Of a stretch of 64,000 nt of DNA, positions 1 to 64,000 are shown one piece after another. The notes under the pieces are model-generated. The model was not told the DNA's origin and did no database searches. It was given only the letters and a program-made list of their open reading frames with translations. The DNA comes from a virus. The position numbers and the translations under genes are program-made. The DNA lies in the IMG/VR virus record IMGVR_UViG_3300045988_015843; one strand, given 5' to 3'. How positions within the stretch are numbered: position 1 is the stretch's first letter; every line of letters starts with the position of its first letter.

Positions 1-623
1 GCTCGTTCAGCTTTCAAACCTTTAGATAACAAGGTCTTATATACGGATTCAGATGCTGTTATATGATCTTTAAACAGCTTCTTTGTTTCAGCATCATACG
101 TATTCCAGTCAGACGGATAGATATATTCAAGATCTCCGTTATACGTAACATACCTTGTACTTTCTTGCAGGAATGAAAATACTCTATGTCTCATGAATGA
201 TTGAGAGTTAATCCTGTTGCACGTAATCCTGAATGAATAACGCTTTACGTGAAGCTTATGGGGCTCTGTGAGATATTTGAGATCGTAAGTCCAACCATTC
301 TCGATAACCATTCGATAGTTTGTTGTTATGTATGCATTTCCATCAAACTCGATAACTCTAGAATACTTGTTTTGTTGATACATCTTAACCATCCCTTTGT
401 ACAACTTCTCGGTTTTAGGTATTGTCAAATAGATCGTAGCATGCTCTAATGCTGCACCATGGTTGTACGATATGAGTTTATTAGTAAATGCCTCAGCTGT
501 TGTAGAACGCCCATTCTCATCAAAAGACATATTCTTCTCTGATTTGTACGAAGTTCTACCAGCAAGCTCAACCATTTCGAATATTCCAAGTTTGTCGTAC
601 TGCTGAGTAAGTAATTCAACATG
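1..623 (-). CDS. thyX: Flavin-dependent thymidylate synthase ThyX; the C-terminal end runs off the left edge of the window
   Basis: Missing from the ORF track because it has no stop inside the window. The reverse frame is open from ATG (623..621) down to position 1. The translation contains the ThyX signature FMRHRVFSFLQESTRY (RHRxxSxxxxSxRY) and an N-terminal EMVELAGRTSYKSE motif. There is no in-frame TAG. A better-looking N-terminus (MKMIKPHVELLTQQ, ATG at 642..640) lies one frame off; see findings. Confidence 0.8.
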
Positions 624-712
624 TGGTTTAATCATCTTCATAATCAACGTTGTTATATATTCTTAATAACTTCTTCTATGCTTGTATCATGCGATCAACA
701 GATTTTACATAT

Positions 713-1189
713 TCAGGATCTGTTGCTGTTGATTTTAGCCTAGACGTGCGCTACATATTTTGTGCACTCTTTTGTTTCTGGTCCGTGTTCTCCTTGTGTG
801 ACATAGTGATATGATTGATTCTATTTAAACTCGTTGTATTTTCTATATGCTTTGCTTCGTATGTATCTATCACTATCTCGATGTATGTGTTTTAACATAG
901 ACTCTCCTGTAACGCATCCTGAGACTCCTAGGTTGCAAATATTGTCTAAAAAAGATAAAATTCCATCTTCTCCAAACTATTTTTTTAATATTCCATATGT
1001 CTCTGTTGCTTGTACAACATAAGGATTGTGTTTATCGTACATTGGATCAACACCAGCTATATACGAAATATTCATAGGAATCTTGTGTATATAGAAATAT
1101 TTGCATGTATCTGTTACAGGAACTGATTTCTACTACATAGATAAGAAATCCGCATAATACAAAATAGCACTTAATTCAAACTTATTCAT
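713..1189 (-). CDS. Hypothetical protein, 158 aa, recoded with 5 in-frame TAG including a tandem TAG-TAG. The N-terminal LYYADF motif weakly resembles DUF4065/Panacea-type proteins.
   Basis: I checked plus-strand triplets in phase with 1187-1189 (CAT = ATG) one by one. CTA (= TAG) occurs at 740, 821, 977, 1130 and 1133. There is no TTA or TCA until TCA at 713-715 (= TGA stop). A run of 159 codons without TAA/TGA in AT-rich DNA is very unlikely by chance. The family assignment is weak. Confidence 0.6.
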
Positions 1190-1194
1190 GTTAT

Positions 1195-1386
1195 CTAATA
1201 TAATCTAATTAGTCTCATGAGTCTATGTAGGGACGTAAGAAGTAATATTATATAGTCTTACTTTCCTAAGGAGACTCATGTTATATTATATATAGTCTTA
1301 CTTATTATCATGAGACTCATGTATATATTATTAGTCTTACTATTCTACTTAGACTCATGTTATTATATTAGCTAATATAATCTAAT
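1195..1386. repeat. Iteron-like repeat array in the divergent intergenic region
   Basis: There are three tandem ~40-bp units, each TAGTCTTACT-N8/9-(G/T)AGACTCATGT. AGTCTTAC occurs at 1254, 1294 and 1333; AGACTCATGT at 1272, 1313 and 1351. Each unit holds the inverted pair AGTCT/AGACT. A near-palindrome AGTCTCATGAGTCT lies at 1211-1224. The whole array is bracketed by a 15-bp direct repeat CTAATATAATCTAAT (1195-1209 and 1372-1386). Confidence 0.8.
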
Positions 1387-1498
1387 ATAGTTTATATATA
1401 ATATAATATTCCCCCGAAGCTCTCGTGGCTGTAACGTATTAACTAAGCGTTTTGGTTTCACAAGCTATGAAAAAATTTATAAAAAAATAAATTTTTAA

Positions 1499-1506
1499 TA
1501 TTTTTG
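1499..1506 (+). promoter_or_regulatory. Candidate Bacteroidota-type -7 promoter element (TAnnTTTG) upstream of the early plus-strand genes
   Basis: TATTTTTG at 1499-1506 matches TAnnTTTG and lies 59 nt upstream of ATG 1565. I found no well-spaced -33 TTTG, so this is weak. Confidence 0.2.
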
Positions 1507-1564
1507 CAACCAAAATGCGCACTTCATACGTTACTGCCCCAGTAATTTAAAACAACAGATTGCT

Positions 1565-1969
1565 ATGACAAAGAAATTAGAAGTGATTGAACCGTTCTTC
1601 GGACTTGAACTTGGTGATGTTATGAATCTCTCTGATGACGAAAAGTCTTATGTTGCAGAGTATAATTCTGCATACAAGGAGAATGACGATGATGATTCTT
1701 CTGTAAAGGCTACCTATTCGTCCAAGTGCTCTATCTCTGTCGATTATGCAAAAGAGCTTATTGACGAGGGCATGCTTAAGGAGCTCATTGATAAATCAGA
1801 GCCGTTTATAAATGTGTTTGATGAGATCGATTCATTGATTGAGAAGTATACGTATGACCTGAACAAGGTTGATACACAGGATATGCCTGAGTGTATGAAG
1901 GTCGAACAACGTACAGTGATGCTTAATCTCATCAAAGTTCTTAACTATTTAAAGGGTCTTAAGAAGTAA
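1565..1969 (+). CDS. Hypothetical acidic protein (134 aa), early block
   Basis: Intact ORF ending in TAA with no in-frame TAG. It is the first gene after the divergent intergenic region. Confidence 0.6.
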   Translation: MTKKLEVIEPFFGLELGDVMNLSDDEKSYVAEYNSAYKENDDDDSSVKATYSSKCSISVDYAKELIDEGMLKELIDKSEPFINVFDEIDSLIEKYTYDLNKVDTQDMPECMKVEQRTVMLNLIKVLNYLKGLKK

Positions 1970-2385
1970 TGCAAGAGAAGATTAATCAGAAACCTTTAGC
2001 TGAGGATGTAAGTAATAAGATCAAATATGAGTTCTTTGACAGCTTTTTAGTAAAGCCGCTTACACCAGTAAAGGTCAAGAAGGAATTCAGTACACCGATT
2101 GCGACAGATAAGCCTAAGGCTGATAAGAACGGAATCGAGGCAACTGATTATGATAAAGTAAAGAAAGAAGTTAAAGAGGTTGATTCAGACTATTTAACAG
2201 GTATTGTACTTAAGGTTCCATACAGATATACTAAATGGATGGGTAATGAGAAGAGTTATGATCTTCCTCCGATACATGTTGGAGATACGATTTTCTATAA
2301 AGCCAGACACTTTGAGTACTTCGATCTTGTTAAAGACTCTCATCTAGTACGACAATTTGACATTATCGGAAAGGTCCATGATTGA
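1969..2385 (+). CDS. Hypothetical protein, possibly a GroES/gp31-like co-chaperonin fold
   Basis: Intact ORF. The pattern FLVKPL..VKVKKE ... TGIVL ... HVGDTIFY ... DIIGKV follows the GroES layout (IKPL..RV.VK / GGIVL / VGD.V.F / DILA). This is motif-level resemblance only. Confidence 0.35.
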   Translation: MQEKINQKPLAEDVSNKIKYEFFDSFLVKPLTPVKVKKEFSTPIATDKPKADKNGIEATDYDKVKKEVKEVDSDYLTGIVLKVPYRYTKWMGNEKSYDLPPIHVGDTIFYKARHFEYFDLVKDSHLVRQFDIIGKVHD

Positions 2386-2587
2386 TGTTAATAGTTTGAG
2401 CAATCAAATATCTAAAGAACTCAATATTGATAAAAACATTGTCAATGATGTTATACACCAGGTATTTGATTGTACAGCAACGATTATGAAAGACCCGAAT
2501 GATCAAAGAGATATATTGTTTGCTAAGTTATTTAAATTTAAATTAAAACCAAGATTTAAACATGAAAACGATTGCAGCGACGTATAA
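2378..2587 (+). CDS. Hypothetical small protein (69 aa from ATG 2378)
   Basis: Taken from the track ORF 2357..2587. ATG 2378 forms an ATGATTGA overlap with the stop of the upstream gene. No TAG. Confidence 0.45.
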   Translation: MIDVNSLSNQISKELNIDKNIVNDVIHQVFDCTATIMKDPNDQRDILFAKLFKFKLKPRFKHENDCSDV

Positions 2588-2891
2588 TTCAGATGTACTT
2601 ATTGTCGATACAGAAACCGCTAATATCGAACCGCTTGATGTACAAAGGAATGCGTGCAACAGAGTATACATGGCTCCTGAAGATATGCATTTCAAGTTCA
2701 TAGATCGCGACAGGAGTGTTGAAGAGTTCGATGTTAAAGCTGGCGATATTATACTTGCGTTTTGGGATACAGATTTTCCGCACAAGTATATAAAGATAAC
2801 ATCTGACGAGTGGAAAGAAAACCTCGATAACTATAATAAACGAATGAAAGAACTTAAAACAATTAACGATGAAGTCAATGAAGCCTGTTAA
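2562..2891 (+). CDS. Hypothetical protein (109 aa)
   Basis: Intact ORF, TAA stop, no TAG. Confidence 0.5.
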   Translation: MKTIAATYNSDVLIVDTETANIEPLDVQRNACNRVYMAPEDMHFKFIDRDRSVEEFDVKAGDIILAFWDTDFPHKYIKITSDEWKENLDNYNKRMKELKTINDEVNEAC

Positions 2892-3231
2892 GAAATATGT
2901 GATCGTAGATCTTACAAACGTTGAGAGCCCCAGTGATGTATATGCAGCTTTTGTAGAGGCTAAGTGTGGTGTAGAGCCTATCACTAAAGAGGAGATGTTC
3001 AACTACGCTATGCACGTCACAGAGCTGATGAATTCAAACATCGTCAAGTCATGCGCTTATCTAGTAGATTATATTGATGCACTGATTGATACAATTGAGA
3101 GTGTTTATGATAATGATGATTCTGATGACGCTGAGAATGCCGTAAAGAAGCGAGAGGGTGAGGAGAATGAGGTTGAGAAGAAGCCTAATATCTTCAAGCG
3201 TTTCTGGAACTGGATTACACGTAAGAAATAA
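2869..3231 (+). CDS. Hypothetical acidic protein (120 aa)
   Basis: Intact ORF, TAA stop, no TAG. Confidence 0.5.
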   Translation: MKSMKPVKKYVIVDLTNVESPSDVYAAFVEAKCGVEPITKEEMFNYAMHVTELMNSNIVKSCAYLVDYIDALIDTIESVYDNDDSDDAENAVKKREGEENEVEKKPNIFKRFWNWITRKK

Positions 3232-3278
3232 ATAGTTGGTTACTAAAAACTATCTGCAGTGACACACAACACTGCAAT

Positions 3279-3370
3279 GCGGGAGTAGCTTATGAGGTAG
3301 AGCAGTGTGAAGTCTGGAATAATATCAGATGAGATCCTCATGGAAGCAGGTTCGAGTCCTGCCCCTGCGC
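3279..3370 (+). tRNA. Atypical tRNA-like gene with a type II (long variable arm) layout; anticodon not assignable by eye
   Basis: Elements that fit a type II tRNA:
- T arm GCAGG-TTCGAGT-CCTGC (3346-3362)
- D arm GCTT-ATGAGGTA-GAGC (3288-3303)
- acceptor 5' TGCGGGA(G) against 3' CCCTGCG, 6 of 7 pairs
- hairpin TCTGG-AATAATA-TCAGA (3313-3329)
- variable-arm hairpin TGAG-ATC-CTCA (3330-3340)
Problems: 8 extra nt (3305-3312) lie between the D and anticodon arms, and the 7-nt loop lacks U33. Read conventionally the anticodon would be UAA (Leu). It could be a degenerate or unusual tRNA. Confidence 0.45.
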
Positions 3371-3383
3371 AAAAAACTACAAT

Positions 3384-3602
3384 ATGCGGCTAAAAGAATC
3401 TAATAGACCAAAACATTTGTTGTACGCTATTCCTGCAGCATTTGTTGGTACGATATTATTCAGTACAGGTCTAGCGTTTGGAATGGAGTTTAAAGACAAA
3501 CAATGGGGAGGTAAGTTCGATTGGCTTGATATAGCTGCTACAGAAATAGGTGGTTTAATCGGACAAGCACTTCAAATAGGAGTGATTTCATTATTTGTTT
3601 AA
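3384..3602 (+). CDS. Small membrane protein (72 aa, two hydrophobic segments)
   Basis: Intact ORF. Hydrophobic stretches: LLYAIPAAFVGTILFSTGLAF and IGGLIGQALQIGVISLFV. Confidence 0.5.
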   Translation: MRLKESNRPKHLLYAIPAAFVGTILFSTGLAFGMEFKDKQWGGKFDWLDIAATEIGGLIGQALQIGVISLFV

Positions 3603-3606
3603 TTAA

Positions 3607-3631
3607 TTAACCTCCTTAAGAAAGAGGTTAA
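3607..3631 (+). terminator. Perfect 8-bp hairpin between the membrane-protein gene and the tRNA 5' half
   Basis: TTAACCTC-CTTAAGAAA-GAGGTTAA. There is no downstream T-run, so it may be a processing or attenuating structure rather than a terminator. Confidence 0.3.
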
Positions 3632-3669
3632 CACTGCCCTATGGTGTAGCGATTAGCACAAGAGGCTCT

Positions 3670-4648
3670 TTTATCCAATGAATAATTGAATATATGGAAA
3701 ATAAAATATATAAGCTCTCAGACGAACAGTTTGTTGAGCTGCTCAAGAATAGTTCGACTATATCTGAAGTGTTATTTAAATTAGGTTATAGTGTAAAGGG
3801 TAATTCTTGGGGGTTTGCTAAAGTTAAACAAAGAATGTCTGATTTAAATTTAGACGGAAGTATATTTAAAGGTAAATCTCCAATTACGAAATATGGTACT
3901 TTACACAAAGTAAATGCTTCAGATATATTAAAACCTAATTGTAAACATGCTCGTTCTGTTTTAAGACGATATGTCATAAAAAATAATCTAATCCCATATC
4001 GATGTGCGATTTGCGGATGTGTTGAATGGCAAGGTCGTACATTAAGCTTAGAGCTTGATCATATAAACGGAATCAACAACGATAATCGTATAGAAAATCT
4101 ACGATTTCTATGTCCGAATTGTCATAGTCAGACAACTACTTATGGTAGTAGAAATCAACAAAGAAATGATTCTGAATATGAAATTACAGACGATCTTAGA
4201 AATTTAGTTGAAGCTGAGTATCAAAAACGTCGTAATATAAAACAAGTTTCTTCAGCACTTGGTGTTCGTAGACATGTTGTAAACAGGATTGTTAGCGAAA
4301 GCGGTTTGAAAAAATCTAATCAAAAATATGTGATTCGATACGATGAGAACTGGAACGAAATTGCACGATATGGTTCTTTGATAGAGACTGCAAAGCAACT
4401 TATTCTCAACAACGAAGTTAAAACAAAACGAATTAAAACATGTACTCGTACGATCATGTACAATAAGGATAATTTTTGGTTGAACAGTCATTGGAAAATA
4501 TTGGATGGTAGCGGGATAATAAATAATCCGCTATTAGAATCTTCTCTAATTGACTCGGAAGACAATGTTGACGAGGCGCAAGCGAAAGCAGCGTGACAGA
4601 CTGAACGAGAAGACTGGTCTTAGGACTGGATGCAACAGTCGATTTATG
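3670..4648 (+). mobile_element. 979-nt intervening sequence in the anticodon loop of the suppressor tRNA, carrying an HNH homing-endonuclease ORF (group I intron-like; ribozyme core not verified)
   Basis: The 5' exon ends in U (3669) and the intervening sequence ends in G (4648), as at group I splice sites. No other junction giving a 7-nt loop satisfies both rules. The 3' flank has a GNRA-capped hairpin (AAGC-GAAA-GC, about 4578-4590) and ACUG...CAGU pairings (4600-03 / 4636-39). Only 24 nt precede the ORF and 52 nt follow it, so any catalytic core would have to overlap the coding sequence. Confidence 0.4.
3694..4596 (+). CDS. HNH homing endonuclease (300 aa)
   Basis: The motif CAICGC...LELDHINGINNDNRIENLRFLCPNCHSQ matches H-N-H with flanking Cys pairs. 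TGA stop, no in-frame TAG. It lies entirely inside the tRNA intervening sequence. Confidence 0.9.
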   Translation: MENKIYKLSDEQFVELLKNSSTISEVLFKLGYSVKGNSWGFAKVKQRMSDLNLDGSIFKGKSPITKYGTLHKVNASDILKPNCKHARSVLRRYVIKNNLIPYRCAICGCVEWQGRTLSLELDHINGINNDNRIENLRFLCPNCHSQTTTYGSRNQQRNDSEYEITDDLRNLVEAEYQKRRNIKQVSSALGVRRHVVNRIVSESGLKKSNQKYVIRYDENWNEIARYGSLIETAKQLILNNEVKTKRIKTCTRTIMYNKDNFWLNSHWKILDGSGIINNPLLESSLIDSEDNVDEAQAKAA

Positions 4649-4700
4649 AACCCTCCTGGTCCGGGTTTGACTCCTGGTAGGGCTACTAAAATATAATAAG

Positions 4701-5264
4701 ATGGAAATTAAATTCAAGAAACTTTCTCATAAGGCTGTAATGCCTTCAAAAGCACATAAGACAGATGCTGGTTTTGATCTAACTACTACGGGTATAACGA
4801 CAGAGTTGAATGAGTGTGGTCAGTTGGTGATCGTATATCATACAGATCTTGCATTAGAGATTCCTGAAGGATACTTTGCTCTGGTGATGCCAAGATCATC
4901 TATTGCAAAGAAGTCATTACGTCTTACGAATAGTTGTGGTGTGATCGATTCAGGCTATCGTGGTGAAATACTTGGTAAATTTATCGCAACTACAGATGTT
5001 GTTCCTGCCGTATACAAGGTTGATGATAAATTTGCTCAGCTGGTGATCTTGCCTGTTCCTGATGTAGAGTTTGTTGAGTCTGATAATTTTTCAGAATCTG
5101 ATCGAGCTGATGGTGGTTACGGATCTTCTGATAAGGCACAGACTGCTGTAGACTCTGATACTAATACATCTGGCAACGACGAAAATATTTCAGTGCGAAG
5201 TGCACGACCGACAGATTGGCAGTCTGCAGTAACTGAGGACAATCAGTGCGAGTCTGCAGCATAA
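4701..5264 (+). CDS. dut: dUTP diphosphatase (dUTPase) with an acidic/Ser-rich C-terminal extension
   Basis: Motifs: AGFDL, PRSSIAKK, GVIDSGYRGEI. Intact ORF with no TAG. Confidence 0.85.
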   Translation: MEIKFKKLSHKAVMPSKAHKTDAGFDLTTTGITTELNECGQLVIVYHTDLALEIPEGYFALVMPRSSIAKKSLRLTNSCGVIDSGYRGEILGKFIATTDVVPAVYKVDDKFAQLVILPVPDVEFVESDNFSESDRADGGYGSSDKAQTAVDSDTNTSGNDENISVRSARPTDWQSAVTEDNQCESAA

Positions 5265-5292
5265 TAACACATGACAACCATCAAGGTTGTTT

Positions 5293-5367
5293 GGAAGTTT
5301 AGCTCAGTTGGTTTAGAGCGTCTGCCTTACAAGCAGAAGGTCGATGGTTCGAATCCACCAACTTCCA
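5293..5367 (+). tRNA. tRNA-Val (anticodon UAC)
   Basis: Cloverleaf elements:
- acceptor GGAAGTT/AACTTCC, 7 of 7
- D arm GCTC-AGTTGGTTTA-GAGC
- anticodon arm TCTGC-CTTACAA-GCAGA
- variable AGGTC
- T arm GATGG-TTCGAAT-CCACC, one mismatch
- discriminator A
Total length 75 nt. Confidence 0.85.
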
Positions 5368-5403
5368 CCTTCATTTTTTTCATACTGACTTTTTGAATTT
5401 GCG

Positions 5404-5427
5404 TTACTCCAACTTCGGTTGGAGTAA
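5404..5427 (+). terminator. Perfect 10-bp hairpin with a UUCG tetraloop at the boundary between the TAG-free early island and the recoded late genes
   Basis: TTACTCCAAC-TTCG-GTTGGAGTAA. A T7 run precedes it at 5374-5380; no T-run follows. Confidence 0.35.
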
Positions 5428-5451
5428 TTGCGTATATACGTATATATAAAT

Positions 5452-5943
5452 ATGATTTATTCAAAGCTTAGACGTACAAATATACAGAATGCGGCAGGTA
5501 CTCCTGTCACACCTCGTATTTTACATATGCAAGAGCCTGATAAATTGAAAATCGTGGATAGCTCTCAGTTTCAATTCGGAGATGTTCTCGATGCAAAATC
5601 TACAATGGAACTTATCGGAAAGGGCGGTGGTTCTGGTGTAGATATGAAAATGCTCTAGGCATATGTGAACAAAATGACGATTGAGTATGATCCAGCAACT
5701 AAATCTGTAAAACTAATCTCTCCAGATGGGATTGTTATTGGATCTGCTGATATGTCATCTATTGCAACAGAGGGTGGTGTTGCAATTGAATCTGGTTCTT
5801 ACGATAAGGGTAGTGATAAACAGAACGTGCTGCGTCTGAAAATGACTGACGGATCTTCTAAGGAGATCTTGATGAACGATGTTATGGACTCTAATGACGA
5901 TTATTCTATCGACACAAAAGACATCGCATCAATCTTAAATTAA
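5452..5943 (+). CDS. Hypothetical protein (163 aa), 1 in-frame TAG (5656)
   Basis: Track ORFs 5428..5658 and 5665..5943 share frame 1 and are separated only by TAG. The start is taken at ATG 5452. Confidence 0.5.
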
Positions 5944-6024
5944 TCACTTAAATTTTTAAATTATGGAAGAGATTAACAAAATTTATACGAGTGACACGGC
6001 TAATAGCTTTAGCAATGGTGCTTG

Positions 6025-6708
6025 ATGGGCGCAATGCTTGGTAATAATGACCGCAACGATGCCTTGACAGCTATGTTAGCTAATGGTGGTAATCAGCAGA
6101 TGTGGAATAACCCGTTTGCATATCTGATATGGTTGATATTTACCGGTCAGTTCGGTGGCTTCGGCAATAACGCAAATAATTGCATTGGTGATCAAATCCA
6201 GAATTTACAAAATCAGATTCAAGACAACCATAATAGTGATCTCACTATGCAGGCTGTCAATGGTAACACTGGTGCTATTGCACAACTATCTCAGACATTG
6301 AATGTCGGATTCGATCAGGTACAGTCAGCTGTTAACCAGATGACTACGATGATGTAGGGTGGTATGAACAATATTAATACATCCATTTTATCTCAGGGTT
6401 ACCAGAATCAACTGAACAATTGTCAACAGACAAATACTATTCTGATGCAGAGTCAGGCGCTTCAGAATGCTGTTCAGAACGGTTTCGCACAGGTAGGTTT
6501 CCAGGCTGAGCGAAACGCATGTGATGCTAAGGAAACAAGTACACAGAATACACAGAAGATCATTGATACCCTGACTAATCATTGGAATCTGGAACAGCAG
6601 ACTACGATTCAGCAACTACGCGATGAGATTGGTAGATTAAATCAAACCAATGCTCTAATCTCAGTTCTTAAACCGAGCTCTGCTGTCACAACAACTACAA
6701 CAGTTTAA
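6025..6708 (+). CDS. Q/N-rich hypothetical protein with one hydrophobic segment (227 aa), 1 in-frame TAG (6355)
   Basis: Track ORFs 6022..6357 and 6364..6708 share a frame and are joined by TAG. TAA stop. Confidence 0.55.
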
Positions 6709-6719
6709 TAAAATAATAA

Positions 6720-8030
6720 ATGCAATATTTAGATCTATTAGGCCTTCAGCAACTTTGGACGTCTGCTAAGGCCAAGTTTGCTACAAAAGGTACTCTTGCA
6801 AATAGTGGTATTACAGACGGTTACTCAAGCATTGAGACCGGTACTGTTGTCCCTATTAGGAATCTTGATAATGGTATTCTCGCAGATATTATCACTGGAA
6901 GTGATAATCATAAACTTAAGACTCAGTATGTCACAGTTGACGCCACTGGTGGTCTTGCTACAACGAACTATGTTGACACCAAGGTTGGTGCTGTAAAGGT
7001 TCCCGCTTATACGCTCACCAAGTCTACATCTACTGATTATGCTGCCGTATATCACCTCCAGAAGGATGGTGCTAATGTTGGTGAAGCCATCAACATTCCG
7101 AAGGATATGGTTGTTGAGTCAGGTAAGGTTGTTTGGGGTTCTTATGTTGATGGTGTGTTCACTCCCGCAACGGATAAGAAGAATGCTACTCCGTATGTTG
7201 AGTTGACTCTGGCTAACAGTACAGCTAACAAGATTTATATCGCTGTTGCTGATCTTGTCAATGAGCATAAGGCTGGTACTGGTATTAGTATTACGAATAA
7301 CACTGATGGTACTCGTACGATTGAACTTGGAGCTGATGTTAATGCAAAGATCAACTAGAGTGTGATTGAATTCAGCGTACCTAAAGAGGGCAATAAATTG
7401 CTATGCCATAAAAACAACAACGACTCAGTGGCGATATTGGCGGGTGATGGAACAAATGTTATTATAGGTGAAAATTCGGATGGAATAGCTGAGCTCACTA
7501 TTAATGCGAATATTCTAAATGATGTCAATGCCGCAAAGTCTCAGTCAAGCACTAACAAGACCAATCTTGACGCACTAACTAAGCGTGTTGATGGTATTGT
7601 TGCAACGGGTGGTGAGGCCAACCAGGATGCTTATTCTAACATTAAGGTTGGTTCTACTACGCTTGCTGCTACAAGCAAGACTGATACTGTATAGTTTGCT
7701 GGTGCTGGTCTGATTTCTGTAACTGGTTCTACTGCAGACAAGAAGGTTACGATCGGCCACTCTAATCCGACTGGTGCCGCTGTTAAGGCAGCTGGTTTCT
7801 ATAAGTTTGCTACGGATGCTGCTGGTCACGCTACTGGTTTGACTGCTGTTGCTGCTAGCGATATTACGGCACTCATCGGTGCTCATGGCCTTACGCTGAG
7901 CAAGACGAATGCTGCGAACGATACTGCTGCTATCACGATTGGTAGCACTTCTTACACGGTTGGTCCGATTCCTCTTGGTGATGAGACTAATCCTGCTAAG
8001 GACACTGTTCGTTATATTCTGAATCATTAA
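6720..8030 (+). CDS. Tail-fibre-like structural protein (436 aa), 2 in-frame TAG (7356, 7692)
   Basis: Track ORFs 6720, 7362 and 7839 are all in frame 0. The gaps contain only TAG. The Gly/Thr/Ala-rich sequence with a FYKFATDAAGH motif is typical of fibre proteins. The N-terminus MQYLDLLGLQQLW parallels that of ORF 9039. Confidence 0.6.
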
Positions 8031-8033
8031 TAT

Positions 8034-8073
8034 TGGATTGGTACGGGGTTATCTCGTACCCAATCCATTTTTT
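8034..8073 (+). terminator. Rho-independent terminator
   Basis: Stem TGGATTGGTACG / CGTACCCAATCCA with one bulge, loop GGGTTATCT, followed by TTTTTT (8068-8073). Confidence 0.7.
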
Positions 8074-8085
8074 AACAACATACAT

Positions 8086-8508
8086 ATGCTATTTAAAGAT
8101 TTGAAACAAGGATGTTCTGTCTACATGTTTGACAGGAACAACATTGAGGTACACACTGTACAAGTTGTAACAGTCTCAACACCTCATATGGATAAGTACA
8201 ATAACCAATTTGATATGGTGGTTGATGTCGCAGTTTTAGATGCCGGTAAGACCCAAACGTATACGTTTAAAGATAGCAATGAAGTTGGGTATACCGGTCA
8301 ACTTATGATAACTCCTAACAAAGAGTGTGTTATAAAAGAACTCCAGTTACTTAAATCTCAATCGCAGACTATACTTGATAACATCGATCAACATAGAAAT
8401 AATGTTGAAAAGTGTAATGCACTTATTCAAGAGTTTGACCCTGCTATAAAAGCAAAGCAGGAAAACGATGCTCGATACGAAGAGCTAAAACAATCTTAGA
8501 GAGTTTGA
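8086..8508 (+). CDS. Hypothetical protein (140 aa), 1 in-frame TAG (8497)
   Basis: ATG 8086 lies downstream of the terminator. The ORF reads through TAG to TGA at 8506. Confidence 0.5.
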
Positions 8509-8541
8509 AACAAATGATTATTGATTCTAATAAACCTAACG

Positions 8542-9030
8542 ATGGAAACTCTTGATAAGATATTTAAAGATTATGGATACGATAAACAAACATCGGTAAT
8601 TCATAAAGCGATCACAAACATATCTGAATATTTACAGAAGGTTTTGGATAAAGACCAGTATTGTAAAGTGATCAAAGATACATATTGTACGTTTGTTGGT
8701 GGACATTACAATGAACCGTTTGCTGATGATCAGGTATCTAAGATGTATTACGAAAAAGATGGGTCTAAATACACAGGACCATTTTTGAACAAGAATCTCG
8801 TACTAAATAAGTATAAAGAGATACGTGGCGTAATACCTGATTATAATGAGTGGGATTATTATGTAACTGTACAGATGATATATTCAGATAACTATAATCT
8901 CATACATGAGTGGTTTCCGAACATATCAGAAGATGAGTTCAATCAAAAGATTTATCAACTTGCTACCAACTGGTTGAACGATAAGGATAACCCGTTTGGT
9001 AATAGTAAAACATGGTGTTATTTTAACTAA
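8542..9030 (+). CDS. Hypothetical protein (162 aa)
   Basis: Track ORF 8521..9030 trimmed to the first ATG. No TAG. Confidence 0.5.
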   Translation: METLDKIFKDYGYDKQTSVIHKAITNISEYLQKVLDKDQYCKVIKDTYCTFVGGHYNEPFADDQVSKMYYEKDGSKYTGPFLNKNLVLNKYKEIRGVIPDYNEWDYYVTVQMIYSDNYNLIHEWFPNISEDEFNQKIYQLATNWLNDKDNPFGNSKTWCYFN

Positions 9031-9038
9031 TATAAATA

Positions 9039-10592
9039 ATGAAATTTTTAGATCAATCAGGTTTAGTAATTGTTCAATCTTGGATCAACAATAGCTTTGC
9101 AAAAGTTGATCAAGCGTTCGGTACTATAAGTTATGCAGGAAACATATCCGGTATAACTGTTAGTCAAGTCAGTACAACAACAAACGGTAGTCCTTCAACT
9201 GTTTATTACGACACAACTGGTGGACAATTTGTATTGAAAGCTGGTAACAACGTATATTACAACAACTGGCCGAACAAATATGTATGGGTTGTTCCTGGCA
9301 TTAATGAGCCTTGGGGTTGTGTAATCTATAAAGATCTGAGCTTAAATAAGCTATATAAATATCTTCCCGAGGAAGGTAGTATGACAGCGTGTGACGTAAC
9401 AGATTATCCTGCAATGCGTCTTCGTGATCTGCTTGCTGATATTGAGATGTATATTGCTCAGAAAAGTATATATGCTCCGTCACAGCATACTCACTCTATT
9501 GCAAATGTTACTGGACTTCAGGCCAAGCTTGACACTATAAACAAGGGTTTGACCGTACTTGGACTTGATCAATGGGGTGCTGTTAAAGTAGATGGTGTTC
9601 TGACCAATTCTATTAATGCTGCACAAGGTGGTGTTGGAAATCCGACCGATATATATATTGCACAGTCTATCTCAAGTCCGTCTGGTACGATATCTGGAAT
9701 TGTTGGTAGGATTGGATCTGCATATTATACGACATGGAGTGGTACTAATGTACCAACCAATTTGTATATGAAGACAAATGGTAGTCCTTATTACAGCAAG
9801 TATTATTATACTATGGGTTCTAATGGTCTGCCAAACGCGGTATACAGATGGAACGGTCAGAAGTTTACGATCGATGAGGATTATTCAGATCATTCGATTT
9901 CTGATGGATTCGGCAAAGACCTTGAGGATGCAATACAGCCGGCATTGGATTATATTGATACAGTATCTGCTGAGTCGGTATCCAGAACAGATGCTGTTAC
10001 TCATAGTGCTATTAGCAGTACATCTAGCACAGTAAGATTAGCTTATGTACTTTCGTCAGCAAGTACACATGGTAATATTAAGAATGCTAGTGCTTCAGAG
10101 CTCGGCCTTGTCAATGGTGTAAGTTCATCAGGTACAGGTAATGTTGTAACAAGTATGTCAAAAGCTGCTAACTCAAGTAGTATTACATGGGAACGTAATT
10201 GGGTTGAGCCGTGGACAGCTAATGCTTATCATAAACAGGCATCTGCAACAGCTCGTATTTCAGCTACTGAAGGTGAGTTCTCGGTCCTTGACTTCAGATC
10301 AGGTTCAGGCATGTATCTTGGTTTTGCATCTCCGTATAGTTTGACTAACGGCATGAACCATCATTGGAGAGGTTTGATTATGAAGAAAGCTAATCAGCCT
10401 ATTAATATTGCAAAGCCTTCAATGCTCAAAACAGATTCTGTAATCCTGTGTAACCTTCCACAAACTCAGATTGTTAGTGGTACGAATTTCTATTTTGACG
10501 CATATACTACGACAAATACATCATCACTATCACATGATACTTTGGTACTAATACTGTATCCGGTTACAAACGTATTAGAGTTTTCAGCTTAA
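9039..10592 (+). CDS. Tail fibre / receptor-binding-like protein (517 aa), TAG-free
   Basis: Intact ORF. The N-terminus MKFLDQSGLVIVQSW parallels ORF 6720. Ser/Thr/Gly-rich. Confidence 0.5.
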   Translation: MKFLDQSGLVIVQSWINNSFAKVDQAFGTISYAGNISGITVSQVSTTTNGSPSTVYYDTTGGQFVLKAGNNVYYNNWPNKYVWVVPGINEPWGCVIYKDLSLNKLYKYLPEEGSMTACDVTDYPAMRLRDLLADIEMYIAQKSIYAPSQHTHSIANVTGLQAKLDTINKGLTVLGLDQWGAVKVDGVLTNSINAAQGGVGNPTDIYIAQSISSPSGTISGIVGRIGSAYYTTWSGTNVPTNLYMKTNGSPYYSKYYYTMGSNGLPNAVYRWNGQKFTIDEDYSDHSISDGFGKDLEDAIQPALDYIDTVSAESVSRTDAVTHSAISSTSSTVRLAYVLSSASTHGNIKNASASELGLVNGVSSSGTGNVVTSMSKAANSSSITWERNWVEPWTANAYHKQASATARISATEGEFSVLDFRSGSGMYLGFASPYSLTNGMNHHWRGLIMKKANQPINIAKPSMLKTDSVILCNLPQTQIVSGTNFYFDAYTTTNTSSLSHDTLVLILYPVTNVLEFSA

Positions 10593-10605
10593 TCAATAAC
10601 CAGCC

Positions 10606-11847
10606 ATGATAAACAATAAACTATTATATTATAAAACAAAGGATGGTTATGTTAAAGATGCGTCAAACATCTCTTCTGAATCAATAGTTTTCATCGAAGA
10701 TGATGGTACAATACGCACACATAACAAAACATTCGGACAGCCGTTGACGGCTGACGAGGACAACCTTACTGTGAAAAACAATGTGATTACAGTTAAGAAT
10801 CGTATATCGGATCATGGTCGTGGCTATGTTGTTCTCAAGAAAGACGATGATTTTGTATCATCTGTTGTAGACCAAAATACAACGTATGTTATCAAATATG
10901 ATTATGTACTAAATGAAGGTCTTAATCTACCTAAGGATGTAACCCTTAAGTTTGAAGGTGGCTCTCTTACAGGTGGTAGTATCGTTGGTCATGGAGCGTA
11001 TATAGACGCTCCAACTGATCATCAGATATTTAATAATGTACTTGTTGGAGGAAGCTTCTACAATCGTTACTTACCTATCGAATGGTTCGGGCTCCAGAGA
11101 GGTACAATAGTGGGTGTAAACTCATTTAATCTAAAAGGTACTAAATCTGTAGACAATCTTCCTCAAGATCCTGAAGAGTATGATGCATATGCCGTAGGTC
11201 ATGATGTATACGTATATTATAAGGACAGAGGTTGGATTAAGCATGAGAATATTATATCAAGCAAAGCTCTTGATATACAAGCATCACAACCTTCTGAGAG
11301 CATATCTATAACTAGTACGAGTATTGATTACGCTGTATCAGAAGATGGTCAGAATGCTCCAGCAACTGGATGGGCTAAAGAAATACCTACTATAACAATA
11401 ACACATCGATATGTATGGACTCGTACGATTGTGAATTATTCTGATGGTACGAATACAACATCTTATTCTGTAGCATACTCTGGTAAAGATGGTAAGAACG
11501 CTTCTGCACTCACTATAAAGGGTCGTGCTGGTAACCATTTTGCAACAGTAGATGATTTAAAGGCTAGCAATCCTCCTCAGATTTCAGGAACTGTTATATA
11601 TCTAGTCGATAAACCTTCTGCACACATTACAATAGTAAAGGATGGAAATGTATTAGCTGGTACTGATGAGCAGGTTAATGATGGTGATGCATACATTATA
11701 GCAACAGCTGATAATTCTGGTTCAACAAATGATGTTGTTTGGATTGCTACAACAAATGGTTGGATTGAGTACCACGGAGGTATCGGATCTGATTCTGAAG
11801 TAGATGTTATAACAGATAAAGACCTGTCTGATATGGGTATTAAATGA
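10606..11847 (+). CDS. Tail-associated structural protein (413 aa), TAG-free
   Basis: Intact ORF adjacent to the fibre genes. Function not recognised. Confidence 0.4.
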   Translation: MINNKLLYYKTKDGYVKDASNISSESIVFIEDDGTIRTHNKTFGQPLTADEDNLTVKNNVITVKNRISDHGRGYVVLKKDDDFVSSVVDQNTTYVIKYDYVLNEGLNLPKDVTLKFEGGSLTGGSIVGHGAYIDAPTDHQIFNNVLVGGSFYNRYLPIEWFGLQRGTIVGVNSFNLKGTKSVDNLPQDPEEYDAYAVGHDVYVYYKDRGWIKHENIISSKALDIQASQPSESISITSTSIDYAVSEDGQNAPATGWAKEIPTITITHRYVWTRTIVNYSDGTNTTSYSVAYSGKDGKNASALTIKGRAGNHFATVDDLKASNPPQISGTVIYLVDKPSAHITIVKDGNVLAGTDEQVNDGDAYIIATADNSGSTNDVVWIATTNGWIEYHGGIGSDSEVDVITDKDLSDMGIK

Positions 11848-11848
11848 T

Positions 11849-12364
11849 ATGTTTGACATACAAGGAAATAAAATAAAACTAAGTACTGAGGATTTAGCAA
11901 TACCCCCATTTAAAGATTACTACAACAATGCTGAAGATAAGACGTATGCATTAAAGGCTATTGAATACGTCATATGGAATAAGAAATGGAATAGTCCATA
12001 TAATGCATATCCAGAAAAAGATAGAGCGTCTAAGATAGCTTATGATGTGTTTGGAGATGCTAATTATATTCCAGATGATACAGTTAAAGATTTGATGCAG
12101 CGATTTACAGAATTTCAAGAAACTCCTGGAACAAGATTGCTAACAGCATCTAGATCTGCTGCAGAAGGACTTATTGAAGCATTGAGTAGTTATTCTGAAG
12201 ATGGTATGGATATTGACACAGCTATCAAAGTTACTCGTATCCTCAAGGATGTTGGTAATATAGTCAAGTCTCTTGATATAGCTGAAAAACAAACTAAAGC
12301 TGAACAATAGGAGACTGGTAGAATTAAAGGCGGTGGTACACTCAGCGCTTTTGAAATTGCTTAA
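11849..12364 (+). CDS. Hypothetical protein immediately upstream of terminase (171 aa; possible small terminase by position only), 1 in-frame TAG (12308)
   Basis: Track ORF 11849..12310 continues through TAG to TAA at 12362. Confidence 0.45.
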
Positions 12365-12366
12365 AC

Positions 12367-14433
12367 ATGATTGATTTTAATAAGAAAATAGTTAACTCAG
12401 ATAAGTTTAGACAAGCTGCTTTATTCTTCGAAAAGAACGGATGTTATACGTTTGCTCCAGAAGGTACGACAGACTACTTCAATTATTGGAAACAAGAACA
12501 ACAAAGATGTTTAAATGGATACACAGCTCCTGATGGAGATTAGATAACTGGGTATCATTACTTTTATCTCAACTATAGTCCTATTATGAAGCTTGTTGAA
12601 ACAGAATACACAGATCGTAATGGAACTAAGAGAACTAGACGAGAGCGTTTGTTTAGATTTCCTGATTTTTGGGATTACGATTGGTTCTATTATAATGCTA
12701 TAGAACAGGCTGAAGATGAAGGTAAACATATGGTTGTACTTAAAGCTCGTGCTCGTGGATACTCATTCAAAGGTGCGTCTATGTTATGTAGAAACTATTT
12801 TCTTATTCCAAAATCAAAGAATTTTGCTGTTGCATCGGAACAAAAGTTTCTAACAGGTGATGGTTTGTTAACAAAAGCTTGGCAAATCATGGACTTCTTA
12901 GATAAGCACTCTGGATGGGCTAAACGAAGATTGAGAGCAACTTCTTTAGAACGTACATCTGGATTTAAGGTTAAAGATGAGATAACAGGTAAAGAGGTTG
13001 AAGATGGTTATCTATCTAGCGTAACAGGTATAACACTTAAGAATGATCCAGAACGTATTCGTGGTACTCGTGGTAGATTGTTCTTATGGGAGGAGTCTGG
13101 TAAATTTCCAGACATTAAACAAGCTTGGCAAATAGCAAGACCTTCTGTAGAAACAGATGACGGTGTTGCGTTCGGATTGATGATTGCATTTGGTACTGGC
13201 GGATCTGAGGGTGCAAACTTTGAAGGTTTGTCAGATATGTTTTATCATCCAGAAGGCTTTAATTGTTTAGACTTCGATAATATTTGGGATGAGGGTATGG
13301 CTGATAAGAAGTGTGGATTCTTTGTTCCAGCATGGTCTAATCTGCAATCAGATGAACATCCTGAATGTATGGATTCTGATGGTAATACGAATAGATCTGC
13401 ATCTGTATAGGTAATATTAGAACAAAGAAGAATCGTAAGAGATAGTCAGCCTGATGAAACTGTAACAGATAGATATATTGCAGAGCACCCCAACACACCT
13501 TAGGAAGCAATTCTTGAGGTTGGTAAAAACATATTTCCAAAAAAGCAATTACAAATGCAGCTTAACAAACTAAGGACGAACACGAAATTAGCTAATATGA
13601 AACATGTTGTTGACTTGGTTTGGGAAGGGGATGGTACTGTAAAAGCCATTGAAAAGAAGGGTGGTGATATAACACACTACCCACTAAAGAAAGGAGAGTA
13701 GCCAACAGGATCTGTTGTTATATACGAATATCCTGTTAAAGATCCTCCTTACGGATTATACATAGCTGGTCAGGACCCTTATGATCAAGATGGTTCTCTT
13801 ACAAATTCATTAGGATCTACGTTTATATATAAACGATTCTAGCCAGGAGAAGCTTGGTCAGATGTGATAGTTGCTGAATATAGTGGAAGACCTGATACAG
13901 CTGAAGAATATTATGAGAATGTTCGTAAGCTATTGACTATGTATAATGCGAAATTATTGTTCGAGAATGAACGTAAAGGTATATACCCGTACTTTACAAA
14001 TAAGCATTGTGATTATATGCTAGCAGACCAACCAGATAAGGTTATAAGTGAAATATTCAAAGACTCTAAAGTACAACGTAAGAAAGGTTGTCATATGACA
14101 AAACAAATTAGATCATATGCAGAGGGTCTTATAAAAGAATGGTTACTTGAAGAATATGAACCGGGTCATCCAAATCTCGAACGTATATATAGTGAGCCAT
14201 TGATAGAAGAGTTGTTGTTAGATGATGGTGTACGAAATGTAGACCGTGTAATAGCTCTATGTATGGTCATGCTATATAGAGAAGAATTATATCAAGTAAA
14301 GATTGCAGCAGCAAAAGAGTAGAATAAACAAATAGATTTCTTTGAAACGCCATTGTTTAGTAACCAATGGTTTGACGAAGATAGTTCGTACGATAATTAG
14401 TACGACAATAACATTCCGACATTTACGTTTTAA
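12367..14433 (+). CDS. terL: Terminase large subunit (688 aa), 7 in-frame TAG
   Basis: Frame 1 is open from ATG 12367 to TAA 14431. TAG occurs at 12541, 13408, 13501, 13699, 13840, 14323 and 14398. Motifs: ARARGYSFKG, LFLWEESGKF, GTGGSEG, HPNTP(Q)EA, AGQDPYDQDGS. Confidence 0.9.
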
Positions 14434-14435
14434 CA

Positions 14436-17400
14436 ATGATAAGAGTAGAAGATAATTTATATAATGCGAACTTTCCGCAACAGAAACTACCTCTAAAGAA
14501 AAAAGATGAGTAGTGGTAGCATGACTGCGTGAATTACATTATCGGAGAAGGTAATGTTGTATCTGGCGGAATGTAGAAGACTCGGTTTAGCGAACTTCAA
14601 ACATATTACGATCTATATAATAGTATCTTTGATGAAAAGGACTTTAAACGTATAACCAACCCGTTTAAAGTATCAGACGGATTTCCTGCTACACCACAAG
14701 ACTTCAACATAATTAGGCCTAAGGTAGACCTCCTTATAGGTGAAGAGACAAAGAGGCCGTTTAATTTCAGAGTTGTACGTACATCACAGGAGGCAACATC
14801 TGACTTAATGGATTAGGAGAAAGAAATGCTAATCCAATATATGATGAGTGCTATTATGGGCAGAATGAGTCCTGAAGAGCAACAATAGTTCCAACAACAA
14901 CTTTAGAGTGGTGAGATAATGCCGCCTGAAGAGATTGGAAAGTATATGCGTAGGGATTACAAAGATGTTATAGAAAACACAGCCTATCATTCTCTGATGT
15001 ATATACGCGAGAAGTGTGGTATAGATAACGAGTTTATCAAAGGTTGGAAAGACGGTTTGATAGCGGGACAAGAGGTATACTATGTTGGTGTACAAAATGG
15101 AGATCCTTACATGGAACGTGTGAATCCTGTATATTTTTCATTCGATCAGTCACCAGACCTTGAGTTTATAGAAGATGCGTCATGGTGTTGTAGAAAAATG
15201 AGACTCCCTGTAGCTGAAGTATACGACAGATATCATGATAAGTTGTCTGAGAAAGATTTAGACAAATTAAACGAGATGTTAACAGGTCGTCCATCAAATG
15301 ATCTTGGAGAAAAAGACCCTGTTGATAATTTCAATCATATACAAATGCATATATACGATAATCCTGTTTTTGATCAGAAGACAAGACATAACATTAATGT
15401 ATGGCATTGTTGTTGGAAATCGTTTAAGAAGATTAAGTATGTTACGTTTCAAGATGAAAACGGAGATGCTTAGATTGAAATCGTAGACGAATTCTATAAA
15501 CCTGTTGGAACAGAGATAGGTATTGATGAGGATTGGATTGTTGAAGTATGGGAAGGATATAGAGCCGGATCAGATTTGTATTTTGGTATACAACCGGTTG
15601 CTTATCAACATATAAGCATTGATCAACCAGATAGTCAGAAGTTACCTTATTGTGGTGCTATATATAGTAACACTAACAGTAAGCCAAGATCCCTTGTAAG
15701 CATCCTCAAGCCTTTGCAGTATATGTACATTGTATTGTGGTATAGACTTGAATTAGCAATAGCTAGGGATAAAGGTAAGGTTATCAATATGGATATTACG
15801 TAGATACCTAAATCTATGAATATTACACCAGATCGATGGATGCATTATTTATCAAGCGTTGGTGTAAACTTCATAAATCCTTATGAGTGCTTTGATCCAG
15901 ATACAGAGGTGTTGATGTACGACAGATCTGTTCGTAAGATTAAAGATATTCATATTGGTGATAAGGTACTTGGTCCAGATGGAACTCCACGTACTGTATT
16001 GGATGAGTGTGAGGGTATCGACAAGATGTATAGAATACACAGTGGCACAGGATGTGATGATTAGATTGTAAACAGTAGACATAAAATTTATTATACTGAA
16101 TATAATCACTTTAAAAAAACATACACTGACAAGTTGGCAACTCCATTGGAGTTGATGAAAGAGGATCTACATAAGTCGTATATAAAACAAAATCGATATT
16201 TGAAACGAGTACATCCTACTGACAATAATGTTTCTTCAAATTTACTATTAGATCCGTATTATCTTGGATTATGGTTGGGCGATGGTTTTACAAACAGTCC
16301 TGCAATAATAAACGAAGATATAGAGGTGATTAAGTGGTTGTCAGAATATGCCGAGTCTAATGGTATGACAACAACAATCCTTTCTGATAAAAACGTTCCT
16401 GTTATATATCTTAAAAATAAGGTGTATAATCATAAGAACCCAATAAAAGACACACTTCAATATTATGGAATCTTAAATCAAAAAGATATCCCAGATGATT
16501 ACCTACATGGTAGTGTTGAAGATAAACTACAGTTAATGGCAGGTCTTATTGATACTGATGGGCATTTTTCAAAGCGTGATCGCATTTATACATTTAGCCA
16601 ATGTGAATCTAGAAAACATATTGTAGACAAACTTGCTTTTATAGCAAGATCTTTAGGATTTAAATGTAGTCTACACATGTACAAAACCGCTGGTACAAAA
16701 CACATATGTGGTAATAAGAGCACATGTCAAAATACATACACGTTACGAATAATTGATGGATTGTACGATATTCCATGTAAAATTGCTCGTAAGAAACATC
16801 ATTGGGTTCAAAAGCGTACAAAACGAAGTTTGACAAATTTCAAGGTTTCGTACAGCCATATTGGAAAATACAAAGGTATCACTACAGATGGAGATCACTT
16901 CTTTGTGTTAAAAGACTTTACAGTAGTACATAACTGTCAATGGGGTATTCCTGGCAGAGAGGGTGGTAAACCAGCTACGTTTAATCAAATAACATCACTT
17001 GATCTTACGATGAGTAATGTTATTGCGGAGTATATTCAACTCATGGATAAGATTGAACAATTAGCTGGAACAATCACTGGTATCACAGAGCAACGTCAAG
17101 GAGCTATTAGCACATCAGAACTTGTTGGAAACGTAGAACGATCTGTATTACAATCATCTCATATCACAGAACCCTTGTTCTGGGTACACAACCAATGTAA
17201 GAAGCACGTGTTAACAATGCTTCTTAATACAGCAAAAGGTGTCTGGGAAGAGTCTGGTAAGAAAAAGCTTCAATACGTATTTGATAATGGAGAAAGAGCA
17301 TTCTTAGCAATAACAAAACAATTCTATTATGAAGATATGGATGTATTCGTTAGTGACACATCTAAGGATGCTGAGAACATAGCAAAACTTCAACAGCTTA

Positions 17401-17969
17401 TTCAACCTGCAATGCAAAATGGAGCAAGCTTGTTAGAAGCAGCAGAGGTTCTTACGAATGATAACTTTAACATTATCAAACAGAAGCTTAAAGATATGCA
17501 AGATCGTCAAGATCAACTTTAGCAGCAGCAACAAGAGGCTCAGCAGCAACAAGCAATGCAACTTCAGCAGATGCAGAATGAGGCTAAAGAGCAAGAACTC
17601 ATGCTTAAGGAAGCTGAAATGGATCTTCAGAGGTATAAGATTGATGCTGATAATCAAACCAAGATTGCTGTGGCTGAAATTAGCACATATAGAGGTACTG
17701 AGGATAAGGATATCAATATGAATGGTATTCCAGATCCGATGGAGATAGCTAAGGATGCTACACAGCAACGTAAGATAGATTCAGAAGCATATACTAAGCG
17801 TTATGAAGCTCGTCAGAAAAAGGAGATTGAAGATAAGAAGATCAGTCTTGCTAAAGAACAGATGAAACATGAAAGTGAACTTTAGAAGTAGAAAGACGAC
17901 GCTGCTATGTAGAGAGAAGAGCTTAAGGCTAAGACCGCATTGAAAAACAAAGTAGCTGGTGAACGATGA
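14436..17969 (+). CDS. Portal protein precursor (1177 aa including a 349-aa intein), about 14 in-frame TAG
   Basis: Frame 0 is open from ATG 14436 to TGA 17967. Track ORFs 14919, 15576, 15816, 16134 and 17556 are all in frame. The portal-like motif FNIIRPKVDLLIGEE is present. It lies directly downstream of terL. Confidence 0.8.
15888..16934 (+). mobile_element. Class 1 intein with a LAGLIDADG homing endonuclease, inserted in the portal gene
   Basis: The N-terminal block is CFDPDTEVLM after NPYE. The two dodecapeptide motifs are YYLGLWLGDGF and LMAGLIDTDGHF. The C-terminal block FTVVHN is followed by the +1 Cys (CQWGIPG). The length is 1047 nt, exactly 349 codons. It contains one in-frame TAG (16062). 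Confidence 0.85.
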
Positions 17970-18169
17970 ATAAGGATTATATAAAACCTTCTGAACTTCT
18001 ACAAAGACAACGACAAACAGGTGAGTCTTATTGGGACATGGTTGGAAAACCGTTGACTAATAAGACTCAGTCTGATCGTCAGTTAGATTCAGAGCTTGCT
18101 AAGATAGAATATCTAGCTAACAAGTGGAAGGAAGAAGCTGAAGCAGATTTGTAGGACTATGATTATTAA
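17966..18169 (+). CDS. Small hypothetical protein (67 aa), 1 in-frame TAG
   Basis: ATGA overlap with the portal stop. It reads through TAG 18152 to TAA 18167. Confidence 0.4.
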
Positions 18170-18872
18170 TTACTTACCAGAATATAGAAAAGGCAAATCT
18201 AAAGTAAACCAAACATCTAAATAGTTTGTTGATAAAATGGGACCTCTGGTTTATGACAAGATGCATCAAATGGGTATCTACTCAGATAGAACGTTTGATT
18301 ATCTCATGCGTCAATTAGCATTTGAGTCAGCAAACGGAACATCGAATGTTGCGAGAAAATATAACAACTACGGTGGTGTTCGTGTACCAGGAAAGACACA
18401 ATATCAATCATATAAAAACGATTAGGCATTTGTTGATTACTGGCTCCCTATGATGAATCGTAAATATGCAAAAGCATTGAAGGCTCGTAATATTGATGAG
18501 TATGGCGCAGCATTGAAGAGTCTTGGTTATTATGAAGCTCCTGTGTTACAATATACATCAGGTTTAAAGAGTTCTACAAGCGTTGGATCTGCTGCTGCAG
18601 CTTATGCTACAAGTAGAAACAAGGCTAATAAACCAATGCCTATGCAGACATAGCCTGTATTAAAACCTGTAATAAATCTAATGCCTGATTATATGAAAAA
18701 TCAGACGCCTATTTGGCAACCAACATCTGATATTCAAGATGTCCCTGTACAGCAGGAACCTACACAACAGACATTATAGTTTACTTTACCTCCAATAGAG
18801 AATCTATATGCAAAATTGGTTAACGATCAGCCATGGATTCCTGGAGAAGTTCCAATGAATGGATTATTATAA
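18159..18872 (+). CDS. Glucosaminidase (FlgJ/LytD-like) peptidoglycan hydrolase located in the head gene block (237 aa), 4 in-frame TAG
   Basis: Frame 0 runs from ATG 18159 to TAA 18870. The motif QLAFESANGTSNVARKYNNYGGVR ... SLGYYEAP matches the E-S-G..S..A..NN.FGIK ... GYATDP pattern of the glucosaminidase domain. Confidence 0.65.
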
Positions 18873-18912
18873 ACAGTTATATTGAACTGAAATCAATAAC
18901 ATAAATATATTT

Positions 18913-20073
18913 ATGGCAGAAAAACAAACAAAAGAGACAGCATCATTGAATGATGTGTTGAGCATCTTCAGTGAACCTGACACTGCGTCAGGACGTACTA
19001 ATATGGATACTAGAGTACTGGATGCTGATAGTAAGAATGCACAAGACCCTGTGTCTTAGGATGGCAATAACGCGGATGATAATTCAGATATTCCGCAGGA
19101 TGTGATGGATCGTATGAACGGAAAGTCAGACGATACATCATCGCAAGATAATATACCTAGTGGCAACAATGTTCCAGCGGGCGACATTAATACTAATAAC
19201 AATGACAATGAGCCTTCAGCAGAGGATGTTGCTGAAGCAGAACAGGTCACAGCGCTATTTGACGCCATTGTTGAATCACTTGGTTATAATCCAAACGATA
19301 TCGACGGAGATAGAAAGCCTTTAACAGTTGATGATCTTACGACATCTCTTGGTAATATTGTAAAAGAGAATAGTAAGCCTCAGTACGCTGATGAACGAAT
19401 TGCTAAGCTTGACGATTATGTTAAGAACGGTGGTAAGTTTGAGGATTTCTATGGAGTACAGCGTGATTCGTTGAATCTTGATGATATTGATTTGGATGAT
19501 GAGAGTAATCAAAAAAGAGTGGTCAGAGAGCTTCTTAAGCTCGATGGTTATTCTGATGATCGCATCAATAAGAGAATTGAACGATTTGAAGATGCTGATA
19601 TGTTGTACGATGAAGCAGAGGATGCAGTTGATCGTCTTAAGGAGATTAAGAAACAACAGGCCGAGCAGCTTCAGAAAGAGCAAGAGGCTTATCGTCAACA
19701 GCAGGAGTAGGACGCTCAAAAGTTTTTCACAGACGTTAGAACTCAGATTGATAGTTTGAGTACTATTAGAGGCGTAGCTGTTCCTAAAGAAGATCGTAAA
19801 GCGTTGTTCGATTATATCTTCAGACAAGATGCCAATGGAGTAACTCAATATCAAAAAGACTTTAGTAAAAACTTGTCTAAGAATCTTATTGAATCAGCTT
19901 ATTTCACAATGAAAGGTGATTCTCTCATCAATGAAGCACAGCGGGATGGACAAACATCCGCAGCGCAGAAACTTAGAAATATGTTAAGAGATAGTTCTCG
20001 TAATCATAGCAGTAGAACTATCGATGATGGTAAACAACCTCAGGCATGGGATATTGCGTCAAAGTTCCTATGA
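18913..20073 (+). CDS. Putative scaffolding protein (386 aa), 2 in-frame TAG
   Basis: Frame 1 runs from ATG 18913 to TGA 20071. The protein is acidic with a Q/E-rich coiled-coil character. The call rests on its position immediately upstream of the capsid gene. Confidence 0.5.
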
Positions 20074-20098
20074 TGAGAAAGATTATTAATAAAATTTT

Positions 20099-21622
20099 AT
20101 GAATAACGGTTTGTTAAACAACCTTCAGCTTTATCGCGGACGTCGTTTCAGCGATCTTGTTGATGAGAATATGATTTCTAACGCATTGCTGACTAAGCCT
20201 CATGAGGTATCTGGTCTGCTTTCACTTGTCTTTGGTACCAAGGATGATGGTGTTTCTACAGCAATCGACTTGATTACCGGTGGTCTTGGTAAAACAATGA
20301 TCATTGAGAATCGTGAGTATGAGTGGTCTGTTATGATTGACGCTGATCACGCAGTAAATATTCGTTGGGCTAAGGCTAATGGTCAGGAGATTACTTCAGC
20401 TAATTTCGCTGATGCAACTGCTGGTCTTAACGGTGCTCCGATTTATATCGCACTTGAAGAGAAGTTCTTCGGTCCTGGTGCTATTCTTTCTTTTGACAAC
20501 TATAATTTCCAGGTTCGTGTAAGCGGTCAGCCTTACCAGGACGGTAGTGCTTGGGTATACGAGTGCTATGTTGTCGATGGTTTCTCTGGTTCTTACATTC
20601 CTGGTGAGTACTTGCTTCCTGGTCGTCAGGTTAGCCGCATGGCTTCTGCATACGAGGAGTACAGTGATGAGGAGGATATCATCAACTATCAGACCCCGTT
20701 TAAGATGCGTAATAACCTCATGACGCTTCGTCTTGGTTATGACATCACGGGTGATGCTTATAGCACGGTATTGGCTATTGCATTGAAGGATCCTGAGACT
20801 GGTAAGACATCTTATCTGTGGTCTGATTATCAGTATTGGCTCGCTCTTCGTGAGTGGAAGAGACGCGAGGAGAAGGCTCTTCTGTTTGGTAAGTCTAATC
20901 GTAACTCTGATGGTACGTATAACCTCAAGGGTTCTAATGGTCGTCCTGTTGCCGTATCAGCTGGTCTGTTCGAGCAGGTTGCTCCGGCTAATGTACGTTA
21001 TTACACGACTCTCACCGCTGAGTTGCTTGAGGATTATCTGTTTGATCTTTGCTACAATATGCTTGGTACTCAGGAGCGTAAGTTTATGGCTCTTACTGGA
21101 GAGATGGGTATCAGAGAGTTCGATCGTATTTTGAAGGAGAAGGTTGCTTCTTTCAATATGATTGATACGCACTTTGTAACTGGTTCTGGTCAGGATCTCG
21201 TTCTTGGTGGTCAGTTCACAACCTACAAGATGACTAACGGCATTGAGCTTACGCTTAAGCGTTGTGCAATGTTTGATAACATGGAGCTGTTCCGTCAGTT
21301 GCACCCGCTCACGGGTAAACCTCTGATGTCTTACACGTTCCTGTTTGTTGATCTTGGTAACCGTGATGGTCAGCCGAACATCGTTAAGGTTTGCCGTAAG
21401 GGTCGTGAGTTCGTACAGTGGTGCACTGGTGGTTCTGTAGTTCCTAGTGGCTATGCTAACAGCATCAATACGCTTCGTTCTAATAGCCGTGATGGTTATC
21501 AGGTTCACTTCCTCGGTGAGGAGGGCATTATGCTCCGTAACCCGCTGTCTTGCGGTATCCTGTATTGCGATGCTGAGGATTCTGAGCACACGAACAACGG
21601 TGGTATCAAGAAAGGTGCCTAA
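20099..21622 (+). CDS. Major capsid protein (507 aa), TAG-free
   Basis: Intact ORF. Codon usage is visibly richer in GC at third positions, as in highly expressed genes. It follows a scaffold-like gene and is followed by hairpins and a terminator. Size and position match crAss-like capsid proteins. No sequence motif was verified. Confidence 0.7.
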   Translation: MNNGLLNNLQLYRGRRFSDLVDENMISNALLTKPHEVSGLLSLVFGTKDDGVSTAIDLITGGLGKTMIIENREYEWSVMIDADHAVNIRWAKANGQEITSANFADATAGLNGAPIYIALEEKFFGPGAILSFDNYNFQVRVSGQPYQDGSAWVYECYVVDGFSGSYIPGEYLLPGRQVSRMASAYEEYSDEEDIINYQTPFKMRNNLMTLRLGYDITGDAYSTVLAIALKDPETGKTSYLWSDYQYWLALREWKRREEKALLFGKSNRNSDGTYNLKGSNGRPVAVSAGLFEQVAPANVRYYTTLTAELLEDYLFDLCYNMLGTQERKFMALTGEMGIREFDRILKEKVASFNMIDTHFVTGSGQDLVLGGQFTTYKMTNGIELTLKRCAMFDNMELFRQLHPLTGKPLMSYTFLFVDLGNRDGQPNIVKVCRKGREFVQWCTGGSVVPSGYANSINTLRSNSRDGYQVHFLGEEGIMLRNPLSCGILYCDAEDSEHTNNGGIKKGA

Positions 21623-21682
21623 GAAATAACAAGCCTCGATCTCGGCTTGATTTCAACCTAACGGTTGAAATAACAAGCCTCG
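21623..21682 (+). repeat. 16-bp direct repeat GAAATAACAAGCCTCG (x2) with an embedded hairpin, downstream of the capsid gene
   Basis: Copies lie at 21623-21638 and 21667-21682. The perfect hairpin TTTCAACC-TAAC-GGTTGAAA at 21651-21670 overlaps the second copy. Confidence 0.7.
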
Positions 21683-21710
21683 GGGCTCGTAATAAATGTA
21701 TATATAAAAA

Positions 21711-21746
21711 ACCGCTCGCATCTAGATAAGATGCTCGCGGTTTCTT
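21711..21746 (+). terminator. Probable terminator after the capsid gene
   Basis: Stem CCGC(TC)GCATC / GATGC(TC)GCGG with a 7-nt loop, followed by TTTCTT. Confidence 0.5.
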
Positions 21747-21786
21747 ATATATAATTTATTATAGGTGACAACACTAATTTAATATT

Positions 21787-22539
21787 ATGGTAGTTGAATT
21801 AAAAATTAAAAAGAAAAATCCCTGGGCTGGACTGTTAAAGTATAAGCATTGTTTTGATTACATTGCCCCTTATTACACTAGATCCGGGTCGATATATACA
21901 GGATTGACTCCTGAAGATGAAAAATATTTTGAGGAAGCTATGGGCCTTCCTGAAGGTAAGTTGTCTAAGACAAGTGATTATTGGACAACGTTTTGTGTAA
22001 AGGTTGGTGCTAGAGGATTGCTCCTTGATGATCAGTTCCCGACACAGGCTATGCAAATTAAATTTCTAAGTAATCACAAGCGTGTTGCAACGTCTCTTGA
22101 TAAGCTGACTGCTGGTAAGGATTATTTGCTAATCAATAGTGAGGCAGAGGCTGAGCAGAAGAATAAGGCTAATAAAGTACGTAGAGAAGCTATTAAAGCG
22201 TATGACACTATGTCTATGGATGACATGCGCAAGTGTCTTAGATTATTTGGTGTTCGTTCAGACAATATGTCTAACCAACTTATAGAATCAACAATGTTCG
22301 ATATTGTTGACAAAAAGAGCGATCAGTACTTGACCAAATGGGTTAATAATAAGAAGAAGGATACCGAGTTTATCATTGAAGAGGCTGTGGCCAAGGGTGT
22401 ACTTCGTAAGGAGCGTACACAATATTATTATGGTACTGAGATGATTGCCGACTCACTTTCAGACGCTGTTGCATATCTTGATAACAAGAAGAACCAAGAC
22501 CTAAAGCTTTCTATTATAAACGAGATTAAGAATAAGTAA
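21787..22539 (+). CDS. Hypothetical structural-module protein (250 aa), TAG-free
   Basis: Intact ORF, TAA stop. Confidence 0.5.
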   Translation: MVVELKIKKKNPWAGLLKYKHCFDYIAPYYTRSGSIYTGLTPEDEKYFEEAMGLPEGKLSKTSDYWTTFCVKVGARGLLLDDQFPTQAMQIKFLSNHKRVATSLDKLTAGKDYLLINSEAEAEQKNKANKVRREAIKAYDTMSMDDMRKCLRLFGVRSDNMSNQLIESTMFDIVDKKSDQYLTKWVNNKKKDTEFIIEEAVAKGVLRKERTQYYYGTEMIADSLSDAVAYLDNKKNQDLKLSIINEIKNK

Positions 22540-22557
22540 TCTTAATACACGACAAAT

Positions 22558-23229
22558 ATGACGTATAAGGACATACATAAAAAATACATGATTGAATATG
22601 ACAAAGAGAATGTTACTTCGTCATATCCGTCGCTAACAACATACGAGATTGCTACTATATTAGATAAAGCTTATCTTGCACTTATTGCTCAAAAGTTAAC
22701 TGGAAATCAACAAAGAGTTCCTTTTGAAGGAGACATTAAAGCCATAGAGGATGTTAGGAATCTCATAGCGTCTAAGAAAATTAGTAAGAGTAATACTACT
22801 TTACCAATAGATAACGCTGTGATATACAAGTTGTCTGACATCTTATACTTCTTAACTGCATTAGTACTGATTGATGGAAAACTTGTAACAACAAATCTTG
22901 TTAACCATGAGATTGCTAAGAATTTCATGCATACTGCGACAAATAGACCGTGGATAAAGAACAGTGTTTGTTATATAGAAGGAGATAATCTAATTGTTTT
23001 ATACGATGATTATTCTCATAAAAATGTCGGGGATCTACAACTTACGTATATCAAATAGCCAGATAAGTTTGTAGATCATATAATCGGAAAAACATTTGAT
23101 GACACTCAATTTGCATTGAATGATACTATGGTTGAAGAGCTAATAAGTCTTGCTATTATAATGTCTTTAGAGACTGTTGAATCTCCAAGATTACAAACAA
23201 AGTTGAACACTAAAGCACTAGAGTCATGA
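22558..23229 (+). CDS. Head-tail joining-like protein, paralog 1 (223 aa), 1 in-frame TAG (23056)
   Basis: The ORF continues past TAG to TGA 23227. The motif LTYIK(Q=TAG)PDKF is shared with the next gene. Confidence 0.5.
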
Positions 23230-23960
23230 CGAAGAAACAAACGAGAATGCTTGGAATAGAGTTCGAACGCAGGCTCTAGACAATGGACCCAACCCTTATT
23301 TAGATTAACAAGATTGATACTGATGATATATATGCTTATCTCAATGAGTATCAACAACTTTATGTAAAATAGTTGTATACAGCTGAAGATCAGGTCCCTA
23401 TAGGTACTAATACGTCGATACGAATATCCGATCAGTTAAAACCGCTATTGTCCAATAAGATTCTAACAAAATCATCTATCACAGATACCACTTATGATGG
23501 AAGGTATATAATGTATAACTTACCCGATGATTATTATATGTATGTCAGATCTACATCGTCTGCTGATATCGCGTATAACAATAAAAGTGGTTATAGTATT
23601 CCGAACGTATTGATTGATCAAAATAACGTACATAAAGTTATAGAATCTGCGTACGACACGAATAAGATTATTAGAAACCCAATAGTAGTTTTATCAACGT
23701 CAGATGATAAACCTGTGTTACAGCTTATACATGACGTATATACCAATATTATAAAGGTTAGTCTTACATATATTAAACAGCCAAATAGGTTCGGAATAGA
23801 TGACGATGACGATGCTTGCGAATTACCTATAGATTGTTTTGAGGATCTTGTTTCTGGTGCTGTTAATCTATATCTCACATATAAATATCCTGGATCTAAT
23901 AGAAAATAGGATAATGATAAGAAAGATGAACGAAAGGAGGAAGTGAATGAGAAACATTGA
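23226..23960 (+). CDS. Head-tail joining-like protein, paralog 2 (244 aa), 4 in-frame TAG
   Basis: ATGA overlap start. Frame 0 runs to TGA 23958. Motif LTYIKQPNRF, with Q encoded by CAG at 23778. Confidence 0.5.
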
Positions 23961-24651
23961 TATATTGATCGGTTTTGAACGTGAAATCAATAAGTTGAAC
24001 AATAGTTTGGATAAACCGACAACAGATGATTCTTTGTATTGGCTTAATCAAGCTGTTTCTAAATTCGTAAAAACAAGATTCAATGGAAATCTTCCACACC
24101 TTACATCTTACGAACAGACAGAGAAAAGATCGAAAGATCTGATTAACTTGTTGGTTGATAAAGAACTTCCTGTTGAACAAGATATTCATGGTATACGACC
24201 TGATTATGTAACTTATCATGTACAATATCCTGATGATTTCATGTTTGCATTAAACGAAGATGTTATGATATCAGATTTGTCTGGAGATCATAAAACAATG
24301 ACTTCTGTGTTTGAATGCACAGCTGATAGTTTCATGTATCGTGTAACAAACTCGTTAACAGATTTCCATTATCGTCATTATAAGGCAAGACCTTTAAGAG
24401 TACGTACAATGGTTGATGGATCATAGGGTTGTGATTTGTTAACTGACGGTAAGTATAAAATATTGAAATATAGATTAGGCTATCTACGTAATCCTAATAA
24501 AATATCTTTGGAAAAACCGCTTGGTGAGTATTCAGAGTTTCCAGAGATAATAATGCCTGAGATCATTAAAACTGCTGCTCAGATGTATATAGAAAATAAA
24601 TCAGATCAGCGATATCAGACATTAACTAATGAAGTGAATACTCAAGAATAA
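23947..24651 (+). CDS. Head-tail joining-like protein, paralog 3 (234 aa), 1 in-frame TAG (24424)
   Basis: Track ORFs 23947 and 24436 share a frame. The motif GYLRNPNKI and the N-terminal GFEREINKL parallel paralog 2 (GIEFERRLQ). Confidence 0.5.
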
Positions 24652-24722
24652 TTTTAACGTGGAAACCCCAGCTAGTTAGGTCTAGTATTATTATTTAGGG
24701 GGAGTAGAAGAAATTAAATAAT

Positions 24723-25775
24723 ATGATTACATTTGTAAATACGGTTTTGGTATCTAATCTCAAAGCCGAGAATATTGCTACTGCAGCTCCTGCTGCTTGT
24801 GACAGCATGAATGCTGTATCTGCTGATTATGGCAAGTTTGTCATCATGGATATGGACAAGGGTACGTTTGTGACTGCAGATGAGGCTAAGAAGGCTGATC
24901 GTATTAAGATCGGTCTTGTTACAAACAAGAACACTGTTCGTCGTGGCCCGAAGGACATTAAGTACCTTCCGATCATAAAGTGGTCTAACGTAATCGCTAT
25001 GGATGCTATTAAGAGCGTTAACGCTAGCGTTTATCCCACTGGTGATGCTGAGACTGAGGATACGGTTACGATTGACTTTTCAAAGATTGATGCTACGACT
25101 CTTGCTAAGTTTGCAGAGGGTGGTAAGCGTTTGATCGTTCGTCTTACGTTTAAGGATCTGCCCACTCGTTATCGTAAGTGGACTGAGTCTTATGAGTACG
25201 TGACTGAGGTTGACGATACTGCTGAGACGATTGCTAAGAACGTTGCTAACATGATCAATGCTCAGTGGAAGCGTGCTCGTGTACAGGCTTCTGATGCAGC
25301 TGGTGTTGTTACGCTCGTAGCACTTCCTTACGATGACGACAATGCTTCTAACACGATCAACTGGGCAGGTAAGGTTCGTTTTACTGTAAATACGTATTAC
25401 ACGGATCCTGCTGCTGATGGTTGGGAGAGTAAGAATAAGAATTTCCCGAAGGGTGTTGTTATCTCAAAGACTGAGGGTAAGCAGTATCCTGCAATGGGTA
25501 AGCTTGTACGTGATGAAGAGTCTAAGGCAATGGGTTATCAGGGTATCCTGAACCAGGGCTGTTGCACGTGGCCGATCATTCGCCCCGAGCTCGAAGCACA
25601 GAATGATGGTAAGTACAACATGCTTACGATTGAGTTCCGCACTCCGTACCGTGCAGCTGACGACATTACTCGTTATACGCAGCAAACGCTGAACGTATAT
25701 GCACAGGGTGATATTGCAGATCTTGCCGGTATCTTTGGTGTAACTCCTGAGGCTCTAACAGACGCCAAACCTTAA
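24723..25775 (+). CDS. Abundant virion structural protein (350 aa), TAG-free; exact role unknown (auxiliary capsid or tail component)
   Basis: Intact ORF with the same expression-type codon bias as the capsid gene. A strong terminator follows. Confidence 0.5.
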   Translation: MITFVNTVLVSNLKAENIATAAPAACDSMNAVSADYGKFVIMDMDKGTFVTADEAKKADRIKIGLVTNKNTVRRGPKDIKYLPIIKWSNVIAMDAIKSVNASVYPTGDAETEDTVTIDFSKIDATTLAKFAEGGKRLIVRLTFKDLPTRYRKWTESYEYVTEVDDTAETIAKNVANMINAQWKRARVQASDAAGVVTLVALPYDDDNASNTINWAGKVRFTVNTYYTDPAADGWESKNKNFPKGVVISKTEGKQYPAMGKLVRDEESKAMGYQGILNQGCCTWPIIRPELEAQNDGKYNMLTIEFRTPYRAADDITRYTQQTLNVYAQGDIADLAGIFGVTPEALTDAKP

Positions 25776-25788
25776 TAGTAACAACAAA

Positions 25789-25824
25789 GGTAGAGTAGAG
25801 GTATTCTCTACCCTACCTTTTTTT
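25789..25824 (+). terminator. Rho-independent terminator
   Basis: GGTAGAGTAGAG-GTATT-CTCTACCCTACC (one mismatch) followed by TTTTTTT. Confidence 0.8.
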
Positions 25825-25836
25825 ATATCAGTTCGT

Positions 25837-27267
25837 ATGAATAATAATATATTAAATCAAGATACATAGCTTGATAATATCAAAAGAATTCGTATAGGCA
25901 ATGACATACGTTTACGTATTAATCTGCTTAATATGAAAGGTATTGATACAATCAACATCAAGTCTATTAAAGTATATATAATAAACACATCTCGCGAAAA
26001 AGAGAAGGCTGACAAGATAGCAAATTGTACTAAGTTTATCAGCCGTTTTCCATGCGAACCACATCACCCAGCATTTGAGCCTTCTGCTTACGATTTGAAT
26101 CTTGCAGGTCTTCCTAGATATTATGCATATCCTGAGCATCATTGTCATTATTTTTATCATGGATTCGGACTTCATCCTGATTGGAGTCATATATATCCTG
26201 TTAAAGACTGTACTAATGATACAGAGTTTATTGCCCCTGTTCAAGCTACAGAATACAAAGATCAAGTTGATGCATACTTTCCTGCAAATAGCCAGCTGTA
26301 TTGCGGCGTATATAAGATCGTAGTAGTAGCTCGCATATATCAACCCGGTTATGGTTTGGATAATTTAAGAACTATCACAATGGATTATAATAACATATTT
26401 AGACTCGTAGATGACTCAACTGGTACTAATTCCGATGTAACTATAGAGATTGGAGCAGCTTCTGAAGTTGGTGTTCAGGGCCTTGAGCTTAGTGGTTCAA
26501 CAGAAATGACTGTTGGAGAAACTCAACTCATAAGTACTGTATTTACTCCGTCCAATGCTACCAATAAGCAAGTTACATGCACGACTAGTGGTAATAGTGT
26601 TGAGACCGTTGCACTTAGTACAGCAGGGGTTATGGTTCGTGCAACACAGCTTCCAAATCCTGCTGCTGGAGATACGTATGGTACTATAACAGCAACATCG
26701 TATGACAATAATTCTGTATCGGCATCTATTAAGATAAAGGTACATAATTATGCAATAGCTGTAACACTTGGAACGAATAATTCTATATCAATTCCTGCAA
26801 GAACGTCTGTTATAATAAATCCGTCTGTACTTCTAGAAAACGCTGATATTGTATCTAATTATAAGATTGGTGGCAAAATACACAATGCTGCACAGTTTGT
26901 TGTAGATGGTGTTTATTTTAAAACACAGGATGGTGAGACCTATGATCCTCATTATGGTAATTATGTTACAATCAACGAAGTTGGAGATATATCGAATCAG
27001 ATCGTTATATCAAACAATGGTGCTAATACAATTCCTGCTATATTGCGAGTAAGAATTGTTTCTAATATTGTTGACGAAAATAAAGACAATATCGAAAAAA
27101 CATTTGATATTCAATTGCAACCGTCTACTAATGTTACGACTGATGATAAGTATATACAGTCTGGTGTATACAACAAGCAGAATAATAACATTGAGTTGTC
27201 TAGGTCTGACAACACTATTGTTAATGTAGATCTTAGTGATGAACTTGGTTGGTATGAAGGAGAGTAA
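25837..27267 (+). CDS. Ig-like (BIG2-type) domain surface protein (476 aa), TAG at codon 11
   Basis: ATG 25837 is in frame with track ORF 25933. The segment VQGLELSGSTEMTVGETQLISTVFTPSNATNKQVTCTTSG...TATSYDNNSVSASIKIKV has the bacterial Ig-like group 2 pattern. Confidence 0.6.
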
Positions 27268-27694
27268 TTTAAACATTTTAATAAAAAGAGTTGCACTAAA
27301 ACCCACGTACACAATCGGTCATATGTATATTAACGGTAAATATATGTGTGATACATTAGAAGACACTAACCGTGATTCAAATAAGAATGGTGTTTTCGAT
27401 AATGGTGAGGTTAAGATTAAAGGACAAACAGCTATTCCATATGGTACTTATGAGGTTGTTTGGGCATATTCTCCTAAATACAAACGATTCACTCCAAGAT
27501 TGTTGAATGTACCTTCATTTGAAGGTATTCTGATACACTCTGGTAATACATCTAAGGATACTGAAGGTTGTATATTAGTCGGAGAAAACAAAAAGAAAGG
27601 TATGGTATTAAACTCAAGAGCCACTGTTAATAAGTTGTATCCTATCATAAGGAACGCTTGTAAACAAGGTAAAGTGCATCTCACCATACAATGA
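27254..27694 (+). CDS. DUF5675-like protein, candidate cell-wall hydrolase / endolysin
   Basis: The pattern TIGHMYINGKYMCDTLED ... IPYGTYEV ... LNVPSFEGILIHSGNTSKDTEGCILVG matches the DUF5675 family. It lies directly upstream of a holin-like gene. Confidence 0.5.
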   Translation: MKESNLNILIKRVALKPTYTIGHMYINGKYMCDTLEDTNRDSNKNGVFDNGEVKIKGQTAIPYGTYEVVWAYSPKYKRFTPRLLNVPSFEGILIHSGNTSKDTEGCILVGENKKKGMVLNSRATVNKLYPIIRNACKQGKVHLTIQ

Positions 27695-27695
27695 T

Positions 27696-27986
27696 ATGAA
27701 CAATTGGAAAGATGTGACGCAGTACGCTACAGCTGTTGCTTCGTTCTTATCTGGCGTAGCAATGGCTTTTGCGTCATTTATTAGAAATAATACAGTAGAA
27801 GGAGAAATCTTAGGATTCATCGGAGAGTGCTTCACTTTAACTGGAGGTATATTTGGAATAGGTTTGTATGTACGACATAAGGCCGAATAGATGGGTGCAA
27901 GAATTCGACATACTATATTAAATGATCTTAAGAATGTGGACAGCGATACTGAAGTGGCTGATGAGTCACAAAAAGATCGTCTATAA
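27696..27986 (+). CDS. Holin-like small membrane protein (96 aa, two TM segments), 1 in-frame TAG
   Basis: Track ORF 27696..27890 reads through TAG to TAA 27984. There are two hydrophobic helices. Confidence 0.45.
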
Positions 27987-28611
27987 CGCTCTTGTAGGCT
28001 CTCTAATCGCATTTCTAACAGCGTTTGGTATAATTACTCATAATAAGAATAAAATGCTCTCAGAAGAGCTTTTAGAGGCCTAGAATAACATTGAAGCCTA
28101 TTAGGGAATGCTTAGTGGTTCCCAATAGGCTAACAATGTCTTAACGCTTAATATGAAGAAACTCGGATAGTCTAAAGATTCATTATTGGTTGAGATGGAT
28201 CGTATAGCTAAGGAGAATAATATTAAGTCTAAAAATATCATAACTGGTGCAACCAACCATGAGCAAATAGACGTTACCCTCGACAAGGGGGTGGAGAGGG
28301 TTGTTGAGAGAGATACTATTAGAGATCTGGTAACTATATTAAAAGATACAGTATATACAGACTCTATACTATACAATCCTCAAACATCCGTACACTACAC
28401 TATAGGTAGAGATACGGTATAGGTGAGACTTAAGTTAGATAATACACAATACTTGTACATATATAAACGTAAGGAATACAAAAACAAAAAGAACTTCTTC
28501 TAGAGATTATTTACTCTTGATTGGAAGAAAGTAACTAAGTACAAGTATAAGATAATAAACACGAATGATCTTATAAACAATAAAGATGTTCGTATAGTAA
28601 ACGCTTAGTAA
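27961..28611 (+). CDS. Spanin-like protein (N-terminal TM plus coiled coil, 216 aa), 8 in-frame TAG
   Basis: Frame 1 runs from ATG 27961 to TAA 28609 and includes track ORF 28186. TM segment: IVYNALVGSLIAFLTAFGIIT. Confidence 0.4.
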
Positions 28612-28612
28612 A

Positions 28613-29326
28613 ATGACATATACTTCACTTAAAGAGATTATTGACGACATCCTATTGTTAGTCAGGAATAATAACATTAGTGAGAGTGAGGATTTATCAA
28701 GAGCTTAGATAGCATTATGGGTTCGTACATATAAGGCTGCTATAATCAAAGATAGGTTTGATAAATAGAAAGCTGGTCTGCTAGACGATGACGATGTAGT
28801 AAAGCTAATCGATAGCCTGTATATACGAGAGAAAGGCCCTCTTGAGTTAGAGGATGTTCAATCTTTAAGTGATAAACCCACATTTCTCAAAAGAACTAAA
28901 GATGCTCTAGAGAATATCTACGATAATGATGAGAATAGTATTCTTGCTATATATGATCAGCAAGGAGAGATTATTCAATATATGAGTCATACTCGTAGAC
29001 ACTATCAATACTTTAGAAAATACACATTTGGAGAAATGACTGGTTATTATAAAGATGACGGTCATGTTTACATAGAAGGCACTGCTGATAAAGGTAAGCT
29101 TAAATACATATGGGTTGAAGCTATCTTTGACACCATTGATGATGATGAAGATTCTGATAATATGGATGAGTCTGATGTTAAAATACCATCATGGATGGTT
29201 CCATTAATTAAGCAGAATATCATGAAGTATGAGCTTGGTTTAATGGTTGAGATGCCTAGTGATGATAGTAATAATGCAACGTTGAGCAGTATAAAGAAGC
29301 CAGGTCCTCAAGATAATGAGAAATAA
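28613..29326 (+). CDS. Hypothetical structural protein (237 aa), 2 in-frame TAG
   Basis: ATG 28613 is in frame with track ORF 28982. Confidence 0.5.
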
Positions 29327-29774
29327 AACCGATTCACATACGTATCATAGTATGTACAAGTATTATAAAGCAAACAGTCCATATAAGGTCGAATACAGCC
29401 TCTATAAGCGCATTTTAGACAGAATGAGTTAGATTATAGCGGAAGCTGTTTTAGATCGCTCAGAAGGCTTTAAAATGCCTTGTGGACTAGGTTATATTCA
29501 AGTTGGTAAGTATCAACCTAAGAACTATAATTCTAAATCTCTGAGTATAGATTATAAACTAACCAGAGAGTATGGCAAGGTGATATACCATTTGAATGAA
29601 CACAGTAACGGATATAAATATAGACTTCATTGGTCTAAAGTCCCTATGACGTTTGCTGATAGATATAAATATCAACTATGTCTTGTACGTGCTAACAAGC
29701 GTAAATTAGCTCAACTAATATTTAACAAACACGATTATTTAAACATCAATGATATACAAATATGTAAAATGTGA
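29316..29774 (+). CDS. Hypothetical basic protein (152 aa), 1 in-frame TAG; possibly the IHF/HU-like protein of crAss structural modules
   Basis: ATG 29316 is in frame with track ORF 29475. The GLGYIQVGKYQPK segment loosely resembles the HU/IHF arm. This is weak. Confidence 0.3.
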
Positions 29775-30669
29775 ATCTGTCATAGCTAAGATAATGGCTG
29801 ATTCTGACGCATCAGAGGTTCGTAATAGAATATCAGATATACGAGAATGGATCTTTGAGGCTATTGAGAAGATTGGTGCTCCAATGTAGTATATTAGAAA
29901 AGAGTCTGGTGTAGATGAGCCGTTACTCAAGCTTATAGATTACCAAGTGCCAATCCCTGATGATCTTATCCATTTAGATACTGTAGCATATTCTAACACG
30001 CCTAATGGTCCGTGGATACCTGCTAGAAAAGATACTTCGGATATACACCGGTTTAAACACGGTATTGTACATAAACCTGAATATGTGTATATTCCGCATG
30101 ACAATGCGAATAAGACAATACCTGATAAGATACGAGTTGCTCCTGAACATCAGGATCCTGCACACAAACTTATAACATCTCAATCTCAGTTGTTGACTAT
30201 GAATGGTCATAAAGCATTTCATCAGTTAGCACGTAATATATAGAGTAGTCCTACGTATTTTATTAAGCCAGGATGGATCGTTAGTAATAAAAGAGACGGT
30301 TTTATTAAACTTGTATACAAATCTATCGCAACAGATGAACGTGGATACCCTCTTATACCAGACAATGCAGCTTATCAAGAAGCTATTTATTGGTACGTAA
30401 TGATGAAGCTAGCATTCCCTAAGTTTATGAAAGGTAAGCTTGGAGGTCGTAGTGTTTACGATAATAGAGTGGCTTATACTCATATACAGCAACAGTGGGC
30501 TTATTATAGAGAACAAGCTTATGCTGAAGCTATGATGCCAACACAAGATGATCTTAGATCAATTAAAAATGATTGGCTAAGATTGATACCAGATATTGAT
30601 GCAGACGATTATTTCTTCAAACCCACTGGCGATAGAGAATTAACTTATAACGATAGCTATTATGACTAA
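29749..30669 (+). CDS. Tail/neck structural protein (306 aa), 2 in-frame TAG
   Basis: Frame 1 is open from 29743. The first ATG is 29749. It joins track ORFs 29947 and 30400 and ends in TAA. Confidence 0.5.
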
Positions 30670-30691
30670 TACAAATACTCAATAGGTAAAC

Positions 30692-33600
30692 ATGTTTTCT
30701 GGTGGTATGGATACTGATACTTCAGACATGTTTATTGATAAGAATAGATACCGCATGGCTAAGAACTTGAGGTTTGTAACAGACACTCAGTCTAGTGGCG
30801 GAGAATTACATGCGGTACAAGGATTTAAGCCTGTACTCAAAGGCTTATTGCCAAACGTTATTGCAACAACTGTTGTACGTAATCTAGGTGTTATTGTATA
30901 GAAAACGCCTAATGATGACGAGTCAAAATGGTGTGTTAAGACATTTGACAACAACAAACCGATTTAGCTAAAAACAGTCTTCTTATGTAAAGAAGAGATT
31001 GGCTCAGATAAACCCAGTGTATTAGGGTTATACGAAACAAATAAGATCTGTAAGCTATATATTGCAGATGGAGTACATCCATTGATGATTATAGACTTAC
31101 TCCCTAAAAAAGAAGTAGTCCCTGTTAACATAGATGAAGTTGCGATATACTCATCTGTTGTGTTAAACAAACCTATTATCAACGGTTTTACATCTGGATC
31201 TCTTAAATCAGGATGCGTATCGTATGCATATAGATTGTATGGATTATATGGTCCTGGAACAGAGATGTCTATACCAACGAGATAGCTTTAGATTCCAGAG
31301 AAACCGTTATCTGGAAATTAGTTGAAGGGTGCTAAGAGTGATTACGCAACAGGATGCGGAGTATCAATAACATGTAATTTAGATAATCCTGTTCCTGATA
31401 AATTTGATCACATTCTTATATACAGAATATCATATCAGGTACAAGGACAACTTCCGTTAGTAGAACTCATATACGATGGTAAGCGTACTGGTAATAGCGT
31501 AAAGTTCATAGACTCTGGTCAGAAAGCTCTTGGTACATTAACACTGGAGGAATACAACAGTGTATCTGGAAATCATATTATCCCCAAAATCATTGAATCT
31601 AAGAACGATTATTTGTTTGCCGGAAACATTAAAGAACAGCAACACGATTTGTTTGAAGACTATGACACACGAGCATACTCATTCAATCCTCGTGGAATTG
31701 CTTATTTGTATGATGCGTCTGGTGTAAATAAGATCAATGTGACAAGCTCTACGTATGACACTGTTAAGCCTACTGGAGACTGTTTCAATATGTACAACGA
31801 TATGTCAACAGAACCTCTTGATGATCGCTATAATTATATAGACGGAGATGGTTCTTATTGTAGATACGACATAGATAAGTACTATGGCGGTACTGGTGTT
31901 AATATATCTTGGAGGTTCGTAACAGCATCATTAGTTGGAGATGCAAATGTATCTGTGCTATCAACAGCTCCTAAATATGGAAATGATGGTATTGGTACTA
32001 GTTCTATATGTATCGATAAGAACACCAATAAGAGTACTGATGTTACAAAACCTGTTGTATGTGAATATTTAAAATATCACAACGATAATAGCTCTGAAAA
32101 TGCACAATATGATACATCTGAATATGTTAGTGTTAGCTCAAGTTTATCGTATTCTGATGCAAAGACATCTATGTTATTCAGATCATTAAGACGAGATGAG
32201 TTATATAGATACGGTATTGTGTTATATCATAAGAATGGATCTGCATCTAACGTCAAATGGATTGCTGATATACGTACTCCTAATATAACATGGGATGGTT
32301 GTGAAACATTCTATGCTCGTGGTAAGAATGGAAATAATCCAGAAGATCTTATTGTGAGACCATTGGGTGTTGAGTTTGATGTACGCAATCTGCCGGAAGA
32401 CTGTGTTGGATACGAGATTGTTAGATGTCAACGTAAAGAGTCTGATATAGCAACAATATCACAAGGAGTTATATCAAGGCCTATTGCTGAACAATATTCG
32501 CCAGGGCTTGCATCAAGACCGACTACAGCTGGTTCTACAGTATATACTCCGAGTGGATTTATAACAACGAATCGATATTGGACTGGTAATGATGCTTATG
32601 CTAGAGTACATAGTGATGCAGATAGCTCTGGCTGGGAAGCTGATAATTTTGAAAATAACACAATATATCAGTTTATATCACCTGAAGTATCTTATTTGAA
32701 AGGGTCTATAAAGGATTTTGATAACAACACATCTTTATCCCTAAACCCTGTAAAATATATATTTGGAGCAAGTTCTACAACCCTTGGAAATACGTACAAC
32801 CAATATAAAACAAGCCTTGCGTATGGTGGTAAGAAGTATCGTGGTATATATCCATCTGCTGGTAATGGTAGATTTGCTTGTGGCTATGACACATTCGTAC
32901 AATCTGATAATGGGCAGAGTCCTGTATACAAAACTCTAAGCAGAGACGATGTTGATGCTAATGCTAAGTCTAATGTGTTATTCCCAACGCTTTGTTGTAA
33001 AAAAGATGGTATTGATATTGTAAACTCATTATATAAGTTCAGATCGACATTTGAGCTATCTAGAGAAGGTGGTTTGTCACAAGCAGGTCGTGATGACATT
33101 AGTACAGATGCATATGGTAAACATGGCCAATACACAGGTGTAACTCCATCTTATGGAAACATATATATAAACAATAACGGTATTCTTAGTAGAGGTGTCT
33201 CATGGGTATCATCTACCGGAGATGAAATTGATGTTACCAACGGAGGATTCCAAACTGTACGAGATGCTACATATATGTACGTAAAACTATATGAACAAAG
33301 TTCTAATGTTTGGTCGCGTGTACATAATGCAAATCATATTGGGCAAGCTGGATATATTAAAGACGATAAAGCTATTGGATATGTACCTGTATATAGAAGA
33401 ATCACCAACAGTCTTAAGTTCTCTGTAAAAGACTCTGTAATACCAAAAGAGTTTAGCTGGGATGATTATGCATCACGAATCAAAGATACTGCAAACTGGA
33501 CTAAATCGTTCAATGATAAAATAGATGCTATTGGTAATACGAACTATTGCAATTATGTATCTGGTGGTGGATTCTCTCAAAACCTAGAAGCTAAAGATGG

Positions 33601-35329
33601 TGATAATTTCGTACGAGATTGTTAGTTATATGGCCCTGGAGGATCATGCATGTTGTTACAGATAGATCCGTACGATAATTATTTAGATAATGTGTCATAC
33701 GATAAAACTGTTCCAAATCCTGAAACACAGATCTTGTTTGATACATTTGGAACATCAAATGCTGTAAATAGCAGACCGTTTACTGTTCCAGGATATGATC
33801 CGAATGAGCCTAGTGAACCAGGTTCTGAAGATCTATATACCATCACAGGTTTTTCATCTAATGAGTCATTCAATGGTGTACCATTAGTCGTTAAACCTGA
33901 GAGCTTAATGGGTACGTTCTTATGCAATCTAAGAAAGAATATTATTCCTTATGGTGGTTATTCTGCTGTAGATAGATCTCTCAACACATACTGTAGTTAC
34001 GGCAATTACTTCAAGAAAGATGATACAAACACTAAACATGTGATCTTTGATGGAGATTGTTATATACAGCCGTTTGAGTATGTAAGTATGCATAAACAAG
34101 CAAACCCTGAATATCTTATCATGAAGACTATGATGGTTGTTTATGCAATACCTGTCGAAACAAATATCAACTTAGCTTATACGTATGGACATGAGCTTAG
34201 TAGGAATCTTGGAGATTGGAAGACGACTCTGTCTCAAATACAGCCTGCTAACGTGATGAATAAATATACTCAAACAACTCCTATGTATTAGTACAACAGT
34301 GCTTATTCTATTGATCCAACGGCTAAACAATATGCAGCACAATCTATAGAAGAGGTATCTGATACTGTTGATACTAGAGTTGTTTACGCTGGGCCTAAGT
34401 AGAATGGAGAACGTATAGACAGTTGGAGTAAGTTTCAAGCATCTAATTATATAGATGTTGATTCTAAGTATGGACAACTTACTCAACTAAAAAGCTTCCA
34501 TAATCAGTTGTTATTCTGGCAAGAAAATGCATTTGGTGTACTGTCTGTAAATGAACGAGTATAGATTACTGATGATAGTAATATGCCGTTGATGCTTGGT
34601 ACTGGTGGTGTATTGCAAAGATACGATTACGTATTAACAACAAATGGTATGAAAGCTGGTCAATATGCAGATACTCAATCAGATAGTGCGGTATACTGGT
34701 TTGATAATGATAGAAGGGAATTATGCTCATATACTCAAAATGGAAGTACATCATTATCTAAGGCAAAACAAATACAGAATCTTATGAATGCAAGCACACT
34801 CAACTATGAGCCTGTTGTTACGTATGATAAGAAATTTAACGAGGTGCTATTCAATGTTACAGATACTGGAGCTGTTGTATATAGTGAGCAAGCACAATCA
34901 TTCACAGGTTTATACACAATACCGATGAAGGCAGCATTGTCATTCTAGAGTGATTTGTACTTTACAGACGATACGATGTATAAGTGGAATGAAGATGGAG
35001 GTAACCTTGGTCATTCTCTTAAGTATGTCGTAAACGATAATAGTAGCTATGTGAAGATATTTGATAATGCTGAGTTTGGTGCTTAGACAAACGATGAGTA
35101 TAATAATATGAAATTGACATTCAGCACAAAAGTTGGTACCGGCACATTAACAAAAGACGATATAACGAATAGAGAATATTCGTATAGATACGCAATTCCA
35201 AGGGCAAACAACGCTTAGTATGGAGATCGAATGCGAGATAAAACAATGTCCGTTGAAATGACTACGGATGGTGATAATAACTTTTCAATACAATATATAA
35301 TAACTAAATATAGAATATCTTGGTCATGA
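30692..35329 (+). CDS. Large tail protein (1545 aa; tail hub/muzzle-type by size and position), about 12 in-frame TAG
   Basis: Track ORFs 30692, 31082, 31322, 33650 and 34583 are all in frame 2. I read every junction and each contains only TAG. The stop is TGA 35327. Confidence 0.7.
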
Positions 35330-37272
35330 TAGATGGATTAACAAATTACCCAAATACTAGGAGTTTTGCTGATTATTATTATAATAATCCATATCCTGCA
35401 ACATATACTGGCATGACTGTCCCGTCTGGAAACGGACGTGTTGATTTGTCAGGAGCTATGCCTAAGTTGGTTAACACTCCTCCTAAACTACAAGCTCCTG
35501 CATCATTCAATAAGACTCCGTTCAATATAAATAAGTACGGAGATTTGGTACAGCCAGCAATTCAGTTCGTAGGGTCTGCTATAAACGCATTTGGTTCAAC
35601 AGATAGTACACAATCCCTTATGCAGCAAAGTGGATCGTCTTACGTAGATACAGGCAACTTTGGGTATACGAAACAGAATGATGTTGATTATGCTGATCAA
35701 ATGAGAAAGGTTTCTTCTCAGAATAAGATCAATACACTCGGAGCAATGGGTGCTGGTGCTGCTTTAGGAAGTGTCATACCGGGATTGGGTACATTAGTCG
35801 GTGGTGGTATTGGAGCTGCTGTAGGACTCGTAACAGGATTGTTTGGTTCTGGTAAAAGAAAGGCTCAGGCTCGTAAACGATTGTTTGATGCTCAACAAAC
35901 AGTTAATAGAAATAATAATTACGCACAAGCATCTGCTTAGTCAGATTATCTTCAAAATAAGTATATACAAGAGAATGGAGATGCTTCTAATCAGATGTTA
36001 TATGGTGCTAAGAAAGGTAAGGATAAAGGTATGCGATTAAATGGTAGGTTAAGTACTGAACGTGTGTGGAGTCCGATCGGGCTGACCAGTGCTAAACCAA
36101 ATGCTAGAGTTAGCGGAGGAGAATCTATATTTGATGGAGAATCTGTTGATAACGCAACAGGTACGTATGTGAGCAAAGGAGCACCTAACAAGGATGATCA
36201 GTTAGCTAATTTAAGAGACCAGTCTGTTGTATTTGGAGACAACGTTAATCTGAGAACTGGTTATAAATATAAAGACGAAGTTGCTCCATATATATAGGCA
36301 CTTGAGAAAATAAATAAGAAGTACGAAATACGTACTGACAATAAATTAAATCAGCTCAGAGGCACTGTTGGTCAACATACAGACAACATAAACCAACAAG
36401 AGATAAACAAGTTGAAGAAGCCGATTGTTGATTTCCTAAACAACAAAGCTGATGAACAAAAACAAGATAGAGAAATGATGAGTTATTATCCGTCATACAG
36501 ATGCGGCAAAGATCGTTTGCCTGGATATGCTAACGGCCGTCCAACAATATTAGATACGATTATACCAACTGGTACCGGAGCACTGTTATCTCTTGGACAG
36601 TATTTCTAGGCCAAAAATCAGCGTCCAAAAGGATCTGATATATATGCTAGTAATCCTTACGAACAGGCTGCACTTAATCAAATGGATTCGTTTAGAATCA
36701 ATCCGTATGCTATAGCTAGAGCAAATGCTGATGCAGAAAGACGAGCAGCTTATCAAGTTGGTAATATTGGCGGATTAACAAGCGGACAAAGAGGTGCTGG
36801 TAGAATTGCATTAGCTCTTGGTACAATGGCTAACAATGCCAAGGCCTTGAGTGATATTGAACTACAGAATATTCAGTTAGCACAGCAAGCTGCTCAAGCT
36901 AAGATTAACGCTGGTGATGCTTACGCTAAACGTAGAATGGCTGCTAGTGCTCAAGATTATGAGAACTATGCATCAGCACATGCTGCAAGACAGCAGGGTA
37001 TGCAGATAGGTTTACGTAACTTTATGGATTATCTCAACAGCTATATGTCTAATGAATACAAACGTAAGCAGGGTATTAACATGCTTGATCTATATCAGCA
37101 ACAGATAGATTTAGACAAACAGAAGCAGTTATCTGAATACGAAAGGAATTTGGAAAGAAAAGCTAGTTCAAAGCCTCTTGATCTAGCAACACTTGCTAAC
37201 ATGTATTCAGTAAGATATCCGTGGAAACAACCTATACATTATGACTTCACTCCTAAAATGACATTAAGATGA
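35326..37272 (+). CDS. Internal virion / ejection (cargo) protein candidate (648 aa), 4 in-frame TAG
   Basis: ATGA overlap start. Track ORFs 35320, 35995, 36412 and 36682 share frame 1. A Gly-rich hydrophobic segment, GAMGAGAALGSVIPGLGTLVGGGIGAAVGLVTGLFG, is present. Confidence 0.55.
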
Positions 37273-39323
37273 TATATTCAAAAGACTAGTGGATACAATT
37301 ACCCACAAAAGATTTATATGATTCTCAGATCATGCTAGCATCTATCAATGCTGCAAGAGATATGTATGAAAAGGGTTTGCAGGAGACTAAGGAGTTTAAT
37401 AAACTGTATGGTGATTTTACGAGCCCTATTGCAAGAGATGTTGATTATTGGTACGATAACACATTGAAACCTGTTAGAGATGCTATAAACTACATGTATG
37501 ACAAGGGTATAGATCCAACACGATCTGCTGAAGGTCGAGCTCTTATATAGAAGCTTATTAACCAAGCACCTGTTGCTAAGTTAAATTAGATTAGACAATC
37601 AGCTAAGATAGCAGATGAATACGTAAAGAACCGAGGAACCATGTAGGCCAATGGCCTATATGATCCCGGATTTGAACAGTTTGCTTTACGAGATCAGTAT
37701 GGTAGACCTGTTGATCTATCTACTTGGAGTACTATCGATGATGGAACTTGGGAACGTACAGCACCATATAAGTATGAATCTTTATACGACTATACATCTC
37801 CGATGTTTAAAGACCTAAAACCTCATGAATTAACTAAAGCTGAAGTTTAGAGTTTTGGTGTAAAGTATGACCCGAGGTATCAATATCAAGGTATAAGTAA
37901 AGGTGATCTTGAAAGAATTACTGGAGAGAGGATCCCTGGTGTTCAAAATGAAACCTTATACAAATATTATAGAGATCGTGCAGCAGATGTTGTACGTAAG
38001 CAGTATATAGCCGCTGGTAAGAATCCTGCTGAAATAACTCAAGATGAAATTGATAGACAATTTGTTCAAGATGTGATACAAGCTAATTCAGCTCGTATTA
38101 TGGAGCCAACTAAATCTGCAGATCAGTTTGCTGTTATGGCGCAAGGTCAAGCTAACGATATGCAGAAATTAAGATTCCAACAGGATCGTGAAGATGCTAG
38201 ATTCAATAAAGATCTTGCTTATAAATACTGGGCTGATAAACAAGCTACTGGACGCGCAATGATGTCTGCTGGACTAAATCCTAATACAGGAGCTCCATTG
38301 AGCGGGTCTGGAAATGAAAGCATTGCACGTGGTGTCTATGATAGACTTCTTGATGATGTTGCTACTAATTTACAACAACGTGATGAGAAGTATTTAGCCT
38401 CATTTAAAGCTAAGGCTAACAATACGTATAGTGCATTCTTACGTGCTCATCAGAACTCACCTGTACATGATAATTCTGGAAGAGCATGGACTGGTAGAAG
38501 AATGGCTAATCATTATTTCGATGTTGCTCGTAAGAAAGGTTATAAAGCAGCAGAGAAATGGCTTGTTAAGAATTTCAATAAATCATGGCATAGAGCAAAA
38601 GGAACTGCTTTCTGGAGAAGTTTTGACCAATATCGTTTAGCTCGCAAAGAATACGAAATGCCTGGTGGTAAACATAGAGCTGAGTATATTGGAGAACAAC
38701 AAGGCATTAGCGGAACTCATCTTAATGATGCCGATATCAACAGGGCGTTCCAAGACTATTTGATACAGCGAGATGCCGCTTCGGCAGCAACACTAAGGTC
38801 AGCAATTCCTATGTCCGAGGTCAAAGATAAGAATGGAAAAGTTTAGAATTATTAGGGTATTATTGGCCCAGAAACAACACTTGCGACTATTGGCAAAGTT
38901 CTAGTTGTAACAGGAATGGGATATTCTTATAAGACTCCTGAGCGTAAATTAGACAGAGCCATTAAAGGTTTAACATTCACAATAGCTCCTGGAGATGTAA
39001 ATACTGCTCAATATGGAGCTGGAACAGGTCTTAGATATTCTAAGGGTATGAGAGGACTTATTGTACACAAAGCTACTTTTAGTAAAGCTGAGTTGAAGAA
39101 GAGAGGGTTTGATCCTGATAAATACAGATCTCGTTGGGGTCACTTTGGTATAACTGATAGTAAGAGACCTGGCTATGTTGATATACAAGTTATGACAGAT
39201 ATTTCAGGGTCTCAAGCAGCTCTTAATATTAAAGGTGATAAAGAGTGGGGTGGATCTGCTTATTCAAAATCACGTATTGCTAGAAACCAAGCTATGCAGG
39301 AAGAACGTGCTGCAATGGAATAA
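37269..39323 (+). CDS. Internal virion / cargo protein candidate (684 aa), TAG at codon 7 and 7 further in-frame TAG
   Basis: ATG 37269 overlaps the upstream TGA. Track ORFs 37332, 38073 and 38916 share frame 0. TAA stop at 39321. Confidence 0.55.
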
Positions 39324-39339
39324 TATAATAAAATAAATT

Positions 39340-42300
39340 ATGCGTAGAAAGAAACACGGTGACGTCTTAGATCCAACGATACATGTTGGATATGAGTTAC
39401 TTAAAAATAGAGAAGCTATTAACTATGCTGTAGCTGCTCATGAAAATGAATCTAAAGCAATAAGGCGTAGCTACACGGAAGCTTATGCTGAGTTAAATAA
39501 AAAACGTGCAAATGCTGTAAATACGCTTATTAAATCCGATAATCCAGAAGAAGTATCATTGGGTAAACAGTTGCAAGCAATGTGGAAAATGCAGCCTGAT
39601 AACGACAAATCAGATGATGCTAAATCTGCTCTTGTGGACGTACTTAGTGGTGGAATAAATGCTGATTTAAATTTATCAGTACTTTCGCACATAGACGGTT
39701 TGGGATTAAACAAGCTTATTACGCCTGATAATACACTCTCATATCTCAGTAGGCTTAATTCAACACAAGCTGATTCTGGAGTTGGTGCCTTGCAAAGACT
39801 TAGTAAGTATGAAGATCATATCAACAATTACTTAAAAGTCCTTGATGCTAAGAAAAAGATAGAGTATCTTGAACAACAAGAAGCTATTCTGAATGATCAA
39901 GCTATTAAGACGTCAGATCCTAAGATGAAGCAGTCGTATTTAAAGCGCTTGTATCAGGTGCGTGATTCTAAATACGCACAAGCAGATATTTTAAATGCGT
40001 ACCAAAAGGATGTTGATATACTTGAGAAAGCAGACCCTACATCAGCTGGTGCAATGATTGATAAGACCAGAAAAGCCATTGAAGACTTTTTTAATCCCAT
40101 GTGGGAAACAACGCCTTTGCGAGATGTATTGAATGATGCAAAAGCACCATTGTACGATTTAAAATCAAAGAGTGATGCTGAAAAACGTAATGCATTGCAA
40201 CAATCATTACGTAACATTGCTGACATCAAGCCATTGTTACAAGCTAATGTTGATCGTAATCTAAAAGATGCTGCATATTATGAACGAAGAATAAGCCCTG
40301 AGTTTGTTGCTAAAAGAGATACTCCAGGTATGGACTTTTTTGATGCAGATACTTATTTATATAAGATGTCTGGTGTAATGGGTTCATCTGGTACATCTTG
40401 GAGAACTCAAATTGCATCTGCTGTTATTGGTGCTGCAGGTGGACTAGCAGCCTCGTTTACAGGAGGTGCATCTGTTGCAGCAGCAGCTCCAATAGTATTT
40501 GGATTGAATTATGCTGCTGGTATTGATGAGAACCAAGCTGAAGTTGCAACAGCTGCTCGTGAAAAGTTTACGGCAATGCTTGGTGGTGAAAACAGTCCTA
40601 AGTATAAGCAGTTTATAAAAGATGGTCGTGCTCAATTACCTAAGAACATATCTGTTCCAGATTCTAGGATTGTTGATATGTATCTAACCGGTTAGATTGT
40701 ATCGAATAAATCTGATATAAATAGAGCTAAGGTTGATACTCATAAAGATATTGAGGCTTTGTTTACAAAAGATATGGTTGCCACTACAGCAAACAATCTA
40801 ATTAATACTGTGTTGGAAGTAATGCCATTCGGTAAGAGTGTCTCAGAAACAATGGGTCTCAAAAACTGGAAGTTCTATAAGAGAGCTAGCGCAATACCCA
40901 GATACTTACGTAAAAAAGGTGGTCTTGCTAAAGAAGCTTATGAAATAGGTTCTGCATTTAAAGCTGGTGCTAAAACTGGTTCTAAGTTGTTTTCACCACT
41001 TGGTGTTGGAGGAACAACTATTGGTGCAGGTATTGGTGGAGCTACAAACACTGCGTTTAGATATATAGGAATGCCGTTCGGAGATCCTGGTTTTAAAAAG
41101 CTTTGGGGTAGTATTACTGACAAATTTCATAGAGTGGTCAATGCAGTAGACAGAGTAAATATCAAATGGTTGAAGAAGTTTAATGCTAAACCTGCTAAAG
41201 GAATTCTTGGTGATAGATTTATCGAGATGAACTATTTTCAAAACAGAAATTATGGTTTGGAATTAGCTAAACGTCTAGGTATATCTGGTGTTTCAGAAGG
41301 TGTTGAGGAAGGTAAACAGTATTAGAATGCAGAAGATTTTAAGAAAGGTTATGATGAACGTCAATTAAGAACTGACGTTATAAGTCTTGCATTCGATGAT
41401 TTCTTAACAGGTCTCGATGTTGGTAGAGATATACTTTCAATACCACTAGATCCTATTGGTATACTTAAAACTAAAGATAAGGATAGACTTGCTGAGGTTA
41501 AGGGCGGTATGTTAGCTGGTTTAACACACGTCGGTTCCGTCGGCATTATGAACTCTGTAAGCCCGTATCTTGAAGAGAAAAGTGCTAATAAGTTCTTAAT
41601 TGAGAACATGCTCACTGAAAATGTTATCGCCAACGACAAGTTAGATAAGCTTATGCATTATTCTAATTCGTCGAGAGAACAGTCTGGCATATGGGATAAA
41701 ATAAAAGCTGGTGTAAAACAAGGAATAACACGCTCAAACAGACTACAGGCCCTTGAAAAAGCTTTTGCTAATTTTAAGGAGCTGAATCAAAAGGAATATG
41801 AGAATACTGGTGACTATATCACATCTCCTGAGAATATAGACAAAGAGTTTGCTGACTTTAGAAGAGCTGTTGGATTAACTAGATCTACACGTATGCAAGA
41901 GATGGCTGAACGTGCTGGAGTTGACACTAATAGTGATGACTATGGCGCATTTGTTGCTACGTATATGATGGCTGCTGACAATCTTCTTGATAAGTCAAAA
42001 CAGTTTGCTAAGAACGAAAGTGAGCGTAATACTGAAGCTAATAAGATACTAAATAGTATTAGTATTGTTAATGAACAAGTACTTGAGGACGCTGGTGTAC
42101 CTAGAGCTTTATGGAATGATCCTAGATTTAATGGTGCAGAACATGATTTAAAACGACCTTTTATTGAACGTCTTGCCAGATTACAAGCATTGCTTGAGAC
42201 TAAGCAGGAACTTGAAGATGCTCTAAAAGCTGGTGCTAATAGAGCGATTATGCGTAAATACATTGACGGTATTGAGCATCAGATTGATATTGTAAAAAAT

Positions 42301-45300
42301 GGACAATATCAAACAGATCCTGAGACTGGTGAACAGGTTAGAGTTGGAGGATTATCTGACCTTGCTCAACGACTTTATTCTGCAAAAATCGGAGTTGATG
42401 ACAAAGGTTATAATCTACATGTTGGAGAATCTATTAATACTCTTGATGATATTGCAGCAGTATCCGTAGATCAAGAAGCTCAAGATAAACTTGCTGATAT
42501 ATACAGACAATCATATCTCGAACAATTTAACATGGAAAATGCCAGTGCTGCATTAGAACAGATTACTGGTACCACAAAGATTGTTAAAGATGAGAATGGA
42601 GAAGACAAAGTTGTTGTTGATAAACCGAGTGGGTTTAATACTATTTGGGATAAGATAAAGGAAGCTCGTAATGACAACGATGTGTTTTGGAATGAGCTTA
42701 CATCTGATGCGTTTAAGACGGATGAAGAGCTTGAAGCCGATAAAGATGCTGGTGAAGTTTATGAAAGTGGTTGGAGTAAACTACGGAATATTACCACAGA
42801 ATACGCTCTCGATGAAAAAGGAGACCGTATTAAAGCGGATGAAAACACTAAACTAAAAGACGATTAGACTGTAAGTCAGGACGGGTACGTATTAAATATA
42901 ACAAAAGAGTCTCCCATTAAAGAGCGTTTGATATTTACTCCAGAAGATCAGGACGAAGTGTCGAAATCTAATGAATATCAAGAAACTATTGAAAGTATTG
43001 CACCCGATATTAAGATTGCATATGGTTATGAAAATAGTTCCAATATAGGTTTAGTAACACAACAAGTTGGCGAAGCAAAACAGCAATTGTTAGAAGCTAA
43101 AGAGTCTGAGAAGCGTGCTAAAGAAGCTGCTAGACTCAGAGCTGAATTGAAACGTAAGCTTGAGAAGGAAGCTGATGAAAAACGCAAAGCATTCATTAAA
43201 TCAAATCCTAAGTACGAAGGTAAATCTAACGAAGTAGTTGATGCAGCTATTGCTAAGCATGAGAAGATAGTACAGAGACGTAAACAACGTGAACAAGAAC
43301 GTGAAGCCAAGGCTCTTGCGAAGTAGATTGAAAAAAATAAGCTTACTAGAGTTGATGGTAAAGTTCATATTGATAAAAAAGGTATTTCACATAAAGTATA
43401 TTAGAGAAAAGATGGTACTTATGTGACAGTACGTTGGGACGAACTTGGTAATCTTAAACAAACAGTTGTCAATAAAAACGATATTATCTCTGAGAAACAG
43501 GGCCTTATAAACGATGCATACACAGAACTTGTCAAACTCATAAAAGAGGTTGACGGACATAACGGCGATGTGATGCGTGCGATACTGTCTAAGATATAGA
43601 TCTCAGATCTTTCAAAGAACGGTATTCTTAATACGTATACACAGCTTTACAAACTACTAAAGGTTGCTGGTAGAGCAAACTCTATTGACATCTATGAGGC
43701 TGTTGTTATGCTTGGATATAGGTTAGCATCTACAGGATATGTGTGGAACAGATCTATGTCTGATCACGATGTTATTGATAGCAATGATATTGAAAATGAT
43801 TATGTTTAGAATGATAAGTTACGTATTGATGAACAACGTTTGAAGTCATTAGATGCTCCAATCATTTATCACAATGGCAAGATTGTAAGTAATCCTACTG
43901 CAACTGTCGAACGTGGTATGTCGTTATCAGATGCTATTAAAAAGGCTAGGTCTGGTGACAAAACGATTGTTGCTAAACTCGTTGAATACAAAAAATATCT
44001 GTCTGAAAATTTAGAAGCTGCTGTTGCAGATATACAATATCCTGGAGATGCAAACGCGGCAAAGTTGATTGAGAAAATCGATCACGAGTTAGATGAACTA
44101 AACAAGAGTCCTGAACAGAAAAAGATCGATAAGATCGTTTCAGATAAAGGTTTAACTAAAACAGATGATGTTTATACGTACAAAGATGGTCGTCAAACAC
44201 CAGTATACTTAGATAAAAATGGAAAGAAATGTATATTATCTAAGTCTAAGAAAGGTTATCGTGTAAACTATACTGTTAAATTTGATCAGAAACCTGCAAC
44301 TAAACCTGAACCTGCTCAACCAGCGCAACCTACTAAACCTATATAGCCTTCTAAACCAGAACAACCAACACAGCCTACTCAGCCTACATCTACCAAACCT
44401 GTTGATAAACCTGTAACCACGGATAAGACTACGCTTTCTCCTCAACAAAAAACTGTCGAAATGCTTGCTAAAAAACGGGCTGAAGACAAGTTAAAAGTTG
44501 GTGTTGATGGTTACGAATTAACAGGACAGGCTTATTTCATAAAAGTTGATGGTAAAATACAACGATTCAGACGTGTTCATGCTACTATTCCTGCACAAAC
44601 TTTAAATCTTAAGAGATCTATTGATCGTATGATCAATACTTTTGAGTAGATTTATAACGAACCAATGTCTGATGAAGAGGTTGTTTAGGAGGTAGTAAAC
44701 ATAATAGAAGATGTCATAAAAAATGGTGCGTATGTAAAGCTCGAACGTGATCGTTGGAGCAACAGCCATGTCACAATTGTTGATTTTGAGAAACAACCAG
44801 GCCTTGAGAGACATCCGCTTTCTGCGCAAGCAATTCATGATCTGAATGTATACTTGAAATATCTCAAAGAAGCAGGGCCGTTTAATTATGATGAGTTTTT
44901 TGGTATAGTTAGTGATGTTGCACACATCATAGCATCAACAGAACCTGGTACATCTGTACATGTTGGTAATGTAGTAGAAGGTGTTGTTAACCATGTCGTA
45001 CAACGTGTATTGGATCAAGGTTATGAAAATATTGTTGGTACTGAAGAGCAACTTGTCGATGAAATACTTAATACAAGATCTCATGACAGTTTTAAACAAT
45101 CATCAACTCCTGAATCTGGTGAATACGGATCTAACCGTACGTATGACGAGTGGTTTAATAAAAACAGAGGCGTAGTAAAGAATCTTGTATTAGATGTATT
45201 AAGATAGCTTAAATCTTTCCACGACTTAGGTTGGGTTGTACAATCTGAAAAGCTTACATTATATGGGGAGTTTAAAGGTGTTGGTCGTGTTGCTGGAGAA

Positions 45301-48300
45301 CCTGATCTTATTGCTATTGATCAAGATGGTGGTATCCACATGATCGATATTAAAACATCAACAAAATCATTCTACGATGGTGAAGGTTATTCTAGTAGAT
45401 ATGTTGATGTTTATGGTGCTGATACATGGGGTCAGAGATTTAGCACACAAACGCAATACTCTAATCAACAGACTGCATATAGAATGTTGATGAAAGCATC
45501 GTTAGGATTAGATACAACTGCTGAATTAATGCCGTATGTTGTAGACTACAACTACGGTACTGGACTGATATCAAATGTTGTGCTTGAGCCACGTATTCCT
45601 ATTATATATTCTGATTTTATAGAGGCAATGTTCAATGGTGTGGAGTATTCAACGACTGAAAACTACACTATGATGTCTGGATTCTCTGAACGATTTGTTC
45701 AAGGTATTTTGGATACATATAATACAGCAATAGAAAATTACAATAAAGCTGTTTCTGACTTTGAAAGTCAGGTTGGACAACTTCCCAAACAATTCATGTT
45801 TGATCTCTCTATTATTGAGTATATGACCCCTGCACAGTATACTCTTGATGAGATTCATAGAATAGACGCAAAAGCTAAAAGGTTGTGGGATATTACGCAA
45901 CAGATACATCATTGTATCGAACAAGCGTTGGCTAATGAAGAAGATAAAGCCAATGGGCAATCTACTACCGGGTCAAATCCTAAACCTTAGGCTACACCAC
46001 AGCCTGAAACTAAACCAGAACCTGAAAAACAACCTAACGCTCAAACAAAGCCTAGTGAACAACCACAAGTTAAACCAAGTGATAGTTCTACAGAACCAAC
46101 AGGTTTGATTAGACTTTCAGACGGTTAGGTTTATAAATTCTCAGTTAGTTTCGAGAATCCATATCCGCAGATTCAAAGCGATCGTGCTGAAAGAGATACA
46201 CAGTTTGCAGCTATAATAAATGCTGCTGACTTTGGATTACCTGAAACCACTTTTGCTACGATATCTAATACTGGTAAAAATCTCGATAAGATATAGATTA
46301 AGATAACATACGTAGATAGAAAGACTGGTAAGAAATATGAGTTTGGTAAGACTCTTCCTAATGGTAAGCGAGATTATTTGTTTATAAACTCTGGTAATAA
46401 CTTACCGGGACATGACGTTACAGCAAATTTCAGAGCGTTATATGATCTGGCTATGCAGCTCACAGAGTACAACAAAGCTAATCCTGGCAAGAAAGCTATT
46501 CTTCGTGTCACATAGTGGTATCGTACAGATGGTAGGATGATATATAAAGAGGAGGATGGTGTTGTGTCTCGTGAAACACATCCTGTCGTAGATCCTAAAC
46601 TAGGCATTATTACAGACGATCTATATCAATTTAGTGCTGAAAGCCAAGTTCCTGGTGATACACGTACAATGTTAAACGATATAGGCTTTGTAAAAGATGG
46701 CGCTGTTTATACGTATGGCGATAGTAGTACTAGACGTCAATTAGATGTTGTACCTAAAGATATCCCTAATGGATTTATAGTATATTCTAAACGTATACCA
46801 AGAGCCGAAGCACCTGGTGGATTTAGACGTCTACCCATTGTACTAAGGAAAAGAGCCCTTTCTGACGGAGATGTTAATTTCATAATGGATGTTCTTAAGG
46901 ATCCATCATTGCTTGGCCAACCTTATAATGGGTTACATGGAGCAACGATAGGTTCTATAAGTAATCTTATTTTACCTATTATAACAGACGCTAAGTACCT
47001 ATCACCTCAAAAGAAGCTGTTTGTAGATCGTGCTAGCAATACAGTTTATTATATAACTGCTAAAGAATGGAAAGATGCCAAAGACGGTGTTGGAACACTG
47101 AAGGGTTACAACATGTCTAATGAAAGTCATGTTGAAGAGTTAAAGCAAAGGATAAAAGATTTGTCTATAGAAGTTAACTCTGATATGATGCAATCTAGAT
47201 TTGGTAATGACACTGATTCAAACTTACCGTTGAAAGCTATACGAGAGTGGTTCAACGACAATCCTTCAGAAAAAACATTTACAGTTAGAGGTAGTCTTGG
47301 TAATACGTCAATATCATTTGATAGGAGTGATTTCCAAGATCATAAGACTGATAACGGCGATGTGTATAATGGATTAAGTGGTGCTGGTTGGTATTTACGT
47401 AGTGGTATATTACAAACAAATGCTGTTGGTATTGGTGCACCTCACGTTCACATCAACGCAGTTACTATGGACACTAAAGGATATCCGAAAAAATTGTTTA
47501 GTAACGGAGCTATTATTGATGATACTACAGAGTCAAAACAAGAGCCCAAGACTGAAACTAAGCCTGAATTGAAAATAAATCCAGATTCGAAGAAAAAGCC
47601 ACCTAAACCTAGTCCAACGAGCGGTGGTTAGAAATCTGATTCTGCATTAGGTGCTTTATCGTCACTTCTTGACACGCAAGATGACAATCAAGTCACGACC
47701 GATAATATAGATAACCAATCTGCTGATCAACAAGCTTTGGATAATGAACAGATAGAAGACTGGGAGCTCTTTCATATTGGACGAGTTGCCACAGGTAAGA
47801 CTATCAATAAAGAGAAAGCTCGTAGACACGCTGAACATATTCTTGGAAAAGAGTTTGTTTCTGATGATAGAACATTTGGATTTATTGATGGCGTTATTAA
47901 ACAATTCGACGATGGATCTGCTGTATTAGGTGTATGTAGAAAAGATTCGATAAGATTATCATCACTCGCAGAGAACGGTGTTGAATATCACGAGGCGTTC
48001 CATAGAATATTCGAGCTTATTATACCAGAGCATTTACGTGATTCTATATACGAAAAGGTTGCTGCTGACAATGACATAGATTTGAAAAACGATCCTGATT
48101 ATACGAACCATCGTAAGGTTGCAGAGTTGATGGCCGATTGGTATTGGGATTATCAAGTTGGACGATTCCATGTTGATTCTTACAACATATTCGCAAAAGC
48201 TTGGAATAGAATGCGTGACTTTGCATTACGTTTCACCAATAGATATCGTAATGATCGTGCGATATTAAAACTATTCTCTGATATACGTAGAGGTAAGTAT

Positions 48301-51300
48301 GCATCTCGTAAAGCTAATAGTAGTGCTATAAAACGATTTGTTACAAACTTTAAAAACAACTTGATGTACAAACAGCATGGTAAGGATTTCAAACACATCG
48401 TTGGTGATGAAATGTATTATCATATTGTTGAAAGTGCAAAGTTCTTCGTATTTACCGGATCTGATATAGCTGTTAACGGTTCAAATATATCTGATTTGAG
48501 CAATGCTTTAAACAAAGAAACTATTCTGAAAGGTGCTCAACGTCTTGCTGATGCAGGCAATGATATACTCGGAATCAACTTATCTGAAGACCAAAGAAGT
48601 GAGGGTCAAAAAGCATTGTTTGAGCTTATAGACAATCTTGATAATATACAGTTTAAATTAGATCTTGCTAATTCTATAAAAGCTATTAGTACTAACTTCG
48701 AACAAGTTGAATCTGAAAAAGCTGATAACGATGCTGATGCAGGTGATACGTATTCTATAAATCAATCTATAGAAGGCCATATAAAAGATGCCGTCGAATT
48801 CGATCCGTTTGAGAAAACGTCTCAGCAGGTCAGATTCTTCTTTGCAACAATACCAAATCAGAAATGGTCATATATGCCTAGTATACAAAATGGTAGGGTC
48901 AAGCTTGTTCGTACTAAAGAACAAGTCTTTAACGAGTATGGTTTACCTGAGTTTATACCTGTACGAGATGCTTATAACAAGTTTATAAACACTGTACATA
49001 ACGTAGATACACTCGATGAACTAATTGATACTCTCAACAAGAAGGCTCAGATAGAACCGTTCTATGAGACGATTGCTGAGAACATAAAGGCTGTTATGGA
49101 TAAGCGCATGTCATATGATGGAGATTCTGTCAAATATGACATTGATGCTGAAAACCTATTAGTTCAGATAATGGCACAAGCTCGTTCTAATAAGTACAAC
49201 ATGGTTACCATGATGAGCTCTAGTGCTGAAGAAGGTGTTGATACAACATTCGGAGAGTATAAGACTAGAGTCATGCCTACTGGTGTAGAGTATCAAGCTA
49301 GAAATACAGCTATTTCTTGGTCATCTAATTTTGCTAATGGTGGTACAAATCTTGTTAAGATAACTAAAGTTGGAAAGCGTGCTATAAACGATAAGGATGC
49401 TGATGCAGCTAGTACGTTCTCAAACTTTGCCAAGTTCTTAACTGGTACATATGATAACAAACGTTTATCCTTGAAGGATTTTATACAAAACGCTATACTT
49501 GGAAAGCTTGGACTGAAACAATACTTAGGATTACCAGTTGGAAACAAGATATTTAAGATACAAGATATAGACGATGTTTCAATGCAGTTATGTAAAGAAT
49601 ATATCGTACAACAGTTGAATTCTATGGGTATTAACATAGAACTCAATGCGTTTAACTATATGCTTGTTGAAAAATACGGTTCTGCTGGTGCTGAAGCATT
49701 GTTGAAGATGCTAACATCAACAAATGTTGAGGATTCTATGACTACATTCATACAGTTCTTAAATAACATTGTTGTAAACAACCAACTAAATGTTACAGAT
49801 GACAACAAGTTCTATGTTGGATCTTTGCCAGTCGCACTTGATTTGATCTATACAAAGTTTGCATTCACTAGTAATCTGGCTAACTGGCAGTATAGATATA
49901 AGCAAGCAACAACTTAGTTATCTGTAAAGGGTTCTGGTAATAACCTTAAATACTTAATATCTCAAAACAACTTCTTAACAGATAGTACTCGTGACTTCAA
50001 TAAAAGGGGTCCTCAATTCCAACTTATATCATCTGGTACAGATCCATACATCTATTCAACACGTACAGATCCAAATACAGGCCAGTCTATTTGGGCAGGA
50101 TCTTTTGTATTGCATAGTATGTTAAATAATAGCCAAGCATCTATTGAATTACAATCGCTTGATGGATTCCGTACAGACAACAAAGGTGATTATGGTGCAG
50201 ACTATTTTTAGATGACGAATGACGAGGATATTCTAAGTAAGATTAGATTCTTGATGGATAATTCTCTCATATTCCAAACATTGTCTGATAAGAAGAGTTA
50301 TTTCACCGTACATCTCAAAGGTTTCCGCATTCCTGGTATTGATTATTCTCACATGTACGATAATTCTGGAAAGGTTGTTGTAGATGGTAATGCGTTAGGT
50401 GATCAGATTACCAACGGCAGTTGCTCATATGATATTGCTGGTTTTGGCACACCTGTATTAATGCAAAGACAAGACGTCATAGATCAACTTTTATCATATG
50501 CATATGCTGAGCGTGAAAGTATTATTAAGACTATTAACGCAATGTCTGAAATGACTGATGATGAGAAGAAGAAGGCTGTTAAAAATTTCTATTCTTCTCA
50601 AAACGGTGCTAAATTCTCATCATTGCTTGGAATATGGCCTGTGACTGAAAGCGGTGTTGGATCATATTTATCGTTTAATAATGAAAAACTAACTCCTAAA
50701 AAAGCTCTCGAAAGAGCAGATGAATACTTCTTTGCACCAACAGTTGGTAATAAACCAATGACAGAGCGGGCTGCTAATGACTATCGTAGAACTTTAATTG
50801 AGCTGAATTTACAAAGGCGTTTAGACGCTATGATGGAAAACTTACAACATCGTGGTCTTATTGCAAAAGATTCAGATGGTTATTTAGTAAACAAAGGTCT
50901 TCCAGCAGATGCTATTGAATTTATAGCGAAGTCACTACTTAGAAAACAAAACAAACTCGATGCTACAGGAAACGCTATAGACCAGAACACAATGCGTATG
51001 GCAATACATACTGCAATCGGACTGTTTGCAAACGACATGATGGTTAAATCTATCATGTCAGTACAAGAAACCGAACGTATTTATGCAGCAAACCCTGCGT
51101 ATTTCAAATGGAAGTACGATAAGAATACTGGTGAACTATCTGATCGTACTGTAGATGAGCTTAAGCGTGCTGGCGGTTTCGTATCTACTGGTATAAACAA
51201 CTTTATGGAACTTACTAACATTCCTCAACACTGGCTTGATAAGGATGGTTAGTTTACAGGTGAATATCGTTGTTGTGAGATTAAAGATGAAGAAGTGGCA

Positions 51301-54300
51301 TCTCCTCAAATAGAGGAAATTAAAACACTAATGACAACGTCTGCTCGTGTACAAGCGTTACGTGAACATTATCTAAAACAACAGAAGTCTGATTATGAAG
51401 AGCGCATACTTAAGATGAAACGTGACGAACGCCCTAACGAAGATGAACAGTTATATGAGCGTGAACGTATTGCATAGGATGTTGAAAATAAACTCGCTAC
51501 GATGAGTGATGACGTCGTTAAGCGAGAGCTTAAGTCATTAGGTATGTTGGATATTATAGACAAGAAGTCGAAAGCTGCGTATAATAGTTATACAGGAGGC
51601 ATTGATGTAAATGACGGTGCTGCATATATAACAGACGATATGTGTGAGATGCTTTTACGAATGGTTGGTTCGTATTCGTCAGAGGTGGCCGAAGCGTTTA
51701 AAATATTACGATCTACGTCTGTTAAAGATATGCGTTAGATTGCAGATGCATATACTAAGGTTATAACAACTGTCATTGGTACATAGAAATATACAGCCTA
51801 TGGCCGTAGGTAGGATTCTACTGGAAATATTGTAGATTATTATCACAAATATGCGCTGTTCCCAATATTCCCAATGCTTGCAACTGGTAAATTAGGAAAC
51901 ATCTATAATATGATGAAAACTAATAATACCGACATGGTATTGATTAGCTCTGCTGTAAAAGTAGGAAGCCAAGGTGCTGTAGCTAATCCTAAATGGGATG
52001 ATTATCGTCAAGATAATGATAAAGATAACAAAGCTAATTACAACAAAGACGGTTCGTTAAAGCCATTGTTTTCAGAATCATTTAAAGTCAACCCGTATTC
52101 TGTATCGTTTGAATATCTTCGTAAACAGTTAAATACTGATCCGAATGAGAAAAAGTATATGAATATTGGTACTTAGACTACTAAGATTGCATTAACAAAC
52201 TTGAATCTCCATGCACAATATTTAACAAGAAGTGGTGAAGTTAGATCTGGTTAGTAGATACATGACGATATCATGCAATCTATGAATGCTCTTAGTAATA
52301 TCGGAAGAGATTAGTTACGGAGCCAATATTTCTTAACAAACGATAAAGGATAGTTTGTTGATGAGAACGGAAATGTTGTAGATAAGCCTGTTGTAGATCC
52401 AGTTAAGTATTCGAAAGCATTAAAACAAATCATTGGTTCTGATAAAATAAGTTTGAATTTAGCTTAGGCACTACAACTTGTTCCTTATAAATACGGTAAT
52501 GGTAAAACTCGTTACAGGCTCAATATGCCTTTAGATGCTGTACAATCATCTAATTTCTTAGAATCTAAGATTATTTCTAATATAAACAAGTCTGTTATTG
52601 ATACTAAAACACCTGGTGCTGCATTCATACAACGCTCTGTGTGGGGTATGGAAGGTTCTACGCTATATGATAGTCGTAAAGGCAATATTGTAAGTGATGA
52701 TGATATTGCTCCGTCTATAAATGGTGGTAACAGCCTTCAGATGGTTAATGAAGAGGGCTCTATGGACTGTGTATTATCAGTAGATTTCTTTACAAAGATT
52801 CTTGGTGACTTGTTCCATTATACAACTGGTGGCGATTATATACTCGATAGATTTGGAGAGCGTATACCAGTAACCAGAATATATAAAGGCAAGACTTTGT
52901 ATAAAGTTAAATCTGCAGACATGTTTAACGAAGGTAAGTTTGTAGAAACATGGGTCGATGACATAGACAATCTTCCTGATGGTACTGAGGTAGTTTACAA
53001 GAAAAATAAAACAGAACACCATACACGTAGTTTTGATGAAGTTCGTCAATACCTGATAGATCAAGGTATGATTGGTCCTAAAGCTAAAGCTAACATTCTA
53101 GCTTATCGTATTCCTACACAGGCTCAATCATCGATCCACGCATTAAGATGCGTTGATATATTGCCTGTTGTTAACGATACTGTAATGCTACCTGCAGAGT
53201 TTACTAGAATTACAGGATCTGACTTTGATATTGACAAACTATATTTAACAGCTCTTAATTATCATAATAGAAAAGATGGTGGTGTATCTGATATATACGA
53301 TGAGGGTACTGAAAAATATTATCAAAACAAGATTGTAGATGCATATCTCGCATTGTTGACAGACAGAGCTGACGAGAATTCAAAACCAAGATCGTTTATA
53401 TCATTACACCGTTCTATTGATAACGATACACAGTTAGCATTTGACGCATTAAACGAAATTGGTACAACAGATTCTACCAAGACTGAACAACCATATCAAT
53501 TCTACGATCTTACTACTCAGACTGGTGTTAAGAATAGTTATATAACTGGTAAAATTGGTATTGGCCCGTTTGCATTGAACAACAATAATCACATCTTGAC
53601 ATGGCTATATCATGTTAGCTTTAAGCCAACTAAGAATTCAATCATGACATAGTTTGGCTTGAATAATCTTGATAATATGACAGATATAGATGGTGATTCT
53701 ATAATGGGTTGGTTGTCTGCATTTATTAACGGACACGTGGATATTGCTAAAGATGCGTGGGTTTCTCGTTGTAATGTAAACCCGTTCACATACAATTTAA
53801 CAAACTTGTTACTACGTACTGGTTGGGGTAAGAATACAATATTCTTTTTACGACAACCTATTATGATGGCAATGGCTGATGCATATATGAACGCTAGTTC
53901 TGAATATATGTCAGACGGAACATCAAAGTTTAGACGTCAACAACAAGCTATAGACGATGTTGTGTTTGGAGAAGATAGTAAATATCATCTTGAAAATGTT
54001 GTGGTTAGTGGTAGTACTGTAGCACAATGGTTAGAAGTTTTTGAAAGTAACGATCCTGAAACAGCTTAGCTTAAAAAGGGTCTTAATGAAGACTTGAAAA
54101 AGATACTGACTCGTGAAAATATGCTAGCTTAGGCTAAAACACCTCTTGGCAAAATGGGCGATATATAGTTCCAAGCAGCTGTCTATCTTGCATACAAACA
54201 GTTCGATAAATACGCAAATGCATTGTCAAATCTAGTAAAGTATTGTAAGATTGATACTAAGAAACAGGGTAAGAGTATAGCAGAACAACTTGTTTGGTAC

Positions 54301-57300
54301 GAAGGATACGATGATTTGTTTAACAATGGTGAAACTGGTGCATTGTTTAACAGAGCGTCTCTTTTAAAGCTTAGAGATGAAAGCTATGTAGGTGTTAAGA
54401 CTGAAAATGCTATCAATGCTACAAAACATATTATTGAAGGTCAGTTCTTCAGTGGTTCACATTAGTTTATCAAAGCTATTGAAAATTTAAGCAAGCTTGT
54501 TGGTAATGAACATCGTTACGAAACTGTTAATTTTGTCGAAGCAGCTACAAAAGCTATTAGCGCATCGATCAAATCAGAATACTTTAATTATTATGTCAAT
54601 AAGCTATTTGGTGATTCTACATACGTAAGAGATCTTGTTAATGGGAGTTCGGAGCAGCATAACGTAAGATATCATTATGATAAAAAGGCCCCTTATATCG
54701 AGGTTGATGAAGATATGATTTATCCATTGAGAACGTATATTGGTAAACCGATAAATATTTCATGGAAGACCAAAAGCGGTTCTCAAATGAAAGCATATCC
54801 GAATGTTATCGTTGCTATTAGTGGTAATAAAGTATATCTTCAGAAGGAGATATAGTTCAATAGTAAGGGTAGAAGATCACCTCTTACTGTTGATGCCAAT
54901 ATAGATGTACAATTTACTCAAGGTAATAATACAATATATGACCGCATAGGAGCTCTTAAGACTCTTATTGAGAACAACAGTGCTCTTGCAGATCTTAAAG
55001 GTAATATATTGTTGCGTGATATAATATTAGCTGCAACATAGAAGTATACTCCATCTCATAAACGCATTGCTGGAGAAGCATCTGATACGTATGATGATCT
55101 TAAGTTCATTAAGCTTGAAACATTCTTTGAAGATAATGGAGATAAGACTGATCAGTATATTAGAGCATGGGATTCATTGCTGAGATATACTAATGATAAT
55201 GAAAGATTGTAGAATGCCATTCGTAAATTAGCAAACGATCTTGTTATATACGCATTTATAACATCTGGCGATACTAAAGGATCCACTAAATTATTCCAGT
55301 ATGTACCTGATTCCTGGAGAAACGGTGAGTTTAATCCTGAAGGTGTGACATCATATGCTGAATTTATTCGTAATAAACTTGACGAGTTAAATGGTTATGG
55401 CGAAACTAAGATAGATCTTGATGATGTTATATTGAATAACTGGCAAAATGATCAGTTTGTACCAAGATATCGTGTGGATGATAAGGCTGAATAGCAAAAG
55501 CTGACACCTATATATACTGACGGACGTAATACATATGGTTATCCTGTAGTAATTCAGGGTATGAACATTGAAAAACCTGCGGATAAAAACCATATGCCTA
55601 AGGTAAATGTTGTAATAGATCCTACAAAGGCTCCTCAATATATTAAGATAACCCGTGATTATAAACATCGTAATTCACAAAGACAGTATTCTATATACAA
55701 GTTCCACTCTGTTGCTCAAACTGCTGATGGAATAAGGTATCCTATATACGTTAAAGTTGAACCAAAAGGTATTACTATAAAATCTTCTGGTGGTACGTAT
55801 ATGGTGACAGAATATGGTCGTTCAGACAGACTAGATAAGGCTGAGAATAGCACTATACCTGAACTGTTTGAGTTGTTATACACAGCTCAAAACTTCCAAG
55901 ATCAGTTGAGAGGTATGCCTAAGAGTGATCTAAAGGATTCTAATATATTATAGGACCTTAGACGATTTGCTGAGTTGGACATGGCTGAAAAGATGGCCAT
56001 CAGTCGTAGATCATATAGTGCTAATATGGACATTGCACAAACTCAATCTGTTCAATTTAATGATACAACTTAGAATGTGAATGGTGTTACTAACACTGCT
56101 GTAAATCCGCTTACTATATCTGATAAAACTGAAGCATTTGGTGTAACTGTAGATCCTAAGCTTAAATAGAATTACAAACAATGGTTAGTAGATCATCCAA
56201 ATGGTATTGTTGCGTATAGGATTAATTATAATAACTTTAATACTGCTGAAAATGTAAATAAGAATATTATAGGAAATCCATTTGATTGGTAGAAATATGG
56301 TCAAGAAAAATCACTATAGATGTTCTACGAATGGCTTACTACAGGGACTAATCATGGCGAAGTTTTAGCTACCGATGAATATCGTAATGCTATAATCAAC
56401 AAGTTGCTAAGTATAGACAAGCCTGAAATTTTATATTACAAAGAACTTGGTCATCCTAGTCATGCAACAGTTCTTGGATATCTTATTGAACACAAAGAGC
56501 TGTTACAACCTCAATCTCAAGCAAGTACGTCTGTTACCAGTAGTGCTACTTAGACAAATGATAGACCTGTTAATATATATTTTGGCAATGGTCAAAATGA
56601 TGAAAATATCGAATTAAGTAATTTTGCAATAAGGCCGTTTTCGTTTACGCCAAAAGATTTTTATTTCGGAGATGATGCTCGCGAACACCAGTTTTATAGT
56701 GTAGAATAGGCGTTTTAGTATTATAAAATAATGGTGTTGGCGTCTATGTCCGGCTCTTTAAATTATTCGATACCTACAGGTGCTCAAGAGGCTGCTAGAA
56801 AAAGTATAAGTGCAAATAGAAACATTTTATTAAAAAGAGCACGAGAGATATTAAATGCTTCAACTTCTGCGCATGCGAGATATTTAGGTAGACAGCCTCT
56901 TGGATTGTAGGATGTATCTTCTCAATTTGGAACTATTGCCTCTGCCAAAGATATTGAAAAGTCTATATTTAAAGTTTGGGATGAGAGAAGTTCAAAAATA
57001 ATGAAGGCTCTTATTAAAGCTTCTTTTGAACAGAATCCTCAAGCAGCTCAAAGACTTCTCGACACTGGTAACGCTACACTCACGCATAACCAAGATAAAT
57101 CTAAGTGGAAGATTGAATTCCCAAGATTGTTAATGGAGGTTCGTGATGAGTTACGTAAATCTCAAAGTAATAGTGTTGATCAAACAAGTAGTATCGTAAA
57201 TATAACCAATGATCCTCAAGAAATTATTAGTCTAAACAACGTTGTCATAAGACCATTTGTGCATACGTTCGAAGACGGTAGTAAAAAGGAATTTAAATCT

Positions 57301-60300
57301 ATAGCACAAGCCTTTCAATATATAAAAGCAACGTATGCAGATCCTGTTGTTAACGAAAATATAATTAGACAGATAGAACAGACTACAGATCCTTCTGATT
57401 TAATAGACCTTGGTGAATTTATCAAACAACTTGATGTTAAGTCTTGGGATAATGATTCTTATAATATAATGACACAATTAACCAAAGAATCATTTGAACA
57501 AAATCCATCTGCTGCTAAGATTTTGACTAATGAATTACGTAAAATCGGTGTTGACACTTCAAGTAAACCTCAGAGTAATAAATCTTATAACAGTATAACA
57601 ATAAGCACAGGTTATACAAAAGGTGAACCTGAGGATAATCCGAATACAGATTATGTATTTACTGAGAACGCAGAGGCTGCATTAGCTGTATCAAGTCGTG
57701 GACACGGTCTGGATAAGAGTGGAATATTTGACCAAGAAGAATTCCCGTTCAAAGGCAGTGTTAAGTTGAACGTATCTGATGTACATCAAACTAACAGTGC
57801 TGCTGTACGTACTGACGCCAAAGGAAACATTACACAAAATGCATACGGTATTGTTGTTAAAAAATATCAACATGATGCGAATGGTAAATTTGTAGCACAA
57901 CCAGGATGTTTTGAAGATACAGATGAAGATTTTAAAAAATTCAAATCTATCAATAATATCGTCTTTAAAGACATAGAGCAATCTAAAAACACAAACATAG
58001 TATTTCCGTCACAGATCGCTCTTGGGCGAGCTGCGTTACCATTGCAATTTGCGGGCTGGTTACACAATTAGCTTGAGCAAAGATTTGGGTTGGAGACTAA
58101 TATAGAACGATCTAAAAAAGCTTCTTACGAAGGTTATGGTTTACGTGTAATTGGAGTTGGTACAAAAACTAACACATCTGTTGATACTAACAGCCAATCT
58201 AGTACTGAAGATTCTAAACCAAAGACTAATGAAGACAGTAAGTCTGTACAACAGATTAAATTAACAGCTGGTCAAGAAACTGCTAAGAAAGCCATATTGA
58301 ACTTTATAAAGACTGCAGATGCTTCCAAAGGAGAGTATTTCACTCTAACAGGTAAAGCTGGTACAGGTAAGACTACGTTAATACAAGAGGTTATTAGAGA
58401 GATTGCTAAAGACAATCCTTATCAGAGATTTGTTGTATCTGCATTAGCTCATAAAGCAGTACAAGTCATATATGGTAAGACTAAAAAGTCTTCAAAGTTT
58501 GTTTCTGCTTCAACCGTAGCATCGTTACTTGGTATGAAATTAGATCAAGAAACTGGAAAATTCAAGCAAGTTAAAAGTGGTAAATCCAAGATTAAACCCG
58601 GTAGTATATTGTTTGTAGATGAAGCGTCTATGTTGAATGAACAGAATATAGAATGTTTAATAGATGCTGCAATAAGTAGCGATTCTAAAGTCATATTCTT
58701 AGGTGATCCTGGACAACTTCCTCCAATACGAACAGGCGATCTCGTTAAGTACGGAACTGATTCGTTATCTCCGGTATTTAAGACCCAAAAGGATGAATAC
58801 TCAGCAGGTCTTACAGAAAGAATACGACAAGGAGAAGGTAGTCCGATATTGGATTATGCAGATACGTTCTGGAACTATAGTACAACAGAAGGTTAGACTG
58901 ATCGACGTGTTAATGACGAAAATATGTCTCGTGTTGAAAACGCTCAAGGATCTATTGAGTTTATAAACGAACAACAGGTTGATAAGATAGTACCGTTATT
59001 TAAACAAGCTGTTGAAACAAACAATCCTTCATTAGTTAAGATTGTAGCATATCATAATAAAGCTGTTAAAGAGTGGAACCAAGATATTCGTCGCAGTGTG
59101 TATGGTGATGAATATAGTCCGAACCCGTTACCTGGAGATATTCTGATGATGACAGATACATACAATGACCCAACGTCTGATGTTGCAAAACCGTTATTGT
59201 TTAATAGTGAAGATATATCTGTAATTAGTACAGGACCTATTCGTACAGTAGATGGTATTCAAATCATGGAGACTACTATAAAAGACGCTCGTGGCAAAAT
59301 GGTCACAGTGCCTTTAATAATACCTACTGCACAGAATATAGCTGCGTTTACTGCTCAGAAAAATAAGTTATTTAGTTATGCTAAGTCGCTAAAATCCAAG
59401 AATTATAGAGCATATCTTAATGCATTAGATACGGCTTGGAATTATGGAACAGAATGGGCTCATGTTGAATATGGTTATGCTATAACAAGCCATAAATCAC
59501 AAGGTTCTACATACGATGTATCTATTGTAGATTCTGCAGACATCAACAGTAATGAATTTATGTCAGACATCAGTAAAGCTCGTAGTATCTATACAGCTAT
59601 AACAAGAGCTCGTAACTCAGCTGTTATCTTACGTGACAAGCTTGGTACTCTCGATGTTGATCTGAAACAGCTTAATGACCGTATAAACGGTTATAAAGAT
59701 GGTTCTGTAACACCTCCTGCTCAGATCACACCTGATACTGTAGATAATGTAGGTAATACATATAAAGAGAATATCGAAACATTGGAGTCTGATAAAACAA
59801 TATTATCTAATGAAGAGATATTGAAGCTTAGACCATTTACTGGTAATGATAAAGCTCCTCGTATAGCTGTTGCGTCCGAACATACTGATCCTGTATTTTT
59901 TGCTAAGCATATAAAAGACTTCTTCGATGGTAAAACATCTGTAAAACGAAAGTTCGGTGATCCAATCACGGCCAAAGACATCGATGCTTTATATATTATA
60001 ACAAAGCATGATGGCATTCCTTTAAGAACCATTCTTTCTATAAAAATACCTAAGATAATACATTTCAGTATAACAGGCATGGGTGGTACTAAATATGAAC
60101 CTGGTGTTATGCCATATAACGAATTACTTGATCGTATTGGTGATTATATAAAGCAAGGTCTCGATCCATCTATGGTAACAGTTCGTATTGATCCTATTAT
60201 ACCTGGTGTAACACCTAGACATGTTATTGAAAATATTATAAAACGAGCGTCTTCTATGGGTATTAAGAATATAAGATTTAGTGTTATGGACTTTTACTCA

Positions 60301-61137
60301 ACAACAGCTCAGTTTACAGAAGCTGCTGGTTTTGATTATTCTAAATATTACATACCGATGAAGGGTTATGATGGTAAATAGCTTATGACATTGATATCTA
60401 GGGACGGAAGATCGTTTTATGACTCTAGTGATAAAAATTCTCCGCTCAATAGTGCTAGAGGTAGGAGAGTTGGCAACAGCATTGTTGTTACTGTGAGTTA
60501 TGGAGCTGAGACGAAGATGTATGTTCGTGGCAAAAGTGGTAAAGTTTTGACGAAGACTATAAATACGTCTGAAATGACCGATGATGCCATTAAGAGTAAT
60601 ACTGGGTGGAATGCTTTAACTGCAGATCAAATCATACACGACTAGGTAGCAAACAGAGTAGCTGCTGGTGTATTATTACAACCGATGTATGAAAGACACG
60701 CTCGAAAAGAGGTAATAACCAACATTGCAAAAATAGTTAAAGAATATGGAGATAAATATGGTGTTACGTTGTCGACATGTGCTGAACCAGATATTCTTCC
60801 ATCTGGAATATCTCATGAGGGTTGTTTGAGCGTTTAGGCTATAAATAGAATACTTGGTACGCATATTGACGATAAAGGTACGGATAATAACAATATTAAA
60901 TCAAGACCTCTTTGTTCATGTTATGGTGGTAAGACGGATATTCTTGCATATGATAAACGTTGTGCTTCAAGCTGCACATACTGCTATGCGCATCACAATA
61001 GTAACGCTGCAGCACTTTTATATAACAAAGATGGATCTTTGAGGAACATTCCTCTCACAACTACTCGTAAAGATACTGAGAAATTTGATGATACAGATAT
61101 TGATGATAAATTCATATATCATTGTAAAGGTAAATAA
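39340..61137 (+). CDS. Giant polyvalent virion protein (7265 aa) that includes the crAss-type virion RNA polymerase region
   Basis: There are 23 track fragments: 39340, 40759, 41509, 42928, 43840, 44461, 44854, 45340, 46537, 47737, 50212, 51295, 51502, 51874, 52525, 53659, 54223, 55561, 56320, 57001, 58090, 58924 and 60385. All are in frame 1. I read every gap codon by codon. Only TAG interrupts the frame (about 52 times). The first TAA/TGA in frame is TAA at 61135. Confidence 0.8.
44461..45990 (+). other. PD-(D/E)XK nuclease domain within the giant ORF
   Basis: GEPDLIAIDQDGGIHMIDIKTS at 45295-45360 gives the D ... D-x-K motif. A downstream QYSNQQTAY supplies the Q..Y motif, and RRVHATIP lies upstream. 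Confidence 0.6.
46537..55953 (+). other. Virion RNA polymerase-like region of the giant ORF (catalytic DFDID at 53221-53235)
   Basis: ITGSDFDIDKLYL is a DxDxD metal-binding motif of the type found in the crAss-like virion RNAP. Region size and position after the cargo genes fit. Domain limits are approximate. Confidence 0.55.
47989..48003 (+). other. HExxH zinc-metallopeptidase motif (HEAFH) within the giant ORF
   Basis: The context is NGVEYHEAFHRIFELIIPEH. This is a motif-only call. Confidence 0.4.
56170..56553 (+). other. DUF4326-like segment
   Basis: IGNPFDW(Q)KYGQEKSL(Q)MFYEWL ... ILYYKELGHPSHATVLGYLI resembles the GNPF ... W ... CH..VL pattern. Low certainty. Confidence 0.3.
56554..57180 (+). 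other. NADAR (YbiA/DUF1768) domain 1
   Basis: Pattern: LSNFAIRPF ... FYSVE(Q)AF(Q)YYK ... GRQPLG ... W ... SFEQNPQAAQRLLDTGNATLTHN... Confidence 0.65.
57220..57540 (+). other. NADAR domain 2 (shorter paralog)
   Basis: Pattern: VVIRPF ... FKSIAQAFQYIKA ... SWDNDSYNIMTQLTKESFEQNPSAAKIL. Confidence 0.55.
58240..59650 (+). other. SF1 (RecD/Dda-like) helicase domain
   Basis: Motifs:
- Walker A: TGKAGTGKTT (58351-58377)
- Walker B: ILFVDEASML
- LGDPGQLPPI
- YAITSHKSQGSTYD
- YTAITRARNSAVIL. Confidence 0.8.
59830..61040 (+). other. DUF1848-like domain at the C-terminus of the giant ORF
   Basis: Pattern: IAVASEHTDPVFFAKH ... ITGMGGTKYEPGV ... VTVRIDPIIPG ... C-terminal Cys cluster CSCYGGKTDILAYDKRCASSCTYCYAHHN. 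Confidence 0.5.
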
Positions 61138-61139
61138 TT

Positions 61140-64000
61140 ATGATAATTGCATGTCCCAATTTAGCAAATCCTGAAGTAAAACAGGAATTTAATGAGCTCG
61201 TATCCGTATTAGGAGAGAAAGCTGCTTATGCAGCATGGGCTCTAAATGATGGGAACATGATAGATCGAGCTCCTAACGGAGCTCCTTCTATCTTGTTTCA
61301 ATCATTACTATCTAAAAATAAAAATGATCGTACAGCAGCCATACGTGAAAAGGCTGAAATATACAAGAAATCGTTCAATTCTTGGTTTACAAAGCTAGGT
61401 GATGAAGCTAAAGAATTATTTACCGACGCTAATGGAGAACCATTGACAGAAGTATTGGATAAGAATTTTAGTTCTATTTACGATATTCTTGTTGGTAAAC
61501 AAGATCCTGTAGTTGATTTAAACTCAGACACTGAATATGAAATAAATGCTCGTAGAGATACAAATTCTAAGCTAATAAACACTATTGCTAGTACACATAG
61601 ACAACTCAAACAGATACCTAAGAAAGTAAACACAACACGTTACGGTGGAGATAATATATATTATCAACTACGTAAAGCTTTACCTAAGGAGATTGTTGAA
61701 GATATAGTTAAGTTCTATTATGAAGAAAAAGATCGTGATTCGTTCTTAGATAGAGTAGAATTCTATATCAATAACGAGCTTAAGCAATCTGTTATGCCAA
61801 AAGTTATAGCTGCGGCTAAAGAAAGACAACTTGAATTATCAACACATTATGATGCTCGTCAAATAACTGCATAGTTGTTTGGAGCACTTAAGAGTGGTAG
61901 AATAACAGGTGATGTTGAAGCAGACGAGGCATTCATTGGTCATTATCAAACGCAGTTAGCTCAACAATTATTTCCAGCTATTTATAAAAAAGGTTGGTCT
62001 AAATAGAGGTATGGTTATTATGCTAAGTAGTTTTCTTAGATATCTAAAAAGATATATGCTGACGTTATATCGTAGAATAATGCTCGCATGGGCAATCTTA
62101 ATCATATATACAAGCTTGAAGCCGTTGTTGCAGGGTTAAAAAACTATAAGTTTAAACAACACCTTATTGAATATATAACAGCTGTTGATCGTACAACTCA
62201 ACGTAACAAACCTAGTGATGGTAAAAAACATCGTGTTTTTGGATACGGTTTCACAATCGATGGTTTTGCTGCTAAAAAAGATTTTCAATTATCACCACTA
62301 TATCTTACTTTTGGAAATAAACGAAAACGATCTCTTAAAGAAGTTCTTTCTGATATAAAACAACGTACTGGTATTTATGATAATGTTATAGACGCTATCT
62401 TGAGCAAGATGCGTGGCGATACAACTGTATAGTTGACCGTTACTGAGCACCGTCATGCACTCGGTGTTACAATATCATCTAACTCTAATCCGTCTATGTC
62501 GATTATACATCTTTCGACTGAAAACATTGATGAATTTGAACTTATGCATACGATTATACATGAAGCAATTCATGTTGTAACGAATCAGTATTTCCACGAT
62601 AACCCTCAAGCAACTGAGTTATTTAATAAATATGCTAAATATTTATAGATGATAGATAGTAATTGGTACGGCAACACCAATGCAAAAGAGATGATGGCGG
62701 AGTTCTTCTCAAATGCTGATTATAGAGAGTGGCTGAAGACGGTGCCTGCACCAAAAGTTAAAATATCAATGTTTGAGAAGATTGTAGATTTTATTGTACG
62801 TATATTTACAGGTGATTCTAAAAATGCTTACGAACAAATAAAGCCTGCATTCGAATACATTTTTAATGAATCATTAGCTGATATAACTGTTAGTGAACTT
62901 ACTGGTTATGACAAAGCTGTTAAATCAGATTATCTAAAATCAGTACAGTCTATATCAGAACAAGTTCAAGAGATGTATGACGATATCCAGTCAAAGAAAC
63001 GTGAATATTTAGATAATGTTAAAGCTCAACATAAAAACAATACAGGCGTTGCTTATACTCCGGATTAGATTAATCGTATAACAGTACAATATGATCAGAA
63101 TCAATTATCTAAGTAGATATCTACATATCAAAAGACATTAGCTCAGCTACACGGTTTAATCTTTAACGGTACGTACTATGAGTCAACAGGGCACTCTTTA
63201 ATGAACGGTATTGTAGAGTATGTTGTCAATGCATTAGATCAATCAACGTTCTCAGCATATCGTAATTAGAATATTGATAGATACTCTGATTTAACACCAG
63301 ATCATATGTCTAATGTTACTGAAATCATAAGAAATGCTTTTGTTGATGGTGACATACAAACTCTTGACAAACAATTAGCGTTGACATACGTTAGAATGTT
63401 CTGGCAAACTCCATTGATACAATAGGGTTTACAACTGCTCGATAATGGAAGTAAGAACCCCAATCAACTTGAGACAGAACTCGTTAATCTTATAACAGAA
63501 GAGTCTCTTAAAGATCGTATCTAGAATAAAAGTTTACGTGATTATATCAAAGACTTTTGGAATAATCTTAAAAAGATCGTATCTAAAGTGTTTGATCCTA
63601 AAAACGTTAGCCAACAACAGCGTGATGAGATATTTAAAACTATCAAAGCTGCTCAATTATACGATCAAGAATTAAAGGAGGATTCTTCTATAACTCCGAT
63701 ATATGATAGAGCTAATGGTGATTTTACATCATCTTTGTTGTTATCTGAACAAGATAAATAGATTCTTCCAGAAGTTATAAAACACGGTAAAACTAGATTA
63801 TCTGCTCTACGAGCAAAACGTGTTCGTAATGAACGTAAAATGGTTGAAATACGTAACCAAATAGAGTAGTTTGAAGAGTTAAATGGTGAGAGTATTGTAG
63901 ATACGTATAATACTGTTATAGAATGTTTAGTTGATGCTGAAAACGACTTCAGATAGACGTTGAACTATATGGATTAGTTGACATCTAGAGATATTAGTTC
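61140..64000 (+). CDS. Second giant ORF (more than 953 codons; runs off the right edge) with an HExxH metallopeptidase motif; about 16 in-frame TAG
   Basis: ATG 61140 lies 3 nt after the previous TAA. Track ORFs 61140, 62088, 62433 and 62649 share frame 0, and the rest of the window stays open apart from TAG. HEAIH lies at 62559-62573 (MHTIIHEAIHVVT). Confidence 0.75.

Follow-up and report, generated by a model that had tools for sequence, protein, structure and literature searches.

A swappable accessory-domain slot with NADAR domains on the virion RNA polymerase chain of a TAG-recoded crAss-like phage

The window, the whole 64,000-nucleotide stretch of IMG/VR record IMGVR_UViG_3300045988_015843 that was analysed, carries a giant phage protein in which a set of small domains, DUF4326-like, NADAR and DUF7831, joined by SLOG-like in relatives, is reshuffled at one fixed position after the virion RNA polymerase (RNAP) module. 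The slot lies between the RNAP module, on its C-terminal side, and an SF1 helicase (56067-58219; positions are those of the window, and every feature given with its coordinates lies on the plus strand) and was delimited by alignment of the relatives. In five of them (L007, L008, L009, L011 and L012) the flanks are about 84-98% identical to the window on both sides of the slot, and the contents differ in all five, as various mixes of NADAR, DUF7831, DUF4326-like and SLOG-like domains; the SLOG assignment is made from sub-threshold matches only. NADAR is found at the slot in four of the five relatives, and as a tandem in none. L012 has a NADAR without any other partner domain, while in L007 a SLOG-like domain takes the place of the NADAR block, and NADAR is thus dispensable at this position. 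The GC content and TAG density of the window's cassette are those of its flanks, and the cassette is therefore native to the recoded lineage.

The initial annotation, which had concentrated on the tandem NADAR domains, missed the swappable nature of the slot; this is the main new point of the present analysis. Two PolyVal domains are found close by in relatives: ART-PolyVal in the next ORF of L007, here a 90%-identical relative, and, in P0003 and P0012, Kinase-PolyVal adjoining the DUF4326-like domain. A Pfam search of the giant chain of the window itself found no signature PolyVal domains. The variability of the slot and these PolyVal domains are both characteristic of polyvalent effectors that are injected (PMC5512222) and of arms-race genes. 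The variability suggests a counter-defence tool that is ready-made and arrives in the cell together with the DNA.

The recoded giant chain and its RNA polymerase module

The giant ORF comes from a crAss-like gut phage, Suoliviridae-like. With TAG read as Gln, positions 39337-61137 make up a single open frame of 7,266 codons (39340-61137, or 7,265 amino acids, from the first ATG). This reading is supported by the frame itself, which has 52 in-frame TAG codons and no TAA or TGA over 21.8 kb, and by the conserved EQAFQ motif of the first NADAR domain (NADAR-1), where both Gln codons are TAG. The domain readings at 56116-58119 depend on it. The TerL, portal, capsid and tail genes are upstream, and the product of the ORF is a multidomain, polyvalent-type protein in the crAss-like 'transcription block'. 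Along the chain are found the RNAP module, the DUF4326-like domain, two NADAR domains, DUF7831, the SF1 helicase, DUF1848, and HExxH and PD-(D/E)XK-like motifs. HExxH motifs exist in the next ORF as well, and the 7,266-residue product could be processed.

The core of the RNAP module (53068-53880) was located by tblastn and by a DxDxD motif, DFDID, at 53221-53235. Its tblastn matches are the 'RNA polymerase' of IAS virus (E 7e-9), the 'putative RNA polymerase' of crAss001 (E 1e-5) and a 'structural protein' of phi14:2 (46831-47880 in phi14:2; E 2e-6). The last of these we take to be the virion RNAP gp66, a protein of about 2,200 residues with no NADAR noted. From about residue 2800 to 5500, the chain runs collinear with its giant counterparts in cr124_1, cr272_1 and cr131_1, and in cr272_1 and cr131_1 a NADAR follows the RNAP module collinearly, too. 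The earlier placement of the NADARs on the chain of the virion RNAP is borne out, as a single open frame holds both them and the DxDxD module homologous to the crAss001 and IAS-virus polymerases.

On the other side of the slot is a Dda/RecD-like SF1 helicase domain (58174-59637), which is matched by Pfam AAA_30 (E 6.5e-22) and UvrD_C_2, and by PHROG 325, 'Dda-like helicase', with an E-value of 4e-77. Near the C-terminus of the chain is a DUF1848 domain (60697-60990; Pfam E 7e-18) with a CxxxCxxC motif at 60961-60984.

The NADAR domains and their partners in the slot

Both NADAR copies proposed in the initial annotation score above the gathering score of 35.1 bits of the Pfam NADAR profile (PF08719). 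NADAR-1 alone (residues 5748-5921) has 38.6 bits (E 1.7e-9) and NADAR-2 alone (residues 5967-6068) has 40.8 bits (E 3.5e-10); taken jointly they reach 70 bits (E 3.6e-19), and neither match can be put down to chance. NADAR-1 (56560-57180) is of the phage type and carries two insertions, each of about 20 residues, and the profile of its subfamily matches E. coli YbiA (2B3W) with an E-value of 5.7e-15 and PnNADAR (8BAU) with 7.8e-14. It has the Glu that contacts the distal ribose (E5790, nt 56704-56706; E43 in Pn, E88 in EcC7, E36 in T4) and, seven residues further on, the Lys that binds phosphate and adenine (K5797, nt 56725-56727; K50, K95 and K43, respectively). These Glu and Lys residues are the ones mutated in the EcC7 NADAR and in T4 AdfN. 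A near-invariant His of the subfamily, H5917 in NADAR-1 (nt 57085-57087), is on the C-terminal hairpin and aligns with the conserved Glu of YbiA and PnNADAR, a position that is His in phage NADARs (PMC11543638). Six related contigs (L008-L013) and three reference crAss genomes have NADARs in which Glu, Lys, Thr-His and Trp are all kept; among the NADARs compared, only NADAR-2 lacks the full set. Comparisons with orthologues of NADAR-1 gave 15 synonymous to 12 nonsynonymous and 24 synonymous to 17 nonsynonymous changed codons, which can be read as a rough sign of purifying selection. NADAR-1 is thus predicted, by its Glu, Lys and His, to be a catalytically complete, phage-type ADP-ribosyl N-glycohydrolase, and the loss of catalytic residues does not extend to both copies.

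The second copy, NADAR-2 (57181-57540), was recognized by Pfam, alignments and an AlphaFold2 (AF2) model, and as the initial annotation had it, it is both truncated and diverged. The catalytic Glu is replaced by Ala (A5990, nt 57304-57306); the Lys is kept (K5997, nt 57325-57327); LGR has become LGE, with loss of the Arg of this phosphate-binding motif; and the His-bearing C-terminal hairpin is gone, along with most of the last helix. The core was modelled with a pLDDT of 94-97, and Foldseek matched it to 8BAU (E 6e-4) and 2B3W (E 0.029), at TM-scores of only 0.41-0.44, NADAR-2 being truncated. Because of these losses we regard NADAR-2 as probably a dead remnant. It probably derives by decay from the short NADAR allele found in close relatives; NADAR-2 most likely no longer hydrolyses anything and stays in frame only through sitting inside an essential giant ORF.

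It is worth adding a word on the spacing of the two copies. The EQAFQ of NADAR-1 (nt 56704, residue 5790) and the AQAFQ of NADAR-2 (nt 57304, residue 5990) are 200 codons apart, exactly the 600 nt given in the initial annotation. We rejected this distance as a repeat period: the copies share 36% amino-acid identity, a search for a DNA-level tandem repeat across them found none, and their SFEQNP motifs are 468 nt apart, the difference from 600 being due to the two insertions in the first copy.

In front of the NADARs is the DUF4326-like domain, a Cys-less variant (56116-56535) that was recognized by profile-profile alignment; GNPF, W, YYKE and PSHA are the invariant features of its family. The segment itself has no Pfam match up to an E-value of 10. 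The Pfam model of DUF4326 (PF14216, gathering score 25 bits) gave one match among nine relatives, at 13.1 bits (E 0.16), and was found in none of 92 homologues. Yet hhalign aligned the family profile with that of bona fide DUF4326 over 72 columns, with a probability of 92.5% and an E-value of 5e-7, covering GNPF, the Y..W helix and the ..PxHA..L motif; judged by these profiles, the resemblance is real but remote. As for the invariant CxC...CH signature of DUF4326, C74, C76 and C82 align with Y, K and S, and the His alone is kept. The DUF4326-like segment noted earlier thus stands as a matter of superfamily homology, without the PF14216 match and the Cys signature. The family has 730 representatives, many of them within proteins of 2,000-6,800 residues. 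A proxy, P0107, was modelled by AF2 with a pLDDT of 84.5 and had no significant Foldseek match; in BFVD, proteins named DUF4326 came at ranks 6, 7 and 18 (TMt 0.40, 0.46 and 0.17; E 1.6-4.1), and in the PDB the best match was the phosphatase 2F46 (E 1.3).

The NADARs are followed by a DUF7831-like domain (57562-58119), assigned by BLAST to P0038, P0050 and the Pfam DUF7831 regions of P0078 and P0084 (E 1e-16 to 1e-37). The window's own DUF7831-like sequence has no Pfam match, and its AF2 model is of low confidence. A NADAR followed directly by DUF7831 is also found in cr272_1, cr131_1 and L009, and the domain is a recurrent partner of phage NADARs.

A proposed delivery of NADAR-1 and the alternatives

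The reading we favour, with moderate confidence, is that the cassette is an accessory module in the virion-RNAP chain and that a delivered NADAR-1 would reverse host ADP-ribosylation. It builds on the observed domain identities, catalytic residues, single open frame and variable cassette; from these we infer packaging, delivery and substrate. The giant chain would be made late, packaged in the virion and ejected with the genome, as has been stated for the crAss-type virion RNAP (PMC7886860), and NADAR-1 would therefore be in the cell before any phage gene expression. There it would remove ADP-ribose from nucleic-acid bases modified by ADP-ribosyltransferase defences of the host, of which DarT1-type enzymes, acting on guanine-N2, are the characterised case. 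Access to single-stranded DNA may come from the Dda-like helicase next to it. A literature search found nothing on DarT1-type systems in Bacteroidales, the likely hosts. Parts of this idea are already known. Phage NADARs neutralising DarTG1 have been published as AdfN (PMC11825919), and the virion packaging of phage NADARs was predicted, and DUF4326-NADAR fusions described, in an earlier work (PMC9503650). The injected counter-defence put forward in the initial annotation is supported in part, by the domains, the RNAP frame and the catalytic residues of NADAR-1, and is less novel than was implied there.

The partners of NADAR bring in a different kind of substrate. Iyer et al. 2022 (PMC9503650) linked the DUF4326-like, SLOG-like and DUF7831 partners to small ADP-ribose derivatives, and the module, delivered or expressed as proposed, could act on such molecules and not on modified DNA. 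The ligands might be immune signals or toxins, e.g., cADPR isomers, ADPr-phosphates or NAD breakdown products, with the partner domains processing other bonds of the same ligands. That NADAR is interchangeable or combined with these partners in one slot, and is wholly replaced by a SLOG-like domain in L007, speaks for this possibility. We nevertheless consider it rather unlikely, since all phage NADARs tested remove ADP-ribose from DNA guanine and rescue phage from DarTG1, and the Dda-like DNA helicase and DUF1848 on the chain point to nucleic acid; moreover, a DUF4326-like domain without all three invariant Cys makes a phosphatase-type role doubtful, and the SLOG matches are, as said, sub-threshold. 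The NADAR may also act on RNA guanosine, either in the early transcripts of the co-delivered RNAP or in tRNA or rRNA of the host on which the phage depends. To our knowledge, no Bacteroidales anti-phage system ADP-ribosylates RNA guanine, the adjacent helicase is of a DNA helicase family, and by sequence alone this reading is inseparable from the DNA one; we think it improbable, even though the NADAR shares its chain with an RNA polymerase, no hydrolase family other than NADAR has been found to undo the guanosine base ADP-ribosylation of RNA (PMC11833690), and some NADARs also reverse cytidine ADP-ribosylation (PMC12945103).

The module might, on the other hand, not be delivered at all, being cleaved off, late-acting in the cell, or a mostly neutral passenger of a linker prone to recombination. 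The slot tolerates the loss of NADAR (L007) and of all other partners (L012), one of the two copies in the window is clearly decayed, and the HExxH motifs in the chain and the next ORF could process a polyprotein. Against this stand the catalytic residues kept in all other NADARs at the slot position, in nine genomes or contigs, the retention of NADAR in four of the five close relatives, and the late structural-gene placement with fusion to a reportedly injected enzyme, which would be hard to account for if the function were needed late, once the DNA has been replicated. We give this account little credence. For a housekeeping role, as an N-glycosidase of the YbiA type clearing intermediates of the riboflavin pathway, there are weak matches to NCBIfam TIGR02464 ('riboflavin biosynthesis intermediates N-glycosidase') of 25.3 and 37.5 bits, both far under the 73.7-bit cut-off. 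Where a Glu defines the YbiA clade, this subfamily carries His, and the context is a phage structural or ejection protein with no riboflavin genes. This very improbable reading is effectively refuted by scores that fail the equivalog cut-off and by the His in place of Glu.

Comparison with known systems

One of the closest known counterparts of NADAR-1 is AdfN, the anti-DarT factor NADAR (T4 gp30.3 and the AdfN proteins of Bas32 and Bas60). The two have in common the Glu-x6-Lys motif, the His that phage NADARs are said to carry for the Glu of YbiA (PMC11543638), and a presumed role in ADP-ribose removal from DNA early in infection (PMC11825919). AdfN is, however, small, stand-alone and early-expressed, whereas NADAR-1, with its two insertions, is embedded in a late or virion protein of 7,266 residues. 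Neither NADAR-1 nor NADAR-2 matches Pfam PF08010 (Phage_30_3, the family of T4 gp30.3) up to an E-value of 10, and NADAR-1 was rejected as an AdfN orthologue on this ground; some relatives have 25-29 bits, below the threshold of 36. The fold family, by profile E-values of about 1e-14 and the Foldseek match of NADAR-2, is probably that of the DarG1/NADAR antitoxin of the DarT1-NADAR system, PnNADAR and YbiA. Their Glu and Lys contacting the distal ribose and phosphates are kept in NADAR-1, but the third catalytic position is His versus Asp in DarG1 and Glu in YbiA and Pn, and the loop past the WG motif is shorter. Unlike the toxin-antitoxin system, the window NADAR has no cognate toxin.

The carrier resembles the crAss-like virion RNAPs of phi14:2 (gp66) and crAss001, which are homologous in the DxDxD region. 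The position after the tail genes matches the crAss 'transcription gene block' of Yutin et al. 2021, and the TAG recoding matches their delta-group phages (PMC7886860); the main text of that work has no mention of ADP-ribose-related domains. Compared with gp66, the window module has about 2,800 further residues joined to it upstream, and the accessory array, helicase and DUF1848 downstream. Like the polyvalent proteins of Iyer et al. 2017 (PMC5512222), the product is a giant chain of many domains whose ORF lies among the virion genes, with domains shuffled among relatives and with ART-PolyVal and Kinase-PolyVal at neighbouring positions in close relatives. The scaffold here is the crAss two-barrel virion RNAP, in contrast to the MuF, portal and relaxase-type carriers of that study, in which NADAR, DUF4326 and crAss phages go without mention. 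Fusions of DUF4326 to SLOG, Macro or NADAR are described in DNA viruses (PMC9503650), and the window pairs a DUF4326-like domain with NADAR in the same way, with the SLOG-like alternative in its relatives. The crAss and polyvalent version differs from those fusions in having Y, K and S for the three invariant Cys and in falling outside the Pfam model; and while phage NADARs are 'typically standalone' according to the same work, those of the window are embedded in a giant chain.

The tandem NADAR domains

The initial annotation had described two NADAR domains lying back to back in the giant open reading frame (ORF) of this crAss-like phage, with their EQAFQ-type motifs 600 nt apart, and both observations were borne out. 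When scanned separately against Pfam, NADAR-1 (56560-57180) scores 38.6 bits and NADAR-2 (57181-57540) 40.8 bits, each above the gathering score of 35.1, and the whole stretch reaches 70 bits (E 3.6e-19). The motifs EQAFQ and AQAFQ start at nt 56704 and 57304, exactly 600 nt from each other. The two copies share 36% identity, no repeat between them was found at the DNA level, and, owing to two insertions in the first copy, their SFEQNP motifs lie 468 nt from each other; the 600-nt spacing is therefore a coincidence of domain length. A recent tandem duplication, as such a spacing might suggest, was rejected in view of the low identity and the presence of two different alleles, a long one in NADAR-1 and a short one in NADAR-2.

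Alignment of NADAR-1 with 20 related NADARs from phages and metagenomes gave the consensus INIYAGTGENAxLSNFAxRPF...VEQAFQxxK...LGR...WD...SFEQNP...TGNAxLTHxQDxGKWGxEFPxLLMEVRxEL, by which NADARs of this type form a distinctive subfamily. The subfamily profile matches E. coli YbiA (2B3W) over nearly the full length at E 5.7e-15 and the Phytophthora NADAR (8BAU) at E 7.8e-14, and a nearly invariant His of the subfamily aligns to the conserved Glu of both. The Pn E125-type Glu was reported to be Asp in one NADAR subfamily and His in phage NADARs, and E88, K95 and D171 to be functionally important in the EcC7 NADAR (Schuller et al. 2023, PMC11543638); in T4 AdfN, the residues mutated were E36 and K43 (PMC11825919). 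NADAR-1 has E5790, K5797 and H5917, and both the LGR and the WD motif are present. Judged by sequence, it looks catalytically complete and would be an active ADP-ribosyl glycohydrolase. The riboflavin role associated with YbiA was rejected for these NADARs on an NCBIfam scan.

The catalytic residues kept in the first copy (Glu, Lys and His) are not all found in the second, which is truncated and diverged, as the initial annotation had it. In NADAR-2, Ala replaces the Glu and LGE replaces LGR, and FEQNPSAAKIL continues directly into NELRK; the roughly 26 missing residues comprise the His hairpin and the greater part of the last helix, among others. The NELRK codons share a 14-nt match with the DELRK codons of NADAR-1, which would fit an internal in-frame deletion, though a match this short may be chance. 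The core of NADAR-2 is modelled by AlphaFold at pLDDT 94-97, and Foldseek relates the model to 8BAU (E 6e-4) and 2B3W (E 0.029). NADAR-2 is nearest to the short allele found in the metagenomic relatives L011-L013 and in the database homologues P0011/P0013 (49% identity to the latter pair), and NADAR-1 groups with the long allele of P0001, L008 and L009. NADAR-2 is best read, from these sequence features, as a decayed copy. A long-type NADAR likely recombined 5' of a pre-existing short NADAR-DUF7831 unit, comparable to those of the annotated genomes cr131_1 and cr272_1, and the short copy, now redundant, would then have decayed in frame.

A recoded chain with an RNA polymerase module

Nearly all coding in the window is on the + strand. 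The standard code breaks its ORFs and TAG readthrough merges them into long frames: ORFs of at least 200 aa hold 19,575 codons with readthrough versus 10,924 under the standard code. The giant ORF (39337-61137) is a single frame of 7,266 codons with 52 in-frame TAG, no TAA and no TGA; the 52 TAG stand beside 198 CAA and 82 CAG as glutamine-type codons. Both conserved Gln codons of the NADAR-1 EQAFQ motif (nt 56707 and 56716) are TAG, which is direct internal evidence for the recoding of TAG to Gln. No TAG-suppressor tRNA was found in the 64-kb window. Of the tRNA calls at 3278-3370 and 5293-5367, only a tRNA-Val(TAC) is solid; the ARAGORN call at 3278-3370 is unusual, at 93 nt and with an anticodon of four bases, and Rfam does not confirm it. 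The tRNA genes are adjoined by a stand-alone HNH-type homing endonuclease ORF (3682-4596) without TAG codons.

Upstream of the giant ORF are ORFs for terminase, portal, capsid and tail-like proteins, and the nearest annotated genomes belong to the Crassvirales family Suoliviridae (cr124_1, cr131_1, cr272_1 and cr1_1). The portal-like ORF (14412-17969) has an intein-like insertion at about 15888-16937, with CFDPDTEV at its start, VVHNC at its end and an internal LAGLIDADG-like motif. The identity of the RNA polymerase (RNAP) module is taken from tblastn against annotated phages: the region around a DFDID motif at nt 53221 matches the 'putative RNA polymerase' of crAss001 and the IAS-virus RNA polymerase, and also the phi14:2 'structural protein' at 46831-47880, which we take to be the virion RNAP gp66. 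A phmmer search of the region against PDB sequences gave no match. Over residues ~2800-5500, the giant protein is collinear with its counterparts in cr124_1, cr272_1 and cr131_1.

On the 3' side of the NADARs, the chain continues with a DUF7831-like domain (57562-58119), a Dda-like SF1 helicase and a DUF1848 domain. PHROGs recognized only helicase-type families in the C-terminal half, together with phrog_1017, annotated as a family of unknown function, over the NADARs. A radical-SAM-like CxxxCxxC motif (CASSCTYC, 60961-60984) lies inside the DUF1848 match near the C-terminus, and DUF1848 again adjoins NADAR in the relatives P0008, P0014 and P0054. Neither Pfam nor PHROGs found a family in the N-terminal 3,700 aa, and for the first 900 aa the only matches are to other giant proteins of crAss phages. 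This part has Gly/Ala-rich hydrophobic stretches at 40400-40520 (aa ~355-400) and at aa ~570-600, possibly membrane-active segments of an ejection protein. The N-terminal third also has a PD-(D/E)XK-like nuclease motif, EPDLIAID...IDIKTS (45298-45360), with no covering match in Pfam or PHROG. Zincin-like HExxH motifs occur at aa 2885 (HEAFH, 47989-48003) and, as HEAIH (62559-62573), in the large ORF that follows; they could belong to proteases with a part in polyprotein processing.

Neighboring domains and a hypervariable slot

The segments 5' and 3' of the NADARs gave nothing usable with Pfam or NCBIfam. The 5' segment (56116-56535), called DUF4326-like by the initial annotation, has no Pfam match even at E 10, and none of 92 close homologues has a Pfam assignment. 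Its family, in which GNPF, W, YYKE and PSHA are invariant, numbers 730 representatives in a library of 1.84 billion proteins, many of them within proteins of 2,000-6,800 aa. Bona fide DUF4326 proteins were retrieved with a made-up probe, every listed match carrying PF14216, and 35 were aligned. By hhalign, the two profiles match over 72 columns (probability 92.5%, E 5e-7), with the His retained and the three invariant DUF4326 Cys aligned to Y, K and S. The name thus stands as a remote homology, without the Pfam match or the Cys signature. The likeness in fold is only suggestive: the model of the homologue P0107, used as a stand-in for the domain, gave no significant Foldseek match in PDB and BFVD. 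For the DUF7831 part, AF2 gave a low-confidence model without fold information.

Beyond what the initial annotation had observed, these domains occupy a slot (56067-58219) between the RNAP module and the helicase, which we compared with five metagenomic contigs from different assemblies. The flanks are ~84-98% identical in nucleotides to these relatives, up to nt ~56066 and from nt 58220 (the left alignment edge is nt 56552 in L007 versus ~56066 in the others), and between them each close relative has a different domain combination. The window has DUF4326-like, NADAR-1, the pseudo-NADAR-2 and DUF7831; L007 has DUF4326-like and a ~190-aa domain, here X; L008 has NADAR-1 and X; L009 has NADAR-1, DUF7831 and X; L011 has a short NADAR and X; and L012 has a short NADAR only. 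Tandem NADARs are absent from all the compared relatives, and Glu, Lys, Thr-His and Trp are retained in every NADAR of theirs. In GC content and TAG density, the cassette matches its flanks. Domain X also adjoins NADAR in many database proteins; it looks SLOG-like from its motifs and from matches to DprA and cpYpsA that are sub-threshold only (E 0.03-0.13), a tentative assignment.

There are also signs of recombination inside the NADAR domain. The middle of NADAR-1 (56641-57013, with the two insertions) is a different, shorter sequence in L011-L013, and the L011 NADAR looks like a mosaic of NADAR-1-like and NADAR-2-like segments. Among the annotated genomes, one intact NADAR followed directly by DUF7831 lies just 3' of the RNAP module in cr272_1 and cr131_1; the same position has DUF7831 only in cr1_1 and neither domain in cr124_1. 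A Kinase-PolyVal domain adjoins the DUF4326-like domain in other relatives. In L007, which is 90% identical, the ORF after the giant ORF has a 1.3-kb ART-PolyVal (ADP-ribosyltransferase) insertion (14244-15541 of the contig); the equivalent place in the window (61523-61529) is without it. A scan of IMG/VR with the module returned one locus only, matching the DUF4326-like part.

Proposed delivery and substrate, and known NADAR systems

We favour the view that the module is a set of accessory ADP-ribose-related domains, joined to the virion RNAP chain and rapidly exchanged. The initial annotation had proposed an injected counter-defence. That the module enters the cell with the DNA is inferred from the homology of its chain with the crAss virion RNAP, an enzyme reportedly translocated together with the phage DNA (PMC7886860), and from the polyvalent-protein concept (PMC5512222). 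Its substrate would follow from the characterised NADARs, which remove ADP-ribose from guanine in DNA (PMC11543638, PMC11825919), RNA guanosine (PMC11833690) and cytidine (PMC12945103). As the main alternative, the module would act on small ADP-ribose derivatives, as has already been proposed for phage NADAR/SLOG/DUF4326 networks (PMC9503650). Searching the literature for DarTG in connection with Bacteroides or crAss, we found no relevant report.

A more far-reaching reading, which taken as a whole we consider doubtful, would see the post-RNAP stretch of Suoliviridae-type crAss phages as an array given over to anti-defence domains that are injected and quickly reshuffled. Sets drawn from NADAR, SLOG-like, DUF7831 and Cys-less DUF4326-like domains, near which ART and kinase domains lie, would ride in on the virion RNAP and neutralise ADP-ribose/NAD-based immunity ahead of any phage gene expression. 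The retained NADAR-2 would then not be junk; it could work beside the active copy as a non-catalytic binder or decoy, for ADP-ribosylated nucleic acid or for the host transferase.

CrAss-like phages are dominant in the virome of the human gut, and, to our knowledge, almost nothing is known of how they cope with the defence systems of Bacteroidales. If the NADAR module travels with the virion RNAP, counter-defence enzymes would be active from the moment of DNA entry. The slot relatives form a natural allelic series (NADAR, NADAR with DUF7831, SLOG-like only, and so on), which could help to work out what three uncharacterised families do (DUF7831, the Cys-less DUF4326-like family and the SLOG-like domain) and could guide the search for matching host ADP-ribosylation defences.

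The principle itself has been published, both for phage NADAR counter-defence (PMC11825919) and for the predicted packaging of NADARs and DUF4326-NADAR fusions (PMC9503650). We found no paper that ties NADAR or DUF1768 to crAss-like giant proteins; one crAss protein, of cr126_1, is labelled 'DUF1768 domain-containing protein' in GenBank. What appears to be new, within this known principle, is the NADAR inside a crAss RNAP polyprotein, the presence of a pseudo-NADAR and the combinatorial slot, and NADAR joins the repertoire of polyvalent-protein domains. Phage NADARs have been described as typically standalone (Iyer et al. 2022, PMC9503650). Deployment together with the virion RNAP, if real, would set this NADAR apart from T4 AdfN, which is an early-gene product.
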